In this document: positions 1 to 64,000 of the stretch, piece after piece
Layout of the letters: the number at the start of each line of letters is the position of its first letter
Numbering within the stretch: the stretch's first letter is position 1
Program-made: the position numbers and the translations under genes
Source of the DNA: a virus
Virus record (IMG/VR): IMGVR_UViG_3300045988_111617
Strand: one strand, 5' to 3'
DNA length: 64,000 nt
The notes under the pieces: generated by a model
What the model was told of the DNA's origin: nothing
What the model saw: only the letters and a program-made list of their open reading frames with translations
The model's database searches: none

Positions 1-183
1 ATATATTACCATCTATAGAAATTCAACATAAATATTGGTACTTATGGCGAGTTTCATTTTCTTGGTTAAAATGGAATTACACTATTAATATTACTAACCA
101 ATATTGGAATAAAGGTTAATAATAAATGCCAGAATGGTGGAATTGGTAGACACGAGGGACTTTAATAATAAAATGAATTAGTT

Positions 184-666
184 ATGGTTTATGAAAATTG
201 TAAATTTTATGGACCATATCAAAGTAAAAAGGATAAAAGATTAAGATGTTTATTAGTTCGTCCAAATGGAACTAAAGTTACATTATCTTATCCTAAATAC
301 TTGATGGAAGTTCATTTAGATAGATATTTGGAAAATAATGAAACAGTAGACCATATTGATGGGAATTTTCTCAATAATGATATTTCTAATTTACAAATTT
401 TAAAAAGGCAAGAACACTGTTATAATGATGTTATTAGAAATAAAAACATTAAAGTTAAATGTAGTTATTGTGGGAAATTATTTACTATACCAGGAAATAT
501 GATTAACAATAGAAATAGAAAGTTATCTGGATATTTTTGTAGTAAAAGCTGTTCTGGAAAATATGGAAGAGAAATTCAATTAGGTCTTAGGACAAAAGAA
601 GAAGATTCTCAAAAAATAATTCCAAATAAATATCAGGTTAAGAGTGCTCAAGTTGGAAACTCTTGA
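184..666 (+). CDS. HNH homing endonuclease
   Basis: 160-aa ORF; HNH-type motif VDHIDGNFLNNDISNLQIL; C-terminal Cys cluster CSYCGK...CSKSCSGK; TGA stop. Confidence 0.65.
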   Translation: MVYENCKFYGPYQSKKDKRLRCLLVRPNGTKVTLSYPKYLMEVHLDRYLENNETVDHIDGNFLNNDISNLQILKRQEHCYNDVIRNKNIKVKCSYCGKLFTIPGNMINNRNRKLSGYFCSKSCSGKYGREIQLGLRTKEEDSQKIIPNKYQVKSAQVGNS

Positions 667-924
667 GTAGATGTGGGCTAAACGGTGAAGGTTTCAGCCT
701 GTAAATGAAAATAACGCCGTGCTAAATTCAATAAATTAACTTATTGATAAATGTGTAGAGACTATACACCCACCTCCTAAACAATAATTATATTGCACGG
801 AGAAGACATAGTCCAAGCTAATAATTAATAGTAAGATTATTAGTATGAAAATCCCTTGGGCAGCAATGCCTGTGTGAGTTCAAGTCTCATTTCTGGTACT
901 AACTAAAGATATTGTATAGTGACA

Positions 925-983
925 GACAGAGTTACTTCATTAAGACTTGCAATTCTTAACTCTCATATAACAGCATCTCTGTC
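925..983 (+). other. structured element A (7-bp outer stem gacagag/ctctgtc enclosing gagttacttc motif and inner 4-bp hairpin)
   Basis: Perfect 7-bp inverted repeat closing 45 nt; inner hairpin aaga/tctt; shares core gagttacttc with elements at 1028, 1176, 4934. Confidence 0.35.
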
Positions 984-1027
984 TAAATTTTCTTATGATA
1001 TCTTATATAAGGCACTATTGTTGACAT

Positions 1028-1069
1028 TTAGAGTTACTTCAAGCGTCTCTTGCTTTCAACAGACTCTAA
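1028..1069 (+). other. structured element B (7-bp outer stem ttagagt/actctaa, gagttacttc core, inner hairpin aagc/gctt)
   Basis: Outer and inner stems covary relative to element A while the single-stranded core is conserved; immediately upstream of the tRNA. Confidence 0.35.
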
Positions 1070-1100
1070 AGATTGTTACATAGTGTCTTTCAATCTAAAC

Positions 1101-1230
1101 TTCCCTGTAGCTCAGTTGGTAGAGCATGATGTAAAAAGAACTGTAAAGAATGTTCCCTAATTGTGGTGATGTTTACAGTTACTTCGGATTTGTAATCTCA
1201 GGGTCCTTGGTTCGAGTCCAAGCAGGGAAG
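1101..1230 (+). tRNA. tRNA-like gene with canonical acceptor, D and T arms, interrupted by about 60-nt insertion; anticodon unresolved
   Basis: 7/7 acceptor pairing ttccctg(1101-1107)/cagggaa(1223-1229). D arm is tagctcagttggtagagc. T arm is cttgg-ttcgagt-ccaag. The insertion contains a 9-bp hairpin aactgtaaa(1140-1148)/tttacagtt(1171-1179). No 5-nt partner for the anticodon stem tgatg could be found. Confidence 0.45.
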
Positions 1231-1262
1231 TTTTTTAATAGAAACTTTAATAATATAACAAT

Positions 1263-1493
1263 ATGATAACAACAGTAGAAGAGCTAATTTCTGCATTAGC
1301 AAAGTATCCAAAAAACACGAAGGTATATTCCAACCTTATTACTCGAAATTTTAAGGGTGAACTTGTTATAGAACATCAAATAACTCTTGAAGAAAAAAAG
1401 GCAGCTGAAAAGGAAACAGAGGAGTTCTATAAAAGGTACAAAGAAGATATGGATAGAAGCGGAGAAATAACTTCTTTTGCAAATAGATGGTAG
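1263..1493 (+). CDS. hypothetical protein
   Basis: 76-aa ORF, TAG stop. Confidence 0.45.
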   Translation: MITTVEELISALAKYPKNTKVYSNLITRNFKGELVIEHQITLEEKKAAEKETEEFYKRYKEDMDRSGEITSFANRW

Positions 1494-1545
1494 AATTGCT
1501 ATCATTTAAATAATAATCATAAAATAACAAATAGGAGGAATAGAT

Positions 1546-1725
1546 ATGTTGATACCTATGTATTTTTTCATACAAATTTTATTTGTTGTACTTAGAATAA
1601 CTAATGTCATTGACTGGAGCTGGAATAAAGTACTCATTCCTACATGGATTATGTTGGGCATCCTTGCAATGTGGTTAGTGTTTTGTCTGGGCATATTGAT
1701 TGTTTCAGCAGCAATGTGTTTTTAA
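1546..1725 (+). CDS. small membrane protein (59 aa, below ORF-track cutoff)
   Basis: ATG at 1546 preceded by aggagga SD; two hydrophobic helices (MLIPMYFFIQILFVVL... IPTWIMLGILAMWLVFCLGILIV); TAA stop. Confidence 0.5.
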   Translation: MLIPMYFFIQILFVVLRITNVIDWSWNKVLIPTWIMLGILAMWLVFCLGILIVSAAMCF

Positions 1726-1747
1726 AATAAATTGAATATATGTAAGA

Positions 1748-2191
1748 TTGAATGGGAGGAATAATATGAAGCAGTTTAATTTGGATGAATACTTGAAGAA
1801 TCCGCAAAGGAAGGTTATTACAAGAGAAGGGCTTCCTGTTAGAATTATTTGTACTGATAAAATTTGTGACAACAGAGGAAGTCAAAAACCAATAATGGCA
1901 CTTGTAAATTTTGGTGATAAAGAAGTTGTTTATCCTTATACTTCAGATGGTATAAGCTCTCCATTATTGCCTAAATTTGATTTATTTTTCACCCAAGAGA
2001 AAAAAGAAGGTTGGGTAAATATATATACCGATAATCGTGGAGTCGCATATTCTGGACAAGTGATTCACAGTGAATATAAAAATGCAGAAACTGCTGGGCG
2101 GTCACTTGAAGGTTATCTAACAACAGTAAAAATAGAGTGGAAGGAACAAAATGTCAATAGATGGAAAGGCAAAAGATTTTGCTGGTTATAA
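1748..2191 (+). CDS. hypothetical protein
   Basis: 147-aa ORF with gggagga SD. Confidence 0.55.
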   Translation: MNGRNNMKQFNLDEYLKNPQRKVITREGLPVRIICTDKICDNRGSQKPIMALVNFGDKEVVYPYTSDGISSPLLPKFDLFFTQEKKEGWVNIYTDNRGVAYSGQVIHSEYKNAETAGRSLEGYLTTVKIEWKEQNVNRWKGKRFCWL

Positions 2192-2350
2192 CACGCCATC
2201 TTCACAAGATATAGTAACTTCAGCAAAGATGAATGGCAAATATGAAGGATTTAAGGCTGGTGCTGAGTGGATGTTTAAGAAGATGAGTGATTTTGGAAAG
2301 TATGATTATGTTGATTGGGACGATTGATAGGGAAATAATGGAGGTTTAAT

Positions 2351-2569
2351 ATGACAATAGAAGAAAAAGCAAGGGTAGAATACCCTTATATAACTCCATC
2401 TGACGGGTATGAAGACCATGATTATAATGAAGCCGCTAAAGACGGGTTTATTAACGGAGCAAAATGGATGCTTGAAAACGCGGCAAATTGGATTGGTGAT
2501 AATGTGGTCTTTGATAAGTTTGGAAGACCTATAGATGTCGAGAATTTTAGAAAAGCAATGGAGGAATAA
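2351..2569 (+). CDS. hypothetical protein
   Basis: 72-aa ORF with ggagg SD. Confidence 0.5.
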   Translation: MTIEEKARVEYPYITPSDGYEDHDYNEAAKDGFINGAKWMLENAANWIGDNVVFDKFGRPIDVENFRKAMEE

Positions 2570-2572
2570 ATC

Positions 2573-2806
2573 ATGGCGTGGTTAAAATATAGTGACAAGG
2601 GTATAGTCAATTTAGATAAAATTGTAAATATTCATGTTAGAGAAGCAGATACGTATAGGTGGGCTATTTACCTTCATGATGATGGAAATAATACATATCG
2701 CTCAAAGATATATAGTTCATGGGATGAATGTATGAAAGACTTTAATGTTTTGATGGAGTATTTGGAGGATGGCGCACAATTCATTGATATGACAAATCTT
2801 TTATAA
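2573..2806 (+). CDS. hypothetical protein
   Basis: 77-aa ORF with ggagga SD, tightly packed after previous stop. Confidence 0.5.
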   Translation: MAWLKYSDKGIVNLDKIVNIHVREADTYRWAIYLHDDGNNTYRSKIYSSWDECMKDFNVLMEYLEDGAQFIDMTNLL

Positions 2807-2819
2807 ATTAATTTAGATT

Positions 2820-3110
2820 ATGGGAGTAATTATAGGAGCAGTTATTTTATTTACATTTTTGTCACTTTTGTTTGCATTTTTAGCAGGTATATTTATTACA
2901 AAAATGCGTGATGATACTGATATAGTTTGGTGTGTGGCTTCTATACTTGGCCTCATATTAAATGTTGGTCTTTCTATAGCTGCAATACAGGTGTATTATG
3001 AGAAAAAAGAATACTTACCAACCAAATATGAACTCAAAAAGAAAGTTATTCATATTGAAGAAGACAACACAATTAAATTAGATACAGTTTACAAATTTAT
3101 GTGTAAATAA
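2820..3110 (+). CDS. hypothetical membrane protein
   Basis: 96 aa with two predicted TM helices at N-terminus. Confidence 0.5.
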   Translation: MGVIIGAVILFTFLSLLFAFLAGIFITKMRDDTDIVWCVASILGLILNVGLSIAAIQVYYEKKEYLPTKYELKKKVIHIEEDNTIKLDTVYKFMCK

Positions 3111-3111
3111 T

Positions 3112-3474
3112 ATGGAGTCAATTTATAATAGCTATATCCCAGAAGATTTAGCCAGAAAAATGCTGGATGTTGGGTTTCCTCTGTACAAATATGGTATAGG
3201 AAGTTATGATGGAAAACCATCTTTCTTTACTGTAGATGAAGATAATCCAATATGGGAAACTTGTGAGAGATTTAGAATCCCTACATATGCAGAAGCTCTG
3301 GATATGCTTTTAGATAAAAATATTACAATCTCTATAGAACCAACGGATGAACTTAAGTTTGAATTTTTTATCTATTTTCAGAGCACAAAAGGAAAGATAA
3401 GTAGTCTTTCTAGTGTACGCGATAATTTTAAAACGGCATTAAAAGATGCAACATCTATGGCTATTTGTTTTTAA
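3112..3474 (+). CDS. hypothetical protein
   Basis: 120-aa ORF directly abutting the previous gene. Confidence 0.5.
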   Translation: MESIYNSYIPEDLARKMLDVGFPLYKYGIGSYDGKPSFFTVDEDNPIWETCERFRIPTYAEALDMLLDKNITISIEPTDELKFEFFIYFQSTKGKISSLSSVRDNFKTALKDATSMAICF

Positions 3475-3656
3475 ATAAATTTAATATGTTAGTAAAAGAA
3501 CTTATTGAGGAGCTTAAGAAGTTTCCTGAAGATGCTGATATCATAGTTACTACAAAATATAAAGGATATAATGTTATATCTTCTGTTGGAGCTATGAGAA
3601 CTGTTGAAACAGAGAAAGACAATGCTGAAACTATTTGTCCAGTATTGATTTTCTAA
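3465..3656 (+). CDS. hypothetical protein
   Basis: 63-aa ORF overlapping previous stop. Confidence 0.4.
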   Translation: MFLNKFNMLVKELIEELKKFPEDADIIVTTKYKGYNVISSVGAMRTVETEKDNAETICPVLIF

Positions 3657-3671
3657 ATATATGGGGGTGTT

Positions 3672-3845
3672 TTGGTTTTGATTACACTCTATTTGGTAGT
3701 ACCTTATGCAGTAGATGTGCAGCCTACTTTAAAAAAGCACAAACCAATAAATGCTAACAAAGCTAGAAAAACAGTTAGAAGCCTTGTAGATTATATTAAA
3801 TCTGCTATGCAGGCACCAGCAATCTCTTTTGCAGTTGCTGCCTAA
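3672..3845 (+). CDS. possible small secreted/membrane protein with TTG start
   Basis: Open frame from stop at 3654 to TAA 3843-3845 without ATG; TTG at 3672; hydrophobic N-terminus LVLITLYLVVPYA. Confidence 0.2.
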   Translation: MVLITLYLVVPYAVDVQPTLKKHKPINANKARKTVRSLVDYIKSAMQAPAISFAVAA

Positions 3846-4197
3846 CAACTGGCTTTAGTATTTGTGCCTTAAACAAATACTTGGTGGATGATGGGTGGAT
3901 GTTACCACCTGACTTTTGGAGTATTTCAGCAGTAATTGAAATACTATCCTAAGCATATAAATAAAGGTATTATTGAAGGTTTGTAAGACACAGGTTCAAC
4001 TACTCGGACCCTCTGCACAGGAATGTGCAGATGAAAACTGCTTGAACTGCTGGAAAGCTAAGTATCTGTTGAGAAACACATATATGCTAATCAGCATCCA
4101 AGCCTCTGGGAAGACAGAGGAAGGTTCAGAGACTAAGGACACTAAGGTGAGCCTACAGTAAGCAGCACCAAGAACTGGTGATGATATAGTCCAATCT

Positions 4198-4773
4198 CTA
4201 ATTAAAATTAGAAATATATTTTGAAATTAATTTAAGATATTGTTTAGTTTCTAAATCAGACATTGTATTTTTAAGATAATTTATAGGAGTAGATACAAAT
4301 TGTATATTTCCTATGATATATCCTTTAGAAGAATCTATTCTATCTAAAGAAGCCCTATTAGCAATAGGAATATCTTTAGTATGATTAGATGTAGGTAAAA
4401 TAAGAGAAATTCCAGTATATGGACATATTCCTTGCTGATTATTCCAGACTTCTCTGAGATAATCTATAGTCAAATTAAAGTTCTTATACCTCTTTTTAGC
4501 ATTTCTAAAGGTATATTTAAAAGGAGTATCTTCTGTTCTTTTATTCCCTGAAAGAGAAGATATATGCTTTTTACCTTCTTCACTGTTTCTCCAATCAGAA
4601 GTGTGATTAAGATTATGTTTATTAGCATAAAGTACTGAGCAACTTCTGGAACAGAAGTTATGTCTTCCTAATTTTAAATTTCTTTTATACTCTGATTCTG
4701 GTTTAGTAGCTTCACATCCACAATTATCACATGTAAAAGTGATAAGTTTTCTATTTTTCTTATAATTTAGCAT
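4198..4773 (-). CDS. HNH homing endonuclease
   Basis: 191 aa; N-terminal CDNCGC...CSRSC zinc-binding; C-terminal SLDRIDSSKGYIIGNIQFV typical of phage HNH_3 endonucleases. Confidence 0.6.
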   Translation of the reverse strand: MLNYKKNRKLITFTCDNCGCEATKPESEYKRNLKLGRHNFCSRSCSVLYANKHNLNHTSDWRNSEEGKKHISSLSGNKRTEDTPFKYTFRNAKKRYKNFNLTIDYLREVWNNQQGICPYTGISLILPTSNHTKDIPIANRASLDRIDSSKGYIIGNIQFVSTPINYLKNTMSDLETKQYLKLISKYISNFN

Positions 4774-4985
4774 AGTTAATATAATTAATCATGCAAAGAT
4801 AAGAATAAGTCGTGGAATTATCAAGTTAATAATTGAAATATTTAGCGAGTCCTGTCACCTCCACTAATAAATGGGGAAGTAGCATAATAAAAAAACTCTT
4901 GAGCTTTTACTTCTGAAGAGATAGTGTTATTGAGAGTTACTTCAGGTTAATGCATTAGTATCATAAACTAAAGATTGTTTGTTCA

Positions 4986-5001
4986 AATCAAACCTTCCCC
5001 A
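4986..5001 (+). repeat. 16-bp direct repeat aatcaaaccttcccca (left copy) flanking GIY-YIG cassette
   Basis: Exact 16-nt match with 5712-5727. Confidence 0.8.
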
Positions 5002-5068
5002 GGAACATAAAAGTAGAACCTCCACGCGGTATGTTCTGGGTAATGCTAATCTACTTAATATAACAATT

Positions 5069-5713
5069 ATGATTTCTATTTACTGTATTACTAATAAAAT
5101 AAATGGAAAAAAGTATGTTGGGAAAACTCATTTACCTATAACTTCCAGATTTTCCCAACATATCCATGATGCTCTGTTTAGACCTTCTATGAATAGACCT
5201 CTACATAAGGCTATATTAAAATATGGAAGAGAAAATTTTGATATAGAATTGCTATGTACCTGTAGTATAGAAGAATCAGATTCAAAGGAGTCTTATTATA
5301 TCAATAAATTAGGTACTTATAGAAAAGGATATAATGTAACTCTTGGAGGAGAAGGTAAATTTTCTATTGACTATAAAGAAGTAATTGCGGTATATAAATC
5401 TGGAAACAGTATAACAGAAACTTCAAGGATAGTAGGATGTGATAAAAGTTCTGTCTTGAAGATTTTAGATATGTATAATATTAAAAGACATCCAAGATTT
5501 TCTGTTACTTCTGGCAAGAGTAAAGCTAAAGCTGTCTTGCAATATTCATTAGATAATAAATTTCTTAGGAAATTTAACTCCTCAGAAGAAGCAGCTAAAC
5601 ATATTGTACAAGAGAGAAGAATAAAGTATAGCAAAGGGGTGTCTTCTAAAATAGCAAATTGTGCTAAACATAAGACATTCTCAGCATATGAATATAAGTG
5701 GGAGTATGAGTAA
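5069..5713 (+). CDS. GIY-YIG homing endonuclease
   Basis: MISIYCITNKINGKKYVGKT GIY-YIG motif; the ORF-track start at 4979 is TTG and lies upstream of the repeat; ATG at 5069 favoured. Confidence 0.7.
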   Translation: MISIYCITNKINGKKYVGKTHLPITSRFSQHIHDALFRPSMNRPLHKAILKYGRENFDIELLCTCSIEESDSKESYYINKLGTYRKGYNVTLGGEGKFSIDYKEVIAVYKSGNSITETSRIVGCDKSSVLKILDMYNIKRHPRFSVTSGKSKAKAVLQYSLDNKFLRKFNSSEEAAKHIVQERRIKYSKGVSSKIANCAKHKTFSAYEYKWEYE

Positions 5714-5727
5714 TCAAACCTTCCCCA
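5712..5727 (+). repeat. 16-bp direct repeat aatcaaaccttcccca (right copy)
   Basis: Exact match to 4986-5001; overlaps stop codon of the GIY-YIG gene. Confidence 0.8.
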
Positions 5728-5731
5728 CCAT

Positions 5732-5761
5732 AGGACACTTCAGAATGAGGTGTCCTTTTTA
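5732..5761 (+). terminator. rho-independent terminator
   Basis: aggacac...gtgtcct stem followed by T-run. Confidence 0.6.
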
Positions 5762-5787
5762 TTTGTAAATCATTAAAACCTTATATT

Positions 5788-6171
5788 ATGATAGAGTATA
5801 GAGTTGTAATTTGGAACTTTTCTACTGACAGAGTAGAGCATTATGATATAATGCCTTATCTGTACAGAAGACTTGAAGAGAAGAGGAAGAAAAGGCAGAT
5901 AACATTGAAAGACCTCACTCTGGAAAAGCTGAAAGAGTTCATTGATGCTGAATCAAAGTATCAGTTCTGGGCAAGATGTGAGTATGAAGTAATACTTTCT
6001 TCATGGCCCCCAAGAGAGAATGGACGTAGACATAAGATGGATGTATATGAGCAGATTCATATGAATCTTGACAATATAGCCAAACTTATGTATGATGACC
6101 TTCAGAGAGGAAAGCCTGCAAGAGTAAGCAAGACAAATAAGTACATAAGAGTTAAAACTTTAAATAGTTAA
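5788..6171 (+). CDS. hypothetical protein
   Basis: 127-aa ORF. Confidence 0.5.
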   Translation: MIEYRVVIWNFSTDRVEHYDIMPYLYRRLEEKRKKRQITLKDLTLEKLKEFIDAESKYQFWARCEYEVILSSWPPRENGRRHKMDVYEQIHMNLDNIAKLMYDDLQRGKPARVSKTNKYIRVKTLNS

Positions 6172-6542
6172 TGAACAATCAATCAAAAATTCTTCTCACT
6201 GTACAAGGTATAGAGGGAGGAACCCTAAGACCCATTGGGAAAAAGAGGGTCAAGTGGTCCATAACCAAAAAAGATTTGGACCCAAAATACCATGGTAAAG
6301 ATGCATTCAAGCCAATCAGGAAAGGTCATACGGATATTCCTGATTTTGAGGAAATATCTTGCCAGCAGACTATTAAACTTACACAGGATGCCTATGACTA
6401 TATGACATCCCCTGAACAACCTTACTGGTTCAAAGGTAATTGGAAGCTCATGACCAAGAAACAGAGACTTGAGGTTCATCTTCAGAGGATATGTGATGAT
6501 AGGAGAGGCACAAGTTACACCTATTCAATCCTTGAAGATTAA
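6171..6542 (+). CDS. hypothetical protein
   Basis: 123-aa ORF, start overlaps previous stop. Confidence 0.5.
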   Translation: MNNQSKILLTVQGIEGGTLRPIGKKRVKWSITKKDLDPKYHGKDAFKPIRKGHTDIPDFEEISCQQTIKLTQDAYDYMTSPEQPYWFKGNWKLMTKKQRLEVHLQRICDDRRGTSYTYSILED

Positions 6543-6742
6543 TGAAAGTAAGAACAAAGAAAGTAATCTTATTTGCACTATGGCTTGTAATAGTATTTCC
6601 TGTTTTTGGAATGCTTCTTTCAGGCTTAAGTGCTCCATCTACCATTACTAATCTTGCCTCAGTGTTGGCAATAGTTGGATTAGTTTTGGTTAGTATAGAC
6701 ACAAAATGTTTCACAAACTTTATAAAAACTAAAAACAAATGA
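6542..6742 (+). CDS. small membrane protein
   Basis: 66 aa, two TM helices. Confidence 0.45.
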   Translation: MKVRTKKVILFALWLVIVFPVFGMLLSGLSAPSTITNLASVLAIVGLVLVSIDTKCFTNFIKTKNK

Positions 6743-7311
6743 GTAAATTTTTCAAATTTATTATGGTTATTGCAGCAGTAACCATGATGGCAATGTCCTG
6801 TACAAGAATCAATGCAGGATATGAGGGTATCAAGGTCAATCTCTATGGAGATAAAAAGGGAGTAGATGATATCACTCTTGTAACTGGTATGGTATGGTAT
6901 AATCCTATCACTACAGCAGTCTATGAATATCCTACATTCATTCAGACTGTAGACTATGAGCCATTTACTATCAATGCAAAGGATGGTTCTCAGTTCACTA
7001 TTGACCCTACTATCAACCTTAACATGATTCCAGGTACTTCTTCTAAGGTATTTGTAAAATATAGGAGACCTATGGAGGAAGTTATAAGGGATGTACTGTA
7101 TACTCATGTCAAGAATGCCTATAGGATTAAACTCAGCAATTATACTACAGATGAGTTGGTATCCAAGAGGGAAGAGTTTGAAAAGGCTACAGAAGATTAT
7201 CTCAGGGAAGTGCTGTTCAAGGAGAACTTTGAACTTGGAGAAATGACTTCAGGTCTTAAGTATCCTGCCTCACTTGAAGCCTCTATTACAGCAAAGAATG
7301 AAGCTAAAATG
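6739..7311 (+). CDS. SPFH/band-7 (stomatin/prohibitin-like) protein, exon 1
   Basis: N-terminal TM segment then SPFH-like region (GIKVNLYGDKKGVDDITLVTGMVWYN...). The ORF-track reading frame runs into intron sequence and stops at 7338. Splicing at the duplicated aaaatg joins it to exon 2. Confidence 0.5.
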
Positions 7312-7444
7312 TATGGTTTCCTAACAAGAAATTGTTAGATAAAAAATATTTCCTTAATTGCTGGAAACTCCTAAGTAATTTATTTACTCATTTGCATAAA
7401 TCAAATATTTTTATTATATTTGTTTTATAAAAATGAAATAAATT

Positions 7445-8146
7445 ATGGACAATCAGCAGCCAAGTACTAATTACAGAAGTATAAAGAAAAATGCTCTAAA
7501 ATACATAGTTTCTATTGGGGAAATCTATGGAGTTTATAAAGTATTATCTGAAGAGAAAATACAAACTTCTAAATGTACAGAAGTTAGATATAGATGTGTA
7601 AATATAAACTCTGGGCAAGAATATCTTAAAAGAGGAAGAGAACTTTATAGAATAAGAGACAGAGTAAATAATAAATTTCAAAATAAAAGACAAGAAGGAC
7701 TTAGAAGGTATTTATATAGAAATTATATGAATAATGCAAGGAAAAGGAAGCATGACTTCTCTTTATCATTTGAGGAATTTGATAATCTTATATCACAGCC
7801 ATGTTATTATTGTGGAGAACCTCCTAAAGAGGTAGATAAAGAGTTCCTTTGTAAAAGAGGGGATAGATTTCAACCCAATATAACTGTAAATGGAATTGAT
7901 AGAAAGAATCCTCTGATTGGTTATCAGTTAGATAACTGTGTTCCTTGTTGTCCTACTTGTAATTATATGAAACATGTCTCTACAGAATCTGAATTTCTCT
8001 CTCAAATAAAGAAAATCTATACTTTTAAAATTAGTAAAGGTTCAACGACTATCCCGAGAGGGAGTACATCACAAGCTAATGGTGATGGAAATGGGAAACC
8101 CTTAACAGATAATACTGAAGGTGAAGATATAGTCTCAACTTTATAG
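7445..8146 (+). CDS. HNH homing endonuclease (intron-encoded)
   Basis: 233 aa; HNH motif GIDRKNPLIGYQLDNCVPCCPTCNYMKH. Confidence 0.65.
   Translation: MDNQQPSTNYRSIKKNALKYIVSIGEIYGVYKVLSEEKIQTSKCTEVRYRCVNINSGQEYLKRGRELYRIRDRVNNKFQNKRQEGLRRYLYRNYMNNARKRKHDFSLSFEEFDNLISQPCYYCGEPPKEVDKEFLCKRGDRFQPNITVNGIDRKNPLIGYQLDNCVPCCPTCNYMKHVSTESEFLSQIKKIYTFKISKGSTTIPRGSTSQANGDGNGKPLTDNTEGEDIVSTL
8099..8134 (+). repeat. 36-nt repeat (33/36 identical to 11857-11892), intron core segment
   Basis: cccttaacagataatactgaaggtgaagatatagtc vs cccttaacagataatgctgaaggtgaagacatggtc. Confidence 0.8.
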
Positions 8147-8208
8147 AAATATAAAGAAGTTTCATAGAAAACTGCATAAGTGTTGCGAACTTATGTGAAG
8201 ATAAAATG

Positions 8209-8424
8209 GTACAGAAGAGTCAGAAGGCACAGAATGAACTTGAACTTGTAAAGGCAGAGGCAGAGAAGATGCTTGTTTCTGCAAGAGCAGAGAAAGAGGC
8301 TAACTTGCTTAGGACACAGGCTCTTACACCTCAGGTGCTTGAACAGATGTGGATAGAAAAGTGGAATGGTGTTCTACCTGTATATGGTACAGTTCCTACT
8401 CTATTCAAAGATATAACCAAGTAG
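8209..8424 (+). CDS. SPFH/band-7 protein, exon 2 (C-terminal coiled-coil)
   Basis: VQKSQKAQNELELVKAEAEKMLVSARAEKEANLLRTQALTPQVLEQMWIEKWNGVLP resembles the AEAEA-rich C-terminus of SPFH proteins; in frame with exon 1 after splicing. Confidence 0.5.
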   Translation, partial: VQKSQKAQNELELVKAEAEKMLVSARAEKEANLLRTQALTPQVLEQMWIEKWNGVLPVYGTVPTLFKDITK

Positions 8425-8425
8425 T

Positions 8426-8731
8426 ATGTGGTGGATATTTATATCTATAGTTTTTGCCCTTATACTGTATGTAAGCACAAGAAACCTTGCAGAATACGGT
8501 GGTAGGGGCAAAGGCTTTATACCAGTTAAATTTCCTATTTGGGGATTACTGTTGCTAATCATTTCTCTACTCATTCCTATTTTTAACATCCTTGCATTTC
8601 TTGTATGTATAGTCTCGATTTTTATAGCAGTGTCTATGGGAACCAAATATACTAATGATGGATGGCACCTCATAAAGGGGAAGAAGAATTGGGTTTACAG
8701 TGCAGTAATGTTTTTACAGAAAGAAATCTAA
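8426..8731 (+). CDS. NfeD-like small membrane protein (candidate SPFH partner)
   Basis: 101 aa, three TM helices then a short soluble tail, immediately downstream of the SPFH gene; NfeD-SPFH pairing is a known operon pattern. Confidence 0.35.
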   Translation: MWWIFISIVFALILYVSTRNLAEYGGRGKGFIPVKFPIWGLLLLIISLLIPIFNILAFLVCIVSIFIAVSMGTKYTNDGWHLIKGKKNWVYSAVMFLQKEI

Positions 8732-8961
8732 AAAAAAAAATGGATAACACAGGAACATTTAAGAGTGCTCTTACTCAGAGTTTCAAGGGCATCAAGGAAA
8801 CAAAGGCTGCTGCCTTGACAACATGCAGAAGAGATATAACCTCAAGATGAATCTTGTAATTACTCATACTGATATAGACTATTCTGAAGCTGGTGTATGT
8901 TTCCCTAAAGGAGACTGCTCTTTCTTTATAAATAGTATGTCAAAGGTTCTTAAAGAGTTTC

Positions 8962-10263
8962 TTGTTCTACAGAACATCTATACCTCAGACAATCCTGATT
9001 CAAACTTTGAATTGTATGACACAAGAATTAACTGAACAGAAAAGCAGGTTACAGAATGAAATGTCAGATTACCTCAATGAAAGGGGTAATCTGGCTTTAC
9101 AATGGGCTACTGGAATAGGCAAGTCCAGAGTGGCAGTAAATGCTGTAATGGATTTGTTTAACCAGTATGGAGAAGAGTTCAGGGCCCTCATTGTAGTAGC
9201 AGAAGATGCTCATAAGGATAACTGGAGAGAAGAGTTCAAAAAAGGACTTAACCCTCTGGTATATGACTGGATAATGCCTCATGTTCAGATTATCTGTTAT
9301 GCTTCTCTCAAGAACTGGAGAGATACAAAGTGGGACATCATTGTGTTTGATGAGGCTCATCACCTTCAGTCTGATACAAGGAAGGACATTCTGCAAAGTC
9401 TTAACTCACCAAGAGTACTTGCCTTATCTGCAACTCTCAAGGAAGATGTCCTTGAGGCTCTCACCAGATGTTTTGGAAGATTCAAAGTGAGCAAGATAAC
9501 TTTGCAGGATGCCATTGATAAAGGCTTTCTTCCTGAACCAAAGATAGTCTGTATTCCTCTTGAACTCAAAAGATTTGACAGAACTGAGACTATTGAAATG
9601 GACTTGAGAACTGCCAAGTCTGGAGATAAGGGAGTTATAAAAGACCTTTGGAGCAACAGGTGGAAGTATATGAGGAACAGAAAGGCATACTTGGGATATG
9701 TTCTTAAGTTTTCATGTACTCAGAAAGAAAAGTATGAGTATATAAATGAGCAGTTTGATTACTGGAAAAGGCAATACTTCAGGAATCAGGGCAACATAAG
9801 GCTTAAGAATATGTGGCTTCAATGGGGAACCAAGAGAAAGAGATTTCTTGGTGAACTCAAGACAAGAGAAGCAGAAGAACTTTGTGTCAAACTCAATAAG
9901 GAGGGCAAGAGGTTCATCTGTTTCTGTTCTTCTATTATACAGGCTGAGTTCCTTGGAGGAGAGAACTGTATTCACTCAAAGAAGAAGGATGTAGAGGGGG
10001 TTATCTCTGCATTCAACTCAGGAAAGACTAACTCAATCTTTGCAGTAGGAATGCTTCAGGAAGGTCAGAACTTGACTAATATACAGGCAGGTATCATTGT
10101 GCAGCTTGATGGGGAGGAGAGAGGATTTATACAGAAGTTTGGTAGAAGCTTAAGAGCAGAAGACCCTGTGCAATATATCCTTTATTATAAAAATACAAGA
10201 GATGAAGAGTATCTTCAAAAAGCTCTTGAAAATATAAATAAAGATTATGTACAAGAAATATGA
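8962..10263 (+). CDS. SF2 (SNF2/DEAD-like) DNA helicase
   Basis: Walker A QWATGIGKSRVAV, DEAH-box VFDEAHHL, helicase C-terminal motifs (QEGQNLTNIQAGIIVQLDG); start may be an internal Met. Confidence 0.65.
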   Translation: MFYRTSIPQTILIQTLNCMTQELTEQKSRLQNEMSDYLNERGNLALQWATGIGKSRVAVNAVMDLFNQYGEEFRALIVVAEDAHKDNWREEFKKGLNPLVYDWIMPHVQIICYASLKNWRDTKWDIIVFDEAHHLQSDTRKDILQSLNSPRVLALSATLKEDVLEALTRCFGRFKVSKITLQDAIDKGFLPEPKIVCIPLELKRFDRTETIEMDLRTAKSGDKGVIKDLWSNRWKYMRNRKAYLGYVLKFSCTQKEKYEYINEQFDYWKRQYFRNQGNIRLKNMWLQWGTKRKRFLGELKTREAEELCVKLNKEGKRFICFCSSIIQAEFLGGENCIHSKKKDVEGVISAFNSGKTNSIFAVGMLQEGQNLTNIQAGIIVQLDGEERGFIQKFGRSLRAEDPVQYILYYKNTRDEEYLQKALENINKDYVQEI

Positions 10264-10862
10264 AAATAACAATTGAAACAAATGCCATGATTAGACATGG
10301 CACTTGTATTGGAGAAATATTGGTTTTGCTCGAAATACTTAATGGAGTAAATCATTCCCAGATTATCAATAATCTAATAAAAAAGGGATATATTACATCT
10401 GCAACTGGCCAATCTTTCGTAACTGAAAAGAAATATGCTTTAATGGATAAAGCTAAAGGTTTACTTGAAGATGTTAATTTGGACTCTGTAGATTCTGATA
10501 ATAAGGAGTCTAGAAACATCGAGGAATTAGCAATTAAATTAAAAGAGCTTTTCCCAAAAGGTAAAAAACCTGGTACTACTCAATATTGGGCAGAAGGAAC
10601 TTCTTTGATAGTTAAACGACTTAAGGTTTTCTTCAAAAAGTATGGAGAGTATACTGATGAACAGATATTGTCCGCAGCTGAAAGATATATAAAATCTTTT
10701 AACGGAGATTATTCTTATATGAGAGTGCTCAAATACTTTATATGGGCTGAAAAAGTAAATAAAGCTGGAGAAGTAGAATCAACATCTGATTTACTTACTT
10801 TTATAGAGAATACAGAAGACCTTGACCCTATCAGAAATGATTGGACATCTAACTTGAATTGA
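10260..10862 (+). CDS. hypothetical protein
   Basis: 200-aa ORF. Confidence 0.5.
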   Translation: MKITIETNAMIRHGTCIGEILVLLEILNGVNHSQIINNLIKKGYITSATGQSFVTEKKYALMDKAKGLLEDVNLDSVDSDNKESRNIEELAIKLKELFPKGKKPGTTQYWAEGTSLIVKRLKVFFKKYGEYTDEQILSAAERYIKSFNGDYSYMRVLKYFIWAEKVNKAGEVESTSDLLTFIENTEDLDPIRNDWTSNLN

Positions 10863-10863
10863 T

Positions 10864-11021
10864 ATGGAGTTTTCAGAAGTGTTGCAAGACCTTCAAAGGA
10901 GAAGAGATAGAGTGATGAATGGACTGTGGAACTGTATTCCACTGCCATTTCCAAGATTTAAACAGTTACTTCCTGGATTTGAACAGGGAAAGTACATAGT
11001 GGTTACTGCTAATCAGAAGGT
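10864..11021 (+). CDS. DnaB-like replicative helicase, exon 1
   Basis: ATG 10864; ...LPGFEQGKYIVVTANQKV supplies the first half of the Walker A; the frame stops 3 codons into the intron (TAA 11029-11031). Confidence 0.55.
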
Positions 11022-11097
11022 AAAACCTTAACAATTTTCTTAATCTATTGTATATTTGAATCATTTGTTTTATATTTGCAGTTACAAATTAAAACAT

Positions 11098-11742
11098 ATG
11101 GACAAAATTACAAGAGATTTAAGAAAAGCTGGTATTTATTGTATAGAGAATACTAAAAATAAAAAGGTGTATATAGGAAGTTCCAAAAACATCTATCAAA
11201 GATTATTGAAACATTTTGCCTTATTAAGGCATAATAAGCATCAGAATGGACATCTTCAAAATGCATGGAACAAGTATGGAGAAGGTGTGTTCAGATGGTA
11301 TGTTTTAGAGTTCTGCTCAGAGGATAAATTGACTGAAACAGAACAACTTTGTATAGATTTATTTGGAGCTGAATATAACATAACAAGGATTGTGGAAAGA
11401 AATGTTCTATCAGAAGAGTCAAGAACAAAGCAAGGAAATACAAGGAGAAGGCTTCATCAAGAAGGGAAACTTGAATGGAACTTTAATCCTGTGCCTTTGT
11501 ATGTGTATGATTTAGATGGAAATTTTCTGTTTATAAATCCTTTAGGAGTTAAAGATACAGCAAGTAAATTAGGCATATCTGCATCAAGTATATGCAGAGT
11601 TACAAATGGAACCTATAGTCAATGCAAAGGCTACAGGTTCTCTTACAAACTTGAAAATCTACCTCCTATAACTGTAAACTCTAATAAACAAAATGTAAAA
11701 TACCAGAGATTAAGGACTGCCGTGTCAAAGAGAAATTTTTGA
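11098..11742 (+). CDS. GIY-YIG homing endonuclease (intron-encoded)
   Basis: MDKITRDLRKAGIYCIENTKNKKVYIGSS; start chosen at atggacaa, which is shared with the HNH intron ORF start context. Confidence 0.65.
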   Translation: MDKITRDLRKAGIYCIENTKNKKVYIGSSKNIYQRLLKHFALLRHNKHQNGHLQNAWNKYGEGVFRWYVLEFCSEDKLTETEQLCIDLFGAEYNITRIVERNVLSEESRTKQGNTRRRLHQEGKLEWNFNPVPLYVYDLDGNFLFINPLGVKDTASKLGISASSICRVTNGTYSQCKGYRFSYKLENLPPITVNSNKQNVKYQRLRTAVSKRNF

Positions 11743-11856
11743 TATTATAACACCTGAATATCCTCAGAAGCTAAGTTGGGAAACCAATATGTCAATTTGA
11801 GGAGGCATAGGCTATACCTTGAGTATAGATTCAGCCCCAGAGGCCAGATGCAGGTG

Positions 11857-11892
11857 CCCTTAACAGATAATGCTGAAGGTGAAGACATGGTC
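11857..11892 (+). repeat. 36-nt repeat, second copy (intron core)
   Basis: 33/36 identity with 8099-8134. Confidence 0.8.
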
Positions 11893-11937
11893 CAGACCAC
11901 AAACATTTATTGTGGTAGGGAAACCTATAGTGGTAAG

Positions 11938-12952
11938 AGGTAAGTCAAAACTATGTGATTACCTGTTAGTCTATTCTACTATATTCTTTGCTATGGAACA
12001 TCCAGAGTTCAAGGCAAAGATTCTCTATTTTACTCTTGAGATGAGTCCTAAAGAGAAGTATAATGAGTTCTTATGTCATCTTCTGTTCAGACTTGATGGT
12101 ATAGTCATATCTCCTACAGAGCTCAAGAGCACTGATAAGGACAAGCCAGTTGACCCTCATATCTTTGAACTTCTTAAAAGTGAAAGGTATCAGGCCTATA
12201 TAAGGAAGTTTGAAGAAATGGTGGAATATATAGATACTGACAGAAATCCTACTGGAATAAACAAAAAGTGCAGAGCTTATGCAGAAGAGCATGGTCATTA
12301 CAATTATAAGACAGTCAAGAACAAGAACAAATTGACTGGTGAGGAAGAGGAAGTAAGGATACTTGACCCTACTGAACCTTATACTCCAGATGACCCAGAA
12401 GAGTACAAGATTGTCATAGTGGATAATGCTTCTAACATATCTTTGGAAAAGGGTCTGGACAAGAGGGAATCCATTGACAAACTTTCAAAGCATGGTATTA
12501 CTTTAAGAAATCAGATGCAGTTCATATTTGTGCTTATTCAGCATCAGGCTCAAGCCCAAGAGGGTATTGAGAATCAAAAACTGAACAGGCTTAAACCATC
12601 ATCAGATGGATTGGCTGACTGTAAGACTACCACCAGAGATGCAAATCTTGTGATTGGTCTATACTCACCGTTCAAGTATGGAATACCTGATTTTGAAGGG
12701 TATGACATCAAGAAGTTTAGGAACTATATAAGGTTTATGGAAGTTATTGAAGATAGGGATTATGGTTCAGCAGGAAACATATGTCCATTGTTCTTCAATG
12801 GTGCAGTAAGTACATTCAATGAACTTCCTTTACCAACAGACAGTGCTGGACTTGAGAGTGTCTATGGCTATATAGATACTCTTAACAAACAGAAGATGAA
12901 AAGAAAGGCTAAGTCTTTCTTTATGTATTTGAGAAAAATTTTTAAGAAATAA
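11938..12952 (+). CDS. DnaB-like replicative helicase, exon 2
   Basis: GKSKLCDYLL...ILYFTLEMS aligns with the T4 gp41 / DnaB Walker A and H1a regions (VGKSLGLCSLAADYL...LYISMEMA, from memory). Confidence 0.6.
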
Positions 12953-12958
12953 GTGTAG

Positions 12959-13702
12959 ATGAAAGCATTAGTGCTTGCAAAAAGTGGATTTGGGAAGAGT
13001 ACCTCAATTGGTGCTATTCCTGAATTGGGACTTAAAGGGCTTGACCCAGCCAAGACTTATCTGATTAGCTGTGTGAATAAACCTCTTCCTTTTAGAGGTG
13101 CTGCTTCTCAGTATAAGATTGCCAAGGTTAAGAGTCAGCCAACAGACAAGACTTTCCCTGCTGAGATAGCATCTGGGAACAGACTTATCTCTAATGATGC
13201 AAAGACCATTGCAGCAGTAATTGAACTGCTTGCTAATTCCCCTTATGAGAACATAGTTCTTGATGATATGAACTACATATCTCAGGACTTCTATATGAAG
13301 AATGCTCTCAAGGGAGGATGGGATACCCCAAAGCAGATTGGCTATGGTATGGGACTTATCTTTGATGCAATCAACAAGGTTCCTGAAGATAAGAACATGA
13401 TTTGTCTTGCTCATTATGAGGAGTACAAGGATAAGAATGGAGATAGTCTGTCTTACAGATATAAGAGTACTGGAAACATGGTTGACCAGTATATTACTCC
13501 TGAGGGTAAGTTTGAGGTAGTCCTTTATGGAAAAGCCTCATATGATGAGAAAGAAAAGAAGTCCATCAGAGAGTTTGTAACCAATGATGATGGACAGTAT
13601 CCAGCAAAATCTCCTGTGGGAATGTTTCCACTGTATATACCTAATGACCTTGGGTATGTTGTGGACACTATGAAGGAGTATTACTTTGGAAGTAACAACT
13701 AA
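12959..13702 (+). CDS. P-loop ATPase (AAA_24/Sak4-like)
   Basis: Walker A LAKSGFGKST at the N-terminus, Walker B NIVLDDMN. Confidence 0.55.
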   Translation: MKALVLAKSGFGKSTSIGAIPELGLKGLDPAKTYLISCVNKPLPFRGAASQYKIAKVKSQPTDKTFPAEIASGNRLISNDAKTIAAVIELLANSPYENIVLDDMNYISQDFYMKNALKGGWDTPKQIGYGMGLIFDAINKVPEDKNMICLAHYEEYKDKNGDSLSYRYKSTGNMVDQYITPEGKFEVVLYGKASYDEKEKKSIREFVTNDDGQYPAKSPVGMFPLYIPNDLGYVVDTMKEYYFGSNN

Positions 13703-13714
13703 AAATAAATACAA

Positions 13715-14056
13715 ATGGAATTAAGTAGATATGAACTTGCTGCTGTCAAGAAGACAGCACAGATTATTAAGCCCAAGAGGGCTAAAATTTGCAAGCTTCT
13801 TGCAAAGAGAGAAGAGATTAATAGGCAGATAGATTCTCTTCAGAGTGAGATTGACCTCTGGGAGGCTCCTATCATAACCAAACATGGTTATTCTTCTGAG
13901 CAGATTCTTTCAGGAGAGGCTGATGAGATAGCCTCACAGACTGAGAATATGTCAGAGGTTCCTGTAGAAACTGTTGATGATACAGAGGAGGGAGAAGCTG
14001 CTGATATGCGGGCTGGACATACATCAACATCTGTAGATGAGAACCCAGAACTTTAA
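13715..14056 (+). CDS. hypothetical acidic protein
   Basis: 113-aa ORF, acidic C-terminus. Confidence 0.45.
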   Translation: MELSRYELAAVKKTAQIIKPKRAKICKLLAKREEINRQIDSLQSEIDLWEAPIITKHGYSSEQILSGEADEIASQTENMSEVPVETVDDTEEGEAADMRAGHTSTSVDENPEL

Positions 14057-14085
14057 TAGTAAATCAACTAAAACAAACAAAACAA

Positions 14086-15030
14086 ATGAGTAGAACGAAT
14101 AAACTGTTTTTTGCAGTAGCAAAGGGTAAAATATCCTCTGAGGGAGGAGAAGTCAAGAGGTACATTGGTGTAGCACCAGTATTTGTACTTGCAGTGAATC
14201 CAGACAAGAAGAAACTGGAGGAACTCTATGGTAATACCCTTGAGAATGACCCAGTATATGTAGGTGAGGCTGAGGTTGGAGAGGACAAGAAGAAAGTAGC
14301 ACAGGTAAGGCTTGACTTTATCCTCAAGATAGATGGTACCAAGTGCAAAGACTCTCAGGGAAATCCTATTGATGCTCTTACCAGAGTGTCATTCTTCCTC
14401 AGAAACCAGTATAGAACCAACAATGCTGGAGATAAGATTCAGGTGATTGACAAGTATGGTAGAACTGCATGGGTAACCAAAGAGCAGTTTGAGAAGAAGG
14501 AGATTCCTGTATATTCCAATGGTCCTGCAAACCTTGACAAGGACTATAGACCATGCTTCTGGGGAGAAGAGCAGCTCACTAACTTCATAAGGGCATACCT
14601 CAACATTCCTAATGTAATGAAGTATGTCAATAAGCAGTGGGTTCTCATTGACAAGCCAGAGGAGGCAGAAGTAAGATTGGATGAGATTTCCAACTATTTC
14701 AAGGGTAACTATTCAGAGTTGAATGAAATCCTTACTTATCAGCCTCAGAATAAGGTTAAACTTCTCTTTGGAGTAAGGACAACTGATGACAACAAGCAGT
14801 TCCAGGCTGTATATACTGAAATGTTCCTCAAGAATGGTGTAACTGACTATTCAAGACTTGACAAGGATGTTCAGGAGAGGAAGAATGCAGGAGCATATCC
14901 TACAACTGAGTTTGAGGTATGTGACCTTAAGGTTTATCAGGTAGGTGCAACTGACCTAAGCAATGCAGCAGTTCCTGGTGACATGCCTGATTTCACAGAT
15001 GCTCCAGCCAATCCTTGGGGAAGCAAATAA
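14086..15030 (+). CDS. hypothetical protein (possibly ssDNA-binding; unsupported)
   Basis: 314-aa ORF between the ATPase and the primase. Confidence 0.45.
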   Translation: MSRTNKLFFAVAKGKISSEGGEVKRYIGVAPVFVLAVNPDKKKLEELYGNTLENDPVYVGEAEVGEDKKKVAQVRLDFILKIDGTKCKDSQGNPIDALTRVSFFLRNQYRTNNAGDKIQVIDKYGRTAWVTKEQFEKKEIPVYSNGPANLDKDYRPCFWGEEQLTNFIRAYLNIPNVMKYVNKQWVLIDKPEEAEVRLDEISNYFKGNYSELNEILTYQPQNKVKLLFGVRTTDDNKQFQAVYTEMFLKNGVTDYSRLDKDVQERKNAGAYPTTEFEVCDLKVYQVGATDLSNAAVPGDMPDFTDAPANPWGSK

Positions 15031-15057
15031 AAAACAAACTATAAATAATATATCCAT

Positions 15058-16035
15058 ATGGTAGCAAGAGGTTCAGACAGTACTTCTATTGAGAAGGTCA
15101 ATGACCTATATTCAGACTTTGATATTGCACACAAGTATTTAGGTATTACTTGTGTTCCTGAAGTAATTAATTCTCCACTCAGACAGGACAACAACCCTTC
15201 ATTGGGATTGTTCATAAACAACAGGACTAATAGTCTGTGGTTCAAAGATTTTGGAAGTGGAGAAAAAGGAAGTCTGTATGACCTTCTTGCCAAAATGTGG
15301 AATGTCTCCAAAGACAAGGTGTATGATAGAATCCTTGAAGATATGCCTGCTCCAGCCCTTATAAGAAAGCATGGAGTAAAGGTGTACAGGAAGTCAGCAG
15401 GCAAAGTTGAAGTTAGAGTTAGGAAATGGAGGGACTATGATATTGCCTACTGGGATTCCTATGGAATATCACTGCCTTGGCTTAAATTCGGAGAAATATA
15501 TCCCATATCTCATATTATCTTTACCAAGAATGGACACTCTTATCCTATTCCAGCAGAAAAGTATGCTTATGTCTATGTAGAAAGGAAAGACGGTATAGTC
15601 TCATTCAAGATTTACCAGCCCTACTCAAAAGAGTATAAGTGGATGTCTAAACATGACTCTTCTGTATGGGATTTATGGACTAAGATTCCAGAGAAAGGTG
15701 ATAAACTGATTATCACTTCATCAAGAAAAGATGCCCTTGCTATATGGTCTAATACAAGTATTCCTGCCCTTAGCTTGCAGGGGGAAGGTTATATACCAAA
15801 GGAGCATGTAGTCCAACAGTTGAAAGGCAGATATAATAAGGTTTATATACTTTATGATAATGACTTTCAAAGTGAAGAGAATCATGGAAGGATGTATGGT
15901 AAGATGATTGCTGAGAGATTCAATGTTACTCAGATTGAAATACCTGAGAAGTGGGGGAGCAAGGACCCTTCAGACTTAGTAAAAAATCATGGAAGAGAAG
16001 TTCTGAGAGAGGTCATAAATGAGTTAGTAAACTAA
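15058..16035 (+). CDS. DNA primase (DnaG-like, Toprim)
   Basis: Toprim signature YILYDNDFQSEENHGRMYGK...IEIPEKWGSKDPSDL. Confidence 0.6.
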   Translation: MVARGSDSTSIEKVNDLYSDFDIAHKYLGITCVPEVINSPLRQDNNPSLGLFINNRTNSLWFKDFGSGEKGSLYDLLAKMWNVSKDKVYDRILEDMPAPALIRKHGVKVYRKSAGKVEVRVRKWRDYDIAYWDSYGISLPWLKFGEIYPISHIIFTKNGHSYPIPAEKYAYVYVERKDGIVSFKIYQPYSKEYKWMSKHDSSVWDLWTKIPEKGDKLIITSSRKDALAIWSNTSIPALSLQGEGYIPKEHVVQQLKGRYNKVYILYDNDFQSEENHGRMYGKMIAERFNVTQIEIPEKWGSKDPSDLVKNHGREVLREVINELVN

Positions 16036-16049
16036 AAAAAAAAGAAACA

Positions 16050-16712
16050 ATGAGTAGAAAAGTTACTGTGCTTGTAGAGAGCACACAGAGCAAAGTTGTG
16101 TTTGAGTCAAATGCTACCACCCTTGGTGAGCTTAAGAATGAACTGAGAGAAAGACAGGTAAGGTATGATTCAAATTGTGTATTTAAGGAGGCTGCTTCAA
16201 AGACCATCCTTACATCTGATGAGTCTGTCCTTCCTTCTAACATTCCTTGGAAGGGTCAGGTAACTAATGACCTTGTGTTCATGGTCACTGCACCTCAGAA
16301 GAAAATCAGGTCTGGTGTTATGGATAGAAGGGAAGCCTATGCAAGAGTTAAGGAGCTCGGTCTTCAGGGAAAGATTCAGGAACATGAGGGAAAGAACTTC
16401 ACTCAGTGTTCAACTGCTGTTCTTATCTCCTATATAGAGAATGAGGAGAAAAAGGCAGTCAAGAAGACTCCTAAACATACTCCTGCTCCTATAGCAAAGG
16501 AGAAAGTAGTTAAAGCAGATGCCTACACTATGCCAGCATCAGGAAAAGAAATGATGTCTAATCTTAGAAACCTTCTTGATGAGATGGTATCTAAGGGAGT
16601 TCTCATGCAGCATGATGCTGATAACATCTGGGGTGTTGCCAATGGTCAGCCTGCTCTTCCTGTAGAGAGGGAGCAGTCTTATGATGAACTTGCTGAACAG
16701 TTTGACTTCTAA
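16050..16712 (+). CDS. hypothetical protein with candidate N-terminal ubiquitin-like beta-grasp
   Basis: Residues 4-85 alternate strand/helix/strand segments (KVTVLVEST, KVVFESNA, TTLGELKNELRERQ, CVFKEAASK, LVFMVTA); no terminal GG. Confidence 0.3.
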   Translation: MSRKVTVLVESTQSKVVFESNATTLGELKNELRERQVRYDSNCVFKEAASKTILTSDESVLPSNIPWKGQVTNDLVFMVTAPQKKIRSGVMDRREAYARVKELGLQGKIQEHEGKNFTQCSTAVLISYIENEEKKAVKKTPKHTPAPIAKEKVVKADAYTMPASGKEMMSNLRNLLDEMVSKGVLMQHDADNIWGVANGQPALPVEREQSYDELAEQFDF

Positions 16713-16716
16713 TAAT

Positions 16717-16765
16717 GAGGGATAAGGGTTAGGATGAATTTCCTCTCCCTTATCCCCCTTTTTTA
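16717..16765 (+). terminator. rho-independent terminator
   Basis: gagggataaggg...cccttatccccc stem followed by tttttt. Confidence 0.6.
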
Positions 16766-16770
16766 TAGGG

Positions 16771-17946
16771 ATGAATATGACAGATGAACAGAAAAAAGAA
16801 TGGGAAAATCTGTATGACAGCCTGATGGAGAAACCAAAAAGAATTCTTGAAATATTCAGTGATTATTTTGGAGAAGATAAAGTGGATATGCAAGGGTTCT
16901 GTGCTAAGGAGAACTTCTGTAAAAATAAATCATTAGGGAGGAATAATATAGATGCTATATCACATCCAGGTGGTATATTCATACTTGTATGGTTTCCTCA
17001 AGTGAAAGTCACTAATGAGTATAACAAGTCTGTAGATATACAGGACCTTTATGCTAAAGTGAAGATTAATACAAAGGGACAACTTATAGGGAAGTTCTAT
17101 CTCAATAGAGCTACCTATCCATTAAGTCATATGAGAGCTGGATATATGCATTCCCATATTCCTGGAATAAATGTCCATAACTTCTCAGAATTCCTTACAC
17201 CTTGTACTGGAGATGGGCCTATTAATGCTACTATTGGAGGTCTTAACAGGGAGTTTGACGAAGATGTATGGCAGTTATTCTGTAGTGAACTTGAAGACTT
17301 TACTCAAGTAGAGTCAATTGCAGGGGTTCCGTACAGAAGACTTGAGAATATAGGTGCCAACCCGTCTTATGATGTGACACAGAAGTTCTTTTATGTAGCC
17401 AGAGGACTTTATGGAAAGGTAGCAAGACCTCCATATGAATTTAGGGGTGTAGACCTTGGAATCATACCAGATTTCACAAGATACCTGCTTAAGAATGTCT
17501 CTCTTCCTATGGAATACTCAAATGGAACATACTGTCTTGGAATGTCTTATTATGATGCTACCATCTTGATTAGTAATAAGTTCATAGAATGGTTCAATCT
17601 TGAAGACAATCCATACAGGAGGTTATATAATTTTCAGTATTTGAAGGATATGAATATCCTTAGAGAGTATATGATAGCTGATGGTAAAATCCATACTACC
17701 AGGGCTACTGGAGATATCAATGATTATAGGGACCATGAGGGTAAACTTGTATGTAAATTCAAAGAAAGAGAGATTAGATTACACATAATTAATACTTCTT
17801 CCTCTGAACAGCATTCAGCTACCCTATTGCAAGCACATGTTATAAGGGATATAGTATCAGCTATTTGTAAAGTTGTAAATTTAAGATATGGAAGAAAAGA
17901 AGGAGAAGAGAAGTCTGAGCTTGATAGACAGACATTCTACGTATAA
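16771..17946 (+). CDS. hypothetical protein (391 aa)
   Basis: Long ORF, no motif recognised; several Cys/His clusters. Confidence 0.5.
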   Translation: MNMTDEQKKEWENLYDSLMEKPKRILEIFSDYFGEDKVDMQGFCAKENFCKNKSLGRNNIDAISHPGGIFILVWFPQVKVTNEYNKSVDIQDLYAKVKINTKGQLIGKFYLNRATYPLSHMRAGYMHSHIPGINVHNFSEFLTPCTGDGPINATIGGLNREFDEDVWQLFCSELEDFTQVESIAGVPYRRLENIGANPSYDVTQKFFYVARGLYGKVARPPYEFRGVDLGIIPDFTRYLLKNVSLPMEYSNGTYCLGMSYYDATILISNKFIEWFNLEDNPYRRLYNFQYLKDMNILREYMIADGKIHTTRATGDINDYRDHEGKLVCKFKEREIRLHIINTSSSEQHSATLLQAHVIRDIVSAICKVVNLRYGRKEGEEKSELDRQTFYV

Positions 17947-19030
17947 ACTCATAATACCTGATTTAGTTCAGAGAAAGATAAGAGAATGGTGTTATCATTT
18001 CCCTACCAAAGAATGGTCTGGAACACTGTTCTACACAGTAGAGGGTTCTTTTGAGGATAATTCTTTGGTTATTACCTGTAAGGATATTTATGTATCTGAC
18101 ATAGGTTCTGCTACCTATACAGAGTTTGACCATAGTGCTGATATTGTTACCTATCAGGCAATGAATGACCTGCTTGACTGTTATACAGGACTTATCCACT
18201 CACATAACCAAATGGCAACATTCTTCAGTGGAACAGACAGAAACACTCTTATAGAGGAAGGTATGGATATGCCTCACTTCCTCTCACTTATAGTGAATAA
18301 TGCAGGTGTATATACTGCTAAGATTACCAGAAGGGTGAGTCTTCAGACCTCTAAGATAACCTATCCTACCTTTGGTGGAGAAAATAAGTCTGAGGAAGTG
18401 GAATCTACTATAAATGAATATCTTGAGGCATTTCCTCTTGAGATAAATGTACAGGAAGATACATCTATCAGGGATGAAGTTGTTCAGAGAATCAAAGAGA
18501 TAGAAGCAGAGAAAACTACTGTAAGAAGAGCTAACTTCCCTTCTACCAAGGAGGAAGATACATCCTCTGAGGGAGAAGAGGGAGTATCATTTACTGGGAA
18601 GTTTCCCTTACAGAGAACATCAGTACAGCCAACATTATTCCCCGCTGAAGGAATATTTTCTTCAAAAACAGATGGGAGTTGGGTCAATATTGAAGTCCCT
18701 CAAGAGTTGGCTCAGAGGCTGCTTATACAGTTAGTAACTGGTTCTATCACAGCTGGTTATAGTGACAAGTTTGATATAGAGAAGTGGTGTTCCTCTGTAA
18801 TGGAGAAGGCTTTCCTCAGAAGGTTCCCTGACCCTCAGAACCTTGAGAACTGGCTTGACTGTTATATAGAGGTTCTTACATGGTATACTGACTGGAAGGA
18901 AGTTGAAAATGAGGATTCTGATATGATAGCCAAGGCTGTAGCAGCTAAATTGCTTAGCATGTGTGAGCAATTACCTGATAACAAGATACTTGATGCTATC
19001 AAGTTTAAACTTCAGGAGGAAATAGCATGA
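17888..19030 (+). CDS. JAB/MPN+ (JAMM) metalloprotease domain protein
   Basis: Upstream Glu in YTVEGSFED then HSHNQMATFFSGTD, which is exactly H-x-H-x7-S-x2-D; the JAB domain fills the N-terminal 150 aa and the 230-aa C-terminal extension is unknown. Confidence 0.6.
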   Translation: MEEKKEKRSLSLIDRHSTYKLIIPDLVQRKIREWCYHFPTKEWSGTLFYTVEGSFEDNSLVITCKDIYVSDIGSATYTEFDHSADIVTYQAMNDLLDCYTGLIHSHNQMATFFSGTDRNTLIEEGMDMPHFLSLIVNNAGVYTAKITRRVSLQTSKITYPTFGGENKSEEVESTINEYLEAFPLEINVQEDTSIRDEVVQRIKEIEAEKTTVRRANFPSTKEEDTSSEGEEGVSFTGKFPLQRTSVQPTLFPAEGIFSSKTDGSWVNIEVPQELAQRLLIQLVTGSITAGYSDKFDIEKWCSSVMEKAFLRRFPDPQNLENWLDCYIEVLTWYTDWKEVENEDSDMIAKAVAAKLLSMCEQLPDNKILDAIKFKLQEEIA

Positions 19031-19989
19031 CACAGGATACACAGGATACGTCAGTTAGACTGGCTGAAGCAATTAGTGGTCTTATAGACCAGCTCAATGA
19101 TGAGCATACTGAGACTGCTGTCTCTGAGGAGAATATTTCTGAAGAGAATACTTCTGAAGAGGTAGAAGAGCAGGCTGCATACCCAGAGTACCCAAGTATA
19201 AGTAGTGAAACTACTGTTCCTGAGCAGTCTCATGATAGGATTTCTGCCAACTCTGAGACTATTACCATTGACGCAAGTACTTCAAGGTTCAGTGGGGCAG
19301 TATGGTATAATAAAGTGCAGGAGAAAACAATCACTCTTGCAGGTTTGGGTGGTATAGGTTCTTATGTGGCTTTTCTTCTCTCAAGAATGAAGCCTAGTCA
19401 CATAAGAATCTATGATGATGATACTGTAGAATCGGCAAATATGTCAGGACAGTTCTATAGTGTTCTTGACCTCAACAAGACTAAGGCTCAAGCTATGACT
19501 GACATGATGCATAATTACAGTAGTTATTATTCCATAATCTCTCTCAATGAAAGGTTCACAGCAGGTTCCCCTTCTACTGACATCATGATTTGTGGATTTG
19601 ACAGTATGGCTGCCAGAAGGATATTCTACAGTGTATGGAAACACCATGTGATGAGCATACCTGAAGGACTAAGAAAACACTGCCTGTTCATAGATGGAAG
19701 ACTTGCAGCAGAGGAGTTCCAGGTTCTATGTATACAGGGTGATGCCAGTTATAATATGGAGAAGTATGAGAGAGATTGGCTATTCTCAGATGTTGAGGCT
19801 GATGCCACACTCTGTAGTTATAAGCAGACAACTTTCATGGCTAATATGATTGGTTCTATCATGACTAATCTCTTTGTAAACTTCTGTGCCAATGACCTTG
19901 AGGGTGATGAAAAGCCTATGATAGATAGGAGTCTTCCATTCCTTACATCATATGATGCTTCTTTGATGATGTTTACTACGGAGGCTTGA
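19027..19989 (+). CDS. E1-like (ThiF/MoeB family) adenylyltransferase
   Basis: Gly-rich loop TLAGLGGIGSYVAF, Asp motif IYDDDTVESANMSGQFY (compare D-x-D-x-V-x-x-SNL-x-RQ), candidate crossover-loop Cys in MICGFDS; acidic N-terminal extension. Confidence 0.6.
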   Translation: MTQDTQDTSVRLAEAISGLIDQLNDEHTETAVSEENISEENTSEEVEEQAAYPEYPSISSETTVPEQSHDRISANSETITIDASTSRFSGAVWYNKVQEKTITLAGLGGIGSYVAFLLSRMKPSHIRIYDDDTVESANMSGQFYSVLDLNKTKAQAMTDMMHNYSSYYSIISLNERFTAGSPSTDIMICGFDSMAARRIFYSVWKHHVMSIPEGLRKHCLFIDGRLAAEEFQVLCIQGDASYNMEKYERDWLFSDVEADATLCSYKQTTFMANMIGSIMTNLFVNFCANDLEGDEKPMIDRSLPFLTSYDASLMMFTTEA

Positions 19990-20753
19990 TTATGATTACA
20001 GCAGTTTACAATGACCTCATTACTCGTCCCTTCAATACTATACATGTAGATACAGGTACGTTTGTTACAAATTCCTCCTGTCTCGAAAAGCATGATATAC
20101 TGAATGGATACATATGTACAGATATGAATCATACTGGTTCATTTGAAGTACCTATGGCTATGCTTCCTTATCTTGAGACTATCTTGGCACAGCCAAAGAT
20201 AAAGTGGAAGCAGATTGCTATGCCCCTATACTATGATGATACTGTCATAAAGAATACTTCTTATGCTATCCTAAAATATTTCTTCAGAGACACTTCAGTA
20301 GGTGGAGGAAGACTCTCTAAGGTTACAACAGGAAAAGGAGAGGTTTATTATGGAGGAAATGGGATGATATTTGACCAACATATGAAACCTCTTGTCCTGT
20401 ATACTGTTACTGTTACAGGTATGACTCCTATAACTGTTCCTCCCAGGCTAACAAGAATGAAGACAACCATTTCTGCCCTTAATGTGAGAGTGTCTCCTAA
20501 GGTGCTTCTTAAGGATGATATGCTCAAGAAGAACATAATCTCCAAGGTTATACCTTCACTTGTATCAAGAAGTTTTGCAAATATAAGGGGTGCAGTATTA
20601 GATAAGCCTATAACTCCTAAGGTTATCATTGAAGACCTTTCAGAGTGGATTAAAAGACCTGCAAAAGTAGGTAGTCCTCAGACCTTCAAGGAAGATATGC
20701 AGAAGTTCCTGTCAAGAGAGGATATTGTTCAGGATATAATAGAATGCCTATGA
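19986..20753 (+). CDS. hypothetical protein
   Basis: 255-aa ORF. Confidence 0.5.
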   Translation: MIMITAVYNDLITRPFNTIHVDTGTFVTNSSCLEKHDILNGYICTDMNHTGSFEVPMAMLPYLETILAQPKIKWKQIAMPLYYDDTVIKNTSYAILKYFFRDTSVGGGRLSKVTTGKGEVYYGGNGMIFDQHMKPLVLYTVTVTGMTPITVPPRLTRMKTTISALNVRVSPKVLLKDDMLKKNIISKVIPSLVSRSFANIRGAVLDKPITPKVIIEDLSEWIKRPAKVGSPQTFKEDMQKFLSREDIVQDIIECL

Positions 20754-21388
20754 CTTGGGATAGTACAGTATCAGTAGATAGTATGGCTGTTCCTTGGTCT
20801 AAGGTCATAAAATCTGGAAGACCCTTTTGTCCTGATAAGAATGACATTCTCAAGGCATTCTCATACTGTAGTCCTGATAACTGCAAGGTAGTATTTCTTG
20901 GACAAGACCCATATCCTCAGAAGGGTGTTACAACAGGCATACTGTTTGCAAATAAGTCAGAAACTTTGCCTGAACAACTATCCCCTTCATTGAAGGTCAT
21001 CAAAAATTCTTTGTTTGAAGACTTGCATATTTCAGAAAAAGATTCTAACTTTGACCCTTCATTAATATCCTGGGCAGTACAGGGGATACTTATGATTAAC
21101 TCTGCACTTACTGTAGAGATGAACAAGGTAGGTTCTCATGTTATGATATGGAGACCTTTCATATCAAAACTCCTGAGGAATCTGTCTCTGTATAATCCAG
21201 ATATACTGTTTGTTCTGTTTGGTTCACAAGCAAGCACATTCAGACCTTATATCAACAAGGAAAGTACTGTTCTTGAGATACCTCACCCTGCATATAGTGC
21301 AAGAACTGGAGAAAAATTTCCTCTTATCTTCAATGCAATAAATGAAATTCTTGCAAAGAAAGGTAAGGAGAAGATACGTTGGATTTAA
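20744..21388 (+). CDS. uracil-DNA glycosylase family 1-like
   Basis: KVVFLGQDPYPQKG (GQDPY motif) and LEIPHPAYSA (HPSPLS-like) in the correct order. Confidence 0.55.
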   Translation: MPMTWDSTVSVDSMAVPWSKVIKSGRPFCPDKNDILKAFSYCSPDNCKVVFLGQDPYPQKGVTTGILFANKSETLPEQLSPSLKVIKNSLFEDLHISEKDSNFDPSLISWAVQGILMINSALTVEMNKVGSHVMIWRPFISKLLRNLSLYNPDILFVLFGSQASTFRPYINKESTVLEIPHPAYSARTGEKFPLIFNAINEILAKKGKEKIRWI

Positions 21389-21403
21389 CATTTTATTTAT
21401 ATT

Positions 21404-21958
21404 ATGGGAGATAAATTTATAACTAAAGATGGAAAGAAGGTTTCTCTTGGGGAACCTCTCAGCATTACTGCTATTCTCAAGAATGAGGAAATGGAGACAT
21501 CCTTTGTATTCAGAAGTGACCATCTCACTTCCTCAGAGGCAAGAATACTTATAATGAAAGGAATGCTCAAGGAAGAGGAACTTCTTGACAGAGAGCCAAT
21601 ACCTATGGTTCCTACCATTGATGAGGTATTTGCTCTTGTAAGTACATGGCTTACGGGCACTCCTCATGCAAAGGATACAGCAAAAGAGTTCCTTGCTGCA
21701 ATGCCTGACTATGCAGGGTTCTCAGTTGTGCTTAGAGCTCTTGCAGTTCTGATAGACAGGAAATATCCTGACCATATCAACAATGCTGATGTTGATAAGT
21801 ATTTCACTATTGACATGACTAATGGAAAAGTGTGTGAAGTTCCTAAAGGTAGAATCAAGAACTTTAGAAACTTTGCTGCATTCAGAAACATTGATGACAT
21901 CAAGATTGCCACTAAGATTCTGAGACCTTCCATTAAGGAACTGTGGCCTAATGAATAA
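21404..21958 (+). CDS. hypothetical protein
   Basis: 184-aa ORF. Confidence 0.5.
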   Translation: MGDKFITKDGKKVSLGEPLSITAILKNEEMETSFVFRSDHLTSSEARILIMKGMLKEEELLDREPIPMVPTIDEVFALVSTWLTGTPHAKDTAKEFLAAMPDYAGFSVVLRALAVLIDRKYPDHINNADVDKYFTIDMTNGKVCEVPKGRIKNFRNFAAFRNIDDIKIATKILRPSIKELWPNE

Positions 21959-22370
21959 GAAAGTAGTCAATGCTACAGCTGTATTTAAGGACAATATAAA
22001 GTTCAGAAGTAAAGCTGAAGCAAAGATGTATGAACTGTTGAAGGAGTCAGGGCTCTGGTTTGAATATGAACCAGACCCTATAATCCTTCAAGAAGGCTTC
22101 TATCCTATGGGATGGTATGAAGGTACAAAGTACAGGGAGGACAAGATTAGAGCTATTACCTATACACCTGACTTCATTGTGAAGGTTCCAGATAAAAACT
22201 GGTTCTTTATAGTGGAAGTAAAAGGTTTTATTACTGACAGATACCCTCTCAAAAGGAAGATGCTTATCAATCATATAGATAGTTCAGAGAACAACTATGT
22301 GTTTGCAGAGGTTCATACCAAAAGAGATATGGAGTTTATAATAGCAGAAATAAAGAAGTTTTCAAGATGA
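21951..22370 (+). CDS. PD-(D/E)XK-like endonuclease (DUF1064-like pattern)
   Basis: FRSKAEAKMYELLKESGLWFEYEP...YTPDFIV...FIVEVKG. Confidence 0.4.
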   Translation: MNKKVVNATAVFKDNIKFRSKAEAKMYELLKESGLWFEYEPDPIILQEGFYPMGWYEGTKYREDKIRAITYTPDFIVKVPDKNWFFIVEVKGFITDRYPLKRKMLINHIDSSENNYVFAEVHTKRDMEFIIAEIKKFSR

Positions 22371-22639
22371 GTACACCAGTCCAAAGAATCAAACAGTTGC
22401 TTTCCTGTGTACCAGAGAAAGACATTCCTTATGCAAATAAGTTCATTAAGGAAAGGGATTTTGAAGCCCTCAGAGATTTAGTCAAGTCTGATATAAGGAT
22501 ACTTCTTAAGAAGAAGGATGAATCCCTTGAGGAGCAGATAGACAATCTAAGACTTCTTAAAACTGAGATAGACTCCTATCTGCTTTTGTTAGGTCTTGAA
22601 GATGATGAAGTTGAAACAGATTTTTGGGAAGGAGAATAA
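22367..22639 (+). CDS. hypothetical protein
   Basis: 90-aa ORF. Confidence 0.45.
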   Translation: MSTPVQRIKQLLSCVPEKDIPYANKFIKERDFEALRDLVKSDIRILLKKKDESLEEQIDNLRLLKTEIDSYLLLLGLEDDEVETDFWEGE

Positions 22640-23670
22640 TGAAATCATTGAAAGATATATCATGGGATGTAACAGAAGACCAATATAGAGCTGATTCAGC
22701 ATTGTCCTATTCAACCCTTTCAAGATTCAATAGAGAGGGTTTTGACAATCTTGCTCATCTATTTGATAAAACAGAAAGTCCATCTTTGTTATTTGGTTCA
22801 GTAGTTGATTGTCTACTTACTGGAACTGAGGAGGAATTTAAAGATAGATTTTTTGTAGCAGATTTCTCTGAACTTCCAGATAAACAAAAGGAAATTGTTG
22901 AAGGCATATTTCATGCTGCTAAACCTGGGGAGTCTTGGGATAAGATAATGGATGCTGTTATTTTAGAGTATCTATTGGCTAATAATTATCAGCCTAATTG
23001 GAGAACAGAAACCAGAATTAAAGTAATAAGAGAAGCTGGTAGAGAATATTATGATTTACTTACTCTTGCTGAGGGAAAGACAGTGATATCACAGAAATTG
23101 TATCAGGATGCTTTAGACTGTGTGGAGACATTAAGAAGGTCTGAAAGCACCAAGTGGTATTTTGAAGCAGACAATCCTTTCAACAAGAATATTGAAAGAC
23201 TATACCAGTTGAAGTTCAAAGGAAGTTATGAGGGTATAAACCTCAGATGTATGGCTGACCTTATTATAGTAGACCATGAGAAGAAGATAGTATATCCTTG
23301 TGACCTTAAGACTTCTTTCAAACCTGAGTGGAGATTCTACAAGTCCTTCATGGAATGGGGATATTGGATTCAAGCTCAACTGTACTGGTATCTTATCAGG
23401 CAGGCTATGGATGGAGATGAATACTTCAAGGACTTCAAACTGGCAGATTACAGGTTTATTGTCATAAGTAACAGGACAAGAAAACCTCTTGTGTGGGAAT
23501 TCCCACAGACTCGGGCTATTACTGACCTTAAACTTGGGGAGCATAAACTCAGGAACTGGAGAAGTATAGCAAAAGAACTTAATACTTACCTTACCAAGGA
23601 CTATGAAGTTCCAATAGATATTAACATGAATTCAATCAACAATATAAGCAAGTGGCTAGAGAATGAATGA
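22624..23670 (+). CDS. PD-(D/E)XK nuclease (RecB/lambda-exonuclease-like)
   Basis: CMADLIIVDHEKKIVYPCDLKTS: the D...D-x-K arrangement. Confidence 0.45.
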   Translation: MGRRIMKSLKDISWDVTEDQYRADSALSYSTLSRFNREGFDNLAHLFDKTESPSLLFGSVVDCLLTGTEEEFKDRFFVADFSELPDKQKEIVEGIFHAAKPGESWDKIMDAVILEYLLANNYQPNWRTETRIKVIREAGREYYDLLTLAEGKTVISQKLYQDALDCVETLRRSESTKWYFEADNPFNKNIERLYQLKFKGSYEGINLRCMADLIIVDHEKKIVYPCDLKTSFKPEWRFYKSFMEWGYWIQAQLYWYLIRQAMDGDEYFKDFKLADYRFIVISNRTRKPLVWEFPQTRAITDLKLGEHKLRNWRSIAKELNTYLTKDYEVPIDINMNSINNISKWLENE

Positions 23671-25861
23671 GTATAAAGTAGTTAAGAGAGATGGCACTCT
23701 TGCAGAATTTGATGAAGAAAAGATTGTCAATGCAGTTGCTGCTGCATTTGAATCAGTAGGGCAGACCCTGCCACCAGGACTTATAGAGTCTTTTATCAAG
23801 ACAATTGAAGTCAATCTCCCTAATCCTGTAGCAGTAGAGGAGATACAGAATAGGGTTGAAAGATACCTTATGGACAACAAATATTTTCAGGCAGCAAAAT
23901 CTTTCATTCTATATAGAGAGAAACACAAGCAGGCAAGATTCATTAGGGAGAGGATTGATTATATGAATAAATATAGCCAGTCTAATGATAATGCAGCTAC
24001 TTCATCAGAGACAGATGCTAATGCAAATGTAACTATGAAGAATGTGGCTAATCTTGAAGGAGAAGTGTATAAAACCACTAATAGAGTCATTCAAAGACAG
24101 AGGATGAAGGATAAACTAAATGAGATGTTTCCTGAGGTAGCTAAGAAGTATGAGGAGGATTTGAATCATCATATCATTTATACCCATGATGAGGCTACCA
24201 CCCCTGTATTGAAGCAATACTGTATGGCAGTAAGTCTATATCCTCTTATGATGGAGGGAGTAGGTAATATTGATGGTGTCACACCTTCAGCACCTAATGA
24301 TTTACAGTCATTCAGTGGACAAATTACCAATCTTATATTCCTTCTTTCTTCTCAATGTAAGGGAGCAGTTGCAGTAGGTGAATACTTTATTGCACTGAAT
24401 TATTATATTGTGAAAGAGTTTGGAGAAGATTGGTATAATAGATTAGATGAGGTAACTACTTCTCCTGCTTGTAATAAGCAAAGAACTATTAGAGATGCTG
24501 TATATAAGGCATTCAAGCAGTTTATTTATGGTGTAAATCAGCCTGCTGGTAATAGGTCATATCAGAGTCCATTTACTAATGTGTCTTATTATGACCACAC
24601 ATATTTTAATTCACTGTTTGGAGAGTTCATCTATCCTGATGGTACTAAACCTCAATGGGAAGCTATAGATTGTCTTCAGAAGCTGTTTATGAAGTTCTTC
24701 AATAAACTGAGAACTAAACAGATTCTTACTTTCCCAGTAGAGACAATGGCTATGGTGTATGACCCAAAGACCAATGATATTATAGATAAGGACTACAAAG
24801 ACTTTACTGCTGAAATGTATGCAGAAGGTCATAGTTTCTTTACCTATATATCAGATAGTGCTGATAGCTTGGCTTCATGCTGTAGGTTGAGAAATGAACT
24901 TGCAGAGAATACTTTCAATCCTACATCAGGTCTTACTGGTGTTATGACTGGTTCTTGTAATGTTATTACTCTTAATATTAACAGAATTATACAGGATTGG
25001 GCTAAACAAGAAACTACTTGGTGGAGTACGGAAGGAGATAAAAACCTTCTTCATTGTAAGGATAATGTCTCACTCTTTAAGAAATATTTAGTAGATATCC
25101 TTGAAAGAGTCTACAAGTATCATATTGCATTCAAGACAATGCTCTATGAACTCGAAGATAAGGGAATGTTTGCAGCTTCAAATGGTGGATATATTCATAT
25201 CAGCAAGTTGTACAGCACTATTGGTATTAATGGCTTGAATGAGGCTGCAAGGTTCTTGGGTCTTGAAGTAGGTAATAATCCTGAGTACATTGAGTTTCTA
25301 CAACTCATACTTGGAACTATCAAAGAGGAGAATAAGAAGCATTCTATTCATGATAAGAAGAGACCTTTCTTGTTTAATTCTGAGGTAGTACCTGCTGAGG
25401 GATTGGGAGGAAAGAATTATCAATGGGATTTGCAAGATGGGTACGTAGTGCCTGATGATGAGAACCTATACAACTCATATTTCTATGATGCCCATGATGA
25501 TACTTCAGTACTTGACAAGTTTATTCTTCATGGAAGGCAGACTTATCAATTCACTGATGGTGGTTCAGCGGCTCATATCAATCTTGAAGACCATCTGAGT
25601 AAAGAGCAGTATCTCAAGTTGATAGACTTTGCAATAGCCAATGGTACTAACTACTTCACATTCAATATTCCTAACAGTAAGTGTGATGATTGTGGGTATA
25701 TCACTAAGCACCCAATCACAGAGTGCCCTAAGTGTCATAGTCACAACATTACTCAATATACAAGGGTAATTGGGTATCTTAGGCCTATTAAGTCCTTTGG
25801 TGAGGATAGACAGATTGAAGCAGCTAAGAGAACCTATAGTGATGGAAGGAGTGAGATATGA
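23663..25861 (+). CDS. nrdD: anaerobic ribonucleoside-triphosphate reductase (class III)
   Basis: N-terminal ATP-cone (VVKRDGTLAEFDEEKIVNAV), C-terminal Zn ribbon CDDCGY...CPKCHS, glycyl-radical motif TRVIGYLRP. Confidence 0.75.
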   Translation: MNEYKVVKRDGTLAEFDEEKIVNAVAAAFESVGQTLPPGLIESFIKTIEVNLPNPVAVEEIQNRVERYLMDNKYFQAAKSFILYREKHKQARFIRERIDYMNKYSQSNDNAATSSETDANANVTMKNVANLEGEVYKTTNRVIQRQRMKDKLNEMFPEVAKKYEEDLNHHIIYTHDEATTPVLKQYCMAVSLYPLMMEGVGNIDGVTPSAPNDLQSFSGQITNLIFLLSSQCKGAVAVGEYFIALNYYIVKEFGEDWYNRLDEVTTSPACNKQRTIRDAVYKAFKQFIYGVNQPAGNRSYQSPFTNVSYYDHTYFNSLFGEFIYPDGTKPQWEAIDCLQKLFMKFFNKLRTKQILTFPVETMAMVYDPKTNDIIDKDYKDFTAEMYAEGHSFFTYISDSADSLASCCRLRNELAENTFNPTSGLTGVMTGSCNVITLNINRIIQDWAKQETTWWSTEGDKNLLHCKDNVSLFKKYLVDILERVYKYHIAFKTMLYELEDKGMFAASNGGYIHISKLYSTIGINGLNEAARFLGLEVGNNPEYIEFLQLILGTIKEENKKHSIHDKKRPFLFNSEVVPAEGLGGKNYQWDLQDGYVVPDDENLYNSYFYDAHDDTSVLDKFILHGRQTYQFTDGGSAAHINLEDHLSKEQYLKLIDFAIANGTNYFTFNIPNSKCDDCGYITKHPITECPKCHSHNITQYTRVIGYLRPIKSFGEDRQIEAAKRTYSDGRSEI

Positions 25862-26346
25862 AGTATGTAGATGCTAAAGTAGTATTCTCTGAAGTCCCTG
25901 ATGAAATTACTCTTGCTATAAGTATATCTAACTGCCCAGGAACATGTAAAGGATGTCACTCCCCCTGGTTAAGAGAAGATGTAGGAGAATCTTTAACTAA
26001 AACATCTGTACGTGAACTTTTAGAAAAGAATAACGGAGTTACCTGTATATGTTTTATGGGAGGAGATAGAGATATTGAATCTCTTAAACAACTGATTAAA
26101 TGGACTAAAGAGAACTATCCAAAAATAAAAACTGCTTGGTATTCTGGTTTAGATTATCTTAAAGACAAGGAGATAACCAAATATTTAAATTATCTTAAAC
26201 TTGGTTCTTATAAAGAAAGTATGGGGCCTTTAGATAATCCACATACTAATCAGGTGTTTTATCAAGTTCTTCATACTCAAACGGACTCAACATTGTTAAT
26301 TGATATTACGTACAAATTTTGGAAAAAAGATTCCTCAGAAAAGTAA
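25858..26346 (+). CDS. nrdG: anaerobic RNR activating protein (radical SAM)
   Basis: CPGTCKGC (CxxxCxxC) near the N-terminus; ATGA overlap with nrdD. Confidence 0.6.
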   Translation: MKYVDAKVVFSEVPDEITLAISISNCPGTCKGCHSPWLREDVGESLTKTSVRELLEKNNGVTCICFMGGDRDIESLKQLIKWTKENYPKIKTAWYSGLDYLKDKEITKYLNYLKLGSYKESMGPLDNPHTNQVFYQVLHTQTDSTLLIDITYKFWKKDSSEK

Positions 26347-26534
26347 TTGGGGAGAAAACATTCCCAAGATGCCATTATACAAGAAAGAAACACAGATGGA
26401 AGCCTAAAGTTCCTTACGTCTCTATGCAAGCAGCTGAACTCTTTATTGAAGAGAGAAAGTTAGAGAATTATGTAGCTTACAGGTGTCCTGTATGTGGTAA
26501 ATGGCATATTGGATTTCACAAAGAAAAAGAGTAG
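26319..26534 (+). CDS. small basic protein with C-terminal zinc ribbon
   Basis: 71 aa, CPVCGKWH; followed by a terminator. Confidence 0.35.
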   Translation: MEKRFLRKVIGEKTFPRCHYTRKKHRWKPKVPYVSMQAAELFIEERKLENYVAYRCPVCGKWHIGFHKEKE

Positions 26535-26539
26535 AAATA

Positions 26540-26566
26540 AGCCCTCAGAAATGAGGGCTTTTATTA
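26540..26566 (+). terminator. rho-independent terminator
   Basis: agccctca-gaaa-tgagggct stem with GNRA-like loop followed by tttt; lies inside the 5' extension of ORF-track entry 26494. Confidence 0.65.
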
Positions 26567-26577
26567 TATATAGAGGT

Positions 26578-27045
26578 ATGCTTAAAATAAAGATAAAAAC
26601 ATTCAAAGACCAAATTCTGCCAGAAATTATCAATAAGGGAGATTGGATAGACCTCAGAGCAGCAGAAGAATATAACCTAAAACCAGGAGAATACAAACTA
26701 CTTAAATTAGGAGTAGCAATGGAACTTCCTAAAGGTTTTGAGGCTCTTGTAATTCCAAGAAGTTCTACTTTTAAGAACTATGGAGTTCTTCTTGCCAATT
26801 CTGTAGGAATGATAGATGGTAGCTATAATGGAGATGATGATGAATGGAGATTTCCTGCATATTGTTTAGTAGAGAAGCCTATTCATAAAGGAGATAGAAT
26901 TTGTCAGTTTAGAATTCAGCTATCTCAAAAAGCCACTTTTTGGCAAAAAATAAAATGGTTTTTAAATGATAAAATAAAGATAATAAACGTAGAAAAATTG
27001 AATACCATTAACAGAGGTGGGATTGGAAGCACAGGAAGGAAATAA
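26578..27045 (+). CDS. dut: dUTP diphosphatase
   Basis: ALVIPRSSTFKNYGVLLANSVGMIDGSYNGDDDEWRF...GDRICQ dUTPase motifs; start moved to the ATG after the terminator. Confidence 0.7.
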   Translation: MLKIKIKTFKDQILPEIINKGDWIDLRAAEEYNLKPGEYKLLKLGVAMELPKGFEALVIPRSSTFKNYGVLLANSVGMIDGSYNGDDDEWRFPAYCLVEKPIHKGDRICQFRIQLSQKATFWQKIKWFLNDKIKIINVEKLNTINRGGIGSTGRK

Positions 27046-27068
27046 CCTGTGCTATTGTTGGACAGAAA

Positions 27069-27575
27069 ATGAAAAAAAAAATGGTATTGACTTTAGTAAT
27101 TTGTTTCTTAGTTGCAGTAATGGCAGCATTCAGTAGAGATGCACTTAACCTATGGCTATCTAAAAAGGTAGGGTTTCCTCTTAAGGAGACTATAACTAAG
27201 GAAGGTATTCCCATAGTTACCCTTAAGAATGGAGAGAAAGAATTTAACTTCATTCTTGATACTGGGAGTACTGTATCTCATATAGACTCTACTATTAAGG
27301 ATTCTCTATCTGATGTAGAGGAAGTTGAAGGTAACAATTTTGCTATTGCTACTGCAAATGGTTCAGTTGAAGGTAACAACAGCTGGATTAGAGTTCCTTT
27401 GAACTACAAGAAACAGAGCTTTATCGAGGATTTCATGCCTTTGGACTTACATGATACCTTTGAAGATATAAAGGAAGAGACAGGGTTACAATTGCATGGT
27501 GTTCTTGGTAATACCTTCCTTAGAAAGTACAGATATGTACTTGATTATGATGATTTAGTTGCATATACAAAATGA
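27069..27575 (+). CDS. secreted retropepsin-like aspartic protease (candidate)
   Basis: Signal peptide MKKKMVLTLVICFLVAVMAAFS; FILDTGSTVSHID (D-T-G-S active-site motif). Confidence 0.4.
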   Translation: MKKKMVLTLVICFLVAVMAAFSRDALNLWLSKKVGFPLKETITKEGIPIVTLKNGEKEFNFILDTGSTVSHIDSTIKDSLSDVEEVEGNNFAIATANGSVEGNNSWIRVPLNYKKQSFIEDFMPLDLHDTFEDIKEETGLQLHGVLGNTFLRKYRYVLDYDDLVAYTK

Positions 27576-29890
27576 TATATCTTGTATCACAGCAGATATT
27601 GCCTCCCTCAGATACTTACAAAAGGATAAGTGTTGAGGAATCTCTACAGTTGCTTGAAACTATCTCTGTTGTGGGTCTTGATACTGAGACTATGGGCTTT
27701 GACCCATATACAAAACAACTCCTTATGCTTCAGTTGGGCTGTTATGACTTTCAAGTAGTCATAGACTGTACCACAGTAAGTCCTGAACTCTACAAAAGTT
27801 ATCTTGAATCTGATAGGCTGTTCATTGGATGGAATATAAAGTTTGACTTGAAGTTCCTGTTCCATCAAAGAATAGTGCTTAAGAATGTCTATGATGGGTT
27901 CCTTGCAGAGAAACTCATGTGGTTGGGTTATCCTGCTGGTATTCATTCTATGAGTCTTAAAGCAGCAGGAGAGAGATATTGTGGGGTTGAACTTGACAAG
28001 ACAGTCAGAGGTCAGATTATGTGGGCAGGACTTTCAGATGCAGTCATTGACTATGCTGCAAATGATGTAAAGTGGCTGCCTATGATTATGGAGAAGCAGG
28101 CTATAGAACTTGAAAAACAAGGTCTGTCAAATGCTCTTGTCTATGAGAACAAGTCTGTCATCTGGCTTGCCTATACTGAGTATTGTGGAGTGCTTCTTAG
28201 TAGAGAAAGATGGAGGAGAAAGATGGACTTGGACAGAATGAATGTCCAAGTGTTTGAAGATGCTCTCAATAAGTGGGTAGTAAGTTCTTATAAAGGAGAA
28301 GAGTACTCCTATCACTATCTTCAGATAGAAGGTGTCCCAGAAGATGACCTTAATAAGATGAGGTCTAAAATGGAAGGGGAAAGAGCACCAGAGGCTGATA
28401 TAAAAGGAGTAAAGAGAGGCTATTATGAAGCATATAAAGTTCCTATAGGAGTTAAGGTTCTTGAAGATTTTGTCATTGATGACCCTCAAGGAGACCTGTT
28501 TTCTGGTTGGGACAATGCTGTTCAGTGTAATATAAACTGGAACAGTCCTATGCAGGTGATAAGACTTTTCAAGTTCCTTGGATTCAATCTGTTGGTTCAA
28601 GACCCTGAGACTGGTGAAATGAAGGATAGTATTGAGTCAAAAGTGATAGAGCCTCAGAAAGAGAGGTCTACTTTGGCTTATCTATATCTTCAGTATAAGG
28701 CTGCCACAAAGGTCACTTCTACCTATGGAGAGAATGTACTCAGGCAGATTAATGGGACTAGTGGAAGGCTTCATACCAACTTCAACCAGTTAGGAACTGA
28801 TACAGGAAGGTTGAGTTCTGGAGGAAAGGATAAGAAGGCAGGACTTGAGTATCTGAATTTTCAGAACTTCCCTGCTGACCCTGAGACCAGAGCCTGCTTT
28901 ATATCTGGTCCTGGAATGAAGTGGATTAGCTGTGACTATAGTGGACAGGAGTCAAGGATTATAGCAGACATAACCAATGATACTGCTATGCTTGACCTGT
29001 TTAACAATGGTTGTGGAGATATTCATTCTCTGGTAGCGAAGATGGCATATCCAGAAATTATTGGAGATTGCCCTATTGAGGAAATCAAACACAAATTCAA
29101 GCATTGGAGAAGTGAGGCAAAGGGTGTTGAGTTTGCCATAAATTATGGTGGAGATGCCAACACTATCAGGTCAAATAAAGGCCTGCCTATACAAGAGGCT
29201 CAGAAGATATATGACAGTTATATGAAAGGTTTCAAGGGTATGAAAACATATCAGGACAGACAGAGAAAGTTTGTCATGGAAAATGGCTTTATCATCCTTA
29301 ATCCAATAAGCCAACATAAGGCATATATCTATGACTATGACCTTCTGATGAAACTTAAGTCCAAGTTTACATCAGACTTTTGGTCTACTTATAGACTGTG
29401 TAAAGGTAAAGAGACCAAGAATCTACCAAAAGTAGTGAAGCAGGAACTCTATAAGAGGTTTGCTGAATGTACTGATATAAGGCAGATTACAGGGCAATAT
29501 CCTTATACAAAGAAGGTAGGACAGAAGGAGGAGCATTATACAGCAGTAGTTACTCTGGAAGATGCCTATGTACACCCTGTCAAATATTTCTTCAAAAGAA
29601 AAGCTGCTTCTGAAAAGCAGGCAATCAACTATCCTTGTCAAGGTACAGGAGCTGTCATGTTCAAGACAGCCTCATGTTTCTTATGGGATTATCTTGTTAA
29701 ACATGACTTAGTATTCAAAGTCAAACTCTGTATTCCAGCACATGATGAATGGAATATAGAGGTTCCAGAGGAACTTGCTGATGAAATGACCAAAGTATTG
29801 CAGGATTGTATGGCTAAAGCAGGAGGATACTTCTGTAGAAAGCTTAAACTTCCAGCAGATGCAGAGACAAGTGACCATTGGATACATTAG
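27572..29890 (+). CDS. DNA polymerase family A with 3'-5' exonuclease
   Basis: Exo I VVGLDTETMG, Exo III YAANDV, pol motif A DYSGQESRI, motif B RSEAKGVEFAINYGG, motif C PAHDE. Confidence 0.75.
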   Translation: MIYLVSQQILPPSDTYKRISVEESLQLLETISVVGLDTETMGFDPYTKQLLMLQLGCYDFQVVIDCTTVSPELYKSYLESDRLFIGWNIKFDLKFLFHQRIVLKNVYDGFLAEKLMWLGYPAGIHSMSLKAAGERYCGVELDKTVRGQIMWAGLSDAVIDYAANDVKWLPMIMEKQAIELEKQGLSNALVYENKSVIWLAYTEYCGVLLSRERWRRKMDLDRMNVQVFEDALNKWVVSSYKGEEYSYHYLQIEGVPEDDLNKMRSKMEGERAPEADIKGVKRGYYEAYKVPIGVKVLEDFVIDDPQGDLFSGWDNAVQCNINWNSPMQVIRLFKFLGFNLLVQDPETGEMKDSIESKVIEPQKERSTLAYLYLQYKAATKVTSTYGENVLRQINGTSGRLHTNFNQLGTDTGRLSSGGKDKKAGLEYLNFQNFPADPETRACFISGPGMKWISCDYSGQESRIIADITNDTAMLDLFNNGCGDIHSLVAKMAYPEIIGDCPIEEIKHKFKHWRSEAKGVEFAINYGGDANTIRSNKGLPIQEAQKIYDSYMKGFKGMKTYQDRQRKFVMENGFIILNPISQHKAYIYDYDLLMKLKSKFTSDFWSTYRLCKGKETKNLPKVVKQELYKRFAECTDIRQITGQYPYTKKVGQKEEHYTAVVTLEDAYVHPVKYFFKRKAASEKQAINYPCQGTGAVMFKTASCFLWDYLVKHDLVFKVKLCIPAHDEWNIEVPEELADEMTKVLQDCMAKAGGYFCRKLKLPADAETSDHWIH

Positions 29891-29924
29891 GATATTTGGG
29901 AAAAAGGGGCTGTAGTACCTTTAA

Positions 29925-30003
29925 GCCTTACCTGAGCCCCTGAACCTTTCAGGTAACAGACCATTGGGTAATTCCATAGGAGTGCAGTAGTAAGGCTTTT
30001 TTA
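29925..30003 (+). terminator. structured terminator-like RNA element after polA
   Basis: Outer stem gccttac/gtaaggc enclosing hairpins (aggggct/agcccct 29905-29941, acct-ttc-aggt), then tttttt. Confidence 0.35.
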
Positions 30004-30318
30004 TAAAAAAAAAGAGGAATGAAACGAGTAATGCTATAATCAATAATATAATCTGCCAGTACACAAAGCCAATAGAAGAAGTTCTTCATGGTTGGATTAT
30101 TCTTATAGATGGTCAGGTATGGAAACCTTATTCAGGAAGTTTTATATTTAACTCAAGGAAACAGGCAGTTACTGCTTTTTATGATGCGATGAGGTGGAGA
30201 GTAGTAGGCTCTATGGGAATAGCTGAAGGTAATAGCTACTATTGGAGGGACAGTTCAATGTATTGGGCAAGATTTAAGGAAGCCTTGAAAGATAGGATGG
30301 AAATAAGACAGATTTAAC

Positions 30319-30600
30319 ATGGAAACAAGAGAATATCTATTGAATCAGAAAGAAAAAGAAAAGAAAGATATGGTTAATCATCCAGACCATTATAATGTCA
30401 ATGGCATGGAATGTATTGATGTTATGGAAAAACTGTTTGGTATAGACTGGACATATCATTTCTGTGTGCTTAATGCTTTCAAATATCAGTTTAGGTTTAA
30501 TAATAAAGGCAAAGCTCAGGAAGATTTGAGAAAGGCTGCATGGTATAATACTAAGGCAGCAGAACTTCTTGAGAAGATGGAGGGAAAAAACAATGGCTAA
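30319..30600 (+). CDS. hypothetical protein (HPDHY motif, DUF3310-like from memory)
   Basis: 93 aa, NHPDHYNVNG...KYQFR. Confidence 0.4.
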   Translation: METREYLLNQKEKEKKDMVNHPDHYNVNGMECIDVMEKLFGIDWTYHFCVLNAFKYQFRFNNKGKAQEDLRKAAWYNTKAAELLEKMEGKNNG

Positions 30601-31282
30601 ATATCAGAAAATACAGACACTATTTCTCAGAGATGATAAGAATATTATCATTCCTGACCAGTTCACTTATCCAGAGTTTGAGTATCTGAAAGATAATAAA
30701 TGGGAGTGTACTGAGAAGATTGATTGAACCAACATCAGAATAGAACTTGACTTCAATGTCCATGATGATGGAGTAAGAGAGGTAAATGTTAATTTCAAAG
30801 GAAGAACTGATGAGGCTAACATACCTGAACATTTGTACAGAAGGCTTGAAGAACTGTTTGACAATGTTAATTGGCTTGAGATATTTGATATCACAAGTAC
30901 TACATCCATTACCCTCTATGGTGAAGGATATGGAGCTAAGATTCAAAAAGGAGGTAACTACATAAGTTCTGGTGTAGATTTTATCCTCTTTGATGTTAAA
31001 GTTGATAAATGGTGGCTGCAAAGGGATGCTGTTGAGGATATTGCAAATAAACTCAACATCAAAATAGTTCCTCTTATAGGATATATGACTATCCCTGAGG
31101 CAGTTGAGTATGTCAGGAGAGGCTTCAAGTCTACTATTGCAGAGAATAAGGATTATGAGGCTGAGGGTCTTGTTCTTAAGACTACTACAGGACTTCTGAG
31201 AAGGAATGGAGAAAGGCTTATAACCAAAATCAAGACAGTTGATTTCAGAAAATACAGAGATAGTCAAGTGATGAAATCATGA
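30593..31282 (+). CDS. Rnl2-like RNA ligase interrupted by in-frame TGA (30725-30727) at the KxDG glycine; recoded or pseudogene
   Basis: ATG 30593; TEKID-TGA-TNIRI is the nucleotidyltransferase motif I KIDGTN with the stop at the Gly position; downstream EGLVLK (motif IV) and ITKIK (motif V) are in the same frame. The ORF track shows only the 30833-31282 part. Confidence 0.55.
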
Positions 31283-31467
31283 AACAGTGGACATCAAAAG
31301 AGTTTCTAAGGATGCTTAGAAAGAATGGATATACTTACAGTAGACATAATGGGGACCATCATATCTATGTAAGTGAGGGAGGAAGGCATATATCTGTACC
31401 TCAGAAACTTGAGTGTGTCATTGCAAGAAGACTGATTAAAGAATATAATTTAAATACTGAATTATGA
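31279..31467 (+). CDS. hicA: HicA-family toxin (mRNA interferase)
   Basis: 62 aa, LRKNGYTYSRHNGDHHIYVSEGGRHISVP matches the HicA/YcfA pattern. Confidence 0.55.
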   Translation: MKQWTSKEFLRMLRKNGYTYSRHNGDHHIYVSEGGRHISVPQKLECVIARRLIKEYNLNTEL

Positions 31468-31474
31468 GTTTAGT

Positions 31475-31729
31475 ATGAGTAGAATTTATGGTGTAAGCAG
31501 TGATGGGGGATACCCAGCAGGGGCAGAATTTGATTCTAAATGTCCTTGGAATCAACCTCCAGATGAAGAGGTTGAAGTTTGTGTAAGTGTAACATATCAT
31601 GGTACAGTCAAGGTTAAAGTTCCTCATAATTATGAGGAATGTGACCTTAAAAAGGCTGTAAGAAATCAGATAACTCTTCCTGGGGATTTCTCTAAGGTAT
31701 GGGTTGAAGATGAAATGGAGATAATATAG
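31475..31729 (+). CDS. hypothetical protein (positional HicB-antitoxin candidate)
   Basis: 84-aa ORF immediately downstream of hicA; no sequence support for HicB. Confidence 0.3.
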   Translation: MSRIYGVSSDGGYPAGAEFDSKCPWNQPPDEEVEVCVSVTYHGTVKVKVPHNYEECDLKKAVRNQITLPGDFSKVWVEDEMEII

Positions 31730-31739
31730 AAGTAGGAGA

Positions 31740-32423
31740 ATGAGAATATTGGTTATAGGTGACATACATGGTCACAATGGTTGGGAGAAAGTAGTCTCCA
31801 AGGAGGATTGGGATAAAGTAGTCTTCCTTGGAGATTACTTTGACAATTATAGGAATACTCCTGGAAAAGAGCAAGTTACTAACTTCAAGAAGATACTTGC
31901 AATGAAGGCTACTCACCCTGATAAGGTAGAACTTCTCTATGGAAATCATGACCATTCCTATCTTAACAAGGAAAGATGCAGTGGTTATAAATGGCAAAAT
32001 CAACTTATTTATGAAGAAGTACTTAAGGAAGCTAAGGATAAAGGCTGGCTTAAACCTGTGTATATTCACGATGACATTATCTTCTCTCATGCAGGAGTAT
32101 CTTCATATTGGCTCAAAGAGGTAGCCCAATTAGCACATCCTCAGGACATTACTTGGGAGAATGTTCCTCTTGATAAGTTCAACTTCAATGAACTTACTGG
32201 GTACAATCCATTTGGAGATACACCTTCACAGAGTCCTATCTGGCTTAGACCTATGTCCCTTCTGAAATACCCCATTGATGGATACAGGCAGGTAGTAGGA
32301 CATACTCAGATGAAGGTTCCTGTGAATAGGGATAAAGTATGGTTCAATGATATGATGCCTAAGTATTATATCATTGTTGAAGATGGTAACATAGAGTTTA
32401 AGGAGAATAAACTGGAAGTTTAA
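31740..32423 (+). CDS. calcineurin-like metallophosphoesterase (Ser/Thr phosphatase-like)
   Basis: ILVIGDIHGH, VVFLGDYFDN, YGNHDHSY motifs. Confidence 0.65.
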   Translation: MRILVIGDIHGHNGWEKVVSKEDWDKVVFLGDYFDNYRNTPGKEQVTNFKKILAMKATHPDKVELLYGNHDHSYLNKERCSGYKWQNQLIYEEVLKEAKDKGWLKPVYIHDDIIFSHAGVSSYWLKEVAQLAHPQDITWENVPLDKFNFNELTGYNPFGDTPSQSPIWLRPMSLLKYPIDGYRQVVGHTQMKVPVNRDKVWFNDMMPKYYIIVEDGNIEFKENKLEV

Positions 32424-32445
32424 GTAATCATGGAAAGATAAAATT

Positions 32446-32724
32446 ATGTATACAGTTAAAGAGTGGCATTGTAGACCCACTTATAGAAAAGGAGACTTAG
32501 AGGCTGAAGCGGTAGTAATTAATGTTACTACTTTTAAAACTAGAAAAGCAGCTAAAGAGTTCATTGAAAATAAGTTGAAAGGGAAAAAGGAGGCTTGGAG
32601 AAGATACCATAAAGGTAATGAGACAAGCTATTGTGGATATTGTACTGGTAAAACTTGGATTCATGAGAATAATGGTGAAACTTACAAGGAATCTTTCACT
32701 TTTGAATTATCAAAAGGCATATGA
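32446..32724 (+). CDS. hypothetical protein
   Basis: 92-aa ORF. Confidence 0.45.
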   Translation: MYTVKEWHCRPTYRKGDLEAEAVVINVTTFKTRKAAKEFIENKLKGKKEAWRRYHKGNETSYCGYCTGKTWIHENNGETYKESFTFELSKGI

Positions 32725-33299
32725 GTGAAATTGTTAGATTAGACCAAGTAACAAGTTGGAAGAGAGCTTTGAATGCTGCAAGAAGGACTATTGGTAAAAC
32801 ACCATTAGCTAAAGAGCCTTCAAAGTCTTGGGAAGCAAAGATGCTCCTTGCTGAGCATAGTCCAATTAGGTTAGTAGAATTTGATTGGACATGGAAGGAC
32901 ATCATGCAGTGGGTTACTACTCATCTTGTAAGACATCATGAAGGCTGTGAGAAGTTTGTTCATAGCCAGAGAGGAGACAGGAGAGTATTACCTGTCCCAA
33001 GAAATGAATTACCTCAAGGTGCTCTCAATGATATGGATATGACAGCCAATGCTCAAGCTATCATAAACATATCAAGGAAGAGACTGTGTTCTTGTGCTTC
33101 TAAAGAAACCAGAGAGGCATGGAAACAAGTAGTAGAAGCTATCAGGGAGGTAGACCCAGTATTAGCTGATAAATGTGTTCCTGAATGTCTGTATAGAGGA
33201 TTCTGTCCTGAGTTTATGAACCCTTGTGGGTATTCTAAAACTAAGAAATTTGAAGAGGATTTGCAGAAATACAGAAGCACAGACTATGAGCAGGAGTAA
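32721..33299 (+). CDS. thyX: flavin-dependent thymidylate synthase-like
   Basis: AARRT..., EHSPIRLVEFDW..., VRHHEGCEKFVHSQRGDRR align with the ThyX core FRHRIASYNELSGRY as recalled from T. maritima; RHR is changed to RHH with one extra residue. Confidence 0.5.
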   Translation: MSEIVRLDQVTSWKRALNAARRTIGKTPLAKEPSKSWEAKMLLAEHSPIRLVEFDWTWKDIMQWVTTHLVRHHEGCEKFVHSQRGDRRVLPVPRNELPQGALNDMDMTANAQAIINISRKRLCSCASKETREAWKQVVEAIREVDPVLADKCVPECLYRGFCPEFMNPCGYSKTKKFEEDLQKYRSTDYEQE

Positions 33300-33314
33300 T
33301 TCCTGCTCTTTTTA
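33288..33314 (+). terminator. rho-independent terminator
   Basis: gagcagga-gtaat-tcctgctc stem followed by ttttt. Confidence 0.6.
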
Positions 33315-33552
33315 TAATAAGCAATTAAAAAAAAAGAGAATATGGCAATTTTTAGTAATGGTAAGGCTACATTTGCAGAGAGACTCAGCAGTGTAAAAGC
33401 TATGTTTCAGACTGCACACAATCAGGCATCTGCATTGAATGATGAGATGTAAAAAGAAATTGAAACAAAGCAGTCTCAGATTGAGTCTATTAATGCTCAA
33501 ATAAAGGAGATTAGTATCACTCAGGAAGAGACTAAGAGATTTATGTCTAACC

Positions 33553-34191
33553 TTGAAAAGTTTATTTAGTATGAATGAGGATAAATTAAAAGTCGGTAAT
33601 ATACTTTCTGAGACAACTCACTACAAGGTAGTGGCAAAGTTTGGAGACCATATTGACTGTATTCTTCAGGAAAGTGGAGACAAAATAAGTCTTGGAAATG
33701 ATTACGCCTTGAAGTATTGTTCTTCAGGAGATGTCTATGAAGAAATCAAGAAGGTGACCAAAGAGGATAAAGCTGATGGTACTCCAGGTATAAGAACTAT
33801 CTTTGAGAACATCCATTCTTCTGAGGTATTTACAGTGACATTCAAAAAGCAGGATAAAAAGAAGACCAAAAAGCAAATAGCAGAGGAGAAGAACTCTCAG
33901 ATAGATGAGGCTATTGCTATGATTAGCAGAGCCAAAGAGCAGAAGAAGTCTATGGCTGTAGCCTATGCTGAGGCTCTTGAGTTCATTCAGAACAATCCTG
34001 TAAAGGACTATATTGAAGGTGAGGATAGAGTACTGAGAGGCTACAAGATGCAGTTTGTCTCAAGAGATGGTAAATACAAATGTATGGACATGGATATTGA
34101 GAGAACTGAGAAAGAAACAGGTGAAAGATTGGTAAACATCAACACCATAAGTTGCTTGATATATAATGGTGTAAAATATATTGTGGAATAA
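33553..34191 (+). CDS. hypothetical protein
   Basis: 212-aa ORF; last 9 codons duplicated downstream of the HNH gene. Confidence 0.5.
   Translation: MKSLFSMNEDKLKVGNILSETTHYKVVAKFGDHIDCILQESGDKISLGNDYALKYCSSGDVYEEIKKVTKEDKADGTPGIRTIFENIHSSEVFTVTFKKQDKKKTKKQIAEEKNSQIDEAIAMISRAKEQKKSMAVAYAEALEFIQNNPVKDYIEGEDRVLRGYKMQFVSRDGKYKCMDMDIERTEKETGERLVNINTISCLIYNGVKYIVE
34165..34191 (+). repeat. target-site duplication copy 1 (codons YNGVKYIVE-stop)
   Basis: 19/27 nt identical to 34826-34852 and the same amino acids except I/V; the differences are wobble positions. Confidence 0.65.
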
Positions 34192-34258
34192 GCCAATTAA
34201 TTTTCAGTAAATTTGGAAATCTTACTTATTTTGCTTACCTTTGTAAAAAGAAAATATT

Positions 34259-34831
34259 ATGGGAGGAAAGAGAGTACAAATCATTGAAGTTAGTGGGATT
34301 AAATACAAAAAGTGTCCACATTGTGGTAGATTGCTACCATTATCTGACTTTGCTAAAAATGCTTCAAGCAAATATGGAGTCAGAAGTTGGTGTAAGAATT
34401 GTGTAAATAGTAATACTGACCCAGTAGCTAATAAACTCAGATGCAAACAGTACTATGAAACTACTGGGAGAGAACTTACTAAGCAGAGAAAGGAGAATAA
34501 TATACAGCTCTATTTATATCAATCAGCAAAATCAAGAGCAAGTCAAAAAGGAATAGAGTTTTCTATTAGTATTGATGATATTTTGGTTCCAGATGTATGC
34601 CCTATTCTTGGAATACCTCTAAAATATAATAGAGGTATAAAGGAAGATAATTCTTATTCATTGGATAGAATAAACCCCGCTGAAGGTTATATTAAAGGTA
34701 ATATTTGGGTAATATCATTAAGAGCTAATAGAATTAAAAATGATTCTACTCCTCAGGAACTGAGACTTATTGCTGATAAGGTAGAAAAAGCTATCAAATC
34801 TCAATCTCTCAGCTTATCTACAATGGAGTGA
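34259..34831 (+). CDS. HNH homing endonuclease
   Basis: CPHCGR...CKNC zinc finger at the N-terminus; SLDRINPAEGYIKGNIWVIS...AN HNH region. Confidence 0.6.
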   Translation: MGGKRVQIIEVSGIKYKKCPHCGRLLPLSDFAKNASSKYGVRSWCKNCVNSNTDPVANKLRCKQYYETTGRELTKQRKENNIQLYLYQSAKSRASQKGIEFSISIDDILVPDVCPILGIPLKYNRGIKEDNSYSLDRINPAEGYIKGNIWVISLRANRIKNDSTPQELRLIADKVEKAIKSQSLSLSTME

Positions 34832-34852
34832 AGTATGTTGTAGAGTAAATCT
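34826..34852 (+). repeat. target-site duplication copy 2 (YNGVKYVVE-stop in an alternative frame)
   Basis: See 34165-34191. Confidence 0.65.
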
Positions 34853-34894
34853 CTACTATTTACTTCTCTTTTTGATAATATTAAGAAATTTTCT

Positions 34895-34927
34895 AAGGGA
34901 GATAGCAATATCTCCCTTATTTTTTTA
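34895..34927 (+). terminator. rho-independent terminator
   Basis: aagggagata-gcaa-tatctccctt stem followed by ttttttt. Confidence 0.65.
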
Positions 34928-35040
34928 TACTATAATTAGTAATCAAATTAGAGAGTATACAGATTAATACTTAATAGCTTGGTTAATTAAAATTAAATAC
35001 TTATCTTTGTCTATCTTTAAATTAATTAATACCAAATAAC

Positions 35041-38000
35041 ATGAATTCAGGAATTAATTGTGTTGTTGACACTCCAATACTTCAGGAATTATACAACAAA
35101 GTTAAAAACAAAGTAGAAAGTTATGAGGAATTTAAAACTCTTGTATCCCTTTGGTGGAGAAGAGAGAAACAAAAAAATCCTCAGTTTGATTATGAAGTAT
35201 ATCCATCTCCTGATAAGATAGATTCTCTGCTTGCTGAAAGAACTAACAAGAAAGAAGAAGGAGTGGATTCAACTATTTCATATACTCCAAAAGGTAAGAG
35301 AACTCAAGTATATACTATTAAAGGGTCTCATATCTATAATAGGGATGGCAAAGAAGTATTTGCAAAAGACAGTATAGATAGAAATAAGATATTCGCTAAT
35401 TTTGCTGTTAAATCTGGGAGAGCAGTAGTTGTCGAGCATAATAACAGTAGATATGTTGTAAATGATAGAAATCAAATTATCTCTGTTACTACTGGTAAAA
35501 TGATGCAGTGGGATGAGAAGAATAAGGATAGAAATGCAATCATTAAAGCTGCTCAGGAGAAGTTTAATGGGAGAAAGTCAGCGGAAGTAGAAGAAGCTCC
35601 TATATTTGAAGATAATGAAACTTCTTCTGAGGAAAGAGGCACAGCAATAAATAACTTTATTCCATTTTCAGAAGAAATAGAAGAGCTTTCTCTTGAAGAG
35701 AGAGGGCTTACTCCTGCTATAAATCCTAATGATTTGGAAGCTAAAGCAGATGTTGCTTTTGGAACTCCTCAAAGAAGAAGGGATAGAGTTAATCTTATTG
35801 CTAATGCTATTAGACAAAATTTCAGTATTGAATTTGAAAGACAGAAAAGAGTTTTACAGGAAAGACTTTCTTCTGAAACAGATGCTGATAAGATTGTAGA
35901 ACTACAGGAGCAATTAGATACTCTTGATGAAAAAAGAGCTGTTGAACTCGGTTTTAATAATATCCTTGTAAGAATAAGGAAAATGTTTCAACCAAAAGAT
36001 TCTCTTCCTGCTTATTACAATTCAGAGTTTGTGAAACTTCAAGATAATTGGGATACAGTAGTTGCAGAGGCCCTGGAGCTTTTAAAAGAAACTGATGGTT
36101 TAGCAGTTGATTTCATTGAAACTAATTTTGATGATGGAACTCAGATAGATGAAGAATCAGGAGATTACTTTGATGATGATAGTCAGAAGGAGTATGGTTA
36201 CAAAGATGGTTGGATGACTAAAGCTAGATTTGTAGACCAGAGAGATTCTCTCAGTAAGAAGGTTAGAAAAATCATTTGGACTACTGATAAAATCGGCTTT
36301 GACGGAAAGCCAGAAATTGATGATTTAGGTTTTAAAAGATATTTGCAACCAGATATGGTGCAAGCTACTCTTTTACAAGCTTTTGGACAGTCAAGAAATT
36401 CTGAGCATTTTTGGAAAATCCTTAATGATTTAGCTAAAAGAAAGAAGTGGGTTCAGCCTCTTATAGACAGACTCAATAAAGAAGAAGATACTAAATCTCA
36501 ATTTTATCAGAACTTTAGAAAGGAGTTTATGCCTTATTGGGTACAACTTCAGAAAGAAGTAAAAAATACTGATGGAGAAGTAATATCAGTTGTAACTCAA
36601 ACTAAGAGGGTAAATAAAATTCCTGGAATTATGCACATGCTTGATGAATGGAGGGATAATTATGAGGAAGGGTCTAAATTAGATGAGCTTAGTGTTTATA
36701 AAGAAGGACAACAGTTAGACAAAGATAATGCAAGTAAAGCATTTGATTATATTTCAGAGCTTCAAAATAGTTATCCTGAGGATGTTAATGAATGGATAGA
36801 ATCAGATGATAATCTCAATAAGGTAATGAGAGCTCTGCACATGGCAGGAATAACTGCTGATGCAGAAGTTGTAAGAGAAGCTTTAAAAGGAGAAGACTTA
36901 CAAGACGGTACTCAAAGACTTGATAAAATTTATCAGCTTTTATCTGGAATGTTCAGAGATATTAAAGAGGATAAAGTTGGCAAGACAGTATCTTCAGATG
37001 GCACTGTACAATATGATGACCTTCTTAATGCTTATGACAGCACTTATACTATAATAGCTAAAATAATAGACACTATTCCAGAAGATTCTGTATTAAGTTC
37101 TTTTAGAGAAGCAGGTAATTCCTATCAGAGTTATTCAGCTCCTTCTTATTTAGGTAAACTTATAAATAATTTAAAGAACTTAGATGGAACAGCAGAGTCT
37201 TTAAACAAGTTTTATCAAGAACAATATGGTCAATATAAATGGTTTTATAGTAGAAATACAGGATATAGAAGTTCTTGGCTTAGACAACTTGTAAATAGCC
37301 AAAGTAAGAGAGATTTGCTTGATAGGAAAGTAATTTTACATTCTGGTAAACTTGAATTTAATGACTGGGGAAATTCAGAATATGCTAAGGTAATGATTTC
37401 TGAATTTTTAAGCACTGCTGATAATAATTCTGCTTGGTATTACTTACCTCTGCTTGCTGATGCTGAATCTGCTGAGTTCATAAAGTTCACTAAATATACT
37501 GATTCTTCTGTACAAGATGAATCAGGTAATTATATTCCTTATGACAAACTAATTCTTAATGAATTAGAGGATGTGGTAAGACAAGAGTATGACAGAATCA
37601 TGCTTGTAAGGCAGAGAGAGGGTAAAGTAAATCCAATAGCTAACTTTGATATTATAAGAGACAAGGATGGAGAGGAAATAGGAGTTGTCAGAAATGCTGA
37701 TGGAGATATTATCAGTAGAAATACTGGTAATGAGTTTAAGTTTTTCCCTGCACTTAATACCTATAAAATAAATGGCAGACTCTTTATAGATGTGCTTCAA
37801 GAAAAAATACTTAGAAATGATTCTGATGTAGCTAGCTTTATTCAATCAGCCTTAAGTGATATTATGGAGAGTGGATTTGCTAAGTTCATGAAAACCATGG
37901 ATGAAGCAGGAGTTTTAGAGACTAATAATGGAGTTTCTAAATATTTTCAAATGAAAGCAAGTGAGTTGGAAGGGACTCTGAGAAATTTTTATTGGAATAA

Positions 38001-41000
38001 TGCTCTTGCTCAAACTCAGCTTATTGAGCTTACTACCACAGACCTTGCTTATTATAAGGATATGAGGGACTTCCAGAAAAGGTTTAAAGAGGTTTATGCA
38101 CAAACTCTTAAACTCAATACTGAAGCAACTTTTAATGGTGAAAAGGTGGGAAGGCAAAAAGGAAGAGTAGCTTATTTGAAGGACTTGAAGATGGTTGCTC
38201 CTTCTAAAGAAGCCTTAAAGCAAATGCTTGAAGGTAGAGTAGAAGCAGGTGCAATATCTGAACTGGATAAAGATGCTATATTAAATCACTTTAATAAGGT
38301 TAATGTTGCAGATGCCCAAGCTTATAGAACCCTTGATTCTTATAGAAGAGTGTTAGTTATGTCTGGTAGGTGGACTCAAACAGATGAGGATGCTATGAAC
38401 AGACTTAAAAATGGCACTTGGAATATTAGGGATTTCAATACTATTTGGCAAACTATTAAACCATTTATGTATACACAAGGACCTAGGCCTTCTGGAGTAG
38501 CTGATTATGGAAATATAAAAGTTCCTTCTCAGTATAAAAACTCTGAGTTCCTACTTCTTGCTATGTATAATACCATTGCTACTCCTTTACAGGATTCTTC
38601 AGTATTGAGAGCTATTAATGAATTTATGGAAGAGAATGATATTGATATAGTGATGTTTGAATCTGCTGTAAAAGCAGGTAATCAAGCTCCTATTAAGATA
38701 GATATAAATATGTCTCTTCCTGATATTAAGAATCTCTTAAATTCTAAAATTAAGAATTCTGATGGCTCTGAGAATGCAGAAGTTATTCATGAGTTTGATT
38801 ATGAAGATTATGGTATCCAAGTTGAGACTCCTGAACATATGGTAGATAAATACCAGTTGTTTGGTACCCAAATTAGGAAACTTATTTCTTCAGATATGGC
38901 TGATGACATTGAAATTTCCCTCTTTGGTTCTAAAAAGAAATTCTCAAAAGCTGAATGGTGGACTATGTATAATGGGCTCATTACTGCCAATGTTGTAGAT
39001 TCATATAATGAGGTAGCTAAAGAGTTTTCTTCAATAGAACATGTTGCAGAAATAATCCAGAGTGAGCTTAAAGGTAATACCAGATATAGTGATGAGATAA
39101 AGAAAGCTTGTGAATTAATAGAAGTAACAAACCCTCTTACAGGGGAGACTGAGAAAGTATTTAATCTTCCTCTTTATGACCCAGTACAAAGTGAGAGAGT
39201 TCAGCATCTTTTAAATAGTATAATTAAGAAGAAAGTTGTAAAACAAACTATAAAAGGAGGAACAGGAATTCAGGTATCTGCTTATGGTTTAACTGATAAG
39301 CTTTCCATTGTTTGGGAAGGAGAAGGGAAAAACAGAAGGATGAAGTATATGGAGTGTTATCTTCCAGCTTATTCTAAGGAATTCTTTGAACCTTTGATGA
39401 AGTTTAAAACAGTGAATGGAGAACAAGTTGGTTATTTGGATATTAATGAATTACCAAATGAACTTAGAAGAATCATAGGATACAGAATCCCAACTGAAGA
39501 TAAATATAGTATGGCTCCTTTATATATTAAAGGATTTCTTCCACAGGAAAATGGTTCTATGATTATGCTTCCAGCAGAAATAACTGAACTCACTGGTTCA
39601 GATTTTGATGTTGATAAGTTTTATCTTATGTTTCCTGAATTCTATATTCAAAAGTTCAATTATTCTAGAGCTAAAGAGGATTTCCAAAGGTTAAACAAAA
39701 TAACTGATGAGGTAGCATCTTGGTTCAAGAACAGTGACCTCAAAGAAGCTTTTGATGAAGCTCCTCAAAGTTTTAAAGAATGGTTTGAAGATAACAAAAA
39801 ATCTTATAGATATGATAAACCTAGAATAATATATAATAGGTATGATTATTCAAAATCTACAAGAGAGAATTCAGTACAACAGAGAAATAATCAGCTTATT
39901 AATATGATTTGGGGAGTACTTACTAACCCAGATACTGTTGAGAAGCAATTAAACCCTGGCAATTTTGAAAAGGCTAAAATAGCTGCTAGAATTTGTAGTA
40001 TTGCAAATAATGCAGACTCTACTAAGTTAATGAGTCTTTTAGGAATTACAGATAAAGAACTTATATATGATACTCTTGCTAAACTTTCCTTAGATGAATT
40101 GGATGCTATTTCTTCTTCATTCATTGGAGTACTTAGTCCTATAAATCCAACTACTCAATTATTCTTTCATAGTCAAAATGCTACAGGAGGTAAGATGATT
40201 GGTATTTATGCAAATAATAATGCTAGTCATGCAATAGTGCAGCACACTAAACTTTCTTGTATTCCATTTATTATTGATGGGCATACATATAATTCTCTTC
40301 ATTCTATAAAGAATGAAAGAGGTAATTATATTACAAGAAATATTTCTAACTTCCTTGCAGCTTCTGTGGATAATGTAAAAGACCCTGTGCTTAAAGACCT
40401 TATGCAAGACACTATTACAGGAGATTTATCTTGTTTTATGTTAAGGGCAGGAGTAGAACCTAATGAAGTAGGATTATTTATGAACCAGCCTATTGTCAAA
40501 GAAATTATAGAAGCTTTGAGAAAAAATGAATTTGGTGATAGAAAGACTATTATAAATTCTGTGATAGATTCTTGGGCTAAACAAAGACAATGGAAAACTT
40601 CTAAAGAAGATGCAGAAAGATATAAGAATCTTTATTCAGAAGATTTATTCAATGCAATTCTTTTTGAAAAAGATATGCAAAGAACATTTGATGAAAATGC
40701 AACTAAAGAAGAACAAAATTGGTTTAATTTCCAATTATATGTAGGAAATGCTTTCAAGAACATGTACGCAACCAGTAATGATTTATCTGAACTTACTGCT
40801 ATTATGAGGGCAGATACTTCAAATGGTTCTGCTGGACCAAGTAATGCAGATACTTATAATAAGATTAACAGAATATTAAGATTTCAAGAGAGGATGCAGT
40901 CTGATAGGTTTAATCTTATAAACGCAGATTTAATCAGCTTTAGTTATCCAAAAGAAGGAGAGGATATTTATGACTCATGTATGAAAACTTCTTTACCATT

Positions 41001-42276
41001 CCTAAATGCCTTTACTAATGCAGGAATTGGAGGAACAATGGTCTTAATGAAGAAGTATTTTCCTCATTTCAATGCCTCTATATACAACATGCTATTTGAC
41101 CCAGAATTTGGATTGACTACATATTTAAAAGAGGGCAGAACTAATACGAAGTTTATAAATACTGTTCTTAATGATTTACTAGTATATGTAATGTCTAAAA
41201 CACAGTTCTTTAACTCTTATGTAGATAATGTGGGGAATGTACATACTGGAATTGAAAACAGAAAGAGATTCATAATAGATTTTCCTAATGAATTTATTAA
41301 AATAGTTAATGAAAATCCAGATATTGCTGAGAATAGATTTGTATCAAGAATTAGATTGAAATATCCTAAGAGAGGAGCAAATGGAAAACTTCCAATAGCA
41401 TCTTTGGCATTTAGAAATTCTGGTAAACTCAGTACAATACAGAGGGATATGTATTCGAGAGACTGGCTGTCTTTATTATATAGTCCTAATCCAAAAGCTG
41501 TAGAACTTGGATTGAACTTATTTAAGTATGCTTCTTTCATGGGAGGATTTGGATTTGGTCCAAATTCATTTATACATATGGCTCCTGTACTCCTGAGAAA
41601 GGCAATTCCAGGATATGAGCAAACACTTAGGAATCTTGTAAAGAAAGATGACTACTTTCCTTTCATTAGACAGTTTATATTGAATCATATGGATATGCCT
41701 AATTTAGTTCCTCAGTATGCTGAAAAAGACCTTTCTGGAATTACTTATTCAAATTATGACAGAAATTTTGAAGCTACTCCTAATAATCCTTCTTTTATTA
41801 AAGAGCAGATGACTACTACTGATGAAAGTAAGAATATGATATTAATGAATAAATTAATTCCTTTTATAAGTATCATAAAATCTAATGGGGAATTAGCTTA
41901 TTTTGAAGCAGATTCTTGGTATGTAGCAGATGGACAACCTATCAGGTATCATAAAGTCAGTCCACTTGGATTTAAAGGTAAAGTATTGGAGTATGAATAT
42001 GGAAAACCTAATTTGGACTCCGTATTTTATAAAGTTCAAAGACTCAAAGAAGACATGGTTTCATCTACTTTTGAAGATGGGGAAGATGGACTCCCTAGCA
42101 AGGAAATTGCTCCATATGATTCTGTTGAGCAAATTGAGGCTCCTATTCCAGAAGGATTTGATATAAGCTTTAAACAAAATATTGAAGATTATGAAGCAGC
42201 TCCAGTAGAAGATGCAAATGGACAAATAAGTTGTGGAGGATTTGATTTGGAAGGTTCTCCTTTGTTTAAGTTATAA
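35041..42276 (+). CDS. giant virion-type RNA polymerase-like protein (crAss-like, two-barrel RNAP candidate)
   Basis: 2411-aa ORF; GSDFDVDKF (nt 39601-39615) resembles the NADFDGD metal-binding motif of the RNAP beta-prime DPBB; size and placement match the giant RNAP genes of crAss-like phages. Confidence 0.5.
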   Translation: MNSGINCVVDTPILQELYNKVKNKVESYEEFKTLVSLWWRREKQKNPQFDYEVYPSPDKIDSLLAERTNKKEEGVDSTISYTPKGKRTQVYTIKGSHIYNRDGKEVFAKDSIDRNKIFANFAVKSGRAVVVEHNNSRYVVNDRNQIISVTTGKMMQWDEKNKDRNAIIKAAQEKFNGRKSAEVEEAPIFEDNETSSEERGTAINNFIPFSEEIEELSLEERGLTPAINPNDLEAKADVAFGTPQRRRDRVNLIANAIRQNFSIEFERQKRVLQERLSSETDADKIVELQEQLDTLDEKRAVELGFNNILVRIRKMFQPKDSLPAYYNSEFVKLQDNWDTVVAEALELLKETDGLAVDFIETNFDDGTQIDEESGDYFDDDSQKEYGYKDGWMTKARFVDQRDSLSKKVRKIIWTTDKIGFDGKPEIDDLGFKRYLQPDMVQATLLQAFGQSRNSEHFWKILNDLAKRKKWVQPLIDRLNKEEDTKSQFYQNFRKEFMPYWVQLQKEVKNTDGEVISVVTQTKRVNKIPGIMHMLDEWRDNYEEGSKLDELSVYKEGQQLDKDNASKAFDYISELQNSYPEDVNEWIESDDNLNKVMRALHMAGITADAEVVREALKGEDLQDGTQRLDKIYQLLSGMFRDIKEDKVGKTVSSDGTVQYDDLLNAYDSTYTIIAKIIDTIPEDSVLSSFREAGNSYQSYSAPSYLGKLINNLKNLDGTAESLNKFYQEQYGQYKWFYSRNTGYRSSWLRQLVNSQSKRDLLDRKVILHSGKLEFNDWGNSEYAKVMISEFLSTADNNSAWYYLPLLADAESAEFIKFTKYTDSSVQDESGNYIPYDKLILNELEDVVRQEYDRIMLVRQREGKVNPIANFDIIRDKDGEEIGVVRNADGDIISRNTGNEFKFFPALNTYKINGRLFIDVLQEKILRNDSDVASFIQSALSDIMESGFAKFMKTMDEAGVLETNNGVSKYFQMKASELEGTLRNFYWNNALAQTQLIELTTTDLAYYKDMRDFQKRFKEVYAQTLKLNTEATFNGEKVGRQKGRVAYLKDLKMVAPSKEALKQMLEGRVEAGAISELDKDAILNHFNKVNVADAQAYRTLDSYRRVLVMSGRWTQTDEDAMNRLKNGTWNIRDFNTIWQTIKPFMYTQGPRPSGVADYGNIKVPSQYKNSEFLLLAMYNTIATPLQDSSVLRAINEFMEENDIDIVMFESAVKAGNQAPIKIDINMSLPDIKNLLNSKIKNSDGSENAEVIHEFDYEDYGIQVETPEHMVDKYQLFGTQIRKLISSDMADDIEISLFGSKKKFSKAEWWTMYNGLITANVVDSYNEVAKEFSSIEHVAEIIQSELKGNTRYSDEIKKACELIEVTNPLTGETEKVFNLPLYDPVQSERVQHLLNSIIKKKVVKQTIKGGTGIQVSAYGLTDKLSIVWEGEGKNRRMKYMECYLPAYSKEFFEPLMKFKTVNGEQVGYLDINELPNELRRIIGYRIPTEDKYSMAPLYIKGFLPQENGSMIMLPAEITELTGSDFDVDKFYLMFPEFYIQKFNYSRAKEDFQRLNKITDEVASWFKNSDLKEAFDEAPQSFKEWFEDNKKSYRYDKPRIIYNRYDYSKSTRENSVQQRNNQLINMIWGVLTNPDTVEKQLNPGNFEKAKIAARICSIANNADSTKLMSLLGITDKELIYDTLAKLSLDELDAISSSFIGVLSPINPTTQLFFHSQNATGGKMIGIYANNNASHAIVQHTKLSCIPFIIDGHTYNSLHSIKNERGNYITRNISNFLAASVDNVKDPVLKDLMQDTITGDLSCFMLRAGVEPNEVGLFMNQPIVKEIIEALRKNEFGDRKTIINSVIDSWAKQRQWKTSKEDAERYKNLYSEDLFNAILFEKDMQRTFDENATKEEQNWFNFQLYVGNAFKNMYATSNDLSELTAIMRADTSNGSAGPSNADTYNKINRILRFQERMQSDRFNLINADLISFSYPKEGEDIYDSCMKTSLPFLNAFTNAGIGGTMVLMKKYFPHFNASIYNMLFDPEFGLTTYLKEGRTNTKFINTVLNDLLVYVMSKTQFFNSYVDNVGNVHTGIENRKRFIIDFPNEFIKIVNENPDIAENRFVSRIRLKYPKRGANGKLPIASLAFRNSGKLSTIQRDMYSRDWLSLLYSPNPKAVELGLNLFKYASFMGGFGFGPNSFIHMAPVLLRKAIPGYEQTLRNLVKKDDYFPFIRQFILNHMDMPNLVPQYAEKDLSGITYSNYDRNFEATPNNPSFIKEQMTTTDESKNMILMNKLIPFISIIKSNGELAYFEADSWYVADGQPIRYHKVSPLGFKGKVLEYEYGKPNLDSVFYKVQRLKEDMVSSTFEDGEDGLPSKEIAPYDSVEQIEAPIPEGFDISFKQNIEDYEAAPVEDANGQISCGGFDLEGSPLFKL

Positions 42277-42279
42277 TTT

Positions 42280-45200
42280 ATGAAAAGTTGTGCAGTTATT
42301 CCCCAAATAAAGGGAAAAGATGGTAATGTAAAAGATAGCAAGTTATTTAAGGACTTGCTATCCTTTACTAATAATAATAGAGAGCAAACTAATAGGCTTT
42401 ATTATATTACTAAAAATCCTAAATTTCAATCAGACTATTCTGATATTCTTAAATATGATGATTTAGGAGAAGTAACTATGAATAGTCTCTTAAAGTTAGA
42501 CCTGTCTTCTATGTTAGAAGAGGGTAATCTTAAAAGAAAAATTTCTGAGAATTATGGATTTTTTGAAAAAGGGGCTCCTGTTGTATTAGATGATACTACT
42601 GAAAATTACAACAGTTTAGTAGAAAAAGCTATTTCTTTTAATGCTTCTTCTGAATATAAAGATAATTTTTCTGCTATTATTAGAAGAACTCCAGAAAGAG
42701 GTATCTATGTTTCTTTGGAAAAATCTACTACAGAGAATCAAGTTTTGGCTCAAAAAATGGCAGCTTCCTATAATCTCAATAAAAAGATTAGAGACTTTTT
42801 AGGAAAGAATGGTATTTCAGTAGGTGCTTTGAATTCTCTAGATTTAGCACTTGGAAGAAGTGGAGTAACAGATTTTTCAAAAGCTTTTAAAGAGGGTGAA
42901 GGTATAGCTGAACTTATAAGAATAGCTAATGGAAGTAGAGGAGAAGAAGTTCTTCCAGAGGAATTTGCTCATTTTATAATAGAGTCTATGGAGAATGAAC
43001 CAGTGGTTTCAAGACTCCTTAATCTCATGAGTAATAGGGAATTAGCTGAAAGTGTTTTAGGAGATTCATATGGTGCATATGAAACACTAACTGATAAGGC
43101 ACTTGCTCATGAAGCAGCTGCAAGGTTGCTTTTGGATAGTATATATGAGTTAAATAATCTTCAAAAAGGGGTTTGGAGTAGTCTTCTTTCTAGAGTAAAA
43201 AGTAGATTCAATAGTAAATTCTCAAAAATGGATGCAGAGAGTCTTTTGAGAAGTGTAGGGGAAGCTAAAGCAGCAGCTCAGCAATTAGCTACTAACTTAC
43301 CTCTACAAAAAATTTCCTTCCAAATAAATGATAGACAGTTATCTCATATAGATGAAAAATTAGATAGTATAAAAAAGCTTCTCAAAAGATTACAAGAACA
43401 AGAAATAAAAAGATACCACATTTATAAAACCAGAACTACTAAAAGAGGAATTAAGAAGGACTCTTCTGGATTCCAGGCTTCCCAAAGACAATTTATAAAT
43501 TTGCTTGAGAGTCATTTAATGTCTGGTAAATTTATGGAAGGTATAGTATTCTACTTACAAGAAGCCAGTGATACAATAAAATCCATAAAGAACTTATATG
43601 AAAAATTACAAACTCCTTCTCTTAGTTTTGAGGAAGAAGCTAGGTATTTGAGAGAAATAGGGAACTACATTGGAACCTATAGTACTACTATCCAAGATAT
43701 TAGAAGTACTCTTAATGAGGGAGTGTTGGATGACCAAGAATTAGGTCCTGAAATTAAAGCTTTAGTAACTAATATTAGTGAGACTTTAAGTAGGGATAAA
43801 ACACATCTTGGAGAATTATCTTTTAGGCACTTTAATAATTTCTTGCAGAAGTATTTTCCTAATGAAGGTATAGATATTACTTTTAAAGGTAAAGAACAAC
43901 ATATTGGAAGAGAGGATTTAAAAAATCTTTTGAAGCACACAGATTATGACCCATCATTAATTAATATATGGATAAATAGTGCTGCTGAAACTAATGATAT
44001 TATTATAAAACTTGCTGATTCAATTATAAAGAAATATAAAGATAGAGCAAGAAATGAAACCATAGCTCTGAGAAAAAGGATTCAAGTTGCTGCCCAAAAA
44101 TTAAGAGCAGCAGGAATATCTAATGAGGATTTCATGTTTGAGAAAAATAGTAAGGGGGAATATACCCATAACTATGTATCTGAAATTCAATGGGCCAAAT
44201 TCAAAGAAGCTCAGAGAGATATGTACAAAAGAGTGGAACAGAAATATGGGAAAGAGCCTGTAGGAGATAATTTAGATAAGAGAAATATGGAAATATCTCA
44301 ATGGTATAGAGATAATACCAATGAGCAACATCTTCCTAATAGTAAATATAGAAATCCTAACTTCCTTTCTGGAGCTCAATTAGCTTATTACAATGAGTTC
44401 ATGGCTATAAGAGAAGAGCTTCTTAATTTACTTCCACCTAATATATATGTAGAACCAGGTAAAATGGAAGACCCTATGAGAGCTATACAAGTTAGAAGAG
44501 ACTTTGTAGATAGACTCTCACATTCTCCTGTAGAAAATTGGTGGGGTGAAATTAAAGACTCTTTGGCAGACACTATAATAAGAAGAGAAGATGACACTGA
44601 ATTTGGAGTTAAATTAGCTCCTCAGGACTTTACTGGAAGAGAATTAATGTCTTTACCTATATTCTTTACTAAAAAAGTAGAAAGGGCTTCTGATTTAAGT
44701 CATGATACAGTATCCACTCTTATAATGTTTGCAGATTCTGTTTATAATTATTCCAATTTATCTGAAATAGTAGATTCTTTAGAGGTAGGAAGAGATGTTA
44801 TGATGAGCCAGTGGGGTAAAGAATTTGGTAGAACTGCATCTAAAGAATTAGGAGGGAAGCCAGTTGTATCAATGGTCAGAGAATTTGGTAATACTGTTGT
44901 TGAAAAATTAAGTAAAGATAATGCTAATTTCATCACCGCTTATAATAATCTATTGGATTCCCAAGTATATGGAAGATACCTTAAAGATGAGGGAACCATA
45001 GGTAATACTAAAGTAGATAAACAAAAGGCTGCATCTTTTTGGAATAGGGTAGCCTCTCTTAATCAATTAGCTTTGAGTGCTTTAGCTGCAATGGCAGCTT
45101 CTGCTCAGGATATGGCTAATGTGAATCAAGAAGCAGTAGCTGGTGAGTTTTTTAGTGCAGGAGAATTATTTAAAGCAGATAATATATACTTTTTTAAAGG

Positions 45201-46338
45201 GCTTCCAGGCATTTTAAAGGAAATCGGAACGGATATAAAATCATCTAAACTTTCTTTGTTCATAGAAAAATTTGATATTCTTCATGATTATGAAAATGAA
45301 GTAAGAGAATTATCTTTTGGTAAAGGTTGGTTTAAGAAAATGCTTAGTTCTAACACTCTGTATTTTATGTTGAGAATGGGTTCTCATTGGGGAGAAACTA
45401 GAACAGCTTTAGCTCAAGCACTTCATATGAAACTCAAAGATTCAGGAGGAAATCAAATAAATCTTTGGGATGCTCTTGAAGTTAAACCTATAGACTCTTC
45501 TCATCCAGAATATGGAGCTACCTTAGAATTGAAAAAAGGGGTACTTAAAGAAGATGGAACTGAACTTACAGAAGCAGACTTTGAGCAGTTTAAAAACAAA
45601 TGTATGGCTTTAAATCAAAAATTATATGGTATATATAATCAGGCTGATAAAAATGCTTTACAAAGAACTGCTATAGGTAAATTAGCTTTCTTATACAGAA
45701 GCTGGATGATACCTGCTATCAATAGAAGATTTGGAGGAGCACAGTATAACTTCATGTTAAACTCTGACACAGAAGGTTATTATAGAACTCTGGGTAAATT
45801 TTTATGGAGCACTCTGAAAGATTTAAAAGAATTTAAATTCACTGCAATAGCTTATTGGCACGAGATGTCTGATGCAGAAAAGGCTAATATGGCTAGAGCT
45901 TTGACTGAACTAACCACTTTTGCAGTATTAATAGCAGCAAATAGCTTCTTACTTTCTGATTGGGATGATAAGAAAAACCCTTGGGTAATGAGGAATTTAG
46001 CCTACTTGTCAAGAAGGTTACAAACTGAAGTAGGAGCTATGGCACCTACTCCATTAATATTTGATGAGGCTTTCAAGATTCTTAAATCACCAATGGCAGG
46101 TATAGACCCAGCAGAAGGACTACTTAACTTTGTATGGAATGCTGTTAATCCTTGGCATTGGGGGCTTGAAACAGACTTTATGGGATTAGGAGATGAAGAG
46201 AGACTTATAAAAGGAGGTAAATATAAAGACCATTCTAAATTATATAAATCCTTTATGAATTCTCCATTCTTACCTATGAAGAGGTCTATTGAGAGGGCTA
46301 TAAATCCAGAAGAGAGTATGCCTTTCTTCAACAATTAA
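42280..46338 (+). CDS. giant virion/ejection protein (1352 aa)
   Basis: Uninterrupted ORF directly after the RNAP gene; no motif recognised. Confidence 0.55.
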   Translation: MKSCAVIPQIKGKDGNVKDSKLFKDLLSFTNNNREQTNRLYYITKNPKFQSDYSDILKYDDLGEVTMNSLLKLDLSSMLEEGNLKRKISENYGFFEKGAPVVLDDTTENYNSLVEKAISFNASSEYKDNFSAIIRRTPERGIYVSLEKSTTENQVLAQKMAASYNLNKKIRDFLGKNGISVGALNSLDLALGRSGVTDFSKAFKEGEGIAELIRIANGSRGEEVLPEEFAHFIIESMENEPVVSRLLNLMSNRELAESVLGDSYGAYETLTDKALAHEAAARLLLDSIYELNNLQKGVWSSLLSRVKSRFNSKFSKMDAESLLRSVGEAKAAAQQLATNLPLQKISFQINDRQLSHIDEKLDSIKKLLKRLQEQEIKRYHIYKTRTTKRGIKKDSSGFQASQRQFINLLESHLMSGKFMEGIVFYLQEASDTIKSIKNLYEKLQTPSLSFEEEARYLREIGNYIGTYSTTIQDIRSTLNEGVLDDQELGPEIKALVTNISETLSRDKTHLGELSFRHFNNFLQKYFPNEGIDITFKGKEQHIGREDLKNLLKHTDYDPSLINIWINSAAETNDIIIKLADSIIKKYKDRARNETIALRKRIQVAAQKLRAAGISNEDFMFEKNSKGEYTHNYVSEIQWAKFKEAQRDMYKRVEQKYGKEPVGDNLDKRNMEISQWYRDNTNEQHLPNSKYRNPNFLSGAQLAYYNEFMAIREELLNLLPPNIYVEPGKMEDPMRAIQVRRDFVDRLSHSPVENWWGEIKDSLADTIIRREDDTEFGVKLAPQDFTGRELMSLPIFFTKKVERASDLSHDTVSTLIMFADSVYNYSNLSEIVDSLEVGRDVMMSQWGKEFGRTASKELGGKPVVSMVREFGNTVVEKLSKDNANFITAYNNLLDSQVYGRYLKDEGTIGNTKVDKQKAASFWNRVASLNQLALSALAAMAASAQDMANVNQEAVAGEFFSAGELFKADNIYFFKGLPGILKEIGTDIKSSKLSLFIEKFDILHDYENEVRELSFGKGWFKKMLSSNTLYFMLRMGSHWGETRTALAQALHMKLKDSGGNQINLWDALEVKPIDSSHPEYGATLELKKGVLKEDGTELTEADFEQFKNKCMALNQKLYGIYNQADKNALQRTAIGKLAFLYRSWMIPAINRRFGGAQYNFMLNSDTEGYYRTLGKFLWSTLKDLKEFKFTAIAYWHEMSDAEKANMARALTELTTFAVLIAANSFLLSDWDDKKNPWVMRNLAYLSRRLQTEVGAMAPTPLIFDEAFKILKSPMAGIDPAEGLLNFVWNAVNPWHWGLETDFMGLGDEERLIKGGKYKDHSKLYKSFMNSPFLPMKRSIERAINPEESMPFFNN

Positions 46339-46342
46339 TAAC

Positions 46343-46379
46343 AAAAAAAAGAGACTCAGTTTTGAGTCTCTTTTTTTTT
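46343..46379. terminator. bidirectional rho-independent terminator between convergent gene blocks
   Basis: aaaaaaaa-gagactca-gttt-tgagtctc-ttttttttt. Confidence 0.75.
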
Positions 46380-46399
46380 ATTTTACCCCTAGAAAAAAT

Positions 46400-56937: not shown

Positions 56938-59900
56938 CTATTCAAAATATCTTACTGCCAAATCATGGAACTCCATTCTTTCATTAGAAAGAGTTGGAGT
57001 CTTGGACAGTTTAAGATATATCCAAGGGTTTCTTATTCTATTCAATCCATAAGGATTATCAGGACCTTTCTTATCTCTTGGGATATCCATTCTCCATATT
57101 CTGAACTTCCTCCTTACATCAGGATATTTATCTCTTGCCTTAAAAGGATATAGAGGAGAAGTAGAGTCACCTACAGAAATCTTGTTTCCCTGATATTCAT
57201 TCCATACTTCAAGAGTATCAAAGGTATCTCCCGTAAGTTTTCCCTCACCAGGTATATAAGGATTATAATCTGGGTCACTCATATCAAACATGTCAGCTCT
57301 ATATTCAAGAGTACTGAATGTTTTGTCTCCATAAGGGTCAGGAGTAATTCTATATAACATATGATAGCCTTGTAAGCTTCCAAACAGATTATTGAACTCT
57401 CCTTTACCCTGTATCCACAATTTATTTACTCCCTTGTTATCCTCTCTGAATGCTACAAATTTATCCTGAACATTAACCATCATTGGAACTTCTCCATAGC
57501 TGAAGAATGATGTAAATTGATTAAGCATTTCATTATAGCACAGTACATCCTGCTGGGTCTCTTCACTCCCTCTAAGGAAGTAGACATCATCATTCCCCCT
57601 ATCCCAGTAAGCAACAAAGTTATTGAAGTCCACAGGATTCCATAAGTCAGTAGAATTGTTTCTTCCTATCCAATCCTTGAACCCCTTCTCATCAGAGAGA
57701 GATTTCACAGTTCCTGTGAACAGACTGAGTGAACTGTTGATATTATCTATGAAGTAGATACCATTCTTGGTTTCAACTATGGACCACTTGTTGATACATC
57801 CAGCCTTGTCAGTAATATACCTCTTTCCATCAACCTTACCTGAGTTGGCAATCTCAATAGGTACTCCTTGCTGAGTTCCAATCTGAGTTCTTGAATTAAA
57901 GAGTATCTCAGCAATACCTTTATCCTGGAATGCTATAAGTGAGTTCTGGAACCTTCTTATAGCTCTAAGTGGTCCTTTATCACCATCAAGAGTTTCAATT
58001 TCAGATAAAGTAATATTAGTCCAAATATCTATATCTTCTCCTGGAGTTTTTTCTTTAGTCCAAGTAAACTGAGTAGGATAAGAAGTAGTAGTATCAGTAC
58101 TATCAAGTACAACAGAAGTATTGAATGAATCCTGTCTGGTATAAGCTTTATTAATACTATTAAAGGTTTCTGTGTTTACAAGAGTATAATCAGAAGTAGA
58201 CATATTCTTATCAGTCTTTCCATTAAGATTGATTCTACTTTCAATCATTCCAGAAAAGATTTCAATAATACTGTTGTCTTTACCTTTTGTGTATGGTATA
58301 GTTTTAAGGACATCATATCTCTGATAATAAGAGTCACCTTCTACTCCATAAAGAATATTAGATTTAGTAATGTCAGTAACAGCACCACAATCTACAAAAG
58401 TATTCTTCTTTAAAGCATCTTCTCTTGTTCCTCCATATCTATAATCATCTTCAGAATAATCTTTAATATCTCTATAAAGTTCTCCTACAAAGAGTAAAGA
58501 AGTATCAAAAGTATCTGTATCTATTTTACCTGAATTATAAGTATCTAGAGGAATGGATAAATTGTCTGGTTTTATTGTAATATTATTTAAAAGTACCTCA
58601 TTCAAAGTATTTATTTCTCTAGTATATTTATAAGACGTTCCTTTATAATCTTTTAAGTATACAACTTCAAGTTCAGGATTTAATCCAATATTTGTTTTTA
58701 TACTTACTCCTTTATTTATATCATCGACAGTTAAAGTTTCAGTAGTATTAAGCTTAAATATTGGAGATTGAACTGCTCTATTAGAAGAGTATCCTATATA
58801 CAATGGGCTATAAGTAGCATCTATTTTGAAAGAATACTTGTCAGAATCTGCTTTTGTAATTGTTATAGTATTACCTATCTCAACAGTTTTTTCACTAATA
58901 CCTTCTGAATTTATATACAATAAATCATAAAGACCTGATTCACTTCCTGGGGTAATACTTAAGGTATATTTAGTAGTAACACCTCCTTCTATTACAGGAG
59001 TCACTGTTACTGTAAAACCAGGATAAACATTCTTTTTGTATTCTACATCTTCTCCTAGATAAGTAACAGCATTACCTGATATCTCTTTGATAAAAGCAAT
59101 AGCTAATTTATTTGAATAAGCATTCTTAGCATTTTTAAAATCCTTATCAAAGGAATTATAAGCATCTACTGTGGAAGTATTATCAAGTTCTATTATATAA
59201 ACAGAGCCAGAATTCAGCAATCTATCTGGAGTATAATAAGGATAATCTCCAGTTATAAGAGTATCATTCATTGGTAATTCATCAACATAAGTTTCCCAAG
59301 GAAGATAATAATTAGATAAATTAATATTTAGAGTATCTGCATTTACTGAAGGCAATATAATTGTTTCATCTCCTACAGGATTAAAAGACAGAATACAGTT
59401 CTTTTTACTCTTTGCTGCTACATTTACAGGAGCTGTAGAGTCTGTAACAACAGCTTCCCAGTTAGCAGTATCTGATAAAAAGTCTAATCCTTCTGTATAT
59501 TGCTTATCTCCAGTAGTATACTCTTTATATTTTTCTGAAGATTTATCATCAGAACTAACACTCAAAACAAAGTCATAATTATTATAGTAAAGCCTTTCAT
59601 CCCTGATATTTAGAAATACATTGTCTATAGATTCATCAGCTATATTTATATTACTGATTCCTCCTTTAGGCTCCCAAGCCATCTTCATATAATAATTATA
59701 ATCTCCAGTATTAGTTATATCTAAATCTGTTCTATATTTATTGAGCCAGCAATAATTAGTAAATAAACTATATTTAAGATTAGCAAGTATTTTATCTTTA
59801 ACTACATATTCCTCAATATCATTTTTCTTATATAGAGCACCTGTTTTATGCCAAGGATATATTATATAAGGAGCTACCACAGAACTGCTGTCTTTTTTTA

Positions 59901-62676
59901 TAGCATCTCCACTAAAAAATGGTAAAGTAGGAGCCTGTTCTGGATATTGAGAAATATTCTCTTTATTCAAATTATCTGGCAAGAAACTACTTTCAGAGTT
60001 GTCTTTTTCAGGATTCATGTAGAAACCAGTAGTTCCTGCTGTAAGTGGAGAATAACCTATAATTCTAAATTTAAAATCATCTGGAAGAGTCTGATACTCA
60101 CCAAACTCAATATCTGGAGAATTAAGAGTTACTATAGACTCATCTATATAGAACCTATTACCTAAAGTCTTGCTATATAAAAGTCCATTATTTGCTAATA
60201 CTCCTCCTACTTTTATTTTTCTTCTTTGCAGAGGAGCAGAGGTTCTTTTGTGATAGGCGGCCTTTCCTGCATTTTTCCAATCTGCATAAAGAGCAGTTTT
60301 CATCTCCTCTGTGGGTTTAGAAGGGAAATATCTAGCATATTTTGGATAATGAGCTAATAACCTTGGATATAAATCTTTCGTATAAGACCTACTAAATTCT
60401 TGCCATACTTTGTTAAATCCTGCTGCTGCATAAGCTTCTCTCCATTTAGAACTAATATTTATAGTTGCTTCTGAAATTAATCCAACATTATCATATACCT
60501 CTTCTTTTCCTTCATTATTAAAAAACTCCAGTATTGCTTGAGCTTCTGCTCCTGTTACACCATAAAATCCTCCTTTATTGTCTTTATAATAAGCCTTGAC
60601 AGTCCACCTAACCCAAACCTGTCTTCTATCTAAAGCTATATCATTCAGAGTAAAATAAGGAGGCTTAGTTATTTCTTTGCCCTGCTCATCATATTCTCCA
60701 TTGACATTCTGTATTTCTGCTGAAATACTTTTGTTTGCTGGTATTTGTGAGAAATGAGTATTTGTAATAACATTGCTATTCTTAGGTCTAAAAAACCAAG
60801 AAGACATTGCATAAGGAGAATTCAATACTCTTTGAGTTGCATTGAATACAGTAGGATTAACAAAACCTTGAGCTATGACAGACCTATCAGATTCAGCCAT
60901 AATTGCCCTTACTAAAATAGCCCTTTTATAAGGGGTATTTTTAGAAATATAAGAAGCTACTTCTTGGGGTATTGTACATTTAGCTATTGCCTTATATGTT
61001 CTGATAGAATTTGATTTTGGATATAAAGTATTAACCTTATCTCCTATCCAATATACTGAACTTCTCCTTCCTGTACTTGTCAAGAAAACTAGTCCAAATC
61101 TATATTTCTCCCCACCCTTAAAGAACAGATATTTATTAGAACCTAAATTAAGTTGCTGGTCTTCATAATATACGGTTCCCAAACTGTTATTCTGAAATAC
61201 ATACTTATCAGAATATTCAAATTCAACCATAGAACTTTCTCCAGTAAAATCTCCGCTTGGAGTCTTTCCTATAGTATTATCTATAAGAGCTTTAAGTTCT
61301 GCATCAACTGAATCTGTTTGAAGCTCTATATTACCTAAGAATAAAGTATTATCTTTTTGAGCAAGAGTCTCTGCATGAATCTCTGTTCCTCCTATATAAA
61401 GGAGAGTAGTTGGGTCTATTGATATAGTATAAGAACCTGTATCTACATAAGAAACTTCATCTGTAATAGGTAGAGTAGCTACTTTATTACAAGACAAATT
61501 AGTTGTAGTAATAACAGAATAAATGTTTATATTATCAAATCTCTTGTCTAAGCCTCTTAGGTCTATTTTAAAAGCACAAGAAGCTGTAGAATCAGCTGAA
61601 GTTGCTCTTTCTTGGTCACTGAGATTGTATATATTACTTTTACCAACTATATTAGTTTCCTGTCCAAAATCATTTGAATAGGTGAAGAAGTATTGTATAG
61701 TCCCGCTACTAAATGAAGAAGTACCTAAAAATGTTTTTGTTATTTCAATATCAAGGTCAGGACTAAACTCTGTAACAAAATCAAACTGACTTGGATTATC
61801 ACTGCTATAGTCAAGTTTCTTTATATTGATAAATCTTGGTTGATTTATTCCATCTACCCAGTAAACTTTTTGTACAGCTTCTGTTTCATAATTGGCAAGA
61901 GTTTCTATTGGATGTTTAGAATCAAATCCTAAGTTTCCATCAAACAGTGATAAACTTCTCCAATTCTCCTCATCAATATACTCTATTCTATAGATATGGT
62001 CTATCTTAGTATCCTCTTCATGAGTAAATAGAACCATATAATTATTTAATACACTATGCCCTATTAAAGTTCCCTTTAAGGTTATTGGAGTTTCTGTTGG
62101 AGAATCCTCACTCTCATATAAAAATTTTCCATCATCATAATCATGATAAACAATATTTATAGGATGATACGTATGATTCTCCAATATATATCCTAACTCT
62201 GCCTTTAAATACTCTACTTCTGAAATAGGACTAGTTAAGGTGTTCCCTTCTTTAAATACCCATTTTCTAGAGTTATAAGTATATACCATACTTCCTGTTT
62301 CTCCAGATTTGAGTTTCCAAAGAAGAGTTAGTGAATTAGCATAACTCTCAATTTTAGAATCAACTTCAAAATCTCCATCAGCATAATAATCTATTATGTA
62401 AGCAGTACTTTTAGTAAAAGGCTGCCCCTTAAGCTCTATTTCTTTATTACCTCTTTCATTTGTAACAGAAAGGAGGGTATCATGGTCTCTGGCTATTATT
62501 CTGACATTGAAGTTCTCATAAGCAAATTCATTGTTTACTTTACTTATTGAGAGGTCTCTTGTCATTCCTCTATTTTGAAATGATGCAATCTTCTGTTCCA
62601 TATTACTTATATCTCCATATAAATCCTCCACAAGAATGCTGCCTTCCTTTACAACACTTTGTAATATCTCCAGCAC
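56938..62676 (-). CDS. giant structural protein (tail/tail-fibre candidate, 1912 aa)
   Basis: Uninterrupted ORF; the true start is probably the internal Met at 62601 (MEQKIASF), which removes the 74-nt overlap with the GIY-YIG gene. Confidence 0.55.
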   Translation of the reverse strand: MLEILQSVVKEGSILVEDLYGDISNMEQKIASFQNRGMTRDLSISKVNNEFAYENFNVRIIARDHDTLLSVTNERGNKEIELKGQPFTKSTAYIIDYYADGDFEVDSKIESYANSLTLLWKLKSGETGSMVYTYNSRKWVFKEGNTLTSPISEVEYLKAELGYILENHTYHPINIVYHDYDDGKFLYESEDSPTETPITLKGTLIGHSVLNNYMVLFTHEEDTKIDHIYRIEYIDEENWRSLSLFDGNLGFDSKHPIETLANYETEAVQKVYWVDGINQPRFINIKKLDYSSDNPSQFDFVTEFSPDLDIEITKTFLGTSSFSSGTIQYFFTYSNDFGQETNIVGKSNIYNLSDQERATSADSTASCAFKIDLRGLDKRFDNINIYSVITTTNLSCNKVATLPITDEVSYVDTGSYTISIDPTTLLYIGGTEIHAETLAQKDNTLFLGNIELQTDSVDAELKALIDNTIGKTPSGDFTGESSMVEFEYSDKYVFQNNSLGTVYYEDQQLNLGSNKYLFFKGGEKYRFGLVFLTSTGRRSSVYWIGDKVNTLYPKSNSIRTYKAIAKCTIPQEVASYISKNTPYKRAILVRAIMAESDRSVIAQGFVNPTVFNATQRVLNSPYAMSSWFFRPKNSNVITNTHFSQIPANKSISAEIQNVNGEYDEQGKEITKPPYFTLNDIALDRRQVWVRWTVKAYYKDNKGGFYGVTGAEAQAILEFFNNEGKEEVYDNVGLISEATINISSKWREAYAAAGFNKVWQEFSRSYTKDLYPRLLAHYPKYARYFPSKPTEEMKTALYADWKNAGKAAYHKRTSAPLQRRKIKVGGVLANNGLLYSKTLGNRFYIDESIVTLNSPDIEFGEYQTLPDDFKFRIIGYSPLTAGTTGFYMNPEKDNSESSFLPDNLNKENISQYPEQAPTLPFFSGDAIKKDSSSVVAPYIIYPWHKTGALYKKNDIEEYVVKDKILANLKYSLFTNYCWLNKYRTDLDITNTGDYNYYMKMAWEPKGGISNINIADESIDNVFLNIRDERLYYNNYDFVLSVSSDDKSSEKYKEYTTGDKQYTEGLDFLSDTANWEAVVTDSTAPVNVAAKSKKNCILSFNPVGDETIILPSVNADTLNINLSNYYLPWETYVDELPMNDTLITGDYPYYTPDRLLNSGSVYIIELDNTSTVDAYNSFDKDFKNAKNAYSNKLAIAFIKEISGNAVTYLGEDVEYKKNVYPGFTVTVTPVIEGGVTTKYTLSITPGSESGLYDLLYINSEGISEKTVEIGNTITITKADSDKYSFKIDATYSPLYIGYSSNRAVQSPIFKLNTTETLTVDDINKGVSIKTNIGLNPELEVVYLKDYKGTSYKYTREINTLNEVLLNNITIKPDNLSIPLDTYNSGKIDTDTFDTSLLFVGELYRDIKDYSEDDYRYGGTREDALKKNTFVDCGAVTDITKSNILYGVEGDSYYQRYDVLKTIPYTKGKDNSIIEIFSGMIESRINLNGKTDKNMSTSDYTLVNTETFNSINKAYTRQDSFNTSVVLDSTDTTTSYPTQFTWTKEKTPGEDIDIWTNITLSEIETLDGDKGPLRAIRRFQNSLIAFQDKGIAEILFNSRTQIGTQQGVPIEIANSGKVDGKRYITDKAGCINKWSIVETKNGIYFIDNINSSLSLFTGTVKSLSDEKGFKDWIGRNNSTDLWNPVDFNNFVAYWDRGNDDVYFLRGSEETQQDVLCYNEMLNQFTSFFSYGEVPMMVNVQDKFVAFREDNKGVNKLWIQGKGEFNNLFGSLQGYHMLYRITPDPYGDKTFSTLEYRADMFDMSDPDYNPYIPGEGKLTGDTFDTLEVWNEYQGNKISVGDSTSPLYPFKARDKYPDVRRKFRIWRMDIPRDKKGPDNPYGLNRIRNPWIYLKLSKTPTLSNERMEFHDLAVRYFE

Positions 62677-63211
62677 ACAGATTATTTATAGCAGCTGCCT
62701 CTCTTATAGACTTATACTCTGCCATAAAATCTCCAATTTTTGAAAACTGAAGAACAGCTTTACTACATTTTATCTTGGCTGCTTCTGCACCATGTAATAT
62801 CTGTTCTTTTGGAAATATCCTTCCTTTAAGAGAACTTGCTATTTTACTTCTCCACTCTTTAGATAAAGTTCTTCCCTTCCTTTGTTTAGACCATATCTTC
62901 TTTGTTTCCTCTGATGGTTTGTATCCCAAATATCCATCCCCACCATCTGAAAGGTTGTAAGAAATACCTAAACTTTTATAGTGTCTTATAAGGTCTATCT
63001 CCAGAGACTTAGCTGTAAATTCATCTAATCCAGTAAATAGAACTTCATGCTTTATGTTATTCCATCCATACTTTAGTATGGCATTAAAGAAATAAGTATG
63101 TCTTTTGTATCCTTTCCCATTGTACCATCTCTTTTCAGGAATTTGAGTAGTGATTCCTATATAAACTTTTCCTGATGGAGATGTATGTCTATATAAACTG
63201 TATGACTTCAT
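62603..63211 (-). CDS. GIY-YIG homing endonuclease
   Basis: YSLYRHTSPSGKVYIGIT GIY-YIG motif; inserted between structural genes. Confidence 0.65.
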   Translation of the reverse strand: MKSYSLYRHTSPSGKVYIGITTQIPEKRWYNGKGYKRHTYFFNAILKYGWNNIKHEVLFTGLDEFTAKSLEIDLIRHYKSLGISYNLSDGGDGYLGYKPSEETKKIWSKQRKGRTLSKEWRSKIASSLKGRIFPKEQILHGAEAAKIKCSKAVLQFSKIGDFMAEYKSIREAAAINNLCAGDITKCCKGRQHSCGGFIWRYK

Positions 63212-63933
63212 GACTGTACAGTTAAATATTCTTTAGACCCAGAATTTATAAATCCTTTTGAATGTTCATTAGCCCTTGCTATTAAAGCTGTCCACAGATT
63301 AGTAAGAGATTCCATCTGGTCAATAGATGGCATTATCATATCAGTCTGACACTGGCCAACATAAAATGCATATTCCTGCTGGGCATTCTGTAGAATGGCA
63401 GGCTGTAGTTTTCCTAAATCAAACAGTATAGTGAACTGCTGTTTCTTGATATAGGCTTCAAGGGCTCTAAGGAAGGAAGGATTGTCAGGTAATAAAGGAT
63501 AACCTTCATCATCAGTTGCTATGGCATTATAGGCTATCTCTATATCTGTATCCTTAGTTGAGGTATATATAACACTTCCTTGAATCTTATATGTAAGGTC
63601 AGTCCCATATCTTCCTACATCAGGCTTCTCATTGCTCATATGAAATGAGTCAGTAGAATACCTATAGGATATATGAGACCTATGGTCAGGTTCTATGCCA
63701 TCAACTTTCTTGGCTGTCCTTACCTGTATCATAGATACATAATCACAAGGCAGCATACATCTGTAATTCTCTACATGAAGTAAAGCAGTCTTCTCTTCAA
63801 AGAGAGAAGGAACTCCTACTATCTGTAAGAAATCTACAGTGTAATCAAGAATAGTTTCAAAGGGCACATCTCTGAGAAGAGGATGTCTCATTATTCTGTC
63901 AGCAACCCTTCTTATGTTAGTTGTCTTCTCCAT
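63208..63933 (-). CDS. hypothetical structural-module protein (241 aa)
   Basis: ORF at the window edge; no motif recognised. Confidence 0.45.
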   Translation of the reverse strand: MEKTTNIRRVADRIMRHPLLRDVPFETILDYTVDFLQIVGVPSLFEEKTALLHVENYRCMLPCDYVSMIQVRTAKKVDGIEPDHRSHISYRYSTDSFHMSNEKPDVGRYGTDLTYKIQGSVIYTSTKDTDIEIAYNAIATDDEGYPLLPDNPSFLRALEAYIKKQQFTILFDLGKLQPAILQNAQQEYAFYVGQCQTDMIMPSIDQMESLTNLWTALIARANEHSKGFINSGSKEYLTVQS

Positions 63934-64000
63934 GCCTAATTCTATATAACATAAGGGAATCTATTTCCCCGTTTTTTATTTTATGCTTAAGTCCTTTCTT

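What the first reader, a model, noticed from the sequence alone, without database searches (positions are those of the whole stretch)
925..1185. Family of small structured elements with conserved gagttacttc core and covarying stems
Elements A (925-983) and B (1028-1069) each have a perfect 7-bp outer stem of different sequence (gacagag/ctctgtc vs ttagagt/actctaa). Each also has an inner 4-bp hairpin that differs (aaga/tctt vs aagc/gctt). Both keep the unpaired core t(t)acttc. A third copy, acagttacttcggattt, lies in the tRNA insertion within a 9-bp hairpin. A fourth lies at 4931-4985 next to the HEGs. An 11-mer plus extension, acagttacttc(ct)ggattt, recurs inside helicase exon 1 at 10962-10980, close to the intron insertion site. 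Compensatory changes argue for RNA structure. The elements could be small RNAs, processing or regulatory sites, or homing-endonuclease recognition sequences.
Basis: seen in the sequence. Interest (0 to 1): 0.55.

Follow-up and report, generated by a model that had tools for sequence, protein, structure and literature searches.

The report
Phage Y-like RNAs, some within tRNAs
The repeated gagttacttc motif marks a family of small structured RNAs that phages encode beside a Ro60-type RNA-binding protein, and in this crAss-like gut phage two copies stand alone while two are built into otherwise normal tRNA genes.

Summary
The motif is one strand of a two-part RNA module: outer stem S0, a UAGUG loop, an 8-bp stem S1, then UUACUUC. 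The partner strand reads AYA, S1', N-UGUUCU, S0'. Both stems covary strongly in about 160 distinct copies from related phages, while the loops stay 88-100% conserved.

The window holds four copies. A (906-1004) and B (1009-1089) are free-standing RNAs of about 80-100 nt. C (1129-1185) and D (about 4889-4943) are circularly permuted hairpins. C sits in the anticodon stem of a tRNA-Thr and D in the D-loop of a tRNA-Met. That is why ARAGORN finds no tRNA here.

In relatives the copies lie next to a TROVE/Ro60 gene on the same strand, including cultured crAss001, where they fill an unannotated 900-nt gap. This also holds in 22 distant phage lineages retrieved by the DNA motif alone. Some copies enclose a permuted tRNA-like domain. 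Copies in Xanthomonas phage Tenjo and in IMG/VR viral contig L004 draw sub-threshold Rfam YrlA hits.

Best reading: a divergent phage subclass of Ro60-binding Y RNAs (YrlA/YrlB type). The tRNA-embedded form is the new part. The helicase 11-mer is not a member. The homing-endonuclease and promoter readings are not supported.

The parts
906..1004 (+). Element A: free-standing Y-like RNA. S0 906-916/994-1004 (11 bp). UAGUG 917-921. S1 924-931/977-984 (8 bp). UUACUUC 932-938. Variable hairpin 940-959. 3' loop AAAUUUUCU 985-993.
   Evidence: Covariance model R1 gives 46.7 bits, E about 1e-7, at 910-1000. The minimum-free-energy fold reproduces S0, S1 and the inner hairpin. The inner hairpin has compensatory changes in L076 and L121.
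1009..1089 (+). Element B: free-standing Y-like RNA, variant with UGUUG and GUUAC loops. S0 1009-1018/1080-1089. UGUUG 1019-1023. S1 1027-1033/1064-1070. UUACUUC 1034-1040. Hairpin 1041-1055. 3' loop GAUUGUUAC 1071-1079.
   Evidence: R1 gives 55.3 bits, E about 1e-9, at 1012-1086. Fold z-score is -4.3. The hairpin AAGC/GCTT becomes AACT/AGTT in relatives. The same UGUUG...GUUAC variant occurs in the viral contig of locus L215 (376 kb), at L215 4452-4531.
1101..1230 (+). tRNA-Thr(UGU) carrying embedded module C. The 5' part is 1101-1128. The module insert is 1129-1185, between tRNA positions 28 and 29. The 3' part is 1186-1230.
   Evidence: Read by eye. ARAGORN calls tRNA-Thr(tgt) once the module is removed in silico. 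The same arrangement occurs in L076, L121, L170 and L171.
1129..1185 (+). Module C, circularly permuted. A-rich linker 1129-1140. S1' CUGUAAA 1141-1147. AAUGUUCC 1149-1156. Short closing loop. UGGUG 1164-1168. S1 UUUACAG 1172-1178. UUACUUC 1179-1185.
   Evidence: Covariance model R2 gives 44.3 bits, E about 7e-9, at 1137-1187. It is a row in alignment A2, which carries the covariation statistics.
4873..5001 (+). tRNA-Met(CAU) carrying embedded module D in its D-loop. Acceptor 4873-4879/4994-5000. D-stem 4882-4885/4950-4953. Anticodon arm 4955-4971 (CAU at 4962-4964). T-arm 4977-4993. Discriminator A at 5001.
   Evidence: Read by eye. Weak Rfam tRNA hit at 4935-4995. The fold gives a cloverleaf with the module hairpin in the D-loop. 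ARAGORN calls tRNA-Met(cat) after removal of the module.
4889..4943 (+). Module D, circularly permuted. A-run 4889-4895. S1' CUCUUGAG 4896-4903. 3'-loop block CUUUUACUUCU 4904-4914. S0 UCU/AGA 4912-4914/4919-4921 closed by a GAAG loop. UAGUG 4922-4926. S1 4927-4936. UUACUUC 4937-4943.
   Evidence: R2 gives 59.3 bits, E about 1e-12, at 4892-4945. It is a row in alignment A2.

Best explanation
The gagttacttc core is one conserved strand of a Y-RNA-type module, that is, the binding platform for a phage-encoded Ro60 (TROVE + vWA) protein.

The module runs as follows: a stem S0, then an asymmetric internal loop (5' UAGUG(A/U), 3' N-UGUUC(U/C)), then a stem S1 of fixed length (8-9 bp), then a junction (5' UUACUUC, 3' AYA) that leads to a variable 'effector' part X.

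In the window, A and B are free-standing RNAs of about 80-100 nt whose X is a small hairpin, like Salmonella YrlB. In C and D the same module is circularly permuted: S0 is closed by a loop and X is a complete tRNA with open acceptor ends. The result is a tRNA-Thr and a tRNA-Met that each carry a Ro60-binding arm.

Shown here: the structure, the conservation pattern, the linkage to Ro60 genes and the shared architecture with YrlA.

Inferred: that the phage Ro60 binds the UAGUG/UGUUCU loop (the position of the GNCGAA motif in YrlA). Also inferred: that the RNAs act early in infection as tethers or gates that couple Ro60 to host RNA enzymes such as PNPase, or to tRNA-binding factors, as described for bacterial Y RNAs and for Thermus phage phiLo.
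For: 1. Structure.
- The embedded form (34 sequences) is 91.9% paired against 68% in shuffles. It has 91 doubly changed cells against 32, and 0 of 500 shuffles reach the observed score.
- The free-standing form is 86% paired against 59% in a plain MAFFT alignment.
- After model-based alignment of 118 hits (80 distinct) it is 93% paired, and 15 of 15 pairs show changes on both sides.
- The unpaired blocks are 88-100% conserved.

2. Linkage to Ro60.
- In 53 TROVE loci, 246 motif copies lie on the TROVE strand and 20 on the other. Of the 246, 231 lie within 1 kb downstream of the stop codon.
- All 118 R1 hits and all 137 R2 hits are on the TROVE strand.
- A motif-only scan, blind to TROVE, found TROVE next to every strong hit.
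- A looser motif-only scan returned 22 further loci whose TROVE proteins are very diverged (HMM 54-654 bits). There the motif is on the TROVE strand 47:6, mostly within a few hundred nt of the gene.
- TROVE is present in 16 of 26 model-hit loci against 4 of 74 loci without a hit.

3. The partner protein is a Ro60.
- Pfam TROVE scores 49 bits (cut-off 23), with a weak Ro60 vWA match.
- The best solved structure is the Thermus phage phiLo Ro60, E = 2e-14.

4. Same architecture as YrlA.
- Some copies enclose a permuted tRNA-like domain in the order T-arm, closed acceptor stem, D-arm. Examples are L215 2296-2470, L024 2826-2973 and L004 6244-6375.
- Five tandem copies lie upstream of the TROVE-like gene of Xanthomonas phage Tenjo. 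Several tandem copies (six read by eye, two matching the strict pattern) lie upstream of the TROVE gene of Caulobacter phage CcrColossus.
- Rfam YrlA gives sub-threshold hits in both phages: 55.9 and 38.8 bits in Tenjo, where both fall on module copies, and 42.3 bits in CcrColossus. CcrColossus is cited as a Y-RNA phage in PMC12135203.
- The UUAC matches the conserved YUAY of YrlA that follows the inner stem (PMC4201824).
- The series GGCGUAG (CcrColossus), GGUGAAG (Tenjo) and UAGUGAA (crAss-like) bridges GNCGAA to UAGUG.

5. In crAss001 itself, four strong model hits (five copies by the motif pattern) fill the unannotated gap between gp96 (TROVE) and gp95. TROVE is an early gene there (PMC8375218).
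Against: - No binding data exist.
- The literal GNCGAAN0-1G motif is absent: 0 of 80 free-standing and 0 of 77 embedded copies carry it in the 5' part.
- Rfam Y_RNA and YrlA give no hit in the window even at E = 5. No relative reaches the YrlA gathering score.
- The window itself holds no TROVE gene. In its closest relatives the gene lies 3.5-5.5 kb upstream of A to D, so it would fall just outside the window.
- Ten model-hit loci show no TROVE in the DNA held, four of them with more than 3 kb on each side.
- The viral contig of loci L213 and L215 (376 kb) has no TROVE within 3.6 kb upstream of its tRNA array.
- One TROVE locus, L223, has no module nearby.
- For C and D it is not known whether the module stays in the mature RNA.
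Confidence: 0.7

Rival explanations
1. In C and D the module is a tiny intervening sequence that is removed, by a phage or host endonuclease plus ligase that recognises the conserved loops, to give ordinary tRNA-Thr and tRNA-Met. Ro60 could even be the splicing or chaperone factor. A and B would then be solo copies or decoys.
For: Removing the module in silico gives a tRNA that ARAGORN accepts in 50 of 50 embedded cases. Helix S1 brings both ends of the insert together. The Thr(UGU) and Met(CAU) anticodons are kept in all window-like relatives. The tRNA-Met is followed at once by an HDV-like 3'-processing ribozyme, which suggests it is matured as a tRNA. A 55-nt arm in the D-loop or anticodon stem seems hard to fit on a ribosome; this is my own inference.
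Against: The insert has no known splicing signature. It is 57 nt long and ends in C. Rfam finds no group I core in it, and I saw no bulge-helix-bulge. The linkers between S1 and the tRNA vary in length: 7-12 nt on the 5' side and 0-4 extra A on the 3' side. The same module makes free-standing RNAs with their own covarying closing stem and effector hairpins. About 10 of 50 host tRNAs have 6- or 8-9-nt anticodon loops, and homologous scaffolds carry different anticodons, which fits poorly with decoding tRNAs.
Confidence: 0.15
2. The module is a structured RNA that works without Ro60. It could be a processing or stability element of phage tRNA arrays bound by some other factor, or an unrecognised ribozyme. 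Its closeness to TROVE would then only reflect that both sit in the early tRNA/ncRNA region.
For: All copies lie in or beside tRNA clusters. In the viral contigs of loci L215 (376 kb) and L024 (299 kb) the modules sit inside large tRNA arrays with no TROVE in the DNA held. The literal Ro60 motif GNCGAA is missing.
Against: Same-strand adjacency to TROVE recurs in many lineages whose TROVE proteins are barely alignable. This includes 44-kb Xanthomonas phages, where the copies lie directly upstream of the gene and no tRNA gene is annotated in the stretch fetched. The architecture equals YrlA. No known ribozyme family matches. Two conserved loops one helical turn apart on one coaxial stack look like a protein platform rather than a docking ribozyme core; this is my own inference.
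Confidence: 0.12
3. The motif is a DNA-level signal: a phage promoter with +1 at the purine after CTTC, or a homing-endonuclease recognition site.
For: The base after CTTC is nearly always a purine. HNH and GIY-YIG genes are close by. A similar 18-mer lies in the helicase gene near an intron.
Against: The motif is flanked by helices that covary with partner strands 20-150 nt away, or upstream of it in the permuted form. That only makes sense in a transcript. There are no copies upstream of protein-coding genes in 64 kb. Relatives without the introns or endonuclease genes keep the elements. The helicase site fails both models.
Confidence: 0.02

Closest known systems
Bacterial and phage YrlA / YrlB Y RNA-like RNAs (Chen et al. 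2014, PMC4201824; Rfam RF02553)
   Same: Both are encoded next to a Ro60/TROVE gene on the same strand, often in several copies. Both have a terminal stem, an asymmetric internal loop, a 7-8-bp inner stem, YUAY (here UUAC), and then an effector domain that is often a permuted tRNA-like fold (T-arm, closed acceptor stem, D-arm). A and B resemble YrlB, which has no tRNA-like domain. Copies in Xanthomonas phage Tenjo and in IMG/VR viral contig L004 draw sub-threshold RF02553 hits, and the CcrColossus array region draws them too.
   Different: The loop reads UAGUG(A/U) rather than GNCGAA, and UUACUUC and UGUUCU are extra strongly conserved blocks. The Rfam model does not detect the crAss-like copies at all. 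In C and D the topology is inverted: the Ro60 stem is closed and a complete tRNA in normal order, with its own anticodon arm, has the free ends.
Yrl1 / Yrl2 of Thermus phage phiLo with phiRo60 (PMC12135203; PDB 9L5Y, 9KOP)
   Same: A phage Ro60 with phage-encoded Y-like RNAs beside the gene. This Ro60 is the closest solved relative of the crAss-type protein (E = 2e-14). The proposed role is hijacking host PNPase.
   Different: The phiLo RNAs carry the CGAA motif and lie upstream of the gene. No tRNA-embedded forms are reported there.
Metazoan and Deinococcus Y RNAs
   Same: They are RNAs of about 80-130 nt with a long stem formed by the 5' and 3' ends, a conserved bulged Ro60 site and a variable loop that tethers other proteins.
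   Different: There is no detectable sequence similarity, and the Ro60 site (GGUCCGA) is different.
tRNA introns (bacterial group I; archaeal bulge-helix-bulge)
   Same: Both are inserts in the D-loop or anticodon stem of an otherwise intact tRNA gene. The window also has true group I introns in its tRNA-Leu and tmRNA.
   Different: The insert is only about 55 nt. It has no group I core, no terminal G and no bulge-helix-bulge, and the same module exists as free-standing RNAs.

Membership tests
Y RNA-like / YrlA-YrlB (Ro60-associated ncRNA) | Encoded within about 4 kb of a Ro60/TROVE gene, on the same strand | tested here: met
   In relatives, 231 of 246 copies lie within 1 kb downstream of the TROVE stop codon. 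All 118 R1 hits and all 137 R2 hits are on the TROVE strand. The same holds in 22 distant lineages, in crAss001, in Tenjo and in CcrColossus. In the window itself TROVE is absent. In its 94%-identical relative L171 the gene lies 3.5 kb upstream of A.
Y RNA-like / YrlA-YrlB (Ro60-associated ncRNA) | A stem formed by the 5' and 3' ends, with an internal loop, followed by an inner stem | tested here: met
   A and B both have this. S0 and S1 covary: 7 of 7 and 8 of 8 pairs show changes on both sides. In C and D the same helices are present but circularly permuted.
Y RNA-like / YrlA-YrlB (Ro60-associated ncRNA) | GNCGAAN0-1G motif near the 5' end (the putative Ro60 contact) | tested here: not met
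   None of the 80 free-standing and none of the 77 embedded copies carries it in the 5' part. UAGUG(A/U) stands at the equivalent place. Intermediates exist: GGCGUAG in CcrColossus and GGUGAAG in Tenjo.
Y RNA-like / YrlA-YrlB (Ro60-associated ncRNA) | Conserved YUAY just after the inner stem | tested here: met
   UUAC is 99-100% conserved immediately 3' of S1. The feature is described in PMC4201824.
YrlA specifically | tRNA-like domain in permuted order (V, T-arm, closed acceptor stem, D-arm) | tested here: not met
   A and B have only a small hairpin. C and D contain a complete tRNA in normal order. The permuted domain is present in other family members: L215, L024, L004 and Tenjo.
YrlA specifically | Reaches the Rfam RF02553 gathering score (69 bits) | tested here: not met
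   There is no hit in the window at E up to 5. There is none in L165, L215, L123, L222 or L171 at E up to 0.1. The best scores elsewhere are 55.9 bits (Tenjo), 42.3 (CcrColossus) and 37.5 (L004).
Y RNA-like / YrlA-YrlB (Ro60-associated ncRNA) | Physically bound by Ro60 | not testable with these tools
   This needs a gel-shift or immunoprecipitation experiment.
Group I or archaeal-type tRNA intron | Group I catalytic core with a terminal G, or a bulge-helix-bulge at the splice sites | tested here: not met
   The inserts are about 55-57 nt. In relatives they end in ...CUUC followed by A. Rfam finds no intron there, although it does find a group I intron at 7924-8156. The linkers on either side of S1 are 7-12 nt and 7-11 nt long, not 3-nt bulges.
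Known small self-cleaving ribozymes | Match to an Rfam ribozyme family | tested here: not met
   Nothing overlaps A to D at E up to 5. The only ribozyme-like hit is the separate HDV-like element at 5002-5056.

The most novel reading that the evidence does not exclude
The embedded copies are mature tRNA-Y RNA chimeras: complete, CCA-ended and possibly chargeable tRNAs that carry a Ro60-binding arm. The phage would use them to bring Ro60, and through it host exonucleases such as PNPase, to factors that bind tRNAs. Candidates are anticodon nucleases of host defence, tRNA-modifying enzymes or the ribosome. Alternatively they would shield phage tRNAs from those factors. The unstable anticodons and the odd loop sizes on otherwise conserved scaffolds would then reflect an arms race, not decoding.
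Probability: 0.25. Interest if true: 0.85.

Novelty: new variant of a known kind. Interest (0 to 1): 0.62.

Why it matters
- Coverage. CrAss-like phages are among the most abundant viruses of the human gut. Their TROVE/Ro60 gene is known as an early gene, but I found no paper that names its RNA partners. In crAss001 the 900 nt after the gene are unannotated. This work assigns that gap, and the equivalent regions of many other phages, to arrays of two to six Y-type RNAs. It also gives two covariance models that find them where Rfam YrlA does not.
- Annotation. It explains why tRNA finders report no tRNA in this window. Two of the three tRNA genes carry a 55-nt Ro60-type arm, and the third carries a group I intron.
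- Biology. The tRNA-embedded, circularly permuted form is the mirror image of bacterial YrlA. It makes the old question of why Y RNAs mimic tRNAs directly testable in a cultured phage-host pair, crAss001 and Bacteroides intestinalis.

Tried and rejected
- Promoter idea. The purine after CTTC and a TTGACA-like upstream block suggested a promoter. I dropped this once the covarying partner strands were seen.
- Known ribozymes. I considered hammerhead, HDV, twister, pistol and hairpin ribozymes by eye and through Rfam. None matched.
- A and B as tRNAs. I tried to read them as interrupted tRNAs. They have no T-arm or acceptor stem.
- The first motif scan. I took the loose 14-base pattern scan for chance noise after a BLAST against the window found only L076. 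That was wrong: the covariance models and a TROVE HMM later showed many true, distant family members in it.
- INPHARED searches. BLAST of the region against the phage collection gave little beyond the lead to PhiCrAssBcn17.
- TROVE in the L213/L215 viral contig. One step of contig walking gave only a 1480-aa gene on the other strand. This remains unresolved.
- Bacterial genomes. The TROVE-based scan returned only three metagenome-bin contigs that look like phage DNA. One has modules and one does not.
- The weak R1 hit at 3539-3605 lies in a coding region and was set aside.
- The CM alignment of Rfam YrlA to Tenjo maps the YrlA outer stem onto S1. I treat the exact helix-to-helix correspondence as unsettled.
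Full report
**1. What is in the window**

The window is AT-rich (34.6% GC). It has the giant ORFs typical of crAss-like phages: 2411, 2083, 1912 and 1352 aa.

GAGTTACTTCA occurs exactly at 929, 1031 and 4934, and a two-mismatch copy lies at 1176. The 8-mer GTTACTTC is over-represented, with 9 copies against 2.2 expected.

ARAGORN reports no tRNA in 64 kb, yet three tRNA genes can be read by eye.
- A tRNA-Leu(UAA) starts at 125 and is split by a group I intron carrying an HNH ORF (184-666).
- A tRNA-Thr(UGU) lies at 1101-1230 and has a 57-nt insert between positions 28 and 29.
- A tRNA-Met(CAU) lies at 4873-5001 and has a 55-nt insert in the D-loop.

Both short inserts end in ...AGTTACTTC.

**2. 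The motif is half of a larger, two-part module**

I compared close relatives (L076 and L121) with 53 loci fetched through a neighbouring TROVE gene. A constant design emerged:
- 5' strand: S0, then UAGUG(A/U), then S1 (8-9 nt), then UUACUUC.
- 3' strand: AYA, then S1', then N-UGUUC(U/C), then S0'.

In free-standing copies the 5' strand comes first and a variable part X lies between UUACUUC and AYA. In tRNA-embedded copies the order is permuted. The 3' strand comes first, S0 is closed by a short loop (often GAAG or GUAA), the 5' strand follows, and the tRNA body takes the place of X.

Window coordinates are A = 906-1004, B = 1009-1089, C = 1129-1185 and D = about 4889-4943. Minimum-free-energy folds reproduce these helices. 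For the tRNA-Met the fold gives a normal cloverleaf with the module as an extra arm.

**3. Is it more than chance?**

- In a plain MAFFT alignment of 34 embedded modules, the 11 proposed pairs are 91.9% paired. The figures are 68% in shuffles and about 40% when partners are slid. There are 91 doubly changed cells against 32, and 0 of 500 shuffles reach the observed score.
- In a plain alignment of 25 free-standing copies, pairing is 86% against 59%, and the covariation score is 0.75 against 0.22.
- A covariance model (R1) built from that alignment finds 118 copies in the fetched loci. On the model-based alignment all 15 pairs change on both sides and 93% of cells pair. That alignment leans towards the structure, but the MAFFT result does not.
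- The unpaired blocks are 88-100% conserved while the helices vary freely. This is the usual signature of a protein-binding or tertiary motif.
- Scanning the whole window with filters off, R1 finds only B (55 bits) and A (47 bits). R2, the embedded model, finds only D (59 bits) and C (44 bits).
- The helicase site at 10962-10980 scores 9.7 bits (E = 4) with R2 and does not appear in the R1 table. It is not a member.

**4. What it travels with**

The lead came from a weak BLAST hit to Bacteroides phage PhiCrAssBcn17, a crAss001-type Kehishuvirus. There the matching unannotated region directly follows a 'TROVE domain-containing protein' gene.

The protein passes the Pfam TROVE cut-off and weakly matches the Ro60 vWA domain. 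Its best solved relative is the Ro60 of Thermus phage phiLo, E = 2e-14.

Linkage in the 53 TROVE loci:
- 246 motif copies lie on the TROVE strand and 20 on the other.
- 231 of the 246 lie within 1 kb downstream of the stop codon, with two to six copies per phage.
- All 118 R1 hits and all 137 R2 hits are on the TROVE strand.

Two TROVE-blind tests:
- A 17-base motif scan of viral contigs gave 44 loci. Every locus with a strong R1 hit carries TROVE beside it, apart from one truncated locus whose contig is known to. The motif hits without an R1 hit are chance and have no TROVE.
- I had first dismissed the 120 loci of an earlier, looser motif scan as noise. They contain many true modules from unrelated-looking phages. 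A TROVE HMM finds the gene in 22 of them, at 54-654 bits against about 990 for crAss001-type proteins. The motif is on the gene's strand 47:6, usually within a few hundred nt upstream or downstream. TROVE is present in 16 of 26 model-hit loci against 4 of 74 others.

Exceptions:
- Ten model-hit loci show no TROVE in the DNA held, four of them with more than 3 kb on each side.
- The 376-kb viral contig of loci L213 and L215 has modules inside a large tRNA array but no TROVE within 3.6 kb upstream.
- One TROVE locus has no module.

In the window's own lineage (L171, 94% identical) TROVE lies 3.5 kb upstream of A, which would be just before the window starts. The window itself has no TROVE.

**5. 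Relation to known Y RNAs**

Bacterial Y RNA-like RNAs (YrlA, YrlB) are defined by several features. They lie beside Ro60 on the same strand. They have a terminal stem with a GNCGAAN0-1G motif and a conserved YUAY after the inner stem. YrlA also has a permuted tRNA-like domain (PMC4201824).

The present family has the same layout. UUAC stands where YUAY does. Several members enclose exactly such a permuted domain of T-arm, loop-closed acceptor stem and D-arm: L215 2296-2470, L024 2826-2973 and L004 6244-6375.

Cultured proteobacterial phages give the bridge.
- Xanthomonas phage Tenjo has five tandem copies (UGGUG, S1, GUUACUUC ... UUCC, S0') upstream of its TROVE-like gene. Rfam YrlA hits two of them at 55.9 and 38.8 bits, and R1 hits a third.
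- Caulobacter phage CcrColossus is cited in PMC12135203 as a phage with Y RNA-like RNAs. It has several tandem copies with UGGCGUAG ... (U)UACUUC ... UUCC; I read six by eye, and two match the strict pattern. Rfam YrlA gives sub-threshold hits in the same array region, the best at 42.3 bits.

The series GGCGUAG, GGUGAAG, UAGUGAA suggests that UAGUG is the diverged GNCGAA site. That step is inference.

Formal membership fails on two points. The literal motif is absent. The Rfam model finds nothing in the window or in the crAss-like loci. I therefore file the family as a divergent phage subclass of Y RNA-like RNAs, not as YrlA proper.

**6. How it most likely works**

Shown here: the fold, the conservation pattern, the linkage and the shared architecture.

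Inferred:
- The phage Ro60 binds the UAGUG/UGUUCU loop. The fixed 8-9-bp S1 places the UUACUUC/AYA junction one helical turn away on the same face, so that X is presented next to the protein.
- By analogy with Deinococcus and phiLo (PMC4201824, PMC12135203), X would tether Ro60 to another factor such as PNPase, or mimic a tRNA.
- TROVE is an early gene in crAss001 (PMC8375218), and the RNAs lie directly downstream in the same orientation. Early co-expression is therefore plausible, but I did not check it.

**7. The tRNA-embedded form**

Removing the module in silico yields an ARAGORN-acceptable tRNA in 50 of 50 cases. The hosts are thus real tRNA scaffolds. The tRNA-Met is followed at once by an HDV-like ribozyme.

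Two readings remain: the arm is retained, giving a chimera, or it is removed, making it a tiny intron. I favour retention for four reasons.
- The same module makes free-standing RNAs.
- There is no splicing signature.
- The linkers vary in length.
- The anticodon region of the host scaffolds is oddly unstable. The same scaffold carries Pro(UGG), Pro(AGG) or Tyr(GUA) in one case, and Met(CAU), Thr(GGU), Thr(CGU) or Asn(AUU) in another. About a fifth of the host tRNAs have 6- or 8-9-nt loops.

Only RNA-end mapping can settle this.

**8. Novelty**

Y RNAs next to phage Ro60 genes are known. I found no paper that names them in crAss-like phages, though the searchable library is incomplete. In the crAss001 reference record the region is unannotated.

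The genomic circular permutation that puts a Ro60-type arm into a full tRNA is, as far as I could find, undescribed. [quoted passage not shown]

**Verdict.** The identity is a new variant of a known kind, and interest is moderate to high.

Noticed in passing
window 5002-5056 (+): An HDV-like ('theta'-type) ribozyme candidate starts right after the discriminator base of the tRNA-Met. P1 is GGAACAU/AUGUUCU with a G.U at the cleavage site, and P2 is AAGUAGA/UCUACUU. Rfam HDV-F-prausnitzii gives only 22.9 bits (E = 1.1). A homologue after a plain tRNA-Met in MT835492 (L124, about 1540-1596) keeps the core (ACCUCCACG.GG...GGGUAAUGCUAA) and has compensatory changes in P1 (GAUUCAC/GUGAAUU) and P2 (AGUAAGA/UCUUACU).
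   Followed up: partly
window 125-897 (+): A tRNA-Leu(UAA) is split in the anticodon loop by a group I intron that carries an HNH ORF (184-666). Relative L121 (6756-6842) has the same tRNA uninterrupted, so this is an intron-plus and intron-minus pair.
   Followed up: partly
window 3661-4870 (+), with ORF 4198-4773 (-): The tmRNA gene is interrupted in its T-loop region by an insert that carries a reverse-strand endonuclease-like ORF. Rfam tmRNA scores only 48 bits here. In relative L171 (12503-12857) the tmRNA is uninterrupted and scores 91 bits.
   Followed up: partly
window 10962-10980 (+): ACAGTTACTTCctGGATTTG in the helicase-like ORF matches the junction of module C with the tRNA-Thr anticodon arm (ACAGTTACTTCGGATTTG) at 18 of 18 bases, with a 2-nt gap. 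Both covariance models reject it. In relatives, C reads ...CTTCAGATTTG, which weakens the match. It is probably chance plus coding constraint (QLLPGFEQ), but I did not resolve it.
   Followed up: partly
L125-L177, embedded tRNAs (e.g. L153 7840, L155 3387, L176 7625; L126 7640, L138 6003): Homologous tRNA scaffolds that carry the module differ in the anticodon itself (CAU, GAU, GGU, CGU, AUU; UGG, AGG, GUA). Several have 6-, 8- or 9-nt anticodon loops, while the stems and T-arms covary normally. This suggests relaxed or diversifying selection on the anticodon loop.
   Followed up: partly
L215 1-7429 and L213 (IMGVR_UViG_3300031994_002305, 376 kb; 3300028805_004760, 200 kb); L024 (299 kb): Very large viral contigs carry the module inside tRNA arrays: ARAGORN finds 24 tRNAs in the 7.4 kb of L215. 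One copy (L215 2296-2470) encloses a permuted tRNA that tRNA finders miss. No TROVE gene is seen in the DNA held.
   Followed up: partly
L228 5420-6324 (crAss001 MH675552, between gp96 and gp95): The reference genome of the type crAss-like isolate has an unannotated 900-nt gap. It holds four strong model hits (five copies by the motif pattern), including two module-bearing tRNAs.
   Followed up: yes
L171 1818-1906 and L170 3534-3618: In the window's closest relatives a further free-standing copy lies 2.4-4.1 kb upstream of the TROVE gene. The array therefore flanks the gene on both sides. That region lies outside the window.
   Followed up: no
window 5069-5713 (+): A GIY-YIG endonuclease ORF (MISIYCITNKINGKKYVGKT...) starts 13 nt after the HDV-like element. 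In MT835492 a similar ORF follows the homologous ribozyme, so the tRNA-Met, ribozyme and GIY-YIG trio may travel together.
   Followed up: no

Follow-up and report, generated by a model that had tools for sequence, protein, structure and literature searches.

In the window, the 64,000-nt stretch of viral DNA analysed here, a gene for an SPFH/band-7 protein (6739-8424; all features below are on the + strand) lies in two pieces on either side of a reading frame for an HNH endonuclease, which raises the question of what separates the pieces and whether they can still yield one protein. An earlier note had read the locus as an SPFH gene split by an intron-like element of HNH type whose excision restores a single open reading frame (ORF), and this central claim is strongly supported by the evidence below. 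The insert, 903 nt at 7306-8208, is very probably a mobile group I intron of subgroup IA (IA2-like, of the T4 td / Twort type) in the SPFH gene of a crAss-like, Steigviridae-related gut phage, and its reading as an intron with a homing-endonuclease gene, a mobile element of an ordinary kind, is well supported.

The interrupted gene and the limits of the insert

The upstream ORF called at 6739-7338 is indeed SPFH-like, matching Pfam Band_7 (E 8e-18), and comprises exon 1 (6739-7305, 189 codons, ending ...AAU GAA GCU) followed by 11 codons that run into the intron as far as a TAG at 7336-7338. The ORF called at 8206-8424, whose ATG is made of the final three intron bases and which contains exon 2 (8209-8424, 71 codons plus stop), can be aligned with the C-terminal end of SPFH proteins from crAss-phages whose gene is uninterrupted, as had been surmised. 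The predicted spliced product is an SPFH protein of 260 aa that is colinear with homologues from intron-less genes; it scores 71 bits against Pfam PF01145 (cut-off 23.6) and thus belongs to the SPFH / Band 7 family; its GenBank homologues are annotated as 'prohibitin family' or 'SPFH'. This protein is encoded by a single ORF in 22 IMG/VR loci and in 3 GenBank crAss-like phages, so that the proposal of 8206-8424 as an independent gene fails: the segment is fused to the SPFH domain in 22/22 IMG/VR loci and in the 3 GenBank relatives. Full-length versions were found in 24 of the 25 uninterrupted relatives, and the remaining one (L025) carries an internal deletion, which suggests that the gene is dispensable.

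Three sister phages (IMG/VR contigs _082301, _070924 and _077578) lack exactly 7306-8208, with both flanks colinear at 94-98% identity, and their junction AATGAAGCT|GTACAGAAG is identical to position 7305 of the window joined to 8209 (predicted ligated-exon sequence AATGAAGCTGTACAGAAG). The insertion falls between two codons of the SPFH gene, and the intron both starts and finishes with AAAAUG, its terminal G (omega-G) being 8208. The proposed alignment with intron-less SPFH homologues was thus carried out and shows that excision of 7306-8208 restores the uninterrupted gene, but it moves the 5' splice site: the earlier note had placed the junction at 7311/8209, 6 bases away from the true 5' site at 7305/7306, and had predicted a product reading ...EAKM-VQKSQ..., whereas the correct reading is ...NEA-VQKSQ..., without 'KM', because the 5' splice site is U7305 and not G7311. 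A junction at 7311/8209 (...GCTAAAATG|GTACAG) would add a KM that is missing from all homologues, would make exon 1 finish in G rather than U, and contradicts the intron-less alleles, which read GCT and then GTACAG across the junction (L004/L036).

The nearest IMG/VR relatives are without the SPFH intron. The window comes from a probably metagenomic assembly, so one may ask whether the intron of another phage was joined into this contig by chimeric assembly. This explanation is effectively refuted by a second, independent assembly from Logan (contig L210), which has this intron in the same place, with 8 differences in 903 nt, an endonuclease 98% identical to that of the window and an upstream flank that differs by ~6%, and by orthologous introns that interrupt SPFH at the same codon in no fewer than 7 further, separately made assemblies (JGI, ENA, NCBI, Logan). 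When eight homologues of the endonuclease were looked up, the seven with readable context all lay at the same SPFH site, and the eighth (L220), at a contig end, has the same exon junction sequence.

The gene that follows the SPFH stop codon after 1 nt (8426-8731) encodes a small membrane protein of 101 aa. It had been called NfeD-like, a designation that the sequence does not support: NfeD membership calls for the NfeD C-terminal domain (PF01957) after the membrane helices, whereas by eye only ~30 residues follow the last hydrophobic stretch, and searches yielded no NfeD, no significant Pfam match at E<=10 and no PHROG match. An ORF of 100-116 aa follows SPFH in several relatives as well.

Ribozyme fold and splice-site pairing

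All core helices of a group I ribozyme, from P1 to P10 and including P7.1/P7.2 and P9.1/P9.2, can form in the window. P1 (7300-7320, RNAfold) pairs the exon end GAAGCU (7300-7305) with the guide GGUUUC (7315-7320) and is closed at the splice site by the wobble U7305.G7315, directly adjoining the part of the guide that, as read from the sequence, forms P10 (UGUAU, 7310-7314, with GUACA of exon 2, 8209-8213). P2 is the hairpin CUAACAA-GAAA-UUGUUAG (7321-7338, RNAfold z = -5.9), and it is followed by the 5' strands of P3 (7349-7354), P4 (7359-7364) and P5 (7369-7371). The P5 3' strand (7447-7449), the P4 3' strand UCAGCA (7453-7458) and the 5' strands of P6 (GCC, 7459-7461) and P6a (UACUAAUU, 7465-7472) already lie within the endonuclease ORF. 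The 3' half of the ribozyme (8029-8196) supplies P6a' (8029-8036), P6' (8039-8041), P7 (GACUA, 8047-8051), P7.1 (8052-8063), P7.2 (8067-8087), P3' (8093-8098), P8 (8100-8121) and then J8/7, P7' (UAGUC, 8130-8134), P9 (8139-8156), P9.1 (8159-8172) and P9.2 (8174-8196). All pairs of P3 and P4 and the three pairs of P5 (7369-7371 with 7447-7449) are standard, and two outer P5 positions (7372 and 7373) are paired in relatives and unpaired in the window. P7.1 and P7.2, the two extra helices between the P7 5' strand and P3' by which Michel and Westhof reportedly set subgroup IA apart in 1990, are found at precisely that place.

The fold is backed by covariation. Across 24 family members, 92.2% of cells are paired as opposed to 38-47% in slid controls, double-sided changes affect 46 of 66 pairs, and the covariation score of 0.519 (0.10-0.14 when slid) was reached by 0/500 shuffles. 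P3 is 99% paired with double-sided change in 5/6 pairs, P7.1 and P7.2 are 100% paired with compensatory changes, and such changes also occur in P6a, P9, P9.1 and P9.2. Motifs in the P4, P4' and P7 sequences served to choose the members of the family alignment (A3), so that these helices are invariant by that choice, and the covariation evidence rests on P3, P5, P6a, P7.1, P7.2, P9, P9.1 and P9.2. The variable length of P8 makes it hard to align across the family (63% paired).

The pairing at the splice sites is conserved in a set of eight orthologous SPFH introns, with endonucleases that share only 47-67% identity. All eight keep the U.G pair at the splice site, while the guide tracks the exon, as in GAAGCU/GGUUUC, GAGGCU/GGUCUC and GCUGCU/GGCAGC, and the P1 pair four positions from the splice site appears as GC, AU, CG and UA. 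Four core pairs of P10 are kept in 7-8 of the 8 orthologs (in L214, P10 extends to 7 bp), and P2 shows compensatory changes in 6/7 pairs. By its P3-P9 core with the P3/P7 pseudoknot, its U.G-closed P1, its omega-G and P10, and the restoration of the gene, 7306-8208 has the anatomy of a group I intron.

A covariance-model check proposed in the earlier note, once run, gave a split outcome: Rfam Intron_gpI (RF00028) matches the 3' half of the element (7924-8156, 40.3 bits, local E 1.4e-8), yet the score lies under the gathering score of 50, which is an operational threshold and not a biological criterion, and a whole-window scan at gathering level returned nothing at 7306-8208. The window falls short because the 556-nt ORF in L6a and a 75-nt insert in L5 split the core; ORF-less relatives, in which P6a is closed within 20-40 nt, score 90-107 bits with the same model. 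The Rfam alignment itself puts P3-P6 inside the ORF (7990-8040), a placement we rejected since the family comparison locates their 5' strands at 7349-7472.

A sub-threshold score is also what a decayed intron might give, one that no longer splices and leaves SPFH as a pseudogene or as a 199-aa N-terminal fragment only. In favour of decay are an ORF that overlaps much of the core and could constrain its folding, and a host gene that the internally deleted SPFH of L025 suggests to be dispensable. We nevertheless consider it improbable, given that the window retains every helix as well as intact U.G, omega-G, J8/7 and P7 sequences, that both exons are still open and 98% identical to intron-less alleles, and that the guide covaries with the exon across eight diverged orthologs, a pattern that calls for ongoing selection on P1.

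It is also conceivable that a free-standing HNH gene split SPFH into two polypeptides that reassemble, with no RNA splicing involved, as endonuclease-split genes occur in T4-like phages. An in-frame ATG (8206) does precede exon 2, and a separate ORF of 69-84 aa is called in every ortholog; this ATG, however, belongs to the conserved intron tail ...AUG that is present in family members residing in other genes, the ORF is flanked by a full ribozyme with covariation, and the boundaries of the insert coincide exactly with the U.G of P1 and with omega-G, making a split without splicing still less probable than decay.

Under the preferred reading of a splicing-competent group I intron, the guide at 7310-7320 would pair with the end of exon 1 in the pre-mRNA (P1, U7305.G7315) and an external guanosine would attack after U7305; the guide would then pair with the start of exon 2 (P10), and the freed 3'-OH of exon 1 would attack after omega-G8208, joining the exons as ...AAU GAA GCU|GUA CAG... 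for translation into the 260-aa protein. Splicing activity is predicted here from the sequence features.

The earlier note had further drawn attention to a repeat at the two junctions, tgaagctaaaatg (7299-7311) and tgaagataaaatg (8196-8208). The two strings are present and agree at 12/13 positions, but they are neither a splice nor a duplication signature: the 5' copy consists of coding sequence from the exon together with the linker that leads to the guide, and the 3' copy is the intron tail GAAGAUAAAAUG (8197-8208, ending in omega-G), whose consensus GAAnAnAAAUG is also found in family members inserted in unrelated genes. A target-site duplication was discarded, since the 3' copy is this family-wide tail that occurs in introns of other genes, and group I mobility creates no duplication. 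Mimicry of the guide sequence fared no better, because the resemblance decays in orthologs, whose guides the tail would not pair. The match in this genome is a coincidence that stays partly unexplained.

The endonuclease gene and its overlap with the ribozyme

The HNH endonuclease gene that the earlier note had recognised between the SPFH parts is the ORF 7445-8146 (233 aa), a PacI-like HNH (His-Me finger) protein and putative homing endonuclease. It matches PHROG 1035 'endonuclease VII' (9e-20) and the HNH family phrog_3118 (5.5e-12), and its family profile matches PacI (PDB 3LDY) with E 1.6e-7; Pfam HNH (PF01844) alone gives 13.6 bits, under its cut-off of 21.4. The Zn-Cys and catalytic positions are invariant among 24 homologues (C120, Y122, C123, G150, R153, Y160, N164, C168, C169, C172, N173 and K176), and in GenBank phage records we found no endonuclease more than 47% identical to that of the window.

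Comparison with ORF-less relatives indicates that the body of the ORF (7473-8028, 556 nt) is looped out of P6a, while both of its ends are ribozyme: the start codon falls within the 3' strand of P5 and the stop codon within P9, the first 10 codons double as P5'-P4'-P6-P6a, and the last 39 codons plus stop (8029-8146) double as P6a'-P7-P7.1-P7.2-P3'-P8-P7'-P9. The ribozyme core encodes the peptide M(D/E)NQQPS, which explains its conservation throughout the endonuclease family, the full ribozyme-encoded termini being M-D/E-N-Q-Q-P-S ... S-T-T-I-P-K-G-S-T-S-Q-A-N-G-D-G-N-G.

An insertion in L5 (7372-7446), downstream of the 5' strands of P1-P5, harbours a Bacteroidetes-type promoter-like motif: TTTG (7391-7394), a 20 nt spacer and TATATTTG (7415-7422), with 22 nt between the motif end and the ATG of the ORF. 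TAnnTTTG by itself is no more frequent in the window than expected (76 observed, 76 expected) and was discarded as a promoter marker; only the composite TTTG-N18-21-TAnnTTTG is rare (3 occurrences in the 64 kb, + strand, ~1 expected) and conserved, occurring at the same place in 6/8 distinct orthologs. By its resemblance to the published Bacteroides consensus, the motif suggests that the nuclease gene has a promoter of its own in L5. As a tentative reading that we hold to be possible and yet rather unlikely, the gene and the ribozyme could be interlocked as a switch, and the enzymes could form an uncharacterised family of PacI-like homing endonucleases. Transcripts from the upstream promoter would then fold, hide the AUG and splice, and those from the internal promoter would have only one half of the core, fail to fold and serve as message for the nuclease; the enzyme family, with its ribozyme-encoded termini, would be widespread in gut-phage introns.

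To judge from other phage intron endonucleases, the nuclease would presumably cut intron-less SPFH alleles in co-infection, and repair would copy the intron in (homing). Bearing on this are the presence and absence of the intron among near-identical phages and the occupation of the same site in diverged phages; a comparison with the intron-less sister allele gave no clear signal of a co-conversion tract around the insertion site.

Neighbouring introns and known systems

The replicative helicase gene of the window harbours another intron (11022-11937, with a GIY-YIG ORF at 11056/11098-11742) that scores 23.5 bits as group I in Rfam and is missing from the same sister phages. The earlier note had portrayed the two as related introns with different endonuclease families. 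The families do differ, and the reported 33/36 identity between 8099-8134 and 11857-11892 is correct, but the shared 36 nt are the P8-J8/7-P7' module, and the relatedness extends only to this generic, widespread P8/J8-7 unit, the P8 23-mer of which recurs verbatim in at least 42 IMG/VR contigs and several intron subtypes. The 5' similarity that had been pointed out exists, in that TTTGTTTTATA (7419, 11064) and ATGGACAA (7445, 11098) occur in both introns, but carries little statistical weight, the shared 12-mer having E 0.04 and a score equal to that of a random ORF-to-ORF 12-mer; we detected no further significant similarity between the two introns. A recent exchange of P8 between the co-resident introns, considered because P8 is not the same in the helicase-intron orthologs of PhiCrAssBcn18 and cr112_1, is unsupported given the spread of the 23-mer. 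The helicase intron combines an ORF placed upstream of P3 with a compact core without P7.1/P7.2 and P9.1/P9.2, unlike the SPFH intron with its ORF in P6a, and both have a TAnnTTTG motif upstream of the ORF. A third intron (about 4003 to 4876) was noticed inside the phage tmRNA gene, which puts three introns within 8 kb, one each in the genes for tmRNA, SPFH and the replicative helicase; ARAGORN, run on 1-8000, found nothing, tmRNA included.

For annotation, the consequence is that gene calling in every intron-bearing assembly yields a truncated Band_7 protein, a nameless ORF of 233 aa and an orphan one of 69-84 aa, and a Rfam scan at gathering level misses the intron, while the exact splice sites restore the 260-aa SPFH annotation. 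Mobile group I introns appear to be active among crAss-like phages of the Steigviridae-like (ΦcrAss001 / IAS virus) branch, gained or lost between genomes otherwise 94-98% identical, and the PacI-like endonuclease is a candidate rare-cutting enzyme with the putative target AAGAATGAAGCT|GTACAGAAG. Our understanding of how group I introns work is unchanged by the SPFH intron.

The T4 td intron with I-TevI, a subgroup IA2 intron in a phage protein gene with a GIY-YIG endonuclease, shares with the SPFH intron P7.1/P7.2 between P7 and P3', an endonuclease ORF looped out of P6a, a stop codon soon after the 5' splice site and, for the SPFH intron by inference, an intron-internal endonuclease promoter. 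They differ in the enzyme (PacI-like HNH rather than GIY-YIG), in the host gene (here SPFH, in a Bacteroidota-infecting crAss-like phage) and in the ORF of the SPFH intron starting inside P5 and running through P6a'-P9, so that both of its ends are ribozyme core. HNH-bearing phage group I introns are known from SPO1/SP82 (I-HmuI/II), Bastille (I-BasI) and Twort, whose HNH proteins are nicking enzymes of the I-HmuI type and contain NUMOD domains. The IA2-type core and an intron endonuclease of the HNH superfamily are common to these and the SPFH intron, and by blastn the 3' core (8029-8200) shares 72-76% identity with stretches of Bacillus and other phage genomes, with 53 Staphylococcus records among the matches; the host genes differ, however, and the SPFH-intron enzyme aligns to the PacI catalytic core and to none of the NUMOD-type domains. 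Group I introns with endonuclease ORFs, and the genes they interrupt, have been described in crAss-like phages by Yutin et al. 2021 (PMC7886860), who do not mention the SPFH gene. Relatives of the SPFH intron reside in the DNA polymerase gene of cr53_1 and in a nucleotide-binding (P-loop) protein gene of cr50_1. PacI itself (PDB 3LDY/3M7K) aligns over a core of ~90 residues (CxxCG ... G(I/V)DR ... GY ... N ... C..CN..K) but is a free-standing restriction enzyme of 142 aa, whereas the SPFH-intron enzyme adds an N-terminal region of ~90 aa, is located in an intron and has termini encoded by the ribozyme.

A split SPFH gene and the ends of its insert

The window is part of a crAss-like phage genome: the best DNA matches of 6500-8800 are Steigviridae/Asinivirinae genomes (IAS virus, PhiCrAssBcn1-3, cr106_1 and cr126_1), which carry SPFH/prohibitin as one uninterrupted ORF, and no GenBank phage record exceeds ~80% over the window's first 20 kb. 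The ORF at 6739-7338, described as SPFH-like in an earlier note made from the sequence alone, matches Pfam Band_7 (E 8e-18), and the ORF at 8206-8424, which that note took for the SPFH C-terminus, taken alone matches no Pfam family and does align to the C-terminal 70 residues of uninterrupted SPFH homologues. A protein-guided scan found SPFH relatives at 22 IMG/VR loci, all of them single ORFs (22/22), with 95-99% protein identity at three, those of the intron-less sister phages L004/L036, L005/L035 and L006/L041. In one IMG/VR crAss-like phage (L025, 2992-3282) the SPFH gene carries a large in-frame internal deletion that joins the N-terminal ~60 aa to the C-terminal ~38 aa (96 aa), which suggests that the gene can be lost.

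The sister phages read ...AAGAATGA(A/G)GCT|GTACAGAA... at the junction, that of L004/L036 being identical to window position 7305 joined to 8209, and in blastn of the whole region they are colinear with the window to 7305 and again from 8209 at 90-96% identity. The insert, exactly absent from these alleles, is therefore 7306-8208 (903 nt), and its ends are unambiguous, with no bases common to both boundaries that could move them. We discarded the junction first proposed, 7311/8209, because it adds a Lys-Met that every homologue (...AKNxA-(V/I)Q...) lacks, the sister alleles joining 7305 to 8209. The repeat at that junction is present (13-mers at 7299-7311 and 8196-8208, 12/13 identical) but has no splice-junction role: the 3' copy, GUGAAGAUAAAAUG, is the tail common to the intron family, seen as GUGAAGGUAAUG, GAACAUAAAUG and GAAUAUUAUG in introns of other genes, and the 5' copy spans the codons N-E-A and an A-rich linker and ends two bases into the guide. 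The likeness weakens in SPFH-intron orthologs, and we read it as a coincidence on top of two separate constraints, if still a slightly odd one.

Group I fold and exon-tracking splice-site pairing

The Rfam group I model matched 7924-8156 at 40.3 bits (local E 1.4e-8), yet below its gathering score of 50, and gave a second, weak match at 7359-7496 that corresponds to P4-P6. The window falls short of the threshold because a 556-nt ORF and a long L5 split the core; compact ORF-less family members reach 90-107 bits. The intron 3' core matches many phage genomes, a P7-P7.1 pattern search recovered at least 119 IMG/VR stretches, and related introns lie in the cr53_1 DNA polymerase, the cr50_1 nucleotide-binding (P-loop) protein gene and Dulem virus 41. 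By comparison with related introns we built a helix map consisting of P1 (7300-7305/7315-7320), P2 (7321-7327/7332-7338, GAAA loop), P3 (7349-7354/8093-8098), P4 (7359-7364/7453-7458), P5 (7369-7371/7447-7449, with a 75-nt L5 insert), P6 (7459-7461/8039-8041), P6a (7465-7472/8029-8036), P7 (8047-8051/8130-8134), P7.1 (8052-8063), P7.2 (8067-8087), P8 (8100-8121), P9 (8139-8156, GAAA loop), P9.1 (8159-8172), P9.2 (8174-8196) and a tail (8197-8208) whose last base is G; all pairs at these coordinates are standard in the window.

In an alignment of 24 family members, after removal of the variable loops L5 and L6a, 92.2% of cells were paired versus 38-47% when partners were slid by 1-3 columns, two-sided changes occurred in 46/66 pairs, and the covariation score (0.519 vs 0.10-0.14) was reached by 0/500 shuffles; since members were chosen by P4, P4' and P7 motifs, which makes these helices invariant by construction, the weight of the covariation lies on P3, P5, P6a, P7.1, P7.2, P9, P9.1 and P9.2. 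The Rfam alignment of one of the compact ORF-less members, L082, agrees with the helix placement and inserts P7.1/P7.2 between P7 and P3', a position that marks subgroup IA. Judged by fold and covariation, the assignment of 7306-8208 as a group I intron is well supported.

In RNAfold, P1 and P2 form neighbouring hairpins (z = -4.4) and U7305 pairs with G7315. The five bases directly 5' of G7315, UGUAU at 7310-7314, pair with GUACA of exon 2 (8209-8213), which gives 7310-7320 the classical P1/P10 guide layout. A search with the intron endonuclease gave 67 homologues at E<=1e-10. Of eight looked up, with identities of 98% to 47%, seven have a Band_7 ORF of 186-201 aa on one side and an ORF of 69-84 aa on the other; they come from independent assemblies (Logan, JGI, ENA and NCBI). 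The eighth (L220) lies at a contig end with an agreeing exon junction sequence. Many diverged phages thus carry an intron at one and the same codon boundary of SPFH. Across 8 distinct orthologs the splice-site U.G is invariant, the P1 pair that lies four positions away from the splice site varies with the exon between GC, AU, CG and UA (exon/guide pairs include GAAGCU/GGUUUC, GAGGCU/GGUCUC and GCUGCU/GGCAGC), 6/7 P2 pairs are compensatory, and the P10 core UACA/UGUA is kept, reaching 7 bp in L214. Pairing holds in 92.4% of all cells versus 33-45% when slid. A guide that tracks its exon is difficult to account for unless splicing has stayed under selection, and we infer that the SPFH intron is spliced.

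The helicase intron and neighbouring elements

The replicative-helicase gene is split too: 11022-11937 is absent from the same sister phages, and joining the exons restores the Walker A motif (...NQKVGKSK), whose codons the intron divides (boundaries U11021 and G11937). This intron scores 23.5 bits on the Rfam group I model, its core (P3-P9) lies entirely downstream of its GIY-YIG ORF, and its Rfam alignment contains no P7.1/P7.2 and nothing past P9. Its P1 is odd, the sole evident hairpin (AAGGU/ACCUU) having a 3-nt loop and pairing the splice-site U with A, not G; orthologs in PhiCrAssBcn14-16, 18 and cr112_1 are annotated as separate nuclease and helicase genes with no intron feature.

The earlier note had regarded the two introns as kin. 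Both are group I and 8099-8134 is 33/36 identical to 11857-11892, but what they have in common is a P8-J8/7-P7' module, and in direct comparison the sole significant stretch between them is 8099-8127 vs 11857-11885 (28/29). The P8 23-mer (8099-8121, 11857-11879) is found unchanged in at least 42 IMG/VR contigs, in several intron subtypes. Within the SPFH-intron family P8 otherwise varies, and the helicase-intron orthologs of PhiCrAssBcn18 and cr112_1 have a different one; the two introns are therefore not close relatives. This hairpin, CCCUUAACAGAUAAUGCUGAAGG, is found at loci L168-L209, in phages of ~100-230 kb and smaller contigs, in clearly different P7 and P3 contexts. The supposed common 5' region did not hold up, as the 12-mer ATTTGTTTTATA has E 0.04, the same as an unrelated ORF-to-ORF 12-mer, and the common 5' strings are more likely similar promoter-like boxes (TATATTTG at 7415, 11051 and 11071) than traces of common descent.

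The ORF at 8426-8731 (101 aa), previously called NfeD-like, gave no NfeD match at E<=10 (Pfam) and no PHROG match; read by eye, it encodes a small multi-pass membrane protein. An ORF of 100-116 aa directly follows SPFH in several relatives, so there may be a pair of SPFH and a small membrane protein, though not of SPFH and NfeD. Between this gene and a SNF2-type helicase the sister phages (L036 1561-3777, L035 and L041) carry ~2.2 kb missing from the window at ~8801-8830; L025 and the Logan contig L210 have an adenylosuccinate-synthetase-like gene at the corresponding place.

A tmRNA gene at 3663-4895 appears to have its T-loop interrupted by a third group I intron. The Rfam tmRNA match (48.1 bits, 3671-4002) breaks off at ...GACACAGGUUCAACU, a local search with Rfam Intron_gpI gave 76.1 bits at 3987-4213 (gathering score 50; not listed by the whole-window gathering scan), and a candidate 3' exon, UCCUGUCACCUCCAC (~4877-4895), completes by eye the T-stem and acceptor stem (GGGGGUG/CACCUCC); ARAGORN called no tmRNA. 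The intron region holds a minus-strand ORF of 191 aa (4198-4773) whose PacI-like motif is degenerate, and just downstream of the candidate exon lies an apparently free-standing GIY-YIG + NUMOD1 ORF (4979-5713, Pfam), which means that 8 kb hold three or four endonuclease genes. Upstream of SPFH in L210, a similar tmRNA 3' end is followed directly by intron-like P2-P4 sequence. Locus L068 (minus strand, 513-2633), with three Rfam-significant group I introns in 2.2 kb (96.8, 69.1 and 53.5 bits), exemplifies the intron density possible in related gut phages.

The intron endonuclease and probable intron mobility

The insert does carry the HNH endonuclease gene noted before: the 233-aa product of ORF 7445-8146 matches Pfam HNH weakly, PHROG 1035 ('endonuclease VII', 9e-20) and HNH PHROGs, and a 24-homologue profile matches the catalytic core of PacI (HNH restriction enzyme, 3LDY; E 1.6e-7), with CxxCG, G-(I/V)-D-R, GY and N-x-V-x-C-C-x-x-C-N-x-M-K invariant or nearly so. 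These matches point to an uncharacterised PacI-like intron endonuclease family. Codons 1-10 coincide with P5'-J5/4-P4'-P6-P6a, and the last 39 codons plus stop with P6a'-P7-P7.1-P7.2-P3'-P8-P7'-P9, the stop lying at the P9 loop; M(D/E)NQQPS and SSTTIPKGSTSQANGDGNG..EGEDIVS are conserved family-wide because they are translated from RNA-constrained sequence.

L5 contains TTTG-N20-TATATTTG (7391-7422), ending 22 nt upstream of the ATG. The composite TTTG/TAnnTTTG motif occurs three times on the + strand of the 64-kb window vs ~1 expected, and as TTTG-N18-21-TAnnTTTG it persists in 6/8 distinct orthologs at 21-34 nt before the ORF start. The motif agrees with the Bacteroides -33/-7 promoter consensus, and an internal promoter for the endonuclease in L5 is plausible. 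Orthologs with the motif are L211, L214 and L217-L219; the exact 8-mer TATATTTG occurs five times on the window's + strand, three of them upstream of the two intron ORFs, and TAnnTTTG in general shows no enrichment across the 64 kb.

The nearest IMG/VR relatives lack the SPFH intron, and L210 carries a copy that differs 8 times over 903 nt, with an upstream flank ~6% different; no clear co-conversion tract was found around the insert. By analogy with other phage intron endonucleases, we infer homing. No endonuclease in GenBank phage records is >47% identical to the intron ORF product. Group I introns have been reported in crAss-like phages, with SPFH not mentioned (Yutin et al. 2021, PMC7886860), and nothing relevant turned up when full texts were searched for SPFH genes interrupted by group I introns. 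That the SPFH intron is real, a familiar kind of feature in a new host gene, is well supported. In the T4 td intron the ORF is looped out of P6a, and the body of the endonuclease ORF here (7473-8028) is likewise looped out of P6a.

Follow-up and report, generated by a model that had tools for sequence, protein, structure and literature searches.

A predicted mobile group I intron with a GIY-YIG endonuclease gene at the Walker A motif of a crAss-like phage replicative helicase

Intervening elements in phage genes and the helicase locus

The closest described system is the td intron of phage T4 with its endonuclease I-TevI. This group I intron lies in an essential replication/nucleotide-metabolism gene of a lytic phage, is inserted at the codon of a highly conserved motif, and carries a GIY-YIG endonuclease ORF whose 3' end overlaps the ribozyme structure. 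T4 introns belong to subgroup IA2, the hallmark of which is a P7.1/P7.2 element between P3' and P8, and their ORFs loop out of P6a or P9.1. A second relevant subgroup, IC3, comprises the tRNA-Leu(UAA) introns of cyanobacteria and plastids and the tRNA-Ile intron of Azoarcus. At the protein level, inteins tend toward conserved ATPase motifs. They favour replisome proteins, and DnaB-type helicases are among their classic hosts (PMC4760082). Within the crAss-like phages, Yutin et al. 2021 recognised group I introns via the endonuclease domains found in core replication and structural genes, stressing the Delta and Zeta groups (MCP, PolB, primase and TerL) and describing alpha-gamma genomes without such insertions (PMC7886860).

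Here, we analysed a stretch of viral DNA of 64,000 nucleotides (the window), the source of which is a crAss-like phage of the Steigviridae/Asinivirinae, near Kehishuvirus. Our analysis makes it very probable that a mobile self-splicing group I intron with a homing endonuclease interrupts a single replicative helicase gene of this phage. A preliminary description of the locus had proposed that the helicase is split at its Walker A motif by a 916-nt group I intron with a GIY-YIG endonuclease; exon continuity, covariation and a family-specific model bear this out, including the boundaries. The coordinates of all features are collected in Table 1.

The concept, a group I intron with a GIY-YIG endonuclease in a phage replication gene, is textbook, and the locus shares with T4 td all of the properties listed above. 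Its RNA architecture, which had been likened to that of T4 td and nrdD, is a different one. The single nucleotide that separates the end of P3' (11856) from the start of P8 (11858) leaves no room for P7.1/P7.2, and the ORF is placed in the P1 loop, after the 5' splice site and ahead of the guide sequence, and not in P6a or P9.1. Measured against the IA2 hallmark, the core is not of the T4 td type. Further differences from T4 td are a P1 of 3 bp, a distinctive ACCAC...GUGGU helix closing two hairpins, and the helicase as host gene.

Instead, the core would seem to resemble the small tRNA-type (IC3-like) introns, such as those of Azoarcus and Anabaena. The features that suggest this are the 3-bp P1, a P2 that directly follows the guide, the lack of P7.1/7.2, and the J3/4-P4-P5 and J6/7-P7 blocks (GUAGAGACUA...GAAGAUAUAGUCC). 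The family model R1 used below was likewise built largely from phage introns in tRNA anticodon loops, and the members of this family include the classical tRNA-Leu(UAA) U/AA site (a slash marks the insertion point here and below). In contrast to the IC3 tRNA introns, the host is a protein-coding gene and an endonuclease ORF of ~640 nt occupies the P1 loop. The element is of the same kind, and from the same virus order, as the introns reported by Yutin et al. (PMC7886860); we found no mention of a Walker A intron in the helicase of the crAss001-like (Beta/Steigviridae) lineage either there or in the paper on the PhiCrAssBcn isolates. Like the inteins of DnaB, it appears as a mobile, endonuclease-driven element in a replicative helicase, but while inteins are in frame and spliced at the protein level, this element has an in-frame stop codon and a ribozyme core.

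Table 1. Features of the split helicase locus (positions in the window).
Feature	Position	Strand	Details and evidence
Helicase exon 1	10864..11021	+	ORF list; gapless alignment of spliced product to crAss001 gp85 and bajarodcaudo helicase
Group I intron	11022..11937	+	Junction mapping, RF00028 sub-threshold match, family covariation, R1 model
Intron 5' leader	11022..11098	+	First part of long P1 loop; four-way intron alignment
GIY-YIG homing endonuclease ORF, I-TevI-like	11099..11742	+	214 aa; Pfam, PHROG, I-TevI alignment
Internal guide sequence CU-GCC	11717..11721	+	Conserved position, compensatory variants
P2 hairpin	11725..11742	+	7 bp, 11725-11731 with 11736-11742; RNAalifold
P3 region	11751..11856	+	P3 is 11751-11756 with 11851-11856; covariation
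P4	11761-11766 with 11798-11803	+	Enclosed by P3
P5/P5a	11770-11792	+	Enclosed by P3
P6/P6a	11804-11836	+	Enclosed by P3
P7 pseudoknot helix	11840..11893	+	G11840, then 11842-11846, with 11888-11893; 5' strand 11840-11846
P8 hairpin	11858..11879	+	11858-11861 with 11876-11879; canonical in window
3' domain	11896..11937	+	ACCAC/GUGGU helix 11896-11900 with 11930-11934, then A-A-G
Two hairpins inside ACCAC/GUGGU helix	Small 11904-11914; GAAA-tetraloop 11915-11928	+	RNAalifold, covariation
Helicase exon 2	11938..12952	+	ORF list, Pfam, PHROG, alignment to relatives

Helicase exons and splice junction

Exon 1 consists of 52 codons plus 2 nt and ends in ...ACU GCU AAU CAG AAG GU, contributing A-N-Q-K-V of the Walker A motif. 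As the ORF list confirms, its frame runs on into a 55-aa ORF (10864-11031) that ends in ...GKYIVVTANQKVKP and a stop codon, and the ORF at 11870-12952 holds GKSKLCDYLL...LYFTLEMS. Exon 2 opens with A, followed by GGU AAG UCA, and thus reads (V)GKS; the H1a-like LYFTLEMS comes after it, as does the remainder of the RecA-type core. Joining T11021 to A11938 does yield the in-frame product with A-NQKV-GKS proposed earlier, which is 390 aa long. Hence, removal of the insert, whose length is 916 nt as given before, produces the Walker A motif TANQKV/GKSK, the insertion point lying between the second and the third base of the Val codon (ANQKV/GKS). The last base of the 5' exon is U (11021) and that of the insert is G (11937), again as first described.

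Over residues 3-382/383, the spliced protein could be aligned to the intron-less helicases of crAss001 and bajarodcaudo virus without a single gap (58-68% identity), and TANQKVGKSK across the junction is invariant in the intron-less helicases compared. Such a fit across the predicted exon junction is far more than chance would give. At the DNA level, the junction is the same as in bajarodcaudo virus, and the helicase was covered to at least 80% in a single place in 49 of the 55 matching records of our phage collection. Most relatives have one uninterrupted gene, and two separately functional helicase genes are not what the homologs show, in agreement with the preliminary description. The spliced transcript of this phage is predicted to read CAGAAGGT joined to AGGTAAGTC, with CTAATCAGAAGGTAGGTAAGTCAAAAC spanning the junction, and that of the PhiCrAssBcn homologue ...CAAAAGGT joined to AGG....

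The motif AGGTAA had been noted at both junctions. It is real (11018-11023 and 11938-11943) but carries no meaning, since its position relative to the splice site differs between the two junctions and it simply follows from the exon sequence AAGGT/AGGTAAG; on these grounds, we also rejected a target-site duplication. The repeat leaves an ambiguity of only 1 nt (A11022 = A11938), which is settled by the U...G rule.

Homologs of the protein carry the annotation replicative DNA helicase. Pfam DnaB_C (PF03796) matched residues 28-101, including Walker A and H1a, with 25.3 bits, just below the cutoff of 27, and matches were obtained to PHROG 19 ('DnaB-like replicative helicase', 5.5e-10) and PHROG 239 ('primase/helicase', 1.7e-11); a sequence search of the PDB with the helicase returned nothing significant. 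The label 'DnaB-like', which draws on the sub-threshold Pfam match and the PHROG matches, would seem reasonable.

Ribozyme core, guide sequence and competing explanations

Tested against the group I models of Rfam, as had been suggested for this insert, the intron stayed below the gathering score, whereas a family-specific model and strong covariation speak for it. At the gathering threshold, RF00028 gave no group I match in the window, and an E-value scan of the whole window did not report it for the helicase intron. A local search at the intron aligned the model over its full length with 23.5 bits (E = 0.0018; gathering score, 50). RF00028 also fails on ORF-less, tRNA-hosted members of the same family (L048, L013, L045, L057, L058 and L051), so that the low score reflects poor sensitivity of the model and is no argument against an intron.

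We aligned 23 family members (MAFFT) over P2-P9, including the P3/P7 pseudoknot. In an explicit structure with the P7 pseudoknot, 92.7% of the cells were paired, compared to 33-41% in slid controls, and 31 of the 50 pairs showed compensatory change on both sides, a number reached by none of 500 shuffles. Unaided, RNAalifold recovered P2, P3, P4, P5, P6 and the 3' helices from the 23 sequences (24 of 36 pairs compensatory). A covariance model (R1), trimmed to P3-omegaG and built from the 22 other members only with the window left out, scored positions 11749-11937 at 141.1 bits (E ~1e-32, a rough value owing to shortened calibration). Its alignment stops exactly at the terminal omega-G (G11937), which is invariant in all 23 members; at the other end, the first intron base is the A that follows exon U11021.

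The individual helices agree with this picture. All seven pairs of P2 change on both sides across the family and are canonical in the window, all six pairs of P3 show compensatory change (97.8% of cells paired), and P4 is paired in 99.3% of cells. P7 is paired in 100% of cells, A11841 being bulged and the pair G11842-C11892 standing at the position of the guanosine-binding site in a sequence-level test. As the 3' strand of P7 and the 5' strand of P9.0 were fixed by the family search pattern, their invariance is uninformative except for column pair 190/234, which switches from U-A to C-G in two of the 23 sequences, the window included. The segment gacatggtcc...accac (11884-11900), correctly picked out before as resembling a P7-P9 core, corresponds to J8/7, the 3' strand of P7 and the 5' strand of P9.0, and J8/7 (UGAAGACAU) agrees at the sequence level with the RF00028 consensus UgAAGAUAU. 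P8 reaches a family pairing of 60.9%, with a poor MAFFT register for distant members. In the 3' domain, four of five pairs of the GAAA hairpin and both pairs of the small hairpin are compensatory.

Pairing of the guide with exon 1 (GCC at 11719-11721 with GGU at 11019-11021) gives a P1 of G11719-U11021, C11720-G11020 and C11721-G11019, and P10 consists of U11718-A11938 and C11717-G11939. The guide YUGCC is kept at the same position in all helicase-site copies. In one copy (L043), an exon GAU is matched by a guide GUC, a natural compensatory variant that makes the covariation of P1 one independent event. Copies with a guide flank of CCU have a 3' exon AGG and thus represent P10 variants, while in L011, located at a second helicase site, the exon ends GGU/A. 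Since the guide GCC comes downstream of the endonuclease ORF, this ORF sits in the P1 loop. P1 is limited to 3 bp, or 4 bp with an additional A11022-U11718 pair, and its two strands have to come together over a distance of ~700 nt. The leader at the start of the loop contains two blocks, TTAATCTATTG and TTGTTTTATATTTGCA, that are conserved among relatives just upstream of the endonuclease start codon. A local P1 hairpin of AAGGU (11017-11021) with ACCUU (11025-11029) was considered and rejected, as the splice-site U would pair with A and the hairpin is not kept in relatives (AGCUA or AUAUUUAG); the conserved distal guide, with its compensatory variant, is preferred.

The low RF00028 score and the very short P1 would also suit a decayed, inactive remnant that no longer splices, the helicase being a pseudogene or replaced by a host or other phage helicase. 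We consider this quite unlikely. The window copy has canonical bases at each of the 50 consensus pairs and reaches 141 bits against the family model, both exons are still open and conserved (58-68% amino acid identity to intact helicases), and the endonuclease ORF is intact. Moreover, the arrangement recurs in many complete genomes, deposited isolates included, and the Rfam model misses ORF-less members of the family just as well.

Alternatively, a free-standing homing endonuclease gene might have split the helicase into two polypeptides that reassemble without RNA splicing, like the HEG-split genes of T4-like phages. Public records with fragments annotated 'replicative DNA helicase' plus a 'homing endonuclease' fit this scenario, as does the ATG at 11870, which opens a 360-aa ORF. 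Yet this ATG forms part of P8/J8/7 in the conserved ribozyme core, no start codon is conserved for exon 2 itself, and the starts annotated in relatives lie downstream of GKS. The break itself falls inside the P-loop and within a codon (ANQKV/GKS), and there would be no explanation for ~220 non-coding nt that show strong RNA covariation and guide complementarity to both exons, which renders a two-gene split highly improbable. Inteins classically occur in DnaB-type helicases, but this reading, like that of a group II intron or a translational bypass, is effectively refuted by the reading frames, the stop codon and the RNA structure: the in-frame stop after exon 1 (11029-11031) and the internal ORF in another frame argue against an intein, Rfam and Pfam gave neither a group II match nor a reverse transcriptase, no known bypass comes close to 916 nt, and the sequence matches a group I core. 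We thus retain the self-splicing group I intron as the preferred explanation.

Endonuclease, relatives and predicted homing

The GIY-YIG ORF reported earlier within the insert was recovered by Pfam (PF01541, 45.2 bits against a cutoff of 22.6). It also matched PHROG homing endonuclease families (down to 8e-23) and the catalytic domain of I-TevI (1MK0/1LN0, E = 1.3e-9), of which the catalytic positions are kept: GIY (12-14), YIG (24-26), R34, the Glu of ...TETEQ... and N94. As judged from the sequence, the ORF and its catalytic motif are intact. At the C-terminus, an I-HmuI NUMOD-like match (19.6 bits, cutoff 27) and a NUMOD1 match (14.7 bits, cutoff 22.8) both remained below threshold. The endonuclease frame differs from that of the helicase, and its final codons run through the guide sequence and into P2, where the stop codon (11740-11742) lies; ribosomes could thus interfere with folding. 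Two TAnnTTTG motifs upstream of the ORF (11051 and 11071) recall Bacteroides-type promoters, but this motif occurs in the window about as often as expected by chance (76 against 76.5 times), and a promoter role would be a guess.

The same intron is found at the same site in cr112_1, cr111_1 and PhiCrAssBcn14-16/18, and is absent from crAss001, PhiCrAssBcn1-13 and bajarodcaudo virus. Between the window and cr112_1, identity is 76.8% in the intron, compared to 55.7% and 62.9% in the two flanking exons. Such an intron identity above exon identity is a signature of mobility, although structural constraint could explain part of the excess over transfer. PhiCrAssBcn14-16/18 were deposited as phage isolates with Bacteroides intestinalis DSM 108646 as host; a split helicase gene is thus compatible with growth, and these isolates, which carry the homologous intron at 77% identity, offer a workable system. 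In the GenBank/RefSeq records of cr112_1, cr111_1 and PhiCrAssBcn16, helicase fragments and a separate endonuclease are annotated and the intron is unlabelled.

The intron family is large and phage-borne and also interrupts tRNA genes. One 24-nt motif was sufficient to find 72 viral contigs with it. A cut after the equivalent GUGGUA(A/U/C)G restored ARAGORN tRNAs in 19 of the 26 tRNA-hosted loci tested, which supports the 3' site only, as a scan of all candidate 5' positions restores tRNAs too readily to locate the 5' site. The helicase intron is a genuine but ordinary kind of mobile element that is already present in related public phage genomes.

Exact exon continuity, a covariation-supported ribozyme, P1/P10 complementarity with natural variants, an intact endonuclease motif and presence/absence polymorphism were directly observed at this locus. 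From them, we infer that splicing and homing take place, and propose the following pathway. The whole helicase gene would be transcribed as a single pre-mRNA, in which the 3' ~220 nt of the intron would form a compact ribozyme comprising P2-P9 and the P3/P7 pseudoknot, and the guide GCC would pair with exon GGU across the ~700-nt P1 loop holding the endonuclease ORF. An external guanosine would attack after U11021, and the freed exon 1 would then attack after G11937, with P10 (CU, 11717-11718) aligning the 3' exon AG, to yield an mRNA encoding the 390-aa helicase. When phages co-infect, the I-TevI-like endonuclease most likely cleaves those helicase alleles that lack the intron, close to the insertion site, and repair of the cut would copy the intron in (homing).

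Several crAss-like RefSeq/GenBank records, isolates included, call for correction, as they list an essential helicase as P-loop-less fragments next to a stray endonuclease; the real helicase gene is predicted to be one spliced ORF. A widespread phage intron family escapes the Rfam group I model, so that the intron load of gut phages is probably under-counted. Furthermore, a Walker A codon of a replicative helicase is added to the list of homing sites.

More tentatively, the helicase intron may belong to an undescribed, Rfam-invisible phage lineage derived from IC3, with a P1-loop endonuclease, that moves repeatedly between tRNA/tmRNA and protein genes via 3-nt guide changes (CUU/A in tRNA-Leu; GGU/A at two helicase sites). 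Within the same tentative reading, which we consider possible but somewhat doubtful, endonuclease translation and helicase splicing might be mutually exclusive on each transcript, given the overlap of the ORF with the guide sequence and P2. If true, crAss001-like (Beta/Steigviridae) phages, in which such insertions are reported to be essentially absent, can be rich in introns; at least four group I introns lie in 12 kb of the window, one of them in a phage tmRNA gene.

Apart from the helicase intron, the window harbours at least three further group I introns, located in the tRNA-Leu, tmRNA and SPFH genes.

The interrupted helicase gene

Comparison with relatives places the window as a crAss-like phage near Kehishuvirus (crAss001, Steigviridae/Asinivirinae), and its helicase gene is split into two ORFs. 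As the preliminary description had proposed, joining T11021 to A11938 yields A-NQKV-GKS, here within an in-frame product that is 390 aa long; the length of the insert (916 nt), the U at the 5′ exon end and the G at the insert end are likewise borne out by the sequence. The AGGTAA reported for both junctions is indeed shared, but it lies offset at the two and is a consequence of the exon sequence AAGGT/AGGTAAG (the slash marks the junction). A11022 and A11938 are the same base, so that the DNA alone leaves a 1-nt uncertainty in the boundary; we set it to 11021/11022 and 11937/11938 because the group I rule wants an exon U and an intron-terminal G.

The spliced product matched 55 phage records by tblastn, and in 49 of these a single place spans 80% or more of the query. 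Among them are crAss001 gp85, which is 58.5% identical over residues 3-382, and bajarodcaudo virus 1, 68.2% identical over residues 3-383. TANQKVGKSK spans the junction without a gap in a three-way alignment, and the junction DNA, CTAATCAGAAGGTAGGTAA, is the same in bajarodcaudo. The product matches DnaB-like and primase/helicase PHROG families at ~1e-10 and, in the Walker A-H1a region, DnaB_C with 25.3 bits, just under the cutoff of 27; no PDB sequence match was found for the helicase. The reading frames exclude an intein at this position: exon 1 runs in frame into a TAA, and the ORF inside the insert uses a different frame.

Positions of features in the window
Feature	Position	Remarks
Helicase, 5′ ORF	10864-11031	55 aa, C-terminus GKYIVVTANQKVKP, then stop
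Helicase, 3′ ORF	11870-12952	includes GKSKLCDYLL...LYFTLEMS
Helicase-intron endonuclease ORF	11099-11742	stop codon 11740-11742
tRNA-Leu(UAA) gene	~100-900	5′ exon end near 162; 3′ exon from 848
tRNA-Leu intron, core	670-847	R1 match, 51.2 bits, E ~9e-11
tmRNA gene	3664-4863	
tmRNA exon 1	~3664-3996	
tmRNA insert	3997-4845	
R1 match in tmRNA insert	4036-4242	33.7 bits, E ~1.5e-6
tmRNA exon 2	4846-~4863	
GIY-YIG-like ORF	4979-5713	244 aa, N-terminus ISIYCITNKINGKKYVGKT...
SPFH/band-7 gene	6739-8424	
SPFH, first ORF	6739-7338	ORF limits, not splice sites
SPFH, HNH-type ORF	7445-8146	ORF limits, not splice sites
SPFH, RF00028 match	7924-8156	40.3 bits, E = 8e-7, whole window
SPFH, last ORF	8206-8424	ORF limits, not splice sites

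The group I core of the insert

We consider it very likely that the helicase insert functions as a group I intron and carries a homing endonuclease. Homologous inserts occupy the same codon in cr112_1, cr111_1 and PhiCrAssBcn14-16/18, with the 3′ ~200 nt highly conserved, and a 24-nt J8/7-P7-P9.0 pattern is matched by 72 viral contigs, in which the family is hosted by helicases, other protein genes and many tRNA genes. Run unaided on a 23-sequence MAFFT alignment of the family, RNAalifold returned P2, P3, P4, P5, P6 and three 3′ helices; 24 of the 36 pairs showed compensatory change. P7 (as a pseudoknot), P8 and P5a were added before the pairs were tested. With this explicit structure 92.7% of cells were paired, compared to 33-41% in controls with the partners slid, and 31 of 50 pairs changed on both sides (shuffled mean 20.9); none of 500 shuffles attained the observed values. 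P7 switches from U-A to C-G at the sole position left free by the search pattern, which itself forced the other invariance in P7 and P9.0, so that the latter carries no evidential weight. In the window's own copy, every one of the 50 consensus pairs is canonical.

The preliminary description had proposed group I covariance models as a check. At the Rfam gathering threshold the window gives no group I match, the tmRNA being the sole match; under permissive filters on 10800-12100, RF00028, the Rfam group I model, aligns to 11696-11915 over its full length below gathering (23.5 bits, E = 0.0018). As RF00028 at gathering also misses ORF-less tRNA-hosted members of the family, we regard this miss as a coverage gap and not as counter-evidence. 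R1, a family model running from P3 to the intron-terminal guanosine and drawn, like its alignment, from 22 other cores with the window left out, gives 11749-11937 a score of 141.1 bits (roughly calibrated E ~1e-32), and the match ends on G11937.

All copies at the helicase site keep a YUGCC directly 5′ of P2. In the window it provides P1 (G11719-U11021, C11720-G11020, C11721-G11019), while P10 is formed by U11718-A11938 and C11717-G11939. Three natural variants back these assignments: in L043, a viral contig, a Val-to-Ile change gives exon end GAU, and the guide is GUC; copies with guide flank CCU have the 3′ exon AGG; and L011, which belongs to the family but sits at a second site in the helicase (NPTG/), has exon end GGU/A. 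A hairpin that could form locally around the 5′ splice site was rejected as P1 because it is confined to the window and not conserved. With the guide adjoining P2 in the 3′ part of the intron, the P1 loop contains the endonuclease ORF; the final codons of this ORF overlap guide and P2, and its stop codon falls within the P2 3′ strand.

The interpretation is supported except for the RNA architecture, which the preliminary description had called T4 td/nrdD-style. P3′ and P8 are 1 nt apart, leaving no P7.1/P7.2, and the core therefore differs from the T4 td (IA2) type. A resemblance to compact introns of the tRNA type (IC3) is probable.

Endonuclease, distribution and annotation

The GIY-YIG assignment of the internal ORF held up (PF01541, 45.2 bits, cutoff 22.6), with a weak NUMOD-like match in the tail. 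Its matches to homing endonuclease families of PHROG reach 8e-23. Among solved structures the I-TevI catalytic domain is nearest (E = 1.3e-9), and the ORF keeps the positions of GIY, YIG, Arg, Glu and Asn.

Among close relatives the intron is patchy, some carrying it and others lacking it. Its identity with the copy in cr112_1 is 76.8%, compared to 55.7% and 62.9% for the flanking exons, and the same Walker A codon is occupied in far more distant helicases (L042, L050, L056, L060; 33-46% exon 2 protein identity). Other helicase sites are used in relatives: after NPTG (~aa 160) in L073 and L011 (5897-7309, two ORFs), both with the same intron family, and at ~aa 288-292 in L049 and PhiCrAssBcn16 (4180-5372), where a 'hypothetical protein' is annotated between helicase fragments. 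Distribution, insertion sites and identity contrast fit a presumed endonuclease-driven homing.

Group I introns are known in crAss-like phages, chiefly the Delta and Zeta groups, and alpha-gamma genomes are said to lack such insertions (Yutin et al. 2021, PMC7886860). Introns and the helicase are both absent from the text of the paper on the PhiCrAssBcn isolates, and the Bastillevirinae intron paper makes no mention of a helicase. The helicase is a truncated CDS starting downstream of Walker A in the records of cr112_1 (NC_055881.1) and cr111_1 (NC_055880.1), and three separate 'replicative DNA helicase' CDSs in that of PhiCrAssBcn16 (OQ221551.1); all three annotate the intron ORF as an independent gene and contain no intron feature, which is a public annotation problem. 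Judging from literature and records, the helicase intron belongs to a well-known type, of which it is a new or, at the least, so far unlabelled member.

Further introns in the window

More interesting leads than the helicase intron itself are its Rfam-invisible family and the first 12 kb of the window, with at least four group I introns, one of them in the tmRNA gene. There, an insert of ~849 nt with a group I-like core interrupts the T-loop, with junctions ...ACAGGUU (exon end) and ...UAUUUAG (insert end). The Rfam tmRNA match (48.1 bits) lacks the 3′ end; removal of the insert restores the T-arm ACAGG-UUCGAGU-CCUGU and the acceptor CACCUCC, and ARAGORN then calls a tmRNA with the tag ANKARKTVRSLVDYIKSAMQAPAISFAVAA, followed by a stop, compared to no call on the unspliced sequence. 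In the relative L024 the tmRNA (71 bits) is uninterrupted. The GIY-YIG-like ORF, which comes shortly after the tmRNA 3′ exon, may be a free-standing homing endonuclease; tblastn found no similarity to the helicase-intron endonuclease.

The tRNA-Leu(UAA) gene appears to be split at the classical U/AA anticodon site by an intron of ~685 nt from the helicase-intron family. ARAGORN called tRNA-Leu(taa) with 163-847 removed and no tRNA in the raw sequence. The intron has an ORF-sized space between 5′ splice site and guide/P2; an ORF there would equal the helicase-intron layout.

The SPFH/band-7 (prohibitin-like) gene is split by a group I intron with an HNH-type ORF and a core type unlike that of the helicase intron. 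Its halves align as one piece with the uninterrupted SPFH of cr128_1 (100% coverage, 59.9% identity); IAS virus and PhiCrAssBcn phages give similar alignments. Contig L030 carries at least two intron types, as a second group I type above RF00028 gathering (2334-2589, 72 bits) occurs together with a family member (577-770).

Follow-up and report, generated by a model that had tools for sequence, protein, structure and literature searches.

To our knowledge, ubiquitin-style tagging systems of the kind considered here have so far been characterised in cells only, and bacteria deploy them against phages. In the bacterial Bil system, the JAB protein BilC pre-processes the ubiquitin-like protein (Ubl) BilA and exposes its C-terminal Gly (PMC10557695; PMC11601596). 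In phages lambda and T1, protein I carries a beta-grasp domain whose terminal Gly is conserved and, behind it, a C-terminal domain, and the neighbouring protein K (JAB plus NlpC/P60) is predicted to cut at this Gly (Iyer et al. 2006).

The locus described here is found in a 64-kb stretch of viral DNA (the window), within the conserved core replication module of a crAss-like gut phage. It is probably a phage-encoded Ubl conjugation cassette that consists of a Ubl with an extension, an E2-like protein, a JAB protease and an E1, followed by a conserved gene E (Table 1). Tag, E2, JAB protease and E1 together would form an apparently complete ubiquitin-style protein-tagging kit in a phage. An earlier note, made from the sequence of the window, had described an E1 and JAB pair together with a candidate Ubl and a protein that might be E2-like, and had ranked phage Ubl conjugation first among three roles. 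The four open reading frames (genes A–D) are all present at the positions it gave, and the support obtained for each of the four protein identities extends to this interpretation. Genes B and C overlap by 59 nt, and the start codon of gene D overlaps the stop codon of gene C (ATGA).

Table 1. Features of the cassette, in window coordinates
Feature	Position (nt)	Strand	Basis
Gene A, Ubl + C-terminal extension, 220 aa	16050–16712	+	ORF, predicted fold
Gene A residues 1–89, ubiquitin-like beta-grasp domain	16050–16316	+	Predicted fold, invariant tail
Invariant tail K84-K-I-R-S88-G89, end of beta-grasp domain	16299–16316	+	
Gene A residues 90–220, C-terminal part	16317–16712	+	Homologue alignment, model secondary structure
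Terminator-like hairpin (16719–16756) + T-run (16759–16764), gap between genes A and B	16719–16764	+	
Gene B, 391 aa, E2-like (UBC-fold) + C-terminal domain about 230–391	16771–17946	+	Predicted fold
Gene B motif Y125-x-x-S128-H129	17143–17157	+	
Gene B motif C145-x-G147, Cys	17203–17205	+	
Gene C, 380 aa, JAB/MPN+ metalloprotease, N-terminal about 20–160, + conserved helical C-terminal domain	17888–19030	+	Motif, Pfam
Gene C E42, predicted catalytic set	18011–18013	+	
Gene C H104-S-H106, S114, D117, predicted catalytic set	18197–18238	+	
Gene D, 320 aa, acidic low-complexity 1–80, then single ThiF/MoeB/UBA5-type E1 adenylation domain 85–320	19027–19989	+	Pfam, PDB
Gene D G-loop L-A-G-L-G-G-I-G-S	19336–19362	+	
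Gene D invariant C263	19813–19815	+	
Gene E, 255 aa, co-conserved protein	19986–20753	+	Motif V-Y-Y-G-G-x-G-[IM]-I-[LF]-D...P-L-[LV]-L

The order Ubl-E2-JAB-E1, which is also that of bilABCD, is kept in 83/83 viral or GenBank loci and in 11/11 retrieved MAG contigs. These 94 related loci, all with the same order, represent Steigviridae crAss-like phages including crAss001, Flavobacterium FpV4-like phages and the 11 MAG contigs. In a tblastn search of 50,697 phage records, 74 records were matched by the JAB protein and 74 by the E1, with identical organism and host breakdowns. Carriers of the conserved cassette include phages of gut Bacteroides and of fish-pathogenic Flavobacterium, and also contigs that were binned with unrelated taxa. 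According to the earlier note, this combination is not known to have been described for crAss-like phages, and no paper on the cassette was found in the literature library searched; GenBank, however, already labels homologues in crAss001 and its relatives 'ThiF' and 'metalloprotease domain', and one record reads 'E1 enzyme family protein'.

Confinement of the cassette to particular phage lineages raises the question of whether its main task is to undo or jam host type II CBASS Cap2/Cap3 or Bil, either with the JAB protein stripping conjugates or with Ubl, E1 and E2 acting as decoys or modifying defence proteins. The nearest PADLOC matches of the gene D protein, Cap2 E1-E2 (8e-12) and BilD (5e-6), would be in keeping with this, and phage proteins are targets of such host systems (PMC11601596). 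A deconjugase alone, however, needs no Ubl, E1 and E2 of its own, and the wide spread of phages that conserve the cassette also argues against such a role. In addition, anti-defence genes are usually located in variable accessory islands, whereas the cassette is in the core replication module of every relative. Counter-defence is thus judged distinctly unlikely; it concerns biological role and can be compatible with a conjugation mechanism. Other candidate roles are self-regulation and host takeover.

The identity of gene D as an E1 is supported by sequence. The protein scores 59.6 bits with Pfam ThiF (gathering score 28.1), and its PDB matches are UBA5 (2e-8), MccB (6e-8), PaaA (4e-7), NAE1, TcdA and ThiF. 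Comparison with Escherichia coli ThiF by hhalign gives 96.9% probability, the aligned part ending before the Cys. These results agree with the ThiF/MoeB/E1 assignment of the earlier note. All E1 motifs are present in 88/88 homologues, with R87, D130/D132, N138, Q142, K153, D192 and R197 as landmarks. The Gly-rich loop named in the note, LAGLGGIGS, is conserved; its Asp motif, on the other hand, reads N-M-S-G-Q in the window, and the Arg of N-L-x-R-Q is absent from every homologue. The Cys proposed in MICGFDS (Cys189) is not conserved, being Ser in FpV4, and the invariant Cys is C263, within C-[ST]-x-K-Q-T. C263 falls in the ThiF C184 column of a MAFFT alignment, and the two residues may be equivalent, as judged from global alignment rather than coordinate superposition. 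No Zn-binding CxxC pairs were seen in the alignment comparison and no rhodanese domain was found in gene D. As both the Arg and the CxxC pairs are missing, the chemistry may differ.

The MccB and PaaA matches are among the best in the PDB, and could point to a peptide or natural-product modification of RiPP type. The E1-like enzyme would then adenylate the C-terminus of a peptide, as MccB and PaaA do, with no relation to the other proteins. However, both matches are confined to the nucleotide-binding half of the domain, which is generic, no precursor peptide or exporter was noticed, and the co-inherited Gly-tailed beta-grasp, E2 fold and JAB protein indicate a Ubl system. This explanation is very improbable.

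Gene C was correctly recognised as a JAB/MPN+ metalloprotease, an identity supported by its invariant motif and consistent Pfam matches. The window protein scores 21.9 bits with Pfam Prok-JAB, below the 25-bit cutoff, and 15/15 diverse homologues match this family (best E 3.8e-5). The PADLOC JAB match is 0.0047; the top PDB profile matches, Pyrococcus JAMM1 and CSN5, have the motif in register (E about 0.09). Of 87 distinct homologues, 85 contain EWSG and H-x-H-x7-S-x2-D, and the other two are truncated ORFs; E42, H104, H106, S114 and D117 are invariant alignment columns. The H-x-H-x7-S-x2-D part of the signature described earlier is therefore conserved, but the Glu assigned to it, E52 in YTVEGSFED, varies, and the invariant Glu is E42 in K-E-W-S-G. 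The searches place gene D in no non-E1 Rossmann family and gene C in no non-JAB fold, and they do not show the motifs to be unconserved, these being the outcomes that the note considered adverse to its reading.

An E2-like identity of the gene B protein, suggested earlier as a possibility, is supported by the predicted fold together with a Cys invariant in 83/83 homologues. Fold matches include Cap2 and the CdnG-associated E2; no sequence-level link to E2 families was found. C145 would be equivalent to the E2 catalytic Cys on the basis of topology rather than coordinate superposition. In many public gene calls, gene B starts at Met19 (nt 16825). The presence of an invariant Cys in both the E1 and the E2-like protein speaks for conjugation.

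The named families nearest to the gene D protein activate sulfur carriers (ThiF) and are not E1s of conjugation systems. Perhaps, then, the E1 adenylates Gly89 of the Ubl to yield a thiocarboxylate, from which a thiolated nucleoside or cofactor would obtain its sulfur. This would parallel ThiS/ThiF, MoaD/MoeB, TtuB/TtuC and CysO/Mec+, with the JAB protein only exposing or recycling the carrier. The best curated matches of the E1 are the NCBIfam ThiF models (58 and 49 bits), although all ThiF/MoeB equivalogs are far below cutoff (58 vs 159). The E1 is small and single-domain like ThiF/MoeB, but has neither the rhodanese domain nor the CxxC Zn site. The nucleotide-metabolism genes around the cassette (UDG, NrdD, an NrdG-like activase and dUTPase, all confirmed as previously assigned) would suit such a pathway, whereas a PP-loop (SGGxDS) sulfurtransferase ORF is absent from the 64-kb window. 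A JAB protein and a sulfur carrier are already known as a pair (Iyer et al. 2006); against this, the UBC-fold protein with its invariant Cys is strictly co-inherited, and the classical pathways compared have no E2 (PMC10557695). A sulfur-carrier pathway is considered unlikely.

The predicted fold and the invariant C-terminal Gly tail support a Ubl identity for the start of the 220-aa gene A protein, as anticipated; no sequence-level link to Ubl families was found. In three relatives (one with a decayed copy), gene A is split by an HNH homing-endonuclease insertion exactly after K-K-I-[KR]-S-G, which marks a domain boundary there. After the split the Ubl stands alone as an ORF of 91 aa, and in L038 and L032 the C-terminal part is an ORF of its own downstream of the insertion. 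This part has a small helical domain (residues 93–137), a disordered linker and an acidic tail; the tail is conserved and reads S-x-Y-S-D-D-E-I-D-x-M-F in most homologues. The helical domain is HeH/SAP-like by pattern only, and Pfam matches of the C-terminal part are sub-threshold (DUF6913 0.0016; SAP 0.14 in one homologue).

Fusion of the Ubl to a conserved C-terminal domain with an SSB-like acidic tail might also signify processing only. The beta-grasp would be a cleavable pro-domain or chaperone for a DNA- or replisome-binding C-terminal part, and the gene B product a non-catalytic UEV/RWD-type adaptor or an unrelated Cys-His enzyme. The lambda tail-assembly protein I, a Ubl plus extra domain, and the JAB of protein K provide a phage precedent (Iyer et al. 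2006), and the missing Arg of the E1 would also fit. Processing alone leaves unexplained, however, the co-inherited E1 with intact ATP loop, Asp/Lys/Asp set and Cys (88/88), as well as the invariant Cys of gene B (83/83), and is quite improbable.

The hairpin and T-run between genes A and B end 7 nt upstream of the gene B start codon. RNA of this gap folds with –26.6 kcal/mol (z = –2.8), and a GC-rich hairpin plus T-run is found in the same gap of 35/48 distinct relatives, with different stem sequences. A simple terminator scan misses the hairpin because of an interior loop. Under the favoured conjugation reading, we infer cleavage at Gly89, thioester chemistry, protein conjugation and a set of targets. 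The gene A product may be in excess over the enzymes, as the hairpin separates gene A from the enzyme genes. The JAB protein would cut after the invariant Ser88-Gly89 to give a Ubl of 89 residues that ends in Gly and, as a separate product, a small helical protein whose tail is acidic. The single-domain E1, probably a ThiF/MoeB/UBA5-like homodimer, would adenylate Gly89 and accept the Ubl on Cys263 as a thioester, with subsequent transfer to Cys145 of the E2-like protein. Targets may be chosen by the gene B C-terminal domain and/or protein E, and during the replication phase the Ubl would be joined to lysine residues in proteins of the phage or the host. The JAB protein might also reverse the modification.

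Gene E, which may start at the ATG at 19992, adjoins gene D in 82/83 loci and is packed tightly against gene D and UDG. It has no match in any profile library or the PDB, and in the most divergent loci displays only motif-level resemblance (hhalign probability <10%). Therefore, it is a possible fifth component of the system whose membership is uncertain.

The cassette falls outside Bil, Cap2/Cap3, Bub and PRTRC, because its E1 consists of one small domain and the sequence families of its Ubl and E2 are new. In ThiF/ThiS, MoeB/MoaD, archaeal SAMP/UbaA/JAMM and Thermus TtuB/TtuC, a single-domain E1 from the same superfamily likewise acts on a Gly-terminated beta-grasp protein; the archaeal and Thermus systems also pair the E1 with a JAMM protease, and protein conjugation is possible there without an E2. 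The phage cassette differs in having an E2-fold protein and in the E1 features and equivalog scores given above. The lambda/T1 proteins I and K share with it a phage beta-grasp with Gly, an extra C-terminal domain and an adjoining JAB peptidase, but those two proteins work in tail assembly and are accompanied by neither an E1 nor an E2. Bub (6E/DUF6527) uses oxyester (Ser) intermediates and a serine protease, in contrast to the invariant Cys and JAB metalloprotease of the phage.

PRTRC (ParB-related, ThiF-related cassette), found on plasmids and conjugative elements, likewise combines, on mobile elements, a JAB protein with a small E1 of the ThiF type. Matches to it are weak (E1 to PRTRC_ThiF 34 bits, curated cutoff 144.75; PRTRC_A matched by 11/15 JAB homologues, best E 0.054), the remaining cassette proteins are unmatched by PRTRC models, and neither ParB nor any further PRTRC protein was detected in the phage. 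Type II CBASS resembles the cassette in combining E1 and E2 chemistry (Cap2) with a JAB antagonist (Cap3), and among PADLOC models the phage E1 matches those of the Cap2 E1 best. However, Cap2 is an E2-E1 fusion that acts on the CD-NTase C-terminus, whereas the phage E1 and E2 are separate proteins, their substrate would be a dedicated beta-grasp protein, and the cassette has no cyclase or effector gene.

Bil has the same four parts in the same order, conserved Cys residues in E1 and E2 that imply thioester chemistry, and a JAB protein that trims the Ubl extension, as shown for BilC/BilA and expected for the phage. The phage Ubl, E2 and JAB match no PADLOC Bil model, the one weak match being that of the E1 to BilD. 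The phage E1 is one adenylation domain of roughly 235 aa, and its Ubl has just one beta-grasp, to which a C-terminal protein of 130 aa is fused. Whereas Bil is located in bacterial defence islands, the phage cassette is part of a lytic-phage replication module.

Five consecutive genes, A to E, are packed tightly on one strand of the window (see table), and the first four make up a cassette comprising a candidate ubiquitin-like protein (Ubl; A), an E2-like protein (B), a JAB-type metalloprotease (C) and an E1-type enzyme (D); E is the co-conserved gene that follows D. The stop codon of C and the start codon of D share an ATGA. Genes B and C share sequence in different reading frames, over 59 nt in the window (17888–17946), over 62 nt in crAss001 (locus L001, 5340–5401) and over 125 nt in Flavobacterium phage FpV4 (locus L003, 5731–5855), an overlap that is unusual in length and is kept across all three. 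The cassette is flanked by a replication and nucleotide-metabolism module; a UDG, NrdD, an NrdG-like activase and a dUTPase are all found downstream, as the earlier note had listed for UDG, nrdDG and dut.

Features of the window and of gene A in related loci (coordinates refer to the window unless a locus is named)
Feature	Coordinates	Strand	Size or position
Gene A (Ubl candidate)	16050-16712	+	ORF, 220 aa
Terminator-like GC-rich hairpin and T-run	16719-16764 (hairpin 16719-16756)		between A and B
Gene B (E2-like)	16771-17946	+	ORF, 391 aa
Gene C (JAB)	17888-19030	+	ORF, 380 aa
Gene D (E1)	19027-19989	+	ORF, 320 aa
Gene E	19986-20753	+	ORF, 255 aa
DEAD/ResIII helicase	8932-10260		upstream of cassette
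Primase	15058-16035		upstream of cassette
UDG	20744-21388		downstream of cassette
NrdD	23663-25861		downstream of cassette
DUF1064 protein, PD-(D/E)XK-like protein, NrdG-like activase, dUTPase, family-A DNA polymerase (PolA)			downstream of cassette
Giant ORF	35026-42273	+	2416 aa, left of strand switch
Giant ORF	42277-46335	+	1353 aa, left of strand switch
Giant ORF	46403-52660	-	2086 aa, right of strand switch
Giant ORF	56941-62685	-	1915 aa, right of strand switch
Region with HNH_3/NUMOD homing-endonuclease insertion, locus L038	3162-4375		in gene A
Region with HNH_3/NUMOD homing-endonuclease insertion, locus L032	3144-4445		in gene A
Region with HNH_3/NUMOD homing-endonuclease insertion, locus L029	~3494-4454		in gene A

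No match to the region was returned by megablast from 50,697 GenBank phage records; at the DNA level the phage is new. By synteny, and by protein identities of ~55–59%, it groups with the Steigviridae crAss-like phages, for example crAss001 and cr85_1. Elsewhere in the window, an ORF between the dUTPase and DNA polymerase A genes (27012–27572) gives weak matches to retroviral-type aspartyl proteases (E 3e-4 and 8e-4, under the Pfam cutoffs), and a strand switch with a change of sign in GC/AT skew is found at ~46335–46403, between convergent giant ORFs. The whole window has no tRNA genes.

The cassette was compared across 83 loci, consisting of 80 IMG/VR contigs together with crAss001, bajarodcaudo virus 1 and FpV4. 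By phmmer, A is detected in 81 of these, B in 79, C and D in all 83 and E in 82, and gene order is constant wherever the cassette genes are found. Thus the genes stay together and in the same order in homologous phages, the co-occurrence to which the earlier note had pointed as a check. When 50,697 phage records were searched by tblastn, the JAB and E1 queries each returned 74, with identical breakdowns by organism and by host; the records belong to Steigviridae crAss-like phages and to FpV4-like phages of Flavobacterium. Only 11 contigs turned up when 185,579 species genomes were scanned, all of them in metagenome-assembled genomes (MAGs) and all with the same cassette. The MAGs are labelled Clostridium, Bacilli, Spirochaetia, Bifidobacterium, Nitrososphaerota, Thermotogaceae and others; since every contig bears the phage cassette, these are probably mis-binned phage sequences. 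Genes A to D are a cassette and not a chance neighbourhood.

The D protein scores 59.6 bits against Pfam ThiF (PF00899; cutoff 28.1), and hhalign matches its family to E. coli ThiF with 96.9% probability over residues 82–201, an alignment that stops short of the Cys region. A four-sequence profile matches UBA5 (2e-8), MccB, PaaA, NAE1, TcdA and ThiF in the PDB; MccB-like peptide chemistry, which the second of these matches brings to mind, is an unlikely role for the cassette. Invariant residues are R87, the G-x-G-G-I-[GS]-S loop, D130/D132, N138, Q142, K153, D192, R197 and C263, and the Gly-rich loop, D130/D132, K153 and D192 are kept in 88/88 homologues. Judged by sequence, D is an adenylation domain of the ThiF/MoeB/E1 superfamily, in agreement with the first proposal for this gene.

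Two details of that proposal require revision. The Cys residue it singled out, in MICGFDS, is not conserved (it is Ser in FpV4), and the conserved Cys is C263. The Asp residues of its Asp motif hold; the Arg of the N-L-x-R-Q motif and the CxxC Zn site are absent from every homologue. Residues 138–142 (19438–19452) read N-M-S-G-Q where E1, ThiF and MoeB have N-L-x-R-Q, and Gly, Thr or similar residues take the place of the Arg in all homologues. R87, which aligns with the Arg of R-Y-x-R-Q, is invariant, and perhaps the invariant D-G-R at 223–225 compensates for the absent Arg. In ThiF, Cys184 is the residue that forms the ThiF–ThiS acyl-disulfide. C263 shares a column with Cys184 in a MAFFT alignment; the ThiF sequence aligned there is 251 aa long, and both this length and the place of Cys184 agree with the literature.

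D was rejected as ThiF or MoeB proper: its best score against the NCBIfam equivalogs is 58 bits where the cutoff is 159 (NF006395), with 23 against 449 for MoeB, no CxxC Zn site is present in the alignment with ThiF/MoeB, and in place of a stand-alone ThiS or MoaD it has a fusion protein as partner, with an E2-like protein alongside. A single adenylation domain of ~235 aa makes up the core of D, and the entire FpV4 homologue is 228 aa. Residues 1–80 (19027–19270) are acidic and of low complexity; the N-terminus varies greatly in length, being ~140 aa in crAss001 and missing in FpV4.

In the C protein, E42, H104, H106, S114 and D117 are invariant. The full JAMM motif, E...H-x-H-x7-S-x2-D, is present in 85/87 distinct homologues, the remaining two being truncated ORFs. 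All of 15 diverse homologues match Prok-JAB (best E 3.8e-5), the window protein itself scoring 21.9 bits, under the 25-bit cutoff, and a C profile run against PDB sequences matched just JAMM1 and CSN5 (E ~0.09). Assignment of C to the JAB/MPN+ (JAMM) metalloprotease family, first made from its motif, is well in keeping with these invariant residues and family matches, with one correction: the conserved upstream Glu is E42, in E-W-S-G, and not E52. Residues ~240–380 (18600–19030) form a conserved helical C-terminal domain with the motifs Q-L-x-T-G-S-I, K-W, R-F and L-P-x-N, for which no match was found in any library. In the Flavobacterium phages Fpv1, Fpv2, Fpv20 and the FPSV series, the JAB match is limited to residues 102–165 (E 5e-4) and the E1 match equals that of FpV4 in length; the JAB N-terminus of these phages may have diverged, split or degraded.

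Neither A nor B is matched by sequence in Pfam, NCBIfam, PADLOC or the PDB. With E included, searches of Pfam, PHROGs, NCBIfam and PADLOC gave at most PHROGs of unknown function or sub-threshold noise, and family profiles of the three matched nothing meaningful among PDB sequences. The BFVD fold library returned uncharacterised crAss-like proteins alone. The model of B (69-row alignment, mean pLDDT 81.5) consists of a long N-terminal helix, a beta-meander, a loop carrying Y125-x-x-S128-H129 and C145-x-G147, and further helices. This points to a UBC fold, as would suit the E2-like role suggested earlier for the 391-aa protein. The invariant C145-x-G147 lies 16 residues past the invariant S128-H129, in the modelled loop that leads from the last strand into the helix after it, and Y-x-x-S-H stands in place of the H-P-N type motif of E2 enzymes. 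The S-H...C-x-G motif is found in 83/83 distinct homologues, very divergent ones included, a degree of conservation that a catalytic E2 would need. Pfam UQ_con and Prok-E2 do not match B; the family comprises 2,852 representatives at 50% identity (E<=1e-3).

These properties of B and D bear on two other readings of the cassette. A sulfur-carrier route by way of a thiocarboxylate would suit an E1 that resembles ThiF and a setting among nucleotide-metabolism genes, but it does not account for an E2 fold that is strictly co-inherited, a rhodanese domain and the CxxC site are absent, and a search of the window for a PP-loop sulfurtransferase found none. Alternatively, the cassette might serve only in processing, on the model put forward for the tail proteins I and K of lambda (Iyer et al., 2006), but this does not explain why the E1 is intact and why B has an invariant Cys.

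For A, AlphaFold2 predicts the topology beta-beta-alpha-beta-beta...beta, consistent with a ubiquitin-like beta-grasp fold such as had been suspected at the start of the 220-aa protein. Mean pLDDT is 70 (~80 over residues 1–80). The alignment is shallow (19 rows), because a profile search made to deepen it gave almost solely sequences of >90% identity. Compared by hhalign with the sequences of ubiquitin, NEDD8, SUMO1, ThiS, MoaD and Urm1, A aligned no better than with unrelated controls. Immediately past the last strand, K84, S88 and G89 are invariant, and residues 84–88 form a low-pLDDT tail in the model. Homologues at ~20% identity retain the Gly, as K-S-G-G (FpV4, L091), I-D-G-G (L089) or K-S-G (L092, L093; these numbered loci are MAG contigs). 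Beyond Gly89 the protein continues with a helical domain of small size, then a linker that is disordered, and last an acidic tail that is conserved (...S-P-Y-S-D-D-E-I-D-x-M-F).

In three related loci gene A carries a homing-endonuclease insertion, and the site is exactly past the invariant K-K-I-[KR]-S-G. In L038 and L032 it leaves the Ubl as a stand-alone ORF of 91 aa, with ...S-G-K-F or ...S-G-I-C at its end, and the C-terminal part as an ORF of its own; the copy in L029 is decayed and partly deleted. Relative to the uninterrupted locus L012, the insertion amounts to ~574 nt. A group I intron was considered for the split gene and had no Rfam match at E<=1. Whether intron or true split, the insertion marks the Gly as a domain boundary of A.

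The A/B hairpin (-26.6 kcal/mol, z = -2.8) and its T-run end 7 nt before the start of B. A hairpin with a T-run is found in the A/B gap of 35/48 distinct relatives, with differing stem sequences. There is no room for a promoter past the hairpin, so B to E would be expressed by read-through and A would be made in surplus relative to the enzymes, which is what a tag would call for. The arrangement suggests that the hairpin acts in attenuation. E is adjacent without exception in close relatives; the most divergent loci keep just a short motif, and E-family membership of the genes 3′ of the E1 is not demonstrable there. That E is part of the system is thus less certain.

Taken together, a Ubl-conjugation cascade is the best-supported reading of the cassette. 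The JAB would cleave A past Gly89, and the E1 would adenylate the exposed Gly and then form a thioester with it on Cys263. The Ubl would pass to Cys145 of the E2-like protein and from there to target lysines, the targets being picked by the unassigned C-terminal domain of B, by E or by both; the JAB could also undo the modification. Thioester chemistry is favoured over the oxyester chemistry of Bub because the Cys residues are conserved. Counter-defence would be compatible with conjugation; as a sole purpose it is disfavoured by the position of the cassette in a core module and by its universal presence. We hold the chances to be about even that a lytic phage lineage, cultured human-gut crAss-like phages among them, runs its own Ubl cascade and tags host or phage proteins during replication, for instance replisome or defence proteins.

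In GenBank, crAss001 Gp76 is annotated as 'thiamine biosynthesis protein ThiF', Gp77 as 'metalloprotease domain containing protein', and Gp79 (Ubl) and Gp78 (E2-like) as hypothetical; one record has the label 'E1 enzyme family protein'. The 'thiamine biosynthesis protein' label is probably misleading. In the full-text literature, subscription-only papers aside, no paper was found that links crAss-like or Flavobacterium phages to ThiF, JAB or ubiquitin-like conjugation. The view that this combination had not been described for crAss-like phages therefore stands for the papers searched, but not for database records, where the E1 and JAB homologues are already labelled. The cassette is widespread and present in culturable phage–host pairs (crAss001/Bacteroides intestinalis, DAC15/17/B. 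thetaiotaomicron and FpV4/Flavobacterium psychrophilum), which makes direct testing feasible.

The cassette would work like Bil, yet lies outside Bil, Cap2/Cap3, Bub and PRTRC. Its four parts and their order are shared with Bil, in which BilC has been shown to pre-process BilA, exposing its Gly (PMC10557695; PMC11601596). The BilD-type E1, however, has a three-part architecture of inactive-adenylation, active-adenylation and Cys domains (PMC11601596), whereas the phage D is one small domain; PADLOC gives a weak BilD match for D (5.2e-6), a generic JAB match for C (0.0047) and none for A or B. Type II CBASS has an E2–E1 fusion and an adjacent CD-NTase and effector, whereas the phage E2-like and E1 proteins are encoded by separate genes whose neighbours are primase, UDG, nuclease, NrdD/G, dUTPase and PolA, with no cyclase; the Cap2 models of PADLOC match the E1 half alone. 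Bub uses oxyester chemistry, while the phage proteins keep conserved Cys residues. PRTRC membership was rejected (PRTRC_ThiF 34.3 bits against a cutoff of 144.75; PRTRC_A best E 0.054), and the PRTRC models do not match A, B or E.

The novelty would be a form of prokaryotic Ubl conjugation that is borne by a phage, has a minimal E1 and draws on Ubl and E2 sequence families that are themselves new. The minimal E1 (~230 aa, with neither a Zn site nor the N-L-x-R-Q Arg), together with a predicted E2 fold, bears on how E1–E2 cascades evolved from ThiF-type enzymes. To our knowledge, type II CBASS, Bil and Bub, the prokaryotic Ubl conjugation systems that have been characterised to date, are all bacterial. 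Action against phages has been demonstrated or suggested for all three. A full toolkit in the core replication module of a phage reverses this picture, and suggests that phages use protein tagging as well, for control of their own replication, for host takeover or in the fight against host immunity. If the conjugation reading is correct, this would be the first Ubl-conjugation system of a virus of bacteria, built from Ubl and E2 families for which sequence searches detect no relatives, and from an E1 of one domain without an Arg that is supposed to be essential. It would mirror the Bil immunity of bacteria.
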